56,779 bases of DNA, filler included, from Jimgerdemannia flammicorona (GCA_003990765.1; 3 parts of 3 records of this genome joined end to end with filler, not necessarily neighbours in it); one strand, 5' to 3'; counted from the whole stretch's first letter, positions 1 to 56,779 are shown. Notes: a model not told the origin generated them from the sequence alone. A program made the numbers and translations.

Positions 1-103
1 GGAATGTATGGCTGGTGGAGAGCTCCTCCTCGAGGTCATCGGATTCGGAAACCTTGACAGTGACTTCGCCAGTAGAGTCATGTTTCGACAATGAAATTCG
101 CAT
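1..103 (-). CDS. Possible 5' end of a gene running off the left edge (MRISLSKHDSTGEVTVKVSESDDLEEELSTSHTF...)
   Basis: ATG at 103 on the minus strand opens a stop-free frame to the window edge; no family recognised. Confidence 0.3.
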   Translation of the reverse strand, partial: MRISLSKHDSTGEVTVKVSESDDLEEELSTSHTF

Positions 104-1315
104 GTTAGTCAGAGAGATGTTTGTAGAAAGAGCCGCTGTAATTTATTTGCATATGCGCGCGGGACAAATTGGAAATCCATACTTCCTATGGTCAGAGACT
201 AGCAATACAAACATGGTCAAACAAACAATTGGCGTCACATGTTGCGTGCCATTCTCGCGTCAACTACAACACTCCGCAAAAATTAACAGATCCGCAGTAC
301 GAACTGGCGCCAGCAATTCTTCCCATTTCCGTTGTCCAATTACGTGGTTTCGCGCGTATAGCGTGAACTGATAGGCCCGAATGTCGGTTTGATTGAGTCA
401 GGTATTTAATTTATTGTTTCAATCTCTCCTCTGTTCACCTTCTTGCCCTTGAATATTGTTAATCATTAATCCAAAGGCAAGACGCACATTGCACTTTAGC
501 TGATTTTACAAAATACCGCAGTAAACCAAACCCTACTCAAGGTACCCGCCTCTCGGAAGAGAGAACTAAGTAACCGCCTTCCATATAAAAGCCGCAGTCT
601 TTCATATAAATATTCAAGCTCCTCTGAACATTCTTGTGGCTGTTCACCCTTAATTTGCCCAATTTTGATTGTTACACACTGACAGAGAGCCATTCTTGCA
701 GTGGACCAGTTCGCCTTTTTATAAAAAAAGACACAATCGAGTTTGGCAGGTTCGTGTTCCCAAACAAAAGGTCGTAATCGAAACCCCAGGGCCCCCTTTC
801 CCTTTTCCTTTTTCATTTCTATTTTTGATCTTGACGGCATATTTCCCATTACGTCTCCCCCCCCCCCTCCCCAAAACTTGCCGCAGAACTGTAATAAATT
901 ATAACAGGCAGTTCGTTGAAGGCTCAGCTGCAACCTTCCACAGCCCGCCAATGAGGTGACGCGCGGTGCCGGAAGGAAAAAGATGGAGGGATATGGGTGG
1001 GTTTAACCTGTACGAACATTGAGGGGGGGAGAGGAATGGGAGTGAAAAATTGTACACATGTAACCAGGCTATAGAAGTACATACATCCTGATGAAAAAAT
1101 AACTGTTAACAGGCCGTTGCATAACCAAATGTAATCAACGTTAATTTCGAACAAACATACAATTCGAATAATCAAAGACAGTGCTGAAGAGGTTTCCTAA
1201 ACGGGAAGTAATAGCGCACTTTGAATTGGAACATTGCTTCAGCTTAAATATCGAAACGGGTAGTATTTTGGCCTTGTCATTAGATACTTTAGAGAGAAAT
1301 AAAAGAACAGCAGGA

Positions 1316-1346
<31 letters not shown>

Positions 1347-1678
1347 GTTCTCATCCAGATAGCATTTCATCAATCTAAACTTGAAGAATAATCCATTCAT
1401 TTGATGAAATCAGTACAGTTTTCATTATTCTGGCCTATTGCCTCTATTGCTTAGGCAGATTTATCTTCATCTATGTATACAAATATTGCGCCGAGCATCT
1501 CAAACGGAATGGGGGTTTTTTATTCTTTCGAATGTGAGAGCGCTAAACGTGATGATTATAGAGTGTGCTATAATAAAATACGGAAATGTACATTTTTGTG
1601 CAATTCGCAACGAGTGGGACACCCTTTGTCCGTCCACTCCACTGCCAACGATTCAGCCATCGAGATGATTGACGGGTC

Positions 1679-2153
1679 TTACTCGGACGCAACCTCGGTC
1701 TTCGCCCGGCTCTCAAGAAGTGCCTTCTTCTTCAGCTGGATGTCTGCAAATTGCCTCTCCTGGACACCATGGATATAGTAGCCGAAGACACCGAAAGCGG
1801 TAGCCATGGCGAAGTGGCTGCTGATGCCTGATTCAGGAGAAGGCAGGATAGAAGACGTGAGCGCTGAGTATCGTTGTAGCAGGCTATTCGTTGGAAACTT
1901 GAGACTGAGGATGATCACAACAAGGTTCACACACATAGAAGAACACAGGAAGTGGTCGAACTGTTGTTGAACAGAGTTGTACCCAACGCGACGGCCCCCA
2001 TGACCTGGCATGAGTTCCTAAACTAGAGAAACATGGGTTCCTAAACTAGAGAAACACACCCTCAATAATAGGCCTCTTCTGCAAACCAAGGGTGTATGCG
2101 CGAACTGCGAAACCGAGGGTGGCGAAGCCAGCGATGCTAGTGAGAAGAGCCAT
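1679..2153 (-). CDS. Mitochondrial complex I accessory subunit, fungal 14 kDa / B14.5b (NDUFC2-like); 80 aa, 2 exons
   Basis: Exons 2153-2060 and 1827-1679 with a GT...CAG intron splice to MALLTSIAGFATLGFAVRAYTLGLQKRPIIEGISSHFAMATAFGVFGYYIHGVQERQFADIQLKKKALLESRAKTEVASE. This matches the GxAVR..LG.+.RP...FGY..GV+ERQ pattern of the fungal subunit. Confidence 0.75.
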
Positions 2154-2431
2154 AGTGTCGAAGTGTCGAGTGTGGAGAAGTGATGTTGATGTTTGGTGAG
2201 ATCAGGGTGGGTGACGTCAGTGGTTCGCGATGATTCGAGGATGTGACGGGCAATCACATGACCCGAGGGATTCAATAAACACCCAAATTCCAGACGATCG
2301 CCCTCCTCGCTTCCTTCTGCTCCACACCTCCCTCCCCTTACGAACCCTCCTTCCGGTCCGCAGCACACTCCCAAGGAACTTTACACACACTCTGCAAACA
2401 AAGGGGGTACCACTCCTTGTGACCCATTCCT
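2154..2431. promoter_or_regulatory. Compact bidirectional promoter between the complex I subunit gene and TRA1
   Basis: Divergent ATGs at 2153 (-) and 2432 (+); perfect CRE-like palindrome TGACGTCA at 2212-2219. Confidence 0.5.
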
Positions 2432-5400
2432 ATGGCATTGACTGCCCTGAACGTCTATGCTCACAGGCTCAGCGATCCTGGCCTAGGTAACCACAGTCGA
2501 GTCGCGCCACCTTTTGCAATTGAAGCTCAGTGGTACTGATCCAAGGATCTCATTTCATGTGCGCAGAAATCAAACTGAAGAATACCATCGCAAGTGAACT
2601 CCGTGACCAAGTTGAGGTCTACCAGCCCGAGTACCCGCGGTTTTTGTCCGTGTTAATTCCGGTCTTCGTGGATCTGCTGAGAAACGGCCAGCCTGTCTTC
2701 ATTAGCAATGCACCAGAACAGGTGGGACCCTAGGCTCATGATCCATGAAACAAAATTCACAACAAATACAACTGTATCTAACCTCCCGTCCCGATTCTAA
2801 AAACGCGTTCAGAAAATTCGAAACACAATTCTCGAGATCTTGCATCGTCTGCCCCACCATGACCCCCTTAAAGAATACGCGGTCGAACTTTGTAGCGTGC
2901 TTATGCAGCTGCTACGGATAGAGAACGAAGACAATGCTGTAGTCTGCCTCAAAATCATTATCGACCTCCACCGGAGTTACAAGAACGTCCTCGAGGACCA
3001 GGTGCAGCCCTTTCTTGACATTGTGCAGGAGATTTACAAGAATATGGAACAGACCGTCAAGGATACCTTTGATTCTCCGGGAGGAACGCCAGCGGCTATC
3101 ACCGCGAATACTGTGAGCTGGAATGCTTTGAAGTTGCGGCGTTTCCGTTTATACACTCTATCCTTTGTAACTTTTCAAAACCTTACGCCGATACTAATAT
3201 GGAATATGACTGCTATCCGTCCTAATGCCAGCCCGGGACGACGTCACTCACGGCTGCCTCACCACGTCCCATGTCGCCAGCGGCCGATGTCACCGAAACC
3301 CCCAAAGTCTTGGCCAAGAGTTTATACAGTTTTAAGGTGCTCACGGAGTGTCCCATCATCGTCGTTCTCATATTCCAATCCTATCGCAAATTTGCGAACG
3401 ACAACATACCCAAGTTCGTGCCACTGATAATTGAAGTATGGCAGTGTTCTCGTCTGAACGTACGATGATCCCGTTTGTCGGCAGACGTGATACTTACACT
3501 CTGTTTTTATAACTTTATCAGACTCAGTGTTTGCAAGCGCGTCCCCAAATCGAAGCTGCTCTTGCCGCGCGCGCAAAGGGTGAAATTTACGCTGGAGTGA
3601 GCTCTACCATCAAAAACCGAGCGGTGTACACGGAATTCATTGTGGCGCAGGTGAAGGTAGGTTGCGTCAAAGGCCGACGCACACATGTGCGATCCGCATG
3701 CATATTAGTTGAATGTCAACTACTATTTACAATCCATGGAATCTTTTTACAGACAATGTCGTTCTTGGCATACATTCTGCGAAGCTACGCGTTCCTCCTT
3801 AGGCCGCACCAAAACCAAATCCCAGATTTCGTCATCCGATTACTTAGGGATTGCCCGCCTGAGGCGTCTGCGACGCGGAAGGTAAGCATCTTTATCTTGT
3901 TGGGGCTCTCTTGTGGAGGGGCGATTTCTGTGTCGGGCTTCCTGGCAGGCTCTCGAACATTTCTCCTTGCACCAATAGGAGCTATTAGTTGCCACGCGGC
4001 ATATTCTATCAACGGATTTCAGAACATCGTTCGTTTCCAAGATTGACATACTCTTAAACGAGAAGGTTCTTGTCGGGACTGGCGTGACTTCTCATGACAC
4101 TTTGAGGTTCGTATCTCATATCGTGCGCAGTATTTCAAGAGAGTTCAACCTACCAAAACGCGTTCAAAAAACTTCTGTTTCATCATAGGCCGCTCGCATA
4201 CAGCATGCTAGCTGACCTAGTCCATCACGTTCGCGCCGAGCTCACGCCGGTTCAGCTATCCCGGACTGTGTACATCTACTCCCGAAACTTGCATGACTCA
4301 ACGTTGGCGCCGAGCATCCAAACAATGTGCGCCAAGTTGCTCTTGAATTTGATCGATTGCATCGTGAAGATTCCGAACAAGGTTGACGGTGGGTATCTGG
4401 TTATTCTGTATTCCTGGGCAAGACCGACGGCGATTTATTGATGGCATATACGAACTTAATCAATTCAATCCATCTACAGGCCGCAACCTTCTCATACGGA
4501 TACTGGATGCATTCACCAACAAGTTCGCGGCGCTCAATCTCTGCTTCCCCTCGGCGCTTAAGCAATATCAAAAACGTAAACTAAACCCGGATGGGACGCC
4601 CATCACACCAGCGGTGGACGACGAGTTCGACTTCGATCGGTCGAGGTCGATTCATACTGCCGTTTTCGCGCCTGATTCCGCTCATGATACTATCAAGGGT
4701 GCGTTTATTTCGTGGGGTTTATCCTGCATCGTTGCTTAAAATATCATTTACAAACAACGTAATACTCACGCAGTATCAGACATTTCTAGATGGACGATTC
4801 CTGTTCAAAAATCTCGTCGCTGGATTGAAAGGGGTGATCTCGGGTCTCCGAAACTGCAATCCGGCACCTCCCACGGCTACCCCGCCTCACACCAACAATA
4901 CGCAGAACTATAGTCAGTTTGCTCGAGGGTTCACCCAAGACGAAGTGGACATCTTCCTTCGTCTGTTCCGCGAAGGTGTCCGGTGCTTCGACTACTACAA
5001 CGTCGACAACATCGGCAGTGATGTGCCCAACGGTGTTGCTACCAACGGCGACAAAACCAACAGCGAATCGCTGACGAAACTGGGACCGCAGTCGAAGGAA
5101 GAGAAGGAAGTGCTCGACCTATTCTCAATTGCATTCACCTTCGTCGATCCAGCGGTCTTCCAAGAAGTGTTCGCCTCGCAGATGGGGTATTTCTTCGACC
5201 AGATGCTGCTCAACACCTCGCTCATCCACATCCCACAATTCTTCCTGGCGAACGATACCCTATCGCAGGGGTTCGCGGGGATCCTGTTCCGGTTTCTCGT
5301 CGACCGGTTGGATAAACTCGGCGACTCGGACACTCTGTATTCCAGCGTCATGCTTAGGCTCTTCAAGCTGGCGTTCATGGCCGTCAACCTGTTTCCCGAC

Positions 5401-8400
5401 GCCAACGAGACGATCCTGCAGCCGTACTTGGGCAATATCATCATGTCATGTCTTAAGCTCTCCGCCAAGGCGAAGGAACCAAGCAACTACTTCCTTTTGT
5501 TGCGGGCGCTTTTCAGAAGCATCGGTGGCGGCCGTTTTGAGCTGTTGTACAAGGAGGTCTTGCCGTTGTTGCAGGTGTTGCTCGAGAACCTCAATTCTCT
5601 GCTTACCCTGGCGCACAAACAAAACATGCGGGAGCTTTTCGTCGAGCTCTGTCTGACCGTTCCCGTCCGACTCAGTGCGTTGCTACCCTATCTACCATAT
5701 CTCATGAAGCCTTTAGTCCTGGCGTTGCAAGCGGGTCCCGATTTGGTCAGCCAAGGGCTCCGCACCCTAGAGCTCTGCATTGACAACTTGACCCAGGATT
5801 TCCTGGACCCCATCATGGCCCCAGTAATCAACGATCTGATGAACGCGCTGTGGAAGCATCTGCAGCCGCTGCCGTACAACCCGCAGCACAGTCACGCGGC
5901 CATGAGGATCCTGGGGAAGCTGGGAGGGCGAAATCGGAGGATGCTCAAGGACCCGCCGCGGCTTACGTACGCCACGCAGTCGGAAAGCGGGATCGACGTC
6001 ACGGTGTATTTCGATCCCATCACGTCCCCGCAGGTCCTGCCGTTGGACGACTGCCTCACGTTGGCGGCCAAGACGTTACGCGATCCGAACGCCGATCTTT
6101 TCTACAAGGAGCATGCGTGGAAGTTCTTGCGCGCCTGCGTCGCGCTGACGTTGGATGTGGATGCCGGACCGAGCGATCTGGCGCAGTCGTTGTACGAACG
6201 CATACATCGGCAGTTGTTAAATCCCGCGTCGACCGATAGCGCAGCCAACACCCAGTCGGAGAACGAAGGCACATCCGATAAGATGGAGGTGGATGGAGTC
6301 GAGGAGACCATCGAGAGGAATGAGACGAAGGGAGCCGCCTTGGCAGGTAAATCGCCGAGCATCGTTGGCCACGGTAAGCTTGTAAAGAAGAGGATCGCTC
6401 AGGAGGAGACACTTCGTACAATCCTCTGCGCGCTTTTCACCGCCGCGTCCGTGCCAGAGCTGAAGGATGAGGCTTGGTCATTCTTCGAGAACATTTGTCG
6501 ACATTTTGCTTTGCTTCACGTCGGGGAGATGGCGGAAGTCAAGGAAAATAAGGGGAAAAAGTCATTCGCGGAACGTATGGATGTCGTGAACACCAAGCAA
6601 TATCTTGATACTACCATCTTGGTGGACGCGATCGTGGAAGTGATGACTTCGGAGGACATGAAGCTGCGTAAGCTGGCGGAAGCTGCCTTGCAACTATTTT
6701 ACGATACGTGCGTCACGTTGTTCGGCAAAAAGGAGTCCGTCGGCCAGCTGCGCATCTTTCACAATTTTGCGGTTCAGTTCTGTTCGTGTTGTTACAAGCA
6801 AGAATGGTTCAAGAAGAGCGGCGGGTGTCTTGGCATTTCGATCATGAGCTCGCAATTGGATATGGGTACAAAGTGGATGCGCGATCACGAGCTGGACTTT
6901 GTGCGATCTCTCTTGTTCGTCCTCAAGGACAGCTCGCCCGAGATGGCGACTGTGAACACGGCGGATGCCACCCAGACCCTCTCGCACGTGTTGAAGGTCT
7001 GCAATCGGCCCGAGGACGACGAGTCGGCGGACGTGCAGAACAAGTTTAGCCACTTGATTTCGCTCTTGATCTCCGAACTTTCCAACTCGAACAGTGCTGT
7101 CCGCGAGACAATTCAGTCGTCGTTCCAGTTACTAGCCGATCTCACCGGCAACGAGGTCACGGAGCTCCTCGCGCCCTTCCGGGAGCGTCTGGTCGGTCCC
7201 ATCTTTACGAAGCCGCTGCGGGCGCTGCCTTTCGCCATGCAGATCGGGCACATCGACGCGATCACCTACTGTCTCACGTTGAGACCTCCGTTCCTCGAAT
7301 TCAGCGACGAGTTGGTCCGACTGCTGCACGAGGCCCTGGCGTTGGCGGACGCCGAAGACCAGGCGTTGGTGGGCCGCAGCTCCCAGTACAAGAACGCGAC
7401 CTCGCTCATGAACCTACGGATCGTGTGCATCAAACTGCTCTCGGCGGCGATGGCATGCTCCGACTTCCTCAACAAGAATCAGACGGGCACCAGGGCGCGC
7501 ATTATCCAAGTGTTCTTCAAGTCGTTGTACTCTAAGTCTCCCGAGGTCGTCGAGGCAGCGCATCGTGGGTTAAAGCAAGTTTTGGCGCAGCAACATAAGC
7601 TTCCAAAAGATCTGTTGCAGGCGGGATTGAGGCCGATATTGACGACTCTGTCGAACTACAAGACGCTGACGGTTGCCGGATTGGAAGGTCTCGCTCGGCT
7701 GTTGGAACTATTGACCAATTACTTCAAGGTCGAAATCGGCAAGAAGTTGCTGGATCACTTGAAGCAGTGGGCGGACCCTAACGTCTTGCAGGAGATTGCC
7801 GGCAAGCCTTTGAGCGAGAATCACGAGATCAAAATCATCGTGGCCATATTGAATATTTTCCATCTCCTTCCAGCGGCAGCGAACATTTTCCTGGACGATT
7901 TGGTGAATGTTGTTTTGGAGATGGAGTCGCACCTGCGTCGATCTGTGTCGAGTCCATTCAGACCGAACCTAATCAAGTTCTTGAATCGGTACCCTACCGA
8001 GTCCGTCGTCTACTTTTACGATCGGCTTTCGGATGCTCGGTACAGCAGGCTTTTCGTCGATATCCTCGGCACGGAGAGCGCCTCAAACTTGCGCGAGGAA
8101 GTCGCCAAGTCGCCGAACGAACTCATTACAAGAACCTTTGGTGCGACGGAGTCGAACAACTTGAGATTTCAAGGCATCCTCATTGTCCGCGAGCTCGTCC
8201 AATATGAACCGGATTGGTTGGCGAAGCAGAAGCCCGTTCTTGATTGTCTCCTCAGTATCTGGCGTTCGCAAGGCCGCGCGGACAGATTAAAGAAGGAGGA
8301 TACGCTCGGCGTGACGGTGTTACGCGAGTCACAGTACCTCATGGAGATCTTCATCGCCTACCTGAGGACAGTGCCCTCGGAGGTCGATCTGATTTTCGAG

Positions 8401-11400
8401 TTGGTGACCATATTTGCTCAGGAGAGCGTAATCGATTGCTTTTTCTTGAAGAAGTTTTTCTTGGATGAGGTAGCTTTGAAGTATTCGCCGCTACAGAAGC
8501 GGGCCATACTGGAAAAATCGTTGAACCGGTTCCCGGACGTGTCGATCTCTCCCACAATGAAGATGATGACCCTTCGCCATGTCGTGAATCCTATGTTGTT
8601 GGTCTCTGTCACGAGAGGTATCTCCGAATATGCCGAGCTTCTTGATACGGCAATGATGGAGCAAATCCATCTCAAAATCTGGCGTCAACTTCTAGCAGAA
8701 TCCTCAGACGATAATCAATATTCGGAAGACTCTTTGCGTATCGAGTTACTCCAGATGACAGCGCTCATCGTTCAGTACGCACCGCAGTTGGTCACTGAGG
8801 CCAGGAAGGACGTGATCAAATTTGGATGGAATTTCCTCAAACTGGAAGATGTGACCGGAAAGCATGCCGCCTACGTTTTGATCTCGCGGTTCATTGCCGC
8901 GTATGAAACTCCGAGCAAAATCGTCATCCAAATCTATGCGGCGCTGTTGCGTGCCCACCAAGCCGAAGCACGAACACTTGTCAAACAGGGGTTGGACATT
9001 CTTGCTCCCGTCCTTCCCAAGCGTATCGCCAACGTGAGCAATATGGCGGAGCCCAAATATCCCATGTGGGTCCGCCTGACGCGCAAAGTGCTCGTTGAGG
9101 ACGGACATAGTGTTTCGCAGTTGGTAAACGTGTATCAGTTGCTGGTCAGACATCCGGACCTGTTCTTCGATTATCGGGAACATTTCTTACCGCAAATCGT
9201 CACCACTCTTTCCAAGTTGGGTCTTCTGCAGAGCGCTACCCCCGAAACGAAGTCGTTGACGGTTGATCTTGCCGACTTGATTTTGAAATGGGAGCAACGG
9301 CGCGTGTCAGCTGATCACACGCTGGGAGAAGGTGATCAGGGAACTTCCAGTTCTGGTGACAAGAGGACCGGGGGGTCGCTTAAGAGTGACTCGCCTTTGA
9401 AAAAAATGCAGGTTGAAGGTCCTAGCGGCGAAATCAGGGCTGTTCCGGTTGTAACGGTTGCATCCGCAGACGCGAATACCAGAGACTATATCCCATTGCT
9501 AAGTCTTCGAGAAAGTGTTATCACCTATTTGGTACGATTCGCGTGTACGCCAGTCAATCTAAACGATGTTGTTCAGAAAAAGTTGGCGCAGAGAGTGTTG
9601 GAGTTGATCAAGGAATTCTTGCAGCCACAATTTTGGGCAGATGTCCACGTCAAGTTCTCGCATCTCGAAAGGACTTTGATATTTTCAGGTGGGTGATGTA
9701 GCTCAACTTGAATATGATATAGTATATATTAGTATTCACATTTAGGATTCGGGTCGAACCTGCCTGACTGGTGACTTCCATCTATTTGTCTAACACAGAG
9801 ATCTCCGAGTTGTTCATTCCGTGTATCTGTAATGCGTTGGAGATTTTGAATATCGACATCGAGCACAAGCCTAAGGAGTGGATCATGCTAAATTTGAGCC
9901 AGCTTTACCGCCTCCTGGAACCAAGCATCAAGTCCGATAACGTTCGAATCCAGAAGGCGTTGAATCCTGTTCTCGTTCACATCTACAAAGCGATCGACGA
10001 AAGCCCAGATAAGGAGGCGAGCGATAAAGACTCTCCCAATACCGACGTCGCTGCACTTACGTCGCTGGTCGACTCAACCATTACCGATGGGCTGCAGAAT
10101 TTGTCAAATACGTATAGTGTGCTAATGTTGCTGCAAGCCGCCAGTAGCAGTCGCCCGGAGATTTTGGATCAATTCATGGCGGGAATCATCAAGCTTATTC
10201 AAAAGCTCACTAAAGAACATGTCACGCCACCATCGACCCCTATCCAGCCGTCATCATCTGGTTTGGATTCGCCGGTCAACCTTTTGATCATGAGTCTGCG
10301 CTTGGTGAAATTACGAGTTTCGCATCTCGGTGACCAAAGGCGATGGTATCTTACATCGTTGATACAGTTGATTGAGAGGTCGTCGGACGTGGAGTTAGGC
10401 CGAGCCATTCTGGATATGGTCACGGAATGGGTTCTGGGGAAGACAGAGACGTTCCCGACGATTAAGGAAAAGGCAGGCTTGATGGTGAAAATGATGTCCT
10501 TCGAAAACAAGAGCGACAAGGAGTTGACCGAAGATTTCTTGAAACTCGTTAACAAGATCTACAATGATCCGTCCTTCGCGCGGTCCGAGCTCACAGTTCG
10601 ATTGGAGCAAGCGTTTTTGATGGGTACCCGCAGCGATAATCCTCAAATCCGAAACCAATTTGCTGACATCTTCGACCGCAGTATCAACAAATCGCTGTAC
10701 AGTCGTCTCAATTACATCCTCGGTATTCAGAATTGGGAATTCCTCGCAACACATTTTTGGATACACCAAGCTGCCGATGTTCTTTTGGGCGTGGTGTCTC
10801 CCGCCCGACAGCTGATGCCCTCGGCACTGAGCCTCACGGTGAAGCCTCTCAAGTCCGTCGTTAGTCTTGCTGATGAAGATACTTCCGCTAAGAGGTTGAA
10901 AGGAGAGTTCAAAGAACTCATCTCTCGACATCAAGCTTTCTTGAACGATTTGCAGGGCATGCAGACTACCGACATCATTACACCGTTGAGGCAGCTTCAC
11001 CATCTCGACGACAGCGTGGCTTATAAAATGTGGATCGACATTTTTCCGTTATGTTGGTCAGTGCTGAACAACAAGGAGCGGCATGATCTAACCAAGGTGA
11101 TCATTGCGTTACTTGCCAAAGAATACCACTCTAAGCAAGTTGACCAAAGGCCCAATGTTATCCAAGCGCTGCTGGAGGGAATTATCAAATCTGCTCCGAT
11201 GATCAAACTACCCCCGCATTTGGTCAAGTATCTCGGAAAGATGTATAACGCATGGCATATTGCGCTGGAGATTCTCCAACAAGCTATTCCGAACGGAAGA
11301 CCAAACGACATCTCGGCGAGTAAGGATGATCAAAGCGTACGTGAACGGACTCTTGACGCGCTCGGCGAACTTTACGCAACCCTCTCTGAAGACGACATGT

Positions 11401-14400
11401 TCTACGGTCTTTGGCGGCGCCGTTGCATCTACTCGGAGACGAACGTAGCCATTTCCTGCGAACAGAACGGCATGTGGGGCCAAGCCCAACTCATGTATGA
11501 GAACGCCCAAATCAAGGCACGAAGCGGCGTTCTTCCCTTCACCGAGTCCGAGTACCTGCTCTGGGAAGATCATTGGATTTTGTGTACACAGAAATTGCAG
11601 CAATGGGACATTTTGACCGACCTTGCCAAGCATGATACCAATACGGACCTGCTTCTCGAGTGTGCATGGCGTCTGTCTGATTGGACCAACGAACGGGAGT
11701 TACTGGAGCAATCTATACAACAGTTAGCTGACGCGCCGACACCTCGACGAAGAGTCTTCGAGGCCTTTATGGCTCTTGTGAAATCGCAGCAAAACAACGA
11801 AAAGTTGACGGAATTTTCAAAGATTTGCGAGGAGGGCATCCAATTGTCGCTTCGGAAGTGGCATTCATTACCAAGCATCGTCTCGCAAAGCCATCTTCCG
11901 TTGCTGCAGATCTTCCAGCAGTATGTGGAATTGCAAGAAGCGAGTCAGATATTCCAAAGCCTTACAACAACCACCGCGCAAAACCTCGACGTTCGTTCGC
12001 AAGACCTCAAGGGTATCTTGACAACCTGGCGAGAGCGACTCCCCAACATGTGGGATGATATCAATGTCTGGAGTGATCTCGTTGCTTGGCGACAGCATAT
12101 CTTTTCTGCGATCAACCGGACATACTTGCCCTTGATCCCGCTCCTCAACCAACCAGCAGCCGGTGGAAACACGGGTAATACTAACTCGTTCGCTTATCGA
12201 GGTTACCACGAAACAGCCTGGATCATAAATCGCTTCGCTAAAACCGCCCGGAAACACCAATTGTATGACGTTTGCATCAACTACCTGACCAAGATCTACA
12301 CGCTGCCGAACATCGAGATTCAGGAGGCGTTTTTGAAATTGCGCGAACAAGCCAAGTGTTACTACCAAAATGCGACGGAATTGAACGCAGGACTGGACGT
12401 CATCAACAATACCAATCTGGTTTATTTCAGTCACCAGCAGAAAGCTGAGTTCTTCACATTGAAGGGGATGTTCCTAGCGAAGTTGAATCTCTACAACGAG
12501 GCTAACGATGCCTTTGTATCAGCCGTCCAAATCGATCTTTCTCTCGCGAAGGCTTGGGCGGCCTGGGGCCATTACAACGATCAACGCTTCAAGGAGAACC
12601 TGAAGGATACCAGTTGGGCTGCAAACGCGGTCAGCTGCTACTTGCAAGCAGCGGGAATATACAAGAACACCAAGTCACGCAAATACTTGATCCGCGTGTT
12701 GTGGCTGTTGAGCCTAGACGACGCTCAGCAAAACATATCACACGCGTTCGAGAACTACAAGGGGGATGTACCTGTTTGGTATTGGATCACTTTTATCCCT
12801 CAACTCTTGACTTCGTTGCAACACAAAGAGGCTCGCCATGCACGCGCAATGCTTGCAAGGATTGCAAAGCAGTATCCGCAGGTATGTGCTAGTGCCATCT
12901 TATCAATAACCAAATAAAATCAATACCCGTTTCTCTAATTCTAATTGAACATGCACTTATTATGTAGGCCCTGCACTTCCAACTTCGCACACAAAAGGAA
13001 GACTATACTTTGATGAAAAAGCAGGGTGCAACCCTTGGATCCGGGGCGAGTACGCCAGCTACGCCCACGAGTGCGACCCCCACAGCCGCTAGTGGCGTCG
13101 CTGCTAATGCAACACCGAGCAACTCTGGCAATGTTTTGCCGCCCACACCAACTACGGCCTCGCCTGTTGCGAACGGTCCTTCGTCTAGCTCGAACGGAAC
13201 GACCTCAGCCGCAAATGCCGGCGACGCTGCAAACATCATTGCGAACGGGTCAGTTGCAAATGATCAAACTCAACGTTCTCAAGCCCAATCGCTGAACACA
13301 ACCACGCAACCGAGCGTGAACGGACAAACGATTACGACAACACCTGGAATACAGACGGTAGCACAAACTCTGTCGAATACCGTACCGACACAGTCACCTA
13401 CACAAGGCGCCGCCGCTACCCTTGCCGTTACCCCTCAGAATGGGCCTCAAAACCCCCCTTCTGGAGCGACTGGTGCAGCTGGTCAGACTCCGCAGATGCT
13501 GCAACCAGGCCAAATCCCGCAAATGCAACGGCCTGTTTCGAACATCAATACCAATCAAGCATCGCCGCAACTTCCGCGACAACCGTGGGAGTTGGTAGAG
13601 GAAATCATGTCAACGCTCAAGACCAATTACCCTCTTCTTGCGTTGTCCATGGAGACCATGATTGATGGAATTCAGCAGAAGCTGAAGCCGGTGGCTGATG
13701 AAGATATGTACAGATTGATCGTGGCTTTGTTAAATGATGGCGTACAGGTACGATCGAACGTGTACACGCCGATTATTATTATTGTTGATTTAAAGTCAAG
13801 GAATTGGAGGGGGCTAACGGCTTCGAATTGCAACTTTTGTAAAAACGACAGCAATTGTTAGCACGATTGACCTCCCCGGCCGATAAAGGCCTGTTAACTC
13901 CTGCTACGGAAGCAAACATTGTCAGATTCGCTGATAATTTATATGCAGGCCAAATGAAGGTTTGTATATATAAGATTACTCGAATGGATATATGATCAGA
14001 ATGGCGGATTTAAACCACACATTCATCATGTATATATATATATTTCCACAGACTGCATTCATCAATGACTTTATCAACGCCAAACCAAATCTGGCCGAAT
14101 ATGTTGCCAAGCTTAGGATGTGGAGAGACAAATTCGAGGCCTTGTTGGATAGCAGACCACGACGCCAACATCTCGAGCTCCTCAGTCATTATCTTGTAGA
14201 ATTCCAGCATCAGAAGTTTGATGACGTAGAGATTCCTGGACAGTATCTCCTGGTAAGTATTCTTGTGACGTATCACAGCCCATCGGAACCATAAATCTTT
14301 GTGTTCTGTATTTACAATGATTTTATATTGGCTCATTCTAGCTCAAGGATAATGCCAACGATTTCCTACGGATCGACAGATTCTTGCCCGAAGTGGAGAT

Positions 14401-15975
14401 CATTCGTGGTTACGGCAGTTGTTTCAGACGTATAACCATTCGTGGTCATGATGGAAGTTTGCATCCATTTATTGTCCAGCATCCAGCTGCCCGCCATGGC
14501 CGACGGGAAGAGCGTATAATGCAGTTATTCAGGATCCTGAACAGGTGCAGTACAATTGACGTTTCAATTTACGTACCGTTTATGTCTGTTTAACTAGGTC
14601 TAACAATGTGTGCCACACCTTCATTTCGTAGCGTTCTCGAACGACACAAGGAAAGCCGAATGCGGAACCTGAACTTCCATCTTCCGGTCATCATCCCCTT
14701 GGCTCCGCATGTTCGCCTTGTCGAAGATGACCCATCTTACTGTTCACTTCAGGAAGTGTACGAGGACCACTGTGACAACGCGAGCATCCATAAGGACGAT
14801 CCAATCACTTTCTTCATCGACAAAATCCGGTCCAATCTTGATTTGAAAAGAGGGGTGAGTAATTTCCCGACTTTCAACAGGCTTTCATGAAGGCGTATAA
14901 TAATAATCTGATTTTGTCCACCGCGGTAGACGGAATTGCTGAACCTCAGGATGGAGATCGGCGATGAAATTGCGGCCAAGATGGTCCCACCGACTATCCT
15001 TACGAAGGTAAATAATTTTATTTGGTAATAATGCCACTTGTTTTGATGCTTTACTGAAGCGCGTCTCCATTACTTTCTCATTTACAGTATATGTTGAAAT
15101 CGATGAGCTCCTACACTGATTTCTGGATGATTCGGAAGCAATTCACGACGCAACTGGCCTCGACCACGTTCATGACGTACATCATGAGTGTCGCTCATCG
15201 GCAACCATACAAATTCTTCATATCCCGTAATAATGGCAACATCTGGATGACTGAACTGCTGCCAGGTAATGCTGATTCTTGTGCTTAAGATGCCGTTTTG
15301 CTGGCCTGAGAAATGGTGGGAGAGTATGATTTACTCAAATTATTTTGACTTTTTCCTTCAATTAGTCTGGAGCCAAAATGGTCCCGTGTTCGCGACTGGA
15401 GAGTCCGTTCCTTTCAGATTGACACCAAACATTCAAAACTTCATTACTCCAGTGGGGGTTGAGGGCATGTTCACTAGCTCCTTGATGGCGGTCGCGCGTT
15501 GCTTGACTGAACCTGAGGTATATGAAATTCTTTTTGCTTACATGCTATTTTAATGGGCGGCCAAAACTCTAACGCTGTCTTCTGCTTGATCCACAGTTTG
15601 AACTCGATCAGTATCTGAGTATCTTCATCCGCGACGAATTGGTGACATGGCACAGCATTAACCACAAGCCGGCCAACGACCAACAGTTGCGGGAGCATGT
15701 TGCGCGGAATGTGGACTACGTATTAAAAAAGACACAATTCTTGTCATGCAAGATGGAACGGGAAAAGGTAAAGGTATATAAATATCCTTTCATTTTATAT
15801 CTGTTCTCTGGAGTAGGCCGTTATAAATCGCAAAACTAATCGTCTTTTTACTACTATCACTTAGGCTGTCAACTCAAATACGCCAGTGAACCAAAGTATT
15901 ATCGATTTGATCTCGCAGGCCGGAAATCCTCAGAAGTTAGCGCAGATGGAATGCACGTGGATGCCGTGGTTGTAG
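2432..15975 (+). CDS. TRA1: Tra1/TRRAP PIKK-family pseudokinase (SAGA/NuA4 scaffold), about 21 exons
   Basis: Spliced start [23 protein letters not shown]. Tra1 signatures include [56 protein letters not shown] and [16 protein letters not shown] region has [11 protein letters not shown] and [10 protein letters not shown]; kinase-like region has [11 protein letters not shown] and [12 protein letters not shown] end is [12 protein letters not shown] at 15975. Large exons ~4790-9688 and ~9800-12881; GT-AG introns throughout. Confidence 0.96.
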
Positions 15976-17607
15976 TTGTGCCACGATTGTTTTGTTTTTT
16001 TTTTTAACTTTTTGATTTTTGTTTTGCCTACATGTATTATCCAGTGCATATATATATAACTTCTTGTAAATTTTTAGAAAAAATTTTCGGTTCATTTCGC
16101 TTTGCATTCCTAAATCCATTGGTTTGTGTTTTTACATTTGATAACAATAAAGGTTCCAACTACAATAGCACTACTAAACGAAATGGCAACTTTGGGTACT
16201 CAAATCACTACTACATCGTGAGTCGGCCTCAAATACTCGGCTCACGATGTCCAACCGGACAGCTCTGGCGTACTATTCTTTCTATTTAACATAATTATGT
16301 GAAAATGAGAAAGTTTCATCCCATGAGCGGGCCTTGCCACATTTCACTGAAGATTATTATGTGCAAAAGAATGTGAATTGAGGAGAACGATTTTCCAATT
16401 TCGGTTTTCACGTGACAAGTGGTCGATTTGCTATTGTAATTACATTCATGTTCTAACCACTCCGTAGTGTCAATATGTTGACGTTGAAATAAAAAATAAA
16501 ATAAAATAAAATAAAAGCCAGAATTATTCCTTGCATCGCCTCTGCAAATATCACCCATTTGTTTTACAGAAGGCGATCCATGCGATTCAAATGGTCGAAG
16601 ACAGCTCATATTGGACCCACACCACACATGGACTCACCACAACCACCAGCTCATGTGCAATTTGAGAGTCTGAAGTGCCACAATGTGAGTTTTTTTTTTT
16701 TTGGTGGCCTTTCTACTGGACGGAAAATAACCCGCTTTGTTACATCGTCATCGCCGTTCTGTACTTGGTTGTTGTTCATCACCATTCTGTGTTTAGTCGC
16801 TGTCATTGTCATTCATTGTCCGTTGTCATCATCCATCCTCCAATAATTATAAGTAAATTAGCTCTAGAGTAAATATTTTGCTATTTTGTAATAATAAAAG
16901 AAAGTTAATATACATCTATAGGCGAGCCTACCCATCTAGGAACATCTATTGGGAACATCTCCATCGGGACCATCGCGCATTCCGATTAACACTCTAGGTG
17001 ACATCTGTCATCTTGGAAATCTACGACATCTGAACATCTGCATCGGGACATGGGACATTTGCATTTAAGGCCATTTTTATTCGGAAGGAACGAAGGTTGT
17101 CACCCAGCGCGAAGCGGCGATACGGAGACATCGCAAAGGTCAGAACAAACTTGATTTTGATGGAATGCAATTGCAACGAAATGTGCGGATTTACCGACAG
17201 AAATTAACGAGAACGGGTAATCGATGCGACCCCGCCATGCGCTCTGAGCCCATCGAGTCTTTGGAATATTTAGCATATGGGTGACACGACGAGTCATGTT
17301 GAGACGAATCTGCTTCTGGGATTAGCCTGTATGAATAAACACACGACTTGACATAATTATAAATAGGCAATCGTTTTCGTGCCAGAAAACATTGTGAAGG
17401 AATCAATAGTGTTTTGGCATGGCATTTGGGTTTGTAATCCTCAAAGCGGGCATGTACATTTTCAGTATGGTACAACACCACCCTCAAGAGAAATGCCACA
17501 AACATGAACTATATAGAAAACAAAAATCACGGCTGGCTTAGGCGTCATACCTGTCTATAAAAACGACCCCTACAACAACTTGGGTAGTACGCGTTTTTAC
17601 AGTATCT

Positions 17608-17712
17608 ACATATACCTGGAATACCTCCCCATAGAGTATATGATTGCAGATTCACTCACCAAAGCCCTTTCAGGACTCAAATTCAAGCAATGCACTTAAG
17701 AAATAGGTCTTA
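17608..17712 (+). mobile_element. Ty1/Copia RNase H C-terminal remnant
   Basis: Translates IYLEYLPIEYMIADSLTKALSGLKFKQC (Copia ADxLTK motif). A PPT-like GAGCAGAAG followed by TGTTGA at ~18009-18023 may be the start of its LTR. Confidence 0.65.
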
Positions 17713-18172
17713 TGAACTTTATACCAGCATCTGGCTAAGTACAATGGACATCACAGGACATTTCCTAAAAAGGACCAGAAAACTATATATTATATCTTTC
17801 TATCATTGTATTATTACTCACTGGTCTCCACCTCTTCTTTTCTCTCTGTATTTGAGTTTTTTTTTCTACCAGTAAGACCTATCTATATCTTACATTTTCA
17901 CTATATTTTTCTTATATTTTAAACATGTGTAGATAGTATCTTTTTAGCTCATTTGCAGTCAATTTGTGGTTATTATTTGGTTTATTCATTTTTACATATT
18001 ATCTCATTGAGCAGAAGTGTTGAAATTCTTATTATTATACAACTTGATAATTTGTGGCTTATATATATACATAACTTAAATTATATTACTAATTTCAATA
18101 TATAAAAATATATGACTTACTTAGATCAATAAACAATTGCTCTCTTTACTCTTTCTTAATTTTTTTAAATAT

Positions 18173-18750
18173 TGTAATGTGCCTGGCTCAATGGAGGCAA
18201 ATTACAAGATTGGGGATTAGTGTAGTTTGGCTTGAGCCCACAGTTACTTATTAAAAGTAATAAAATATTCTTAGTATTTAGTAGTATAAAAGTCAAAAGC
18301 TAGATATCTGCAAGTGATTTCCTTATTGGGATGAGTTCTTGAGTATAGTAGTGATTTGTGTATATGGTGCAGTTATTCTTTATATATAACAGTCTGATAA
18401 TTTAGTAGTTTTCCTTCTTGAATAATAATCTCTGATTTCTGCATAATGATCTCTGTATAGTATGATAGATTCCTTATATGATTTCTGAGTGATAGTCTTG
18501 TATAGCATGACAATCTTGGTGATATTCTTTATGTAGATTTGGTAGATAACTTGATTTGGTGCAGATTCTCCTAAATTGGCAGACTTCTTAAATATTACAG
18601 ATTCTTCTATATTGGACTCACTGGAAATAGAGAATGGTACAGATTCTTCTCACTAGGAATTATACTGACAGTAGATTCACTGAGAATGGATAGATAACTT
18701 AGATAGTGTGAATAACTTAGATAACTTGAATAACTCAGATATCATAGATT
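18173..18750 (-). mobile_element. Degenerate LTR end, same family as the LTR at 19138
   Basis: Starts TGTAATGTGCCTGGCTCAATGGAGGCAAATTACAAG and is colinear with 19138 onward, but more G>A/C>T mutated. Confidence 0.65.
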
Positions 18751-18753
18751 CTT

Positions 18754-18798
<45 letters not shown>

Positions 18799-18862
18799 GT
18801 CCCTTGGACTCCGTCTTTATTACCAGTCTATGAATAAGTATACAATATCACCACCCACTATC

Positions 18863-18962
18863 NNNNNNNNNNNNNNNNNNNNNNNNNNNNNNNNNNNNNN
18901 NNNNNNTTAATTAATTAANNNNNNNNNNNNNNNNNNNNNNNNNNNNNNNNNNNNNNNNNNNN
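18863..18962. other. Assembly gap with six-frame-stop linker
   Basis: N run with central TTAATTAATTAA. Confidence 0.97.
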
Positions 18963-20169
18963 GGTAGTTGGCAAGTCTTGAGGTAATTACTTCTCTTCCT
19001 GTCCAAATGCTAGTGATGACTGGTTCTCCTGTAGTAGCAGAGGTTGGTGTTGTATCAAATGTATCCAGTTTGACTGTGGGTTCTTGTGAGCTGAAAAGTC
19101 ATGTTGATTTTGAAATCTTCCCAGTTGAGCCCCCAAATGTAATGTGTCAGCTCAATGGAGGCAAATTACAAGGTTGGGGGTTGATGTAGTTTGGCTTGAG
19201 CCCCCAGTTACTTTGTTAAAAGCAACAAAATGTTCTTGGTGTTTAGCGGTATAATAGTCAAGATCTGGATACTGTGCGAGCGGTTTCCTTTTTGGGATGG
19301 TTCTCTGGGTGTAGCAGTGATTTGTGTGTAAATGGGCTTCCTTCTTGGGTCAACTGGGAATGGTACAATTTGTGTAGCGTGACGATCTCCCAAAAGTATG
19401 CAATCTCTGGGTGTGACAGTCTGGCAATCTAGCAGTTCTCCTTATGCGATTTCTGCATGACGATCTCTGTGTAGTGCGGCAGTTTCCTTATGTGGGACGT
19501 TCTGATAATTTGGCGAATAACTCGATTTGGCTCACTGGGGATGTAGGGCATGGGTTCTTCTTCTGGAATAAGACTGGCGGCGGGTAACTCAATAACTCAG
19601 GCTCACTGGGAACAACGGGTAACTTGGATAACTCGGGTGACTCAGATAACTCGGATAACTCAGATATCACGGATCGGCTTCAACTGGGAATACTACTTGA
19701 AGGGCGTGAGTTCTTCTGAATCGGGCTCTTCAGGGAATGTAGATAACTCGAAAGTGGCGGACAATGCAGATTTGGCGGGCTTCTTGAAAACGGCGGCTTA
19801 ACTGGGAATTAACTCGGATGGCACGGATTTGGCTTCAACTAGGAATATGGTGGATAACTCAAAAATGACGGGTGACGCGGATAACTCCGATAGCGCGGAT
19901 TCTTCCTGAATCGGCGGGCTTCTAACTGGGAAACAGTGGATAAAACTGGCGGCGTTCTTTGGGAAAGGGTCTCTTGGCAAAGTTACGTCAAAGACTGGCT
20001 TCATTTGTGCGATGAATCACTGCGAAGTTGTGTCAGAAACTGGCTTGAGCAAGGTGGCTTTCTAATGTGGCGGAAAAGGTGGAAATCTTCAGGCTTATCT
20101 GGCAAGCGAACCAAGGGTTTCTCTTCAAAGGCAGCGAAGTTCTTCTTGAACTTAGGCGGCAAATCTTCA

Positions 20170-22208
20170 TGTAAGAGGGTTACTTTTTAGGGTGACCATT
20201 ACATAGTTCTGGAAGGGTTTTCTGGATATTCTGGATGTTCTGGAAGACCATTTTCTTATGGTCAAGATCAATTTCGTATGGAGTACGTCCTCTACGCTTA
20301 TTGATTTCAAGATCGGATTGACGTCTCAACCAAAGTCCTTTTCCGGACTAGTTCTGGATATTCAGGATTTTCCGTATTTCAGGAAGTTCAAGAAACTAAG
20401 ACCAGCTTAGTTGAATTGGCGTATCGCTGCAGACAATACCCAATTAGGAAATTTCGTGATGGGGTTAGGAGTAGGACCTAACAGGGAGCGGATTTACTTA
20501 AGAGTGGTTTGTGAGTTATGGAATAGGTTTATTTGCTATTCATGATATTGCTATACTAGGAGTATTTGTATGAAGGGGTATTGTGGGAAAGTGCTCAGGA
20601 GTTGTGTTCGGATTGTTCAAGTCTTCAAGTCTAAGATTCTGAGGTCTGGGGGAGGGGGTATTTATACTAGTGAGGGGCTATCTGGACTATGCTAGATATG
20701 GATGTAGCACTAAGTGCTTTGCTGAGTCGGAATGCAGTCACATAGTACAAGTGTGATCTGACATGTTAAGAGATCGTCTGACTGCTGAGTCAGTTCACAG
20801 TCACGTTGTACAAGGCTAATCTATCTATACTATGACTGCTAGACTATTTATAGGTTTAGGCACTATCTGGGTAGTCTTCAATGACATCACCATCGATTGC
20901 ATCATCTCTGATGAAGTAGTCATCTAGGAAGAGTGGTTCACGGATTACTTCTCCTTGTTGGCTGAGGTAGTAATACATTGGGACTTCGTCTCCGTCCCAC
21001 AGAATAGCATCGTCTGTTTCATATGCTGGATAAGGTGTTGGTGGGCGAAGGATGAGTGTATTGTCTTCGCTTTCATCGGATTCGCTGTCCATATACCTTC
21101 TATAGGTTACAGCACTATGAGTCGCAGGGTTGTAGTAAGCTGGCGGCTGTGGTTCATGTCGCTCATACTCAGGTGGTGGGGTTGTTGGTTCGGTCTCAAG
21201 GATTGTCTGGAGGTACAGGTTGTGTTCTCCGGTCTATTCATTGTAGTTGAAGTAATCGGGAGTGAACGCGGGTTGGTATTCATGCCAGTGGTCATTGTCC
21301 CAATAAGTCTCGTATGTAGTTATGAACTGTTGTAAGTTTATCGGGAAGGTTGGCGGAGTGATCAGGGTTGGCGGGGATCCTTGGCTAGAGGTCATGTCGG
21401 CGTCAGAGGGATCATTGTCTTCTGCTTCGTCTTCATCAAAGTGGATTATATTGTAGATGTCCTTCATGGCATATCTAACTTGGGGCATTTGCAGTATATG
21501 ATCATTGGGGTATGAGAAGGTTCTGTCTGTAGTTTCGACATACTCGAGGTACTTGTGGTTGAGTTCTTGTATCATGTCATCAATCTGGCCATAGGACAGG
21601 GTAGCAACCATTTCACTGGTAGTGACTTGGAGGCGGGAAATAAAGGTGTTGTACTCGTAGAAGAGTTCTTGATGTTTGCGGGCGATGAGCTTCTGGTGTT
21701 GAGACATCTGAGTAATGTTCGTATCATGATGGTGTTCGACCATATCTTCCAGGAGGTGGCCGATCTGGTAGTAGCTTGAGATTTGTCCGATTCGGTGGGC
21801 CTCGCTAAGCATATTCAGGGCATTCCATCAGGCTTCTACAAAGTAGAGGGGTGCCAGGCTATGGATATTCATGAGGGGCAGAGGGGGTGTGGCTCGGTTG
21901 ATAATGGCATTCCAAATGTCAGCGCGGACATGGTTGTAGATCTCAGTGGTCATGTTTGTATGTTGGAAGTTGTGGTTGTTGTTTGTTTTGGTTCTCTGAT
22001 TCAATGTGTCTCGGTGCTCGGTATATATGCATTTGGTCCTGATTGGTAAGATTCCATTTGTGTAGATCTTGTGTTCTGTGACTTCATATTGACTCAGCTC
22101 TGTGCACTGTGACTTCTGTTTGACTCAGCTTTGTGATTAAGCAGGTGATTTCCAGATTTGTTCAGAGGTCACGTGTGATTTCAGTGGCTTGGAGGTTGTG
22201 CACTTACA
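20170..22208 (-). mobile_element. Solo LTR (~2.04 kb) with 5-bp TSD CTTCA, related to the LTRs at 30880 and 35822
   Basis: TGTAAGAGGG...GCACTTACA termini; CTTCA at 20165-20169 and 22209-22213. 20170-~20910 and the last ~40 bp align with the 1.5-kb LTRs. Confidence 0.85.
20856..21953 (-). pseudogene. LTR-encoded ~365-codon ORF of unknown function broken by two in-frame stops
   Basis: One frame from ATG 21953 (MTTEIYNHVRADIWN...) joins track ORFs 21234..21812 and 20856..21092. It is interrupted only by TGA (21830-21828) and TAG (21236-21234), each one C>T from CGA/CAG. Confidence 0.65.
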
Positions 22209-22773
22209 CTTCAGCTTTGTATTGGAAAGTGGACCAGAGTGGGAATAAGGGGACTAATTGCTCAATCTTTAGAGGCTTCTTTGGTTTGCACTTCAATTCG
22301 GACTGAGGTTTTTATTCACTCTCGCCTCTGGGGTAATTTATATAAGTTGGTTGCTATCTGGTTACTATGTGGCTAACTATAGATCTGCTACTTATGGCAG
22401 ATGTACAGAGTCTGTACGGTGTACAGGACCTGTACAGTGTACAGAGTCTGTACGGTGTACAGAGTCTGTATGGGTAAACAGACCCTTTCTGGTATGTCTG
22501 GCTATTTATACAGTTTTCCACAACAATGGTTGCTGGTTACTAGACTGAGTGTTCACGTCATCCTGTTCACGTCATCTGGTTAAGATATGATTCAGGTGGT
22601 ACATCTTGGCTTGTCACAATAGTATCTTCTTCCTTAACTAGATATTATCTCAATATATCTTAGGCTATATAGAGAGTTAGCTAATCTTGAGTATCAAGTA
22701 TCAGTATAGGTTATTTGTAGATTATTAGTATCTATGGTAGAGCTCTCTGAGCTTTGATGAGCTTTCTGATAAG

Positions 22774-23387
22774 TAGTGCTCTAAATGAGTCAATCTGGAT
22801 GGAATTCAGATGGGATTCGAATTCCATCTGGATCAACTCAGATGGGATTCCAGATGGATTCGAATCAATCATTGTTTTGATTTCCAAATTAGACAATTAA
22901 ATGTTTACATCAATAACTTGATGAATAATTATCCAAATTTGATAATCTTAGTATCATTTGAAAGCCCTTAATAAGGCCTTTCTAATGATACCAAGTAAAT
23001 TAAAATTGGATTATGTATTGCTAAGATATTAAGGAAAATGTTCTATTTGACAAAATTTCCAAAATTGGCAAATCGAACAATTTCCAAAATTAGCAATTTA
23101 GGTATTTTCCTTCATAACTCAGCAATGCATGATCCAATTTCAATGTTCTTGGTATCATTAGATAGGCCTTATTAAGGGCTTTCAAATAACATCAATATTA
23201 TCAAATTTGGATGATTATTCATTGAGTTATTGATGTAAACATTTAATTGTCTAATTTGGAAATCAAAATAATGATTGATTTGAATCCATCTGGATGGGTT
23301 TGAATCTCATCTAAGTTGATCCAGATGGGATTCAATCTGAATCAATCTGAATTCAATCTGAATTAAATTGACTCATTAGGAGTACTA
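22774..23387. mobile_element. hAT-type MITE / foldback element 1
   Basis: TIRs TAGTGCTCTAAATGAGTC / GACTCATTAGGAGTACTA; 8-bp TSD CTGATAAG / CTAATAAG; near-palindromic body. Confidence 0.85.
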
Positions 23388-26074
23388 CTAATAAGCATAG
23401 TTCTAGTATATAACTGTTTTTCAGATGAAATCAGAATGGGTATCATAGATAGGAGGAAGGGTGATAATGGTAAATTAGTTAGATATCAGACTAAAGGTAG
23501 TTATTGAGATTATAATAGATATTATCTCAGTAAAGTCTTTTGATTAACTAGTAAACAGTAGAGTAGTATATATAGTGACTAGTATTTTGGCTATATTTAA
23601 CTAAAACTAAGAGCTAATATAATAATATAATTAAGATCTATAGACTTAGAGAGTGGGATATTTCTTATTTAGTAGTATATATCTGACTAAAATCTAGGAG
23701 CTAATACAGTAATATAATTAAGGCCCATAGGCTTAGAGAGTGAGATTAGAGTCTTTTTAAACCTTAGTCTATATATTAGTCCTTTTGAGATAATCTTATA
23801 TATAGTTTTTTACTCACTTACTATAAATCTGCTCTGCTTCTTATTAGTTAGTTAGAGAGGTTTTTTATTATTATTAACTTTTATTTAGAGTTAAGAGAGT
23901 TATATTATTCAGTTCTAGTATTACTAAATCTAATATATAGATATACTTTCATAATATTAGTCTGATAATCTAGTTCTAATAAACAGATAAGTTCAGTCTA
24001 TATATATCATTAGAATAGGAGTATATAATACTATTCTTATCACAAACTTCATAATATATTTTTGAGTAGTTTATTAGAAAAAGATACTATAATATATCAA
24101 TAAATAAGTAATCTGATAAGTATACTAGATCAGATAGATCTAGGGCATTTAGCTAGTAATATGTCAGAAGAGATTATAGTATAGAGATGGAGTTCTTTAG
24201 TAATACTAGTGGTCAGAGAAGAGTTGATAGAAGTTGACAGCAGAGATCAGTCAGTAGAGAGTTAGGCTAGATAAGCTTTATAGAGAAGATAAAGATAGAT
24301 AGCTGGTCTGAAACTATAAAAAAAAAAAAAAAAAAAAAAAGATAGCTAGTCCGAAAATACTAGAAGTAGATGGTAGGTAAAGATGAAAAAGTTAAATACT
24401 GGTAGAGCTAGAGAGATACTATTAAACAGAACAGATATAGAGACTGGGAGAGCTATTATTAAGAACTAAGAAGTAACTATTAATAGTAGTATAATAGTGA
24501 ATCTAGAAAAAAATTCAGATATAATAGCTGATAGTGGGGCTGAGTAGATAGGATATATAAGAGTAGATGACCTAGCTAATAGTATAATAAAGTTAGTAGT
24601 AGTCTTATTACTTAAGAAGTTAATAGTAACTGTCAAGATAATTTAGGATTTGATTATAAACTAACTAACTAGAGCTACTTTAGTAAAGTTTCTACATAGG
24701 CTTGAGAGAGTTAAGATAGAGTTTGAAAAAAAAGAGCTATTGATGAAGACCATGAAAACTAAGCTATTAGTTAGTAAGGTAGTGATACTAATAGCTCAGT
24801 ATCTTAGATGAGATTCAAGAATCATATAACTCTTAGTAAAAGAGGTATCTATAGTGATAACTATCAAGATAAGAAGGAGGATTGAAGAGATGATGAAGAA
24901 GTATAGAGAGGTAGTAGATATAGAATTTTATATATAGGAGAATACTATATTTAGAACAGATAATATTGATGTTAAGCTTTAGCTTATAGAGAAAAAAACT
25001 ACTGAGAAGACTAGAGACTGACCTGTGGTACTTATGTAAAATATATTTATCTATAAGATAATAAGAGTAAAGAGGAGTAAAAAAGAGAAGGAGAATTTAA
25101 TAGAGACTCTGGAGAAACTCAATAGGATAGTAGAGCTTTATATAGTAGTATAGTAGGCTTATATAGTATCAATATATTTAAAGTAATGAATAATAAAGAA
25201 TATATAAATAAGATAATATAGAAGAAAGTTCAAAAGAGGAAGAGACAGAGAGATCTGCTAATTAATTTAGAGAAAAAAATAGTAATAAGAAAGAAAGAGG
25301 GCTCAGAAGGAGTAATGATAAGTAATTGAACAGAAAATAGAGCAGAAGAGAGAGAGGATGATATAGTATTGAGTAGAGAGATGAGAAAGAAGAGTTGTAG
25401 AGGATATAAAGATGAGGAGTATATATAGAGTCAGATTTAGAATACTGAATATAGTAAAGAGAGGGCAGGTGATTAGAATAGAGGAGAATGAGCTATATAA
25501 TATTTTAGAGAAGAAGTGGGATAAGTCTATTAGTATTAATACTAATACTATATTACTGAAAGAGAAGAGACCTATAACTTTGGGTGGAAAATATATTAGT
25601 AATATATATTAGATAAGTACAATGATAAATAAGTTAGCTATAGAGGAGCTAAGAGAAGTAAATTTGTATGTTGTCAGTAAGGAGCACTAGATAAGAGTAT
25701 TGAGAAATGATAGAGTGATAGAGAAACTAAAGACCAAACATTCCTCTTTCAGATATATTTTACATTATATAAATATATATATTACTAAGTTTTGCATAAT
25801 TTTTTTTAGTAAAAAGTATTAAGAACATAATATAAATTCAGAGTTCTGAAGAGTATACTGAGCAGAATAGCCCTAGTATATTCAACTAATAGTATATGGA
25901 GAGGAGTCATGGCTTGGGGGGAGATCAGTTGAGCTCTTATTTAGGTGAGTGAGTTTTACTAATAAGGTCAAGACTAGAGGTCAGTCAGTAGATTTAAATG
26001 ACTGACTGTAAAGAGATAAGGAGAAGGTGAGAGCTATAGGGCCTAGAGAGGCTGCTCAGGATAGTAATAGTGGC

Positions 26075-26419
26075 TAGTGCTTCTAATGAATTGAATTGAA
26101 TCAAAGGTCTAATTCAATTCAATTTAAATTAAATTAAAGACTAATTTGATTTGAGATCTCATTTGAATACTATTTTTTGAAATACAATAACTTGATAAAT
26201 ATATATCAAAATTCAATGACCTTTAGCTTGTTAGATTCCTCTTATATAGAGGAATCTAATAAGCTAAAGATTATTAAATTTAGATATATATTCATTGAGT
26301 TATTATATTTTGAAAAATAGGGTTTAAATTAGACCCTCGATTTAATTTGAATTTGATTTGATTAGAATGACCCTTAATTTGATTTAATTCAAATTGATTC
26401 AATTCATTTAGGGGTACTA
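26075..26419. mobile_element. hAT-type MITE 2
   Basis: TIRs TAGTGCTTCTAATGAATTG / CAATTCATTTAGGGGTACTA; perfect 8-bp TSD ATAGTGGC; central hairpin. Confidence 0.88.
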
Positions 26420-27650
26420 ATAGTGGCAGAACTGGGGGAGTAATAACTAGAGAAGAGAAAGAGACTGCTGATAGAAGGGTGACTATTAATTTGGAAAAAA
26501 ATCTAGATATAATAATTGATAGAGAGTCTGGACAGGATAGTAGTATGAGGATAGGAGACTTGGCCAATAGTATAATAGGCCTGGTGGTAGTGCTATTACT
26601 TAAGAAATCAGTATTTAAATTTATAGTCACTCTGTACTTCTAAAACTTTAGTAGTTATAGTAAAAAAGATTCTAGGATTACTGGCCCAGAAGGTAAAAAA
26701 AGCAGTCTTGATGAAGTTTCTAAAGGAGCTTAAGAGAGTTAAGGTGGGCTTTGAGGAGGAAGATCTGATACTGAAGATAATAAAGAAAGAGATAGTAGTC
26801 AGAAGAGTGACAATTCTGATAGTGAGATATCTATATTAGGACCTCTAGATAGTTTAGCTGGTAGTGGCAAATATTCCTATAGTGAAGAAAAAGAGTCAGA
26901 AAGCTGATTGTTAATACTATCAAGAAGTATGGAGATGTAATAGATATCAGATTCTAGATCTGAGAGGATATAGAGTTCAAGATAAGTAATATAGATATCT
27001 GAGTGAGACTAGTAGAAAAGAAGAATATAAGAAAAGGGAGAAATTGGCCAGTAGTACTAAAGTGGAGTTTAGTAGAGTATAAGATATCAAGAGTAAAGGA
27101 GATGTCTAAAGAGAAGAAAGATTTGCTAGAGATACTGAAAGATTTAGTAGAGGCAGTAGAGAGAAAAAGGCTAGCTTAGAAGGAATTTGAGACTAAGATA
27201 GTGATAGAAATTATCAATAGTAAGAGAGTACATCTAGATTAAACTACTTGAGAGAGAGCTCAAGAAAGACAGTAGCAAAGAAAGTTATTAGCAAGTTTGG
27301 AGAGAGGTTTAAAAGTAATAAGAATAACTGAGATAGCTGGGTCAAGGGTCAGTACCTGAGCAGTAGAGATATCAATATTATGAGGAGAGAATCCAGAGAG
27401 GAGTGTGGCTCAAGAATGAAGCATGATGGTTGAAGATATAGTGATAGAAGAAGAGATCTGAATTCAGTATAAGATTCTGACTATAGGGGGGGGGGGATAA
27501 GTTGCAGAATATATAGAAGAATAACTGAGATAAGTCAGTAAGAACAAATGTCAATAGTAGTCAGAGAGTTGAGAGATAGAGAGCAGACTCAGGAGAGAAG
27601 ATAGTAAGGAGAAAGAAATAGCTATAGAAGACATTGTCAAATATTATAAC

Positions 27651-28074
27651 TAGTACTCCCAAATGAGTCGAATCAATTCAAATTGAATTGAATTGAGGGT
27701 TAAATAAGTCAAATCGAATTGGGGATTTTTCAATTCGAATCAATTCGAATCAAATCAAAAGTCGAATTGAATTGAGGGTCTGATTTGAACCCTAATTTTC
27801 AAAATGCAATAACTCAGCGTAAACTCATCCAAATCTAACGTACTTTAGCTTGTTAGAATCACATTAATATGGTGAATCTAACAAGCTAAAATATGTTAAA
27901 TTTGGATGAGTTTTCGTCGAGTTATTACATTTTGAAAATTAAGGTTTGAATCGAACTTCAAATTGAATTGGACCTTTGATTTGATTTGAATTGAATCGAA
28001 TTGGACCCTTGATTTGATTGAATTGAATCGAGTTTGGGCCAAATTCGATTTGATTTGATTTGTTGGGAGCACTA
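27651..28074. mobile_element. hAT-type MITE 3
   Basis: TIRs TAGTACTCCC / GGGAGCACTA; perfect 8-bp TSD ATTATAAC; GAATT/GAATC subterminal pentamers and central hairpin. Confidence 0.88.
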
Positions 28075-30879
28075 ATTATAACTAAGGAGTTGGGAGGAGT
28101 TAACTTTTATATTATCAGTAAGATATACTGGAGAGATGTCTTATAAGAAGAAGAGGTAGTGCATAGGCTCCAGAATGAGATAATAGCTACTCTGCTGGAG
28201 GAGAAGAAGTATATAGTTGATAGAAAGTAGGAGGCAGAGCTTTTGGAGATTATAAATAAGTGTGTAGTATATCTGTGGGGTCTAAGGAAGATATTGGTAA
28301 AATGGCAGATAGTGTGTAAGAAGTACTGAATATCTATAGAGATAATGGATAGAAAAGACTATTAGGAGATATTAGTGGCTCTGGATGTTTAGCAGAGAGA
28401 GATAATCAAACTTGAGACTGAAAGAAACTTAGATATAGCTGACAATATAGTGAGTATTAAATTGTAGAGTAGACCAATTTACTATATATATTATTCTCTA
28501 TAAATAGTATAACTAGAATATTTTCTCTGAATATTAATAGATTAAGAGAGGCAAGATATTGAAGAAATATTTTCTCTTAGCTATAGAGACTAGATGCTGA
28601 TTTGTTCTTACTATAGGATATAAGATATGATAAGGACTCAGATATATAGAACTGAATAAGGAAATGAGAGAGGGTAGTAGTGTGGAAGAGCAGAGTGAGT
28701 ATTTTAGTGAGAAAAAGAAAGAGAGATATTAGAGATATTAAACACTAGAGGAGTAGAATGATATGGGAGATATAGAGGAGGATAAGTTGGGGTCTAGTAG
28801 TAACTGAGTTATACTATTACTTAGTAGAGAGAGGGGCTCAAGTAGAGTGAATAAGTAGATTGTGAGACTCAGACAGACTGGTGTAGGTAGAAATTTACTA
28901 TCTGGGTGAGAACTTCAATATAGTTTATAATAGTAAGCTGAATAGGACTAATAGTGGGTAGGAGTTGTCTGAAAGGAGCAGAGGAATGAAGAGTTGAGAG
29001 AAAATTGAAAGACTTAGCTCTCTGATAGATACTAACTGACAGGAGTAAAGAGATCACTAGATTTATATATACTAGATTAATGGGCTTGACTCTTAGATTG
29101 ACTGAATCCTAACTGCTAAGTATTGAGAAAGTAATGTCTGAGAATTATTAGAGACTATATAGTATCCTTAGTCTGATTTTTAGGATCTCTTAGGATGTAA
29201 AAGATTTGAAGAAATCTAGACATTGGTATCTGAATACTTCTTTATTGGATGAGCCCTCTTTGTAGAATATCTGAGTAGTGGACATTAGATCTAGAGTTTT
29301 TGAATAGTATATAGCAAGTCTTGCTATTGGAGATAGATAGTATCAGCTGAAGTCTGATACTTAATATTTCTGAAGAGAGGCTAGGAGAGTATAGAGTACT
29401 CAGAAGAGGGACCAGATATAGTAAGTCTTATATTAATTAAAGAGATTGTTGACAGAGTGGGTTGATCTACTAAAGGATGAGAAGATGGTTAATTAGAGGG
29501 TTCAGTATGTCAGATTAGATATAGAGAAACTGTAGAGTTTACTGAAAAGAAAAGAAGATATACAGATGAAAGATATAGTGATCTGGCTATAGTGATAAGG
29601 TTTAGAAGAGAGAGAATAGTCTACAAAGTTTTGTCAAGGCTTCTTTAGATAAAGAGGGTGAGATAGCAGTAAAATGAGATATTGGATAAGTTCAGAGAGC
29701 TGATGATAGAGACTTAGAGTATCTTAGATTAGTTGAGTAGATGTTAGGAGCTATTGTAGACCAAGAAGAAGGATGGGGAGAATATATATACTATTGAGCA
29801 GTATCTGGAGGACTGGTATTCAGATCTGGCTAAGAGTCTGAGTGAGCTTAGGATACTGGTTTGAGGAGAGAAGATTCTTCAAATCTTAGCTATGATAAGT
29901 CTCAAAATAGTACCTAGAGAGGATAGTCTGTTCTGGGATTTCTGGAAAAGAATGGTAAGTAATAGAGTAGTATTAGAGAAGATAATACAGATATATAATG
30001 AAGTTATTGACTCTAGAGAGTAGATTGGGAGACAGTATCTGGGGCTATAACTTTATTATATAAGAATAAAAGGAGAAGAGAGGAGTAGAAGAACTAAAGG
30101 CCAATTATACTTCTGAATATAGATTATAAGCTAGTTATAAAGATTTTAGTAGTAAGGTTATAAGGAGTGACTTAGTAGATACTAAGAGAGGAATAATGGA
30201 ACTTTATTAATAGCTGCTTAATTAGAGATAGAATAGCATAGATCTATAGTATTATTGAAGGAGTGAGAGCCTTTGCAGATAATATAGTAGTTGGACTGAG
30301 CTCTGTAGAGAATATAGTAGAATTGAAGAGAGTAGTAGAATAATATAAGAAGTACTTAGGGGCTAAGCTTAACTGATATAAATATGAGATACTAGTACTA
30401 GAAGGAGGTATAGTGGGAGAGAATCTGATAAGAATGATTGTTCTGATAGAAGAGGCAGTTCACTATCTAGAGATCTACTTCTCAGTATATGGCTCTTTAC
30501 TGCTCAGAGAGTAGTAAGAGTAGCAGCCAATGAAGTGGAAAAATATACTCCTCAGCTGAAGTGACTGATATATCTCTCTGATAGAAAGAGTGATAGTATT
30601 GATATATATTAATTATCTAAGCTATAATATCTGAGTTATTATCTAGATTTTCTGATATAGATAGTGAAAGACTTTTGAAAATAGCCAGATCTTAGATTTA
30701 GACTAAATATTATAGTTAGATTGGATAGAAGATATTGATGTTGCTAGTAAATCAGGAGAGTCTTAGTCTTGTGGACTTTATCAAGTACTTCTACTGCTTG
30801 AAAACATAGTAGCTGAAGAGAGCTAGTGAGCTAAGAGATCATAGTTGGATCTCTCTTATATAGAGAGTATAGAAGATAT

Positions 30880-33800
30880 TATAAGAGGGTTACTTATTAG
30901 AGTAACTGTTATGTAGTTCTGGAAGGGTTTTCTGGAAGTTCTGGATATTCTGGAAGACTGTTTTCTTAAGGTCAAGATCAATTTCATATTGAGTACATCC
31001 TCTATACTTATTGATTTCAAGATTAGATTGATATCTCAATCAAAGTCCTTTTTTGGACTAATTCTGAATGTTCAGAATTTTCCATATTTTAAGAAGTTCA
31101 AGAAACTAAGACCAGCTTAGTTGAATTGACATATCACTGCAGACAATACCCAATTAGGAAATTTCATGATGGGGTTAGGAGTGGGATCTAACAGAGAGCA
31201 GATTTACTTAAGAGTGGTTTGTAGATTATTAAATAGGTTTATTTGCTATTTATGATATTACTATACTAGGAGTAGTTGTGTAAAGGAATATTGTGGAAAT
31301 TGCTCAGGGGTTGTGTTTGGATTGTTCAAGTGTTCAAGTCTGTTCAAGTCTGAGATTCTGAGGTCTGAGAGAGGGGGTATTTATACTAGTGAGGGGTTAT
31401 CTAGACTATGCTGAATATAGATATAGCACTTAGTGCCTTGCTGAGTCAGAATGTAGTCATATAGTACAAGTGTGATCTGACATGTCAAGAGTTCATCTGA
31501 CTGCTGAGTTAGTTTACAGTTACATCATATAAGACTAATCTAACTATACTATAACTGCTAAGCTATCTATAGATTTAGATGCTGTTTGGTTAATCTTTGA
31601 TGATATTACTATTGATAACATCATCTTTGATAAAGTCTGAGCAGTTTTCTGACTTCTGACATCATCAGTTTCAAAGGTGTCATTACTTCTATCTCTTGCA
31701 AAATTAAGACTATCCTTGGTAGTAGTGGTTGTACAAGGATAACAGGTCTTGGTTCTCTTTTTTTTTGAACTGCTGGTGCATTTGTGAGAACTGACCATTC
31801 TTGTCTAGGGCAAGAGCTCCCAATGTTGTGGCTGGGGGTTCAAACCTCTCAGAAATGATATTTTCTATAATCTGAGACAATTTCTAATAGTAATATCTAT
31901 TATATAGATAGGCTTGAGATTGGTTTCAACAATGTTAGCTTTCTTGAGTTCAGATGAAGTATCTGTTATTCTCTAATAGAAGTAATACAAATAGAGCAAA
32001 TAGAGTTATTCAAATGTATTTTACTTCTGCTAAGTAATGAGGTCTTGTATAGTTGTAGTGTATCTTGGTCTTGAGTTGATAAGTGCAGTCCATGAACCTT
32101 TGATGGATAAGATAGGGTTCTTCTTGTCTCAGTTTGATTTTGGTACCTTCAGTTTCTTTTTATAATAGTACAGTATACCAAACTAGTTATAGAGATTCAG
32201 AGTTGGTCTTATGATTGTAGTACTTCTTCTGGTATTCTTATATCTTGGTAATAGTTTCTCATACTTGCTGGCATATTTTGTATAACCAGGTGATCTCTTC
32301 AGTAACTTGTTTTGTAGTCTTGTATGTAGTTTCCAAATTGGTTCTGAGGATGATATGTGATTTTGGTGGCTTGGAGATTGTATACTTACAACTCTCTCCT
32401 TCTTAGCTTTCAATGTCCTTGTCAAGGCCTTCTAATTTAATCTAGTATTGTTGTACCATTTGAATGGTTCTTGTGGCTGTATTTGTTGAGGATTTGTTCA
32501 ACTTTGTATTCTTCTTAGTCATTAATAATGACAGATGCAGGTAGTTCTGTAGTTTGGTTCAGAAATATGTCTCAGACTTTCTGGAGTAGGGGTCTAACAT
32601 GGCTGTCCACTTTGGAAAAGTCTTCTTCAGAGTTCTTGGGTTCTCCTTTAGATGAGCAGATGGAGATGGTAAAGAGAGGGCATTTCTTAGTCAATTTCTT
32701 GAGTTGTAGCTTATTGATGTAAGTGATATTTGGTCCAGAGTCACTAGAGCTGAGTGGGTCCTTTTTACCTTATAGTTTGAAGTTGTGGCATCCTTTCTTG
32801 ATGGTCAGAGAATGGTTTACCTAATCAATCATAGGGTTCTCTTGTTTCAACCATGGGGTTCCAAGAATGATTTCATTATCAGGAAGTGGTATGATCTAGA
32901 GAGTAATATGTACTCAGTAGTCATCAATTCAGAAGGGCAGATTGTGAACTTCCTTGCTAATGACATGGAAGGTTCTATCAGCTGTAGCAACTGCTTGAGT
33001 TTGTTGTACCAGAGATGTCAGGACCTTGAGTCTGTTGGCTATTTCTTCATTGATGAAGTTGCCTGAGGCACCACTGTCTATCATAATCTTGACAGATACT
33101 CAGTTGACAAAAGCTTGAAGTGTAAGTAGTTTGTCTAATCCAATAGTGGTGATTTCAGTTGTAGGAGCTTTTCTTCTATTGGTTCTTCTTTGAGCCAGTT
33201 TATTGACACAAGAAAAGTAATCATCAATCATTTGGGAAGAGTATATTTCAATATTATGAGGGCATTAGCTACTTGGTACATATCCATCTTCAATTTTTTT
33301 ATAGAATTGTTCTTTTTTATTCATAGTAGGTTGGGCTGGGGCCTTATTTGATAAGTCAAATCCTTTAGATCCTCAGATAGTGGGTAGTAGTTCAGGGACT
33401 TCCTTGACTGTCAGGGTTGACTCAATTTTCTCAAATAGGATCTGGATAATACAGAAACCAATGGGGATCTTGAAGAGTGTCCAACTATAGTTTCAGATGA
33501 GGACAATAATTTTGCCTGTGTAATCTTCATCAATGACTCCTCCTTTTACTGAGAGTCCTTTCAATGCTAGGCTACTGTGACAGTATATTCTTCCAATATA
33601 TTCTTCAGAGATTTGGATACTAATTCCTGTATAGACTTACTTGACCTCTCAGTTGGAAACTATAGTTTCTTTAGCTGCATACAGGTCATATCCAGCTGCC
33701 TTTTGACTTTCTTTGCTTAGGGCCTTGGCAGTTTGTCTTAACTTGACAAAGTCTAGTATTCTGGTAGTCAGGTTATTGAGGTGATACAGAGTAGTAATAG

Positions 33801-36800
33801 TTGCTCATATTACTGTTTGGGGTTTTCAGTTGAGGTAGATACTGGCCATGTATTCTGTCTTTTGGCAATAGAAGCATGCTTTGCTTCTTTGAAGTTCATT
33901 TCTTTCTCCTTCAGTAAGTTTCTTGAAGGTACTCAGCTAGGTAGGTTCATGATTTCTGGGTGTCCATGAGGTGGATGTGGAGGGAGCTTGAGATGCTTTG
34001 TGCTTGGGTTCTTCTTTCTTGGTCCAAGTCTTTTTCTTGTTGTTGAATTGTCTTCAGGGCAGAATTAGTCCAGCTGTTAGGATTTGCTTGACCATAGTCT
34101 TGATTCTTACCAGGTATTATTGTTGATAATTGCAATCCACCAGACATCCTTGTTCTCAGATTTTTCTTGTAAGCCATTTAGGTAGTACATTGAATAGATG
34201 ATCTGCTCTTATACTATTTCATACTTTGTCATTGGCAATATATCCTAGGCCAACAGTGTTCAAGAGTGACTCAAGTTTTGTATAGAAGGTTTTGAATTCT
34301 TCCTTACTATGTACATCAAATTTAAGGTTGTGGAGTTTTACTCAAGATTGTGTTCAGATTGTTCAAGTCTGAGTTTTACTCAAGATTTGGCAATTATGGT
34401 TTTGCTGCAGTATTGAGCAATCATGAGTTGTTTCAGTCCAGGGGCTGCAGGATGGACTCCATATCCTGGGGCATTGTTTGTTGTATTTTGGACAACAACT
34501 GCAGATCAGGTATTCTATGTAAGGGGTTTTTCAAGAAGGGTTTGCCACCATTCTTCAGCAGGCCCTCAGAAGAATGTAATAACTTAGCAGACATAGGCTG
34601 TAGTAGTAGTGAAGAGTTGTTCCAGAGTATAGTCTTGATTGTTTGTCAGAAAGTGGTCAGCAACTTACTCATTAGTCCATTGATTGGCTTCAAAGTTGGT
34701 ATCAACTACATTAATGAAGCTTTGAACTTCTTGTGCAGTACTATTGAAGGTAGGTAGGTTCAGATTTTTGATAGGTCAGGTCTGTTCAGCTAAGGCAGTA
34801 ATGGTTGCTATCATTATTGCTACTTGGGCTGTAAGGTCTAGAATCTGTTGGTTTTCCATATTGTTTGCTAAAGATGATTAAACTACTGGTAGTAGTGTTA
34901 CTGGTACTACTTGAGGTACTGGTGCAGAGTGTGAGAGTGTTCTTTGAGTCTGTGTAAGTTACTAGAGTAGTAGTTGTGAGTCTGGAGTAAGGGCTTGATA
35001 AATAGCTATCTGTTGCTGTGTAAGTATATTCTGTCCTGATAGAGGTGTGTCCCATTCAGTAGTATATCTGGGATCAAATTCACTGAAATACTCCTCCTTC
35101 TCTTTGACTTGGTCCCCATATAGTTGGGTTTGCTCAGTGTCAAAGTAGACAGAATTAGTTGTATATCTGATTTCAGATAGACTTAATTCAAAGTCAAGTT
35201 CTGGTTCAGTATTGATTTCAGGTTCAGGTAGAGCCATAGCAGGGCCTGCTTTTGGTTCAGAGTCAGGTTATAGGTAAAGGGTTTCTCTTGCTTCTTCCTT
35301 AAGAATATAGCAGGCCTTGCTATTCTGAAATCAGTAGTATAATACAGTCTTGGTTCTGGTATGGTGAAAGTCAGTAGAGTTGAGCTACTTGGCTATAGAG
35401 GCTTGGGCTTTGTAAGGAACTAAGGTTAGAAATACTGCTACTGGTTATCTTAGGCCACTCAGATTTGTGGAGCTGATAAAACTCTTATTGAGAAGAGTAA
35501 AGAAGACTTCTATAAGACCTTCTTCATCTTGACTTACAGAGTATAGGGCAAGGAGTTCAGTGAATAGAGTTTTGCCTATCTGTTGATTTAATCAGAGTAC
35601 TTCTTTCTTTAAATAAAGTTTGTCCCACTTGTTATAGGTGTAGAGGTCAAATTATCCTTATATGTCAGGTTCAATTCTCTCCAGATTATCAGATGGTTTA
35701 GGATAAATTCTAGTTCAGAGGTTGGGTTTTATACTAACTTGTAGAAATTCTCAGAGGGGTTTGTAGCAGAGTGAGAAAGTGTCTTAAAGTAGAATTGGAT
35801 TATAAACCACTGCTACTAAGTTGTAAGAGGGTTACTTGTTAGGATAACTGTTACATAGTTTTGGAAGGGTTTTTTGGAAGTTCTGGATATTCTGAAAGAC
35901 TGTTTTCTTAAAGTCAAGATCAATTTCATATAGAGTATATCCTCTACACTTATTGATTTCAAGATTGAGTAGATATCTCAACCAAAGTCCTTTTTCAGAC
36001 TAGTTCTGGATGTTCAGGATTTTTCATATTTCAGGAAGTTCAAAAAACTAAGACCAGCTTAGTTAAATTGGCATATCGCTGCAGACAATACCTAATTAGG
36101 AAATTTCATGGTAGGGTTAGGAGTGAGACCTAACAGAGAGTAGATTTACTTAAGAGTAGTTTATAGGTTATTAAATAGGTTTATTTGCTATTTATAATAT
36201 TACTATACTAGAAGTAGTTGTGTAAAGGGATATTGTGGAAATTGCTCAGAGGTTGTATTCAGATTGTTCAAGTATTTAAGTCTGTTCAAGTCTGAGATTC
36301 TGAGGTCTGAAGGAGGGGGTATTTATACTAGTGAGGGGCTATCTGGACTATACTGAATATAGATATAGCACTTAGTATCTTACTGAGTCAAAATGCAGTC
36401 ATATAGTATAAGTGTGATCTGATATATCAAGAGTTCATCTGACTGCTGAGTCAGTTCACAGTCACATTATATAAGGCTAATCTAACTATACTATAACTGC
36501 TAAGCTATCTATAGATTTAGATGCTATCTGGTTAGTCTTTGATAATATCACTATTGATGATATCATCTCTGGCAAAGTCTGAGCAGTTTTCTGACTTCTG
36601 ACATCATCAGTTTCAAAGATGTTGTCACTTCTATCTCTTATAAGATTAAGGCTATCCTTGGTGGTGGTAGTTGTACAAGGATAACAGGTCTTAGTTCTCT
36701 TTTTTTTTTGACTGCTGGTATATTTGTGAGGACTGACCATCCTTGTCTAGGACAAGGGCTCTCAATGTTGCAGCTAGGGGTTTGAACCTCTTAGAAATGA

Positions 36801-37336
36801 TATTTTCTATAATTTAAGACAATTTCTAGTAGTAATATCTGTCATATGGATGAGCTTGAGATTAGTTTCAACAATGTTGGCTTTCTTGAGTTCAGATGAA
36901 GTATCTATCATTCTCCAATAGAGGTGATACAGATAGAGTAAATAGAGTTGTTCAAATGTATTTTACTTCTACTAAGTAATGAGGTCTTGTATAGTTGCAG
37001 TACATATATCTTGGTCTTGAGTTGATAAGTGTAGTTCATGAACCTTTGATGGATGAAATAGAGTTCTTCTTGTCTTGGTTTGATTTTGGTATCTTTGGTT
37101 TCTTTTTGTAATAGTACAGTATACCAAACTAGTTATAGAGGTTTAGAGTTGGTCTTATGGTTGTAGTACTTCTTCTGGTATTATTATATCTTAGCAGTAG
37201 TTTCTTATACTTGCTGGTATATTTTGTATAATCAGGTGATCTCTTCAGTAACTTGTTTTGTAATCTTACATGTAGTTTCCAAATTGGTTCTGAGGATGAC
37301 ATGCAATTTTGATGGCTTGGAGGTTGTGTGCTTATA
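30880..37336 (-). mobile_element. Non-autonomous Ty3/Gypsy chromovirus: LTR-gag(CCHC)-dUTPase-protease-[RT/RH/IN deleted]-chromodomain-LTR
   Basis: LTRs 30880-32390 and 35822-37336; TSD GATAT (30875-30879, 37337-37341). PBS-like TAGTAGCAGTGGTTTATAATCC (iMet-like, 35818-35797) and PPT at ~32392-32403. Zn knuckle CFYCQKTEYMASIY ~33836-33878, protease IMIDSGASGNFI ~33048-33087, chromodomain-like VIIND*EEYKVEQIL ~32488-32532. Confidence 0.9.
33353..33760 (-). pseudogene. Retrotransposon-borne trimeric dUTPase (decayed)
   Basis: All five motifs appear in order: AAGYDLYA, GRIYCHSSLA, GGVIDEDYTG, CIIQILF, I*GSKGFDLS. Confidence 0.88.
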
Positions 37337-37546
37337 GATATAGTTCTTCTCCAGAGGAGTATCTGGTAACTTACTCTCTCTGATAGTACTTAAGGAGAGT
37401 CATAGGATATATTATAAGGGCTTCTGATAGGGGATAGTTGATAGAGCCTATCATATTAGTATCTACTGGCAGAGTGATAAGGGTGAGGAGAACTGGAGAC
37501 ACTGGATGTAAAGGTGAGACTATCTTCTATTGGGGAGATACAGTAT

Positions 37547-37752
37547 GTTCCAAAACTGAACCAATGTTTTATTAAATTTTATATTTTAATTATTTAAATA
37601 AAAATACTCTAAATAAATATATTTTATATTATAATATTTTATAGTTTTATATTAGAGATATTTAAAAATATTAAATTTATTGTTTTTAAATTTTTATTTT
37701 ATTTTTAAAAAAAAATCTAAAAAAAAAAATTTATTGGTTCAGTTTTGGAACC
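37547..37752. repeat. AT-rich inverted repeat, possibly a DNA-transposon end
   Basis: TTCCAAAACTGAACCAAT ... ATTGGTTCAGTTTTGGAA flanking an AT-rich spacer. Confidence 0.5.
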
Positions 37753-37823
37753 AAATTATTTATAAATATTCTTTATTTAATAGATAGACAATAAATTGAG
37801 ATATATATTTAAAACTTATTATA

Positions 37824-37923
37824 NNNNNNNNNNNNNNNNNNNNNNNNNNNNNNNNNNNNNNNNNNNNTTAATTAATTAANNNNNNNNNNNNNNNNNNNNN
37901 NNNNNNNNNNNNNNNNNNNNNNN
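37824..37923. other. Assembly gap with six-frame-stop linker
   Basis: N run with central TTAATTAATTAA. Confidence 0.97.
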
Positions 37924-38079
37924 AAAAAAAAAAAAAAAGTCAAGCTAAAGAGAAATTATTATAATAAAAATACCAAGCTGGCAGAAGAACAAAGAAAACT
38001 CATTAACCAGAATTATTCTATACTGAAAAGCAAGCCATCATACTACAATATTAATGTAGTTGTATATTACAGTTATGTA

Positions 38080-38900
38080 TAACTGAGCTCAAAATGTTCA
38101 TATGCTCCATTCAGATCAACAGATTGGTAAAATTTATTATCTTAGTGCTTGCAAAGTATACCTGTTTGATATTCAAGATGAAGTAGTATATAAGCAAATT
38201 AATTATGTCCTTGATGAGAATAAATTACTTGAGAAGAGTCTGAATGATATATTAAGCTGAGTTTTTGATGGAATTAAGTAATTGAATAAAGATGAAAAGT
38301 ATTTAAAAATCACTTACAATAATGCAGATAGACAAAACAAAAACAATATGACTCTTTGATTTTACTTATACTTGATAGTTACTGATTATTATGAAAGTAT
38401 TGAATTATACTTCATAGTTCTGGACCATATTAAATTTAAGTATGATAGTGATTTTGGTCTAATCAAAAGACTCTATTGCAAAACCACAGTAGATTATATT
38501 GGTTATATTATAGATATAGTGAAAAGGTCCAGTATTGTGAGACTAAATAAAGCTCAGTATTATAATAGTAGCAAGGGCTTTCAATATTTTGATATTCTGA
38601 GTAGTTTGGAAATTTACTTCAAGAAGTTGCTTGACCTACAAAAGTTTCAGTACTTTCTTTTTACTAGTACTAAGCTGGATATTGTCAAAGCTTAAGAATT
38701 TACTAATGAATCTTTTCAGAAATTCAAACTGTTAAAGATAGGCAAATGGGAGGCTTCAACAGTTATAGGAAAAATCAAGACCTGTTATTTCCAATACTGG
38801 TGCCTTCTCTTATAAAATTGAAATATCAGGAATATCTTTATCACAATATTCACTCATTTGTCTGAGATAAATTTAAGAATACTACTTGTCCAAGGTCAAC
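38080..38900 (+). mobile_element. Sola-like DDD transposase remnant
   Basis: QINYVLDE...KITYNNADRQNKNN...FIVLDHIKFKYDSDFGLIKR is a mutated form of the DNCxGQNKN...GHTKF..D..FG.IK motif set. Confidence 0.65.
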
Positions 38901-40627
38901 CTATTCTAACAATGAATAATAAATAAAATATCTAGAATAAAATCAATTATCTCTATTATCTCATTACTTTTCTTTTGTCCTTTTTGCTGTCAAGTTTTAA
39001 TCTTTTGACAAATATTGCTAGCTTTTTCTGCCTTTAAAGTGAAAGGATATTAAAATAATATTTATAATTGATTATAAGAATAAATGTAATAAAAACCCAT
39101 AATAAACAATATATTAAATAAACTCCAAGAGAGAAATAAACAACTTTTAGAAGAAAACAAAATACTAAAAAAAAGATTTGATATTATGAAAATGAACAAT
39201 TTAACTAAATAGGAAATAAGAGAGATTGTTGGTAGTTTAAACTCAAATCTGGATAAAGAATACATAAAAGCAATTAAAGATTATTTTGAATTTTGCCCTC
39301 ATGAATTACAGCACTTTGGAGATAAAGAGTTTAGAAAAGGTTTTGTTTTTTGTATTTATATATATCAATATACAATGTCTTGATAAGTAAAAGCTAATAA
39401 AGAAGTTAAAAGTTTATACATAAAAAGAGAAGAATAAGCTAGTTAAAAAGAATCACATGCTTCTTTCTCCACTATCTTACTGGTCACATTGGTTTGGTAG
39501 GCAATTTTCCAAGTCTACTTTCTATAATTATTATACCCTCTACCTCAGATTAGTTTACTGTATCTGTTGCAGAGTAGTGAGAGGAAGGCAATTGTGATGA
39601 GTTGTCCCTTTATTGATATCAGATCAGTGTCTTCTCCACTTTTTTATAGCTTCTGATACCTTCAGCTATATCTAGAGTACATCTATTTTAGTATGGCACC
39701 TTCTTCCTTTTACTATTGCTAACAAGGTACTGTCTTAGTATATCATAGGCTATATAGGGAGTTGGCTGACCTTGGGCATCAAGTGTTCAGTGTAGGTTAT
39801 CTACAAGTCCTCAATATCTATAGTGAGACTTTCTGGCTTTGGCAAGCTTTCCAGTGAGTACAGTTCTGGTATAGGTAACTACTTTTCAGATGTTGTTAGA
39901 ATAGGAGGAGAGATGGCTATCACAGATAGAAGAAAGGGTGATAACAGTAGACCAGTAGGGTGCTAGGCTGGGGGCAGTCATTGGGGCTGGAGCAGATGTT
40001 GCTTTGGTGGAGCCTTTTGATTAGTATAGAGTAGTTAGATGGTAGATGTTACTCTCGGCTTCTTTTGGTAATTCAGTGAATTGGGCTCTAGTCATTGGGG
40101 GAATCAGAGAGCCTGAGGCTACCCATTTCAGACATCTTGGCTACACTCAACTAGAACTGAGAGCTAATATAGCAATATAATTGAGGCCTGCAGGCTTAAG
40201 TAGTAGAGTATTGGAGGTCTCCTCCCATCTTACATATAAGTTCTTTACTCATCTCAACTGAGAGAACTAGGCTCTACCCACTATAATATACTTTGATGAG
40301 GGTTTTTCTTTATTTGTCATTCTCTTTGAGGTGATAGAAGTTATTCTATTCAGCTCAAGCATGGCCTTATATATATGTTGGGGTCTTGGGTATGTACTTT
40401 TGGTTGTTGGCATATGGCTGGGTTCCTCCTAATGGTAGGTAGAGTATAGTATATAAAATAAGGTATAGGCCAACATATGTAGGTCCTGCTGCACCTGGTA
40501 TAGTTGAGCTGCTGGATAATAGCTAGCCTAAGTTAATAGGGAGGCAGTACTTGATGGGTGGTGGGGGAGGGTTTTGGCCTATATAGTCTAGGTTCTCTTC
40601 TTATAAAAATTCATGGAATATTGAGTT

Positions 40628-40709
<82 letters not shown>

Positions 40710-42191
40710 ATATAATTATTAATTAAACATATTAATTTATAATATAAATACTAATTAATTATTATAATAGTTAAAATAAAACTTAATATTTAACTAGAAC
40801 TCAAACCTGTTTAGTTAGAATCTTAAATATTTTAGTAGTTGGGTTTAAGGTATGCAGTTATTCTACTTGATATTCTTGTATGAACTACTGCTCACACAAT
40901 CTTGTCTGGTACTTTCAATAAATTGAAGTTATACTCGACATTCTCGGCTTCCAGGTAGGCTTGACAACCTCATTTCCGTCTACCGCATGGCACTGTAGTT
41001 TTCCGCGTAGACGCGGGTGACTAACACTCATACCAAGTGACCTCACGTCTCAAATCCCGCTTCGTCTCGCCGACCTTGAAGCATTCAGTCCCAGACCACG
41101 CTAGCCAAAAGGAAAAAAAAAAACGCCTTCGATTAGAGCCATACCATGATATGTCTGTCATCAAAGGCCTTCAGTTTTGATTTCGTGTGGAGGTTGCTGT
41201 AGCAATGATTACGTTAGCAAAGCTTTTTATCTGAGGAACATGCGGCAACTCGGGTGAAGTTGTGCTGGTGAGCGCGAGAATTCCGAGCGGAGATGGCTAG
41301 TGGAAACGGTGATGGGTCAACTGTGTTAAGGCAATAAACTGGTATTCTTGACCCAGAACTATTCGCGAGAGCAATTTTCAGATGGTACATCAAATTCAAG
41401 TTCAAAGCAATACCCTCTGACCTCACATCGCGCCTCGGATGCGAACCATTCTGTTTTGCGGACGCCTCGCGTATTATATGGACAATGTACACCTCCTCTC
41501 ATTAACAACGGAGGAATCAAGAAATACTTGGAGAATCTCGGCGCGACGTCAAGAACATACGTTTCTCTACATGGTTTGCACAAGATTCTTAAGGAGACGG
41601 CCCCACACACTACCACGGGGTTCAACAGACCCTAGCTATCGCAGTGCGTAAGATAGCGTCGCCTGCAATTTGGCCTCGCAGGCGATTTTTTTTTTTTTTT
41701 TTCCCGACTCGCTTTTGAGAGGGGTCTTTGATTCGCAGTATTCGCCTTCAACAAACCAACTGGGACAGTCGGTGCTTCTATCAGGGACCTCCCTCGTGTT
41801 CAATGCTGGATCACTATTGTCGAAAATCCATCGCACCCAGGATCAGGTCGGATGAGCCAATCGATTGACTGCAGGCAGCGGAAGGCAGCGCTTTTCTCCC
41901 TTCAGAGGGTTTTGTTATTGACCTAGCATTCCATGGACGAGCATGACCATTGTTCCCTTAATCGAGCCTCTGTTGTTGGTGGTATGCCGTTTTCTTCAAC
42001 TATATGTAATGATTGTCCAAACATACCTCGGTCAAAAAAATCATTGAAGTCATCCCAAGCATAAAGTTGATATCATATAGAGATAGGCATTTTTAACATA
42101 GGAATACAATGAGTAAATCATGTAGCAGCTTTACGTATATCATCATTTACATCCCTTCCCGGCGTTCTCCTCACTATCTCCGCCAACATTC

Positions 42192-42782
42192 TTATAGGCA
42201 GGCCCAGCTGCCGACTAGCAAGACAGCTTTCACGATGGTTGCGCCGGAGGTGGCACCGATATTCTGTAATATTGCGCATATGCTCCCGGCGGTGACGGAG
42301 CCTCCGTAACTGGCCATGATCATCGCGGCCAGCGTACCCTTCACGATGCCGTCTATTCCAAATCCAATGGCATGGACAACGGAAATAAACGCTTGGGCAA
42401 CGACGGAAATAAACGCTCGGGCAACGACGGGTATGACGAACCAAACCACGAAAATAAAAACGATGATTCCAGCCACGACTGCGGCAACATAGCGAGCATA
42501 ATTTTGTACATCTTCGTTGGCGACGAATTGCTTCGCCGGTTCCAAGACGTATTGGTCTACCGTTTCCGAGTTGGCGTATTGCTTCACCGGTTCCAAGACG
42601 TATTTGTCTACCGTTTCCGAATTGGCGTATTGCTGTACCGTTTCGGCGAGTTGTTGTGCTGTTTCCATGTTGACATATTGTTCTACTGCTTCCTTGTTGG
42701 AGTCGGCGTATTGCTTCACCGTTTCGGCGAATTGCTGTACCGTTTCCATGTTGGCGAGGTTTGCAAAATCCACGGGTGCCAT
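42192..42782 (-). CDS. IFI27/ISG12 (Ifi-6-16 family)-like membrane protein with N-terminal repeats (copy A), 196 aa
   Basis: AIGFGIDGIVKGTLAAMIMASYGGSVTAGSICAILQNIGA matches the ISG12 motif GFxxxGIxxxSxAAxMMS...GGxVxxGSxxAxLQSxGA. It is preceded by a TM segment and ETVQQYANS-type repeats. Confidence 0.85.
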   Translation of the reverse strand: MAPVDFANLANMETVQQFAETVKQYADSNKEAVEQYVNMETAQQLAETVQQYANSETVDKYVLEPVKQYANSETVDQYVLEPAKQFVANEDVQNYARYVAAVVAGIIVFIFVVWFVIPVVARAFISVVAQAFISVVHAIGFGIDGIVKGTLAAMIMASYGGSVTAGSICAILQNIGATSGATIVKAVLLVGSWACL

Positions 42783-43865
42783 GTCGACGATTAGCTTGAG
42801 TGTTGACGATTAATTTGATCAGAAGAGCTTGAGTTTGAGTGTCTTGGAAGCGGAGCTTTTGACAATGAAAGACTCACAACAGAAAGCTGTGAGGATGTAG
42901 GTATGTAGGTATCATCACTCATCACTGACCCTCTTTTGGGATAAGAATTGTATAAATGGATCGAATAAATGAAAAATATTACAAAAATTTGAACTTAAAA
43001 CATTCCTCCGGTTAGAAGCCATGTCCGTCATCAGAGATCTTTGGATTTCATTGTTGAGGTTGCCGCGGCAATACTTATTGTAGCAAAGTTTTTGACCAGA
43101 AGAACGTGGGCGACGTTGTGTGTGTTGGTGGAGCCCCATGTAATGGCAACAAATTGGTATTCTTGGCCCAGAAGCTATTCTTATACCGTGATCCGTCTCT
43201 AGCCGTGCCATTATTATTTATTTATTTATTTATTGTTGTTGTTGTTGGCAGAAACCGCTACCCATTGATATCCGAGTAAACTTTATGCACCATCGACATC
43301 GGAGCAGTGTTGAATTTCATAATCTACCATGCTGATTTACTATGTCATGGCAGAGTCGAGCAACCTCAAATGATAATGACAACTCCGACGACTGTTCCTC
43401 CAACAAAAACAACTGGAACAGTGGGTGCCGATCTCCAGGATCAAGCTGGAGATCGGACGACAATCAATCGCGTCAATCGATTGATCGCAGGCAATGCTTT
43501 TCTCCCCTCAGATAGTTTGAAATGTTTGCCCGACATCCCATGAATGAGTAGAACCATTGCTCCCTTAGTCGAACATATACTGTCGGTGGTATGCCGTTTT
43601 TCTAAAATTTATTTTTTATTCATGATAATTGCCCAAGTCAAAAGAACATTAAGGACATCATACATAAAGTCTGATATGGAAGGACTACAACGTCCAACAG
43701 TAAGTAAATCATGTGGTAGCTTTGTGTCCATAATATAACATATTTCCTTCCCGGCGTTTACAACTAGTCTGAGGTCATAATCAGTTTGAGCTCACCTGGT
43801 TTGAACTCCCGACCCCGGGTAACCTTTTGTAGGTAAAACCTCTTGGGGATGGTTTCAACAGGAGC

Positions 43866-44896
43866 CTAAAAGCGGGGTTTCATGACAGTATGGACCGCCA
43901 ACCCGTAATGACCGTTGGCGAGCTTGAGCTCACCTAGTCTATGCTCACCTAGTCTGACGCCAAGTGCTGCGACACCCACCCCGAGAGCTGCGCCGACGTA
44001 TGGGCCAAGAGCTCCGACTGAGGAAGTGGCACCAATGCTCTGTAACACGGCGCAGGCGCTCCCGGCGGGGACGAAACCTGCGTGGCTGGACATGATGTTC
44101 GCGGCGCACGTATTCGCCACGATGCCGCTTTGACCGAATCCCAGGGCATTGACGACAACGGGTGCGACGATAGGAATCACGATAACACCAATCACGGCTC
44201 CGGCGACGTAGGGGGCATACTTTTGTACATCTTCGTTGGCGGCGAATTGCTTCACCGCTTCCATATTGTTCTCACGATATCCATATCGGCGATTTGCTTT
44301 ACCATTTTCATATTGGCGATTTGCTTGAATGCTTCTCCGTTGGCGATTTGCTTTATCACTTCCATATCGGTGATTTGCTTGAATGCCTCACCATTGGCGA
44401 TTTGCTTTACTACTTCCATGTCGGCGATTTGCTTGAATGCCTCCCCGTTGGCGATTTGCTTGAACGCGATTTGTTTCAATGCCTCCATGTTGGCGATTTT
44501 TTTGAACGCCTCCCCGTTGGCGATTTGCTTTACCGCTTCCCCGCTGGTGATTTGTTTGAATGCCTCCATGTTGGCGATTCGCTTGAACGCCTCCCCGTTG
44601 GCGATTTGCTTTACTGCTTCCCCGCTGGTGATTTGCTTAAATGCCTCCATGTTGGCAATCTGCCTGAACGCCTCCCCGTTGACGACTTGCTTTACCGCTT
44701 CCCCGCTGATTATTTGCTTGAATGCCTCCATGTTGGCAATCTGCTTTACCACGTCTCCATTGGCGAGTTGCTTTATCGAGTCCATTTTGGCGATTTGCTT
44801 TATCGGGTCCATGTTGGCGAGTTGCTTCATTGCTTCCAAATTGGAGATTTGCTGCATCGGCTGCATGTTGGTGAATTGCTTGAATGCCTCCTCCAT
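43866..44896 (-). pseudogene. ISG12-like copy B: ~22 nonad repeats plus ISG12 domain, separated by a 1-bp frameshift near 44270
   Basis: Start context CATTCCAAAATGGAG is shared with copies C, D and F. The repeat ORF ends MDIVRTIWKR* while the ISG12 ORF 43866..44264 (LGFGQSGIVANTCAANIMSSHAGFVPAGSACAVLQSIGA) is in another frame. Copy D has one extra base here (GTGAAGGACAAC vs GTGAGAACAAT). Confidence 0.8.
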
Positions 44897-45164
44897 TTTG
44901 GAATGGCGGTATGTGTATGCAGTGCCTGTCAAGAGGGTTAGCCGAGTAGTATATGCAAACTATCATGTGAAACCGATTGTGGCGCTGCGGTCTTATTAAT
45001 TAATATATTGTGGGAATATCTATAATTTTTGAGTTTGAACACAATATATAAATAAAACAATCGATTGTAATTTACCTCACGCTTTCTGCGCCACTTGTCA
45101 CATCATTCCGTGTTTGACTTGCAGTCACCACCACATGCACACACCTCTATAGAAACATTCCAAA

Positions 45165-45656
45165 ATGGAGGCATTCAAGAAACTCCCCAACATGGACGCG
45201 ATAAAGCAAATCGCCAACATGGAAGCCGTAAAGCAAATCGCCAAAATGGACCCAATAAAGCAAATCGCCAACTCGGAGCCAATAAAGCAAATTGCCAACA
45301 TGGAAGTGGTAAAGCAAATCGCCAACTCGGAGCCGATAAAGCAAATCGCCGACAACGAAACTGTACAGAAGCTCGCTCCCTATGTCGCCGGAGCCGCCGT
45401 TGGTGCTATCGTACTTCCCATTGTCGCACCCGCCGTCGTCAATGCCATCGGTTTTGGAAAAGTCGGTATCGCGTCGAAAACATGCGGCGCGGCCATCATG
45501 TCGAGCTATGGAGGCTCCGTCCCCGTCGGGAGCACCTGCGCCGTGCTACAGAGCATCGGTGCCACTTCCTCAGTCGGAGCTGCTGGCGTAGCCGCCGGCG
45601 CAGCTCTCGGGGCGGGTGCCGTAGCAGTTCACCGCTGGACAGTTTCCAAACTTTAA
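45165..45656 (+). CDS. ISG12-like copy C with 7 nonad repeats, 163 aa, intact
   Basis: (MEAVKQIAN)-like x7, then YVAGAAVGAIVLPIVAP and AIGFGKVGIASKTCGAAIMSSYGGSVPVGSTCAVLQSIGA. Confidence 0.88.
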   Translation: MEAFKKLPNMDAIKQIANMEAVKQIAKMDPIKQIANSEPIKQIANMEVVKQIANSEPIKQIADNETVQKLAPYVAGAAVGAIVLPIVAPAVVNAIGFGKVGIASKTCGAAIMSSYGGSVPVGSTCAVLQSIGATSSVGAAGVAAGAALGAGAVAVHRWTVSKL

Positions 45657-46080
45657 GATGTGGCGGAATTTCAATGATTTCCTTTGATGTTATCATGCAT
45701 AAATAAATTGTGACAATGGAGGGAACAATGGTCCTGTTCGTTCATGTGATGTTTGAACTATAACAAGGGTGTCTGAAGAGAAGAAAGCACTACTTTCCGC
45801 TGCCTGCAGTCAATCGATTTGGGTGATGCATTATCGTCCGACCCCTAGCTCCGCACTTCGTAGCCTGTTTCTAGGTGTTGGGTGAATGCGCCAAGAGTGT
45901 CTAGCATTGAGGTTGTGCATGCACGGGGGGCGTATCTGATAGGGGCGCCGACCGTTCCAGTTGTGTTTTGTTGGAGAGGGAGCACTTGTCAAATACTGCG
46001 AATCACAGACCACCTATAAAGTCAGGTCGGAAAAAATCGCCTGCGAGGCCTAATTTGCGATAGGTTCGGTTGAAACCCGT

Positions 46081-47234
46081 TGAAGGGTGACGAGCGAACA
46101 TTATAGTATAGTGAAAACCACACACAAAATACCTAGCATAGTTACCCAGTATGTGCATCATCCAATTTGTATAAATAGCTGACATACCATTTTAGGGGAA
46201 TGCCCATCCCCTGAGAGAACACCTATTGTAATGGTTCTAGGTTTTTTAAGAGGAAGTAACTAAATCTGGAATATTCTAGTGGACCTAAAGTAGTTCAAAA
46301 AGATATTTATAGGTTCAGGTGATTTGAGAAAAGTATTCTGAGCTTTATTCAAGTGAACAGAAGAGCTTTTATATAGAATCTGTAAGAAGGATCCAGAAGA
46401 ATCTTAGAAATAAAAAGAAAAACCAAAAAAGTAGTTTTCACAAAGATGACTAATATAGTTTTATAATGTTTCAAGAGATTCTATAACTAGTTAAGATAAG
46501 ATATATAGTACTGAGAAAAATAAGAATATTTTAATAAAGTCTTGATACTAAAAAAGAGTTTTAAGTACTTAGAAGATATTGGAATATTGTAGAATATTTA
46601 AGAAAAGATAAGAAAAGACTAAAGAAAAGATACAAAAATATACTATGACTACAATATAACTAAGATAATATTATATCTATCTTCTGAGAGAACATCTGTT
46701 CTCTGAAGAAATATCTGTTCTCTTAGAATAATATCTATCATAATTAGCCCTACTATATATTTTTTAATTATCTAGATAACAACCAGATAGTAATTATACT
46801 TATATAAAATATTTCAGAGATGTGAGTAAATAAATCTCAGTCTAAGAATTCTAATTTTAAAATAAAAGCAAAAAAACAAATCTGCTTATAATATACTTCA
46901 AGAGATATATCTACCAAAAGTCACTTGATCAAGAAAAGAATTGTAATACTTAGGAGAAATATTTGCTCAAGAGTCACTGTTAAGGAGATTGTAAAATTCT
47001 TTCAAATATAATTATATAAAACTTCAGTCCACTTACTGATATTAGAAAGAATTTGCTGCCAAGTTCTAAGAAAGAACTTTACCCAGTTTAAGATGTTTTG
47101 GTCTGCTTATCAGAATAAGCTAGAAGATTTATTGAGACAAACAACTGAATATTTTGTTACTTTTTGACAAAGTAACTGGGGGCTCAAGCCAATCTACATT
47201 ACTTCCCCACTTGTAATTGAGCTGATATGTTACA
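46081..47234 (+). mobile_element. Degenerate LTR fragment inserted in the ISG12 cluster (related to 18173/19138)
   Basis: Right end GTAACTGGGGGCTCAAGCCAATCTACA...ATGTTACA is the reverse complement of the 19138 LTR terminus. AT-rich and CpG-poor. Left boundary approximate; no clean TSD. Confidence 0.6.
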
Positions 47235-48077
47235 GTAGTGAGTGGAGAAATGAATGGGGCCATCTCCTTGCAACTTCTATTTATGCCTTCATGCGGACAG
47301 TGTCTATTCCTGGTGTGGATCGAGATTCTTCAAGTGGTTCCTGATTCCCTTTGAGTCTGTATACCAGTTTGGTTCATATCCGAGGCGTGATGGGAGGCCA
47401 GAAGGGCATTAATGTAATATTGCTCGACGCATTCAAGTTCCAAATTGAATAGAATTGTGCAACTGGAATCGTTACTATTGGGGATTTTAACATTAAGGAG
47501 CATGTTTTTCTCGGTCTAAGAAGATTAAATCGAATGACGTCATTATTCGTTGTCGTCATCGTAGTCGCTGACTCGATGGTGACGTCAGGCATGATCCGTC
47601 TCATTTATTATTGTTATTATTATTATTGGCAGAAACCGCCATCCATTGCAATACGAGTAAGCTTATGGACGTTGGAAAAGTGGTTGAATTTCATGATCTG
47701 TCATGTTGATTTGCTGTGTCATGTTCAATCTCGATGGTAATGAATACAGTTTGTGTCATAGCTCAGGTTGTACTGAATACAGTTTGTGTGAGCAATCTCA
47801 GGTTGTACTGAATACAGTTCCACAACTCCGACGGTTGTTCCCCTCCAACAAAAGCATCGTCAATCGATTGAACGCAGGCAACGGAAGGCAGTGCTTTTCT
47901 CCCTGAAATCCCCTTGTTGTTAGCCTAGCATCCCATGAATGAACATAACTGTTGTTCTCTTAGCTGAACCTCTACTGTCGGGAGTAAACCATTTTTCTTC
48001 GATTTATTTTATTCACGATACTTTTCAAGTCAAACATCAAGGAAAAAATCACGTAGCAGCTTTATGTACATCGGCAT

Positions 48078-48813
48078 CTACATTTCCTTCCCGAGATTCT
48101 CGCCTATTCCGAGCTCACCTAATCTCACGCCGAGTGCTGCGACACCCACCCCGAGAGCTGCGCCGACGTATTGGCCAAGAGCTCAGACTGAGGAAGTGGC
48201 ACCGACGCTCTGTAACACGGCGCATGCGCTCCCGGCGGGGACGAAACCTGCGTGATGGCCGCGCCGCGCCACGATGCCGCCTTTTCCGAATCCCAGGGCA
48301 TTGACGACGACGGGTGCGACGATAGGAATCACGATAGCACCAACCACGGCTCCGGCGACGTAAGGGGTAGCCTTCTGTACATCTTCGTTGGCAGTGAATT
48401 GTTTCACCGCTTCCATGTTGTCCTTCACGATATCCATGTGAGCGATTTGCTTGAATGCCTCCCTGTTGGAGATTTGCTTGAATACCTCCCCCTTGGCGAT
48501 TTACTTTACCACTTCCATATCGGCGATTTACTTGAATGCCTCCCCGTTGGCGATTTGCTTTGCTTGAACACCTCCCCGTTTGGCGATTTGGTTTACCACT
48601 TCCGTGTCAGCGATTTTCTTGAATGCCTCTCCGTTTGCGATTTGCTTGAATGCCTCCGTGTCGATAATTTGCTTTACCGCTTCCATGACGGCGAGTTGCT
48701 GGAATGCTTCTCTGTTGGAGATTTGCTTGAATACCTCTATGTTTTACCGCTTCCCCGTTAGCGAGTTGCTTTATCGGCTCCATGTTGGTGAATTTCTTGA
48801 AAAATCCCTCCAT
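48078..48813 (-). pseudogene. ISG12-like copy D (paralogue of B), frameshifted
   Basis: Nonad repeats with frameshifts, a deletion inside the ISG12 motif (GGIVARRGHHAGFVPAGSACAVLQSVGA), and a premature TGA at 48185-48183. Confidence 0.8.
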
Positions 48814-48968
48814 TTTGGAATGTTTCTATGGTGGTGTGTGAAGTCGAGGCATTAAAAAGTAACTTGAGAGTATTATAACAAATGAGGCGAAGTTTATTAA
48901 AAAGTACCTTCTTTTTGAATCATGTGAAAACGATTCCATGACGTCACGTTTTCGTGCCTCCTTTTTTA

Positions 48969-49130
48969 TCAAGCTTAATCGTCAACTTTCAAGCTTAGAA
49001 CGTCAACACTCAAGCTTAATCGTCAACACTCAAGCTTAATACGTCAACACTCAAGCTTAATCGTCAACACTCAAGCTTAATACGTCAACACTCAAACTTA
49101 ATCGCCAGCACTCAAGCTTAATCCGTCAAC
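48969..49130 (+). repeat. Tandem minisatellite, 8 x 20-21 bp, abutting the ATG of copy E
   Basis: Unit TCAAGCTTAAT(A)CGTCAACAC with no spacers. Confidence 0.9.
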
Positions 49131-49364
49131 ATGGCATCCGTGGATTTGGCAATCCAAGTCGCCAACATGGTTTGGTGCGTCATACCCGTCGTTGCCCAAG
49201 TGTTTATTTCCGTGGTTAGTTTCGTTGTCCATGCCATTGGATTTGGAGTAGGCGGCATCGTGAAGGGTTCGTGTGCCGCGTTGATCATGGCCTATTACGG
49301 AGGTTACGTCGCCGTCGGGAGCATATGCGCAATATTACAGCATATCGGTGCCACCTGGGCTTAA
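49131..49364 (+). CDS. ISG12-like copy E, minimal 77-aa form without N-terminal repeats
   Basis: AIGFGVGGIVKGSCAALIMAYYGGYVAVGSICAILQHIGA; close paralogue of copy A within the inverted duplication. Confidence 0.75.
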   Translation: MASVDLAIQVANMVWCVIPVVAQVFISVVSFVVHAIGFGVGGIVKGSCAALIMAYYGGYVAVGSICAILQHIGATWA

Positions 49365-50633
49365 AAATGTTGGTGGGAATGAAATGTAAATGATGATATA
49401 CACAAAACTGCTATATGATTTACTCATTGTATTCCTGTTAAAAATGCTATCTTATATGATATCAATTTTAATGCTTGGGATGACTTCAATGATCATTTTG
49501 ACCATGGCATGTTTGGACAATTATTATATTATATAGTTGAAAAAAAAAACGGCATACCACCAACAGCAGAGGCTCGATTAAGGGAACAATGGTCCTGCTC
49601 GTCCATGGAATGCTAGGTCAATAGCAAAACCCTCTAAAGGGAGAAAAGCACCACCTTCCGCTGCATGCAGTCAATCGTTTGGCGTAATCCATTGTCATCC
49701 GACCTGATCCTGGGTGTTGAATACTTGCGTGGATTTTCGATAATAGTGATCCAGCATTGAGGTTGTGCATGCACGAGGGAGGCCCCTGATAGAGGCACCG
49801 ACTGTCCCAGTTGGTTTGTTGGAGGAGAAGGTTTGGCGAATACTGCGAATCAAAGACCCCTCTCAAAAGCGAGTCGGGGAAAAAAAAAAAATCGCCTGCG
49901 AGGCCGAATTGCAGGCGATGCTATCTTACGCATTACGATAGCTAGGTTCTGTCGAACCCCGCAGCAGTGTGTGGGGCCGTCTCCTTAAGAATCTTGTCTA
50001 TTGTCATGTATACCTTCATGCGGACCGTGTCGAGAAACGTATGTTCGTTACGACGCATCGAGATTCTCCAAGCGTTTCTTAATTCTTCTGTTGTTATTAT
50101 ATATTGTCCATATAATACGCAAGGCGTCCGTAAAAACAGTTTGGTTCGTACCCGAGGCGCGATGTGAAGCCAGAGGGCACTCGTATTTGATGTACCATCT
50201 GAAGATTGCTCTCGTGAATAATCCCGGGCCAAGAATACTAATTAGTTTATGGCCTTAACACAGTTGACCAACCACCGTCTCCACCAGCCATCTCCGCTCT
50301 GAATTTTCGCACTCACCAGCAAAATTTCACCCGAGTTGCCGCATGTTCCTCAGGTCAAACGTAATCATTGCTACAGAAACAACGAAATCAAAACTGAATG
50401 CCTCCAATGACGGCATGGCTCTGACCTTCTTTTTTTTTTTTTTTCCTTTTGGCTGGACATCTCCGCGAGGGTCCACGACGGCATGCTTCAAGGTCGGCGA
50501 AATGAAGAGAGATCCGAGACGTTTGTCCCATCCCGAATTGACGATTGAGGTCAACTTGGCAAGGCGACCAACTGCATGCCGCCGCTTAAGCCGGTGAATG
50601 GGAATTTTTTATGTTAGAGTGAGGTATTGAGGT

Positions 50634-50892
50634 ATGCCCTCCCCGTTGGCGATTTGCTTGCTTGAATGTCTCCTCGTTGACGATTTGCTTGAATGCCTCC
50701 GTGTTGGTAATTTGCTTCACCACCTCCATGTCGGCGAGTTGCTGGAATGCTTCTCCGTTGGAGATTTGCTTGAATGCCTCCGTGTTTGCAATCTGCTTTA
50801 CCGCTTCCCCGTTAGCGAGTTGCTCTATCGGTTTATGTAACGATTTGCTTTACGGCTTCCATTTTGGTGAATTGCTTGAAACCCCGCTCCAT
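50634..50892 (-). pseudogene. Copy F: truncated N-terminal nonad-repeat fragment lacking the ISG12 domain
   Basis: CATTCCAAAATGGAGCGGGGTTTCAAGCAATTCACC start followed by AAGCAAATCGCCAAC-type repeats with frameshifts; upstream DNA matches that of copy D. Confidence 0.7.
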
Positions 50893-51254
50893 TTTGGAAT
50901 GGTTTCTATGGCAGTGTGTTCAAGCCAGATAATATTTGAGGTCGAGGCGATTAAAAAGAGACTTGGGAGTATTATAACATTATTAAATTCGAATCTCCAA
51001 TAAATTCACTTCTCATGGGCTCCATGTATTTATGGATAACAGAAAAACTATGCATATCGTTGTACTGGCTTAATGATCAGACTGCACAATCCAGACATCT
51101 CACCACTAATTATTTAAAATTATTACACTCTGGAAAACTACCATGCAAACCTTTATAACAAAGATAACAATAATTGAACATCGAAAACAAAATGACAAAT
51201 AGTATCGCTACAAAATAGAAGAAACAACTAAGCATTGTTAAACAGTGTACGCCT

Positions 51255-51288
<34 letters not shown>

Positions 51289-51302
51289 AAAAAAAATTAA
51301 CC

Positions 51303-51337
<35 letters not shown>

Positions 51338-56779: not shown

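Follow-up and report, generated by a model that had tools for sequence, protein, structure and literature searches.

A cluster of intact and damaged Ifi-6-16 family genes with a nonapeptide repeat head in the fungus Jimgerdemannia flammicorona

Jimgerdemannia flammicorona is an early-diverging mycorrhizal fungus of the Endogonales (Mucoromycota), and a 56.8-kb stretch of its DNA, here called the window, carries six paralogous loci between positions 41045 and 50892, with Tra1 and a P450 as flanking genes. Over 501 aa this Tra1 is 100% identical to the J. flammicorona protein, which identifies the host. The six loci had been recognized in an initial annotation as related copies of an IFI27/ISG12-like gene, and all of them are real and lie at the positions that had been assigned. 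The cluster is composed of the following features, in window coordinates:

41045-42152, no strand: 3' flank of copy A, duplicated along with A; its inverted partner (49384-50522) lies beside E
42192-42782, minus strand: copy A, an intact gene of 196 aa with a diverged repeat head and an Ifi-6-16 domain
43866-44896, minus strand: copy B, a repeat ORF and a domain ORF split by one frameshift
44897-45164, no strand: spacer of 268 bp between the divergent genes B and C
45165-45656, plus strand: copy C, an intact gene of 163 aa with seven nonapeptide units and an Ifi-6-16 domain
about 48099-48813, minus strand: copy D, a pseudogene and direct duplicate of B
48969-49131, plus strand: minisatellite of a 20-bp unit (41-bp doublet) in about eight copies, directly 5' of the ATG of E, detected by TRF
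49131-49364, plus strand: copy E, an open ORF of 77 codons and inverted duplicate of A
about 50638-50892, minus strand: copy F, a 5' remnant of a gene of the B/D type, without the domain

Copies A, C and E had been described as intact, which holds for A and C. Copy A has a head of about 88 aa of the N-x-E-T-V-x-Q-Y-A type, a 24-bp internal duplication within TM1 and a leader with about two copies of the motif that forms the 20-bp minisatellite of E; it is present in public protein sets as P0003. The exact sequence of copy C is absent from a collection of 15 billion proteins and from public gene sets. Copy E is identical to the public protein P0071, and its alignment with A shows that the whole repeat head is gone, with the eightfold 20-bp minisatellite in its place, and that 48 bp of the C-terminal helix are missing. 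Because E is truncated at both ends and the A/E pair has a dN/dS of 0.91, it should be regarded as a truncated derivative, for which 'intact' is too strong a term.

The damage reported for the other three copies was found as described. In copy B, which has 23 nonapeptide units (44267-44869), a single 1-nt deletion near 44264, located by comparison with D, leaves a repeat ORF of 214 codons and a domain ORF of 132 codons (43866-44264), the latter with a complete Ifi-6-16 domain and an ATG of its own. This frameshift could be an assembly error. Rescue of the reading frame by a cryptic intron (GTGAGA ... AAAAG, 56 nt) was judged unlikely because A, C and D have conserved coding sequence in the segment that would be skipped. 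Reading of copy D in three frames showed its repeats to be interrupted by at least one frameshift and two in-frame stops and its domain to have suffered a deletion; a third in-frame stop follows ...GATSSV. Copy F retains the start codon and about nine units, broken by one stop and one frameshift. An alignment of the upstream regions gave a start context, CATTCCAAA-ATG, that is common to B, C, D and F, and the 268-bp spacer between B and C is presumably a shared bidirectional promoter.

The proposed IFI27/ISG12-like identity was confirmed with the Pfam profile PF06140 (gathering score 29.1 bits), which was passed by five of the six ORFs scanned: A (42.7 bits, E=5.3e-11), the domain ORF of B (49.1 bits, E=5.4e-13), C (46.1 bits, E=4.6e-12), the remaining domain piece of D (still 32.5 bits) and E (44.7 bits, profile positions 4-63 of 84). 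The repeat ORF of B gave no match to this profile, and copy F, having no domain, was left out of the scan. A profile of fungal homologues plus the window copies matched human IFI27L1 (PDB 2LOQ chain A) with E=6e-18 and 68.5 bits over chain residues 20-108; copy C alone reached E=0.015. Taking C as the reference, five positions do not vary in any of 52 sequences (G96, F97, G101, Q129 and G132) and 12 more are at least 90% conserved; the five window copies agree completely in 24 columns, the conserved core being GFGxxGI...SYGGxVxxGSxCAxLQSIGA. At the level of sequence, homology of the copies to animal ISG12/IFI6/IFI27 is solid.

Hydrophobic segments according to Kyte-Doolittle are found at residues 94-143 of A, 69-102 and 137-155 of C, and 15-50 and 83-103 of the domain ORF of B. 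The AF2 model of C (mean pLDDT 74.1) has helices at 65-95, 107-114, 124-135 and 140-161, and GxxxGxxxG motifs are present in the last, C-terminal helix of B and C. The copies thus fit a predicted small hydrophobic multi-helix membrane protein. Structure searches with the model of C gave no matches with Foldseek against the PDB, and VIA-align wide returned unrelated helical chains with a best Z of 4.5, 2LOQ not being among the matches listed.

Both duplications that had been proposed were recovered as aligned blocks, the inverted one between A and E (41045-42448 vs 50522-49168) and the direct one between B and D (43929-44655 vs 48099-48788), as were the head-to-head pairs B/C and D/E, the latter with a spacer of 317 bp. 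The flank shared by A and E is 78.6% identical over 1194 columns (blastn), the inverted arms are 89-93% identical, and the region upstream of D matches that of F (48615-48880 vs 50658-50979). The split between A-type and B-type copies has a dS of about 0.9, as compared to about 0.4 for the inverted pair B/C, about 0.24 for A/E and 0.20 for B/D, for which dN/dS is 0.56. An AU test, from which 12 long-branch rows and two public duplicates (of A and E) had been dropped, did not reject a tree that unites the five copies with a domain in one clade (p=0.515, lnL difference 0.26); a quick free tree based on few columns did not place A/E next to B/C/D. On these alignments, a single clade of window copies is compatible with the data.

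The description of the locus as a birth-and-death cluster is borne out, and calling it rapidly evolving is justified as far as copy turnover, repeat-number change and relaxed constraint are concerned, but not in the sense of a dN/dS above 1, which no pair reached: pairwise NG86 values across the copies range from 0.33 to 0.91 over 70-106 codons. The domains of A, B and C gave 0.33-0.59, imprecise values on 74-106 codons, and the intact pair of A and C gave 0.39. Taken as pairwise estimates, the domain values point to relaxed constraint and give no sign of positive selection. Only two of the six copies have escaped damage or truncation, and function may be in the process of being lost at the whole locus.

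The head of these proteins is a tandem array of the nonapeptide N-[M/G]-E-A-Φ-K-Q-I-A, and the N-terminus is indeed variable, its length ranging widely from 0 to 23 units per copy. The head of A is a diverged form of the unit found in B and C, and a juxtamembrane sequence NEDVQ(K/N)YA(P/R)YV is common to A, B and D; its counterpart in C is NETVQKLAPYV. A nonapeptide repeat head on an Ifi-6-16 domain is new here; none of the other Ifi-6-16 proteins found carries it. N-terminal extensions in the family are very diverse, and reach at least 40 aa in 70 of 101 members. A search of the ESM Atlas with the head of B did not reach the lead threshold (best score 0.77), and the repeat-region matches from a representative search were rejected as homologues, being unrelated proteins with 9-residue repeats of their own.

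Among 27 units from B and C, the entropy at the three codon positions is 0.76, 0.37 and 0.86, and pN/pS is 0.50. Variation is concentrated at unit positions 1, 2, 4 and 5, whereas K-Q-I is nearly fixed; at position 5 the second codon base is always T, with the first and third varying (F/V/I/M/L). Because of this codon-position conservation, the possibility that the head repeats are a non-coding minisatellite was rejected, and the nucleotide pattern indicates that they are coding, with codon-level signs of protein constraint. One helix of 6-8 residues per unit appeared in both AF2 runs, at a pLDDT of 70-89 for the head of C and an unusable 39.5 for the head of B modelled alone, and the packing of the units is of low confidence, with a pTM of 0.39. 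The helical hydrophobic moment is 0.40 in 9-residue windows vs 0.30 in shuffled sequences, and over 18 residues it cancels (0.07 vs 0.21 shuffled).

The 16-41 kb block beside the cluster had been called a graveyard of transposable elements. In agreement with that term, the block has a high AT content, few ORFs and LTR-like direct repeats. It has 215 ORFs of at least 45 aa, however, and the 100 longest gave no match to a transposon protein family in a Pfam scan. A dispersed repeat of 73 bp at 47147-47218 is found twice more, at 18.2 and 19.2 kb. Long homopolymer tracts, 12 in number, are distributed throughout the window, and for this reason the poly(A) tracts at 40632-40707 and 51257-51335 were dismissed as element boundaries. 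The RIP-type picture known from ascomycetes is inapplicable since the host is a Mucoromycota fungus.

The locus is probably best explained as a lineage-specific Ifi-6-16 cluster of J. flammicorona that was shaped by local duplication and decay and that encodes repeat-headed membrane proteins with a role under stress. The ancestral gene would already have possessed a short repeat head beside the first membrane helix and would have given rise to the A and B types (dS about 0.9). Local duplications then produced B/C (inverted), B/D (direct) and A/E (inverted); D, E and F decayed afterwards and B was nicked, leaving A and C as the clearly intact remainder. In the protein, a soluble nonapeptide head would precede a hydrophobic helix, which is followed by the conserved core and, at the C-terminus, a helix rich in Gly and Ala; the head units would correspond to short amphipathic helices, and unequal recombination within the 27/81-bp arrays would alter the number of units. 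Animal family members sit in endomembranes (ER or mitochondria), and the fungal proteins are probably located there as well, with the head probably in the cytosol, where it would set spacing, self-association or partner binding. They probably modulate membrane behaviour under stress, and a part in a dsRNA- or virus-type response can be envisaged, as for the 6-16-family gene NCU04490 of Neurospora crassa, which was reportedly found to be dsRNA-inducible by Choudhary et al. in 2007, according to text citing that work. What is said here of localisation, topology and a stress or virus response is inferred by analogy with these animal and Neurospora relatives.

A plainer view is that the copies are housekeeping-type small membrane proteins (e.g. 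of the ER or mitochondria) without a role in defence, left as neutral duplication debris in a repeat-rich, recombination-prone region and carrying a head that is a tolerated low-complexity extension. The damage or truncation in four of six copies, the A/E dN/dS of 0.91, the neighbouring AT-rich, LTR-like repeat DNA with its many homopolymer tracts, and the diversity of N-terminal extensions in the family would all suit this view. It nevertheless seems unlikely to us, as the frame of the head and its unit pattern have been kept in both subfamilies across a dS of about 0.9, the second codon position of the units is conserved, and two intact copies persist with a dN/dS of 0.39.

The initial annotation had compared the cluster with fungal allorecognition or defence loci. 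An immune, allorecognition or cell-death locus under diversifying selection, in which the head would be the hypervariable module for recognition and the Ifi-6-16 domain the executioner that damages membranes, would be in line with the copy turnover and the heads of 0 to 23 units, the GxxxGxxxG motifs that B and C have in their last helix, and the recurrence of unrelated repeat heads on Mucoromycota homologues. Relatives also point in this direction: family members of animals, shrimp among them, have a part in antiviral defence or apoptosis, IFI6-16 of shrimp being antiviral according to PMC9144789, and NCU04490 is described as dsRNA-inducible and up-regulated on virus infection in PMC7648066. 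However, dN/dS never exceeds 1 in any pair, the nearly fixed K-Q-I and the pN/pS of 0.50 look like constraint and not like diversification, and Pfam scans of the six copy ORFs, 11 flanking ORFs and sets of 20 and 100 ORFs revealed no HET, NACHT/NB-ARC, HeLo/HELL or comparable domain. We therefore consider such a locus quite improbable, and an immune role of the cluster is a matter of analogy only. More doubtful still is a bolder version, according to which an ancient cell-autonomous defence module is shared with animal ISGs, Mucoromycota have repeatedly added fast-changing repeat heads to it, with mycoviruses or endobacteria as the targets against which these heads adjust recognition or oligomerisation, and the Jimgerdemannia cluster is an arms-race locus.

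It is hardly credible that a mobile element carried the copies as cargo or spread them, and that they are not host genes duplicated in place, even with the approximately 1.1-kb flank duplicated with A/E, the dispersed 73-bp repeat and the LTR-like repeats nearby, since the gene units match nothing else in the window (none outside 41-51 kb), no transposase, RT or integrase is found among 100 ORFs (the longest of 215) or in a set of 20, only A and E were found in public protein sets, and the copies are oriented and arranged in blocks as expected of segmental duplication, both inverted and direct.

With local duplication and decay of repeat-headed membrane protein genes as the preferred reading, what has been obtained is the description of a gene family, not the demonstration of an immune system. 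The locus is a natural series in which the same membrane domain occurs behind 0, 7, about 9 or 23 head units, with decayed copies in addition, and in combination with the dsRNA-induced Neurospora member it offers a tractable way to probe what the domain does in membranes. It also allows one to ask whether the family was linked to a response of the antiviral type before animals arose.

In vertebrates, the ISG12/IFI6 family has a prominent place in antiviral biology, although its biochemical activity is poorly understood, and IFI27, IFI27L1 and IFI27L2 also occur in local clusters there. To our knowledge, fungi have no interferon signalling, and members of the Ifi-6-16 family outside animals are almost unstudied. 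The animal proteins have a domain homologous to that of the window copies, with a GFGxxGI...GGxVxxGSxxAxLQSxGA core, and are likewise small, although sequence identity between copy C and 2LOQ is low and the animal proteins, of about 100-130 aa, lack a nonapeptide head, unlike the Jimgerdemannia copies. The statement that fungal homologues are functionally uncharacterised needs qualification in view of the induction of NCU04490 by dsRNA and virus that is described in PMC7648066, the only functional hint for fungal members found in our literature search. This gene belongs to the same named family and is likened to the window copies by family name, not by sequence; it differs in being an ascomycete gene, for which the relevant passages of PMC7648066 report no cluster or repeat head. 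Closest in architecture are three proteins of other Mucoromycota, from Ambispora gerdemannii (CAG8519644.1), Entomortierella parvispora (GJJ74200.1) and Acaulospora morrowiae (CAG8464083.1), which are annotated only as hypothetical or with bare CDS identifiers and in which a tandem-repeat head precedes the Ifi-6-16 domain, as it does here. Their repeats have periods of 17, 19 and 5 residues, are unrelated in sequence, and in none consist of the 9-residue N-M-E-A-Φ-K-Q-I-A unit. Judged from these sequences, unrelated repeat heads recur on Ifi-6-16 homologues of Mucoromycota, and a repeat head on an Ifi-6-16 anchor is thereby documented as a recurring, previously unrecognised architecture in this group.

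The six related loci (A to F) that the initial annotation placed at 41045–50892 were all found there in ORF calls and three-frame readings, and its identification of the cluster as IFI27/ISG12-like was right. In a Pfam scan, five of six submitted ORFs matched Ifi-6-16 (PF06140) above the cut-off of 29.1 bits: those of copies A (42.7 bits), C (46.1 bits) and E (44.7 bits), for which this check had been suggested, as well as the domain ORF of copy B (49.1 bits) and the ORF of copy D (32.5 bits). The sixth, the repeat ORF of copy B, gave no real Pfam match. A profile made from C, A, the B domain ORF and 49 database relatives matched 2LOQ, the NMR-solved human IFI27L1, over chain residues 20–108 (E=6e-18); copy C as a single query reached E=0.015. 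Because of the PF06140 matches and the profile match, homology to the animal ISG12/IFI6/IFI27 family is secure.

The following positions apply to the copies with long reading frames:

42192–42782, minus strand: copy A, intact, 196 aa
45165–45656, plus strand: copy C, intact, 163 aa
44896 to 43866, minus strand: copy B, 23 nonapeptide units, then a 1-nt deletion near 44264

The open ORFs of A and C bear out their earlier description as intact, and the single frameshift ascribed to B is the 1-nt deletion, seen relative to D. It splits the copy into a head ORF of 214 codons and a domain ORF of 132 codons that has an ATG of its own. Either of these may still be expressed, and the frameshift itself might come from an error in the assembly. 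Copy D is a pseudogene and copy F a fragment, as had been stated: in three-frame readings the D array contains at least one frameshift and two stops, its domain has an internal deletion and the frame stops after GATSSV, while F retains only a start codon and about nine units, broken by one stop and one frameshift. Copy E, also described as intact, is not. Although its ORF of 77 codons is open, the copy lacks the entire head and 48 bp of the last helix when aligned to A at the DNA level. Directly upstream of its ATG, a 20-bp motif (41-bp doublet), present about eight times at 48969–49131, replaces the lost coding repeats, and the leader of A (42783–42830) holds about two copies of the same motif. 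Since dN/dS between A and E is 0.91, E appears to be a truncated gene in decay. The exact sequences of A and E occur in public protein sets (our handles P0003 and P0071); that of C was absent from the public protein sets searched.

Ahead of the domain lies a head of nine-residue units, encoded in B, C, D and F by 27-bp arrays that show a higher order of 54 and 81 bp, and in A by a 24/27/51-bp array (TRF). The 27 units of B and C have the consensus N-[M/G]-E-A-Φ-K-Q-I-A, with K, Q and I nearly invariant. Their entropy is 0.76, 0.37 and 0.86 at codon positions 1, 2 and 3, the second codon base at unit position 5 is always T while the first and third vary, and pN/pS among units is 0.50. An accidentally open minisatellite was rejected on these grounds, and the same codon-position pattern and pN/pS indicate that the head is a translated, constrained peptide. 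The head unit of A, N-x-E-T-V-x-Q-Y-A, is a diverged version of the B/C nonapeptide, and the juxtamembrane segment NEDVQ(K/N)YA(P/R)YV common to A, B and D (NETVQKLAPYV in C) resembles a degenerate unit. The head is therefore older than the A/B split.

AF2 models place one helix of 6–8 residues in each unit, with pLDDT 70–89 over the C head (pTM of the C model 0.39); the B head, modelled by itself, had very low confidence. Windows of 9 residues have a high helical hydrophobic moment (0.40 versus 0.30 in shuffles), which cancels across 18 residues (0.07 versus 0.21), and the spectrum of the whole array peaks at 80 degrees per residue. Because of these values, a chain of short amphipathic helices fits better than a single long amphipathic helix or a canonical coiled coil.

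Self-comparison of the DNA recovered the inverted A/E and direct B/D duplications that had been claimed, as well as an inverted B/C pair:

41045–42448 versus 50522–49168, inverted: A/E block pair, taking in about 1.1 kb of 3' flank
43929–44655 versus 48099–48788, direct: B/D block pair

The proposed head-to-head pairs were likewise seen, B/C with a spacer of 268 bp and D/E with one of 317 bp. Short 3' segments are common to A, B and D, and others to C and E. For the Ifi-6-16 domain (70–106 codons per pair), the Nei-Gojobori method gave these values:

B/D: dS 0.20, dN/dS 0.56
A/E: dS 0.24, dN/dS 0.91
B/C: dS 0.40, dN/dS 0.59
A/C: dS 0.91, dN/dS 0.39
A/B: dS 0.90, dN/dS 0.33

Because of these dS values, the cluster consists of two old subtypes, A/E and B/C/D/F, with younger local duplications following. 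The 5' leaders also differ between the subtypes. Constraint on the domain is relaxed, with dN/dS above neutrality in no pair. In a quick tree of 92 domain rows and 95 columns, where most forks stayed unresolved, A/E and B/C/D did not group together. An AU test, from which 12 long-branch rows and two public duplicates were left out, did not reject the five copies as one clade (p=0.515, lnL difference 0.26). The gene units had no match elsewhere in the 56.8-kb window. On a soil-metagenome contig (L002, 3728–4591), two genes of the family stand in tandem and point the same way, so the window is not the only place where this family has duplicated locally.

The surroundings contain the following features:

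2801–15553, plus strand: multi-exon Tra1/TRRAP gene (Tra1_central, Tra1_ring, FAT and PI3_PI4_kinase pieces)
20170–20917: third, partial copy of the LTR-like repeat
30879–32388 versus 35821–37334: LTR-like direct repeats of 1.5 kb, 89.5% identity
53394–54965, minus strand: cytochrome P450 gene pieces (PF00067, E=2.6e-27), right of the cluster

The Tra1 product matches that of J. flammicorona at 100% identity across 501 aa (next matches 85%, then Umbelopsis 84%), which indicates that the host belongs to the Endogonales (Mucoromycota) and is not an ascomycete. The block at 16–41 kb is AT-rich (GC 0.24–0.39), has few ORFs and shows a strong skew of G over C, reaching +0.54 at 24–31 kb. Pfam scans of 20 ORFs, and of the 100 longest among 215 ORFs, found no transposon protein family. 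A 73-bp dispersed repeat (84–85% identity), which may be a MITE or TE fragment, occurs between C and D (47147–47218) and in the AT-rich block (18200–18270 and 19164–19235). The whole window holds 12 homopolymer tracts of at least 15 nt (longest 43 nt), and paired poly(A) runs flank the cluster at 40632–40707 and 51257–51335.

Regarding function, literature searches on the family in fungi yielded only a mention of Neurospora crassa NCU04490 and one listing in a secretome table. This 6-16 family gene is reported to be dsRNA-inducible and up-regulated by virus (PMC7648066), and a shrimp IFI6-16 is reported to be antiviral (PMC9144789). Because of these two reports and the family homology, we infer that the window proteins are probably small endomembrane proteins that take part in a membrane response to stress or of antiviral type, with the head probably on the cytosolic side. 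The suggested likeness to fungal allorecognition loci is not supported: Pfam scans of the copies and flanking ORFs gave no HET, NACHT or HeLo-type family, and the pairwise estimates (dN/dS 0.33–0.91, five domain pairs) detected no positive selection. An immune or cell-death role of the cluster is a putative one, drawn by analogy.

Searching 1.84 billion representatives with C (HMMER) gave 245 matches at E≤1e-3, of which 8 reached ≤1e-10 and none ≤1e-30; the top one was A itself. Matches to the head belong to unrelated proteins that have 9-residue repeats of their own, and were rejected as homologues. Domain matches have about 50% identity, and those looked up include proteins of Mortierella, Linnemannia, Powellomyces, Paraglomus, Ambispora and Puccinia; the named ones are annotated as 'hypothetical'. 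A profile run against 5.8 billion clusters returned 42 proteins, A included, with the next best at 83 bits. Among 101 fetched proteins with core motifs, 70 have an N-terminal extension of at least 40 aa, and six of the extended proteins are repeat-rich (periods of 17, 19, 19, 5 and 29, plus A itself); a period of 9 occurs in none of them. Relatives are also encoded at eight metagenome loci, where none of the nine motif-bearing ORFs read has the nonapeptide. Because it was found in neither set, the nonapeptide head appears unique to the Jimgerdemannia lineage. An unrelated ENA protein of 350 aa (P0009) has about 12 tandem L-D-A-L-K-Q-L-D-D nonapeptides and later a C-terminal hydrophobic segment; its x-x-x-Φ-K-Q-Φ-x-x unit is convergent, and there is no homology in the domain. 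The architecture of a repeat head plus an Ifi-6-16 anchor recurs in Mucoromycota: the relatives in Ambispora gerdemannii, Entomortierella parvispora and Acaulospora morrowiae carry a repeat head with periods other than 9.
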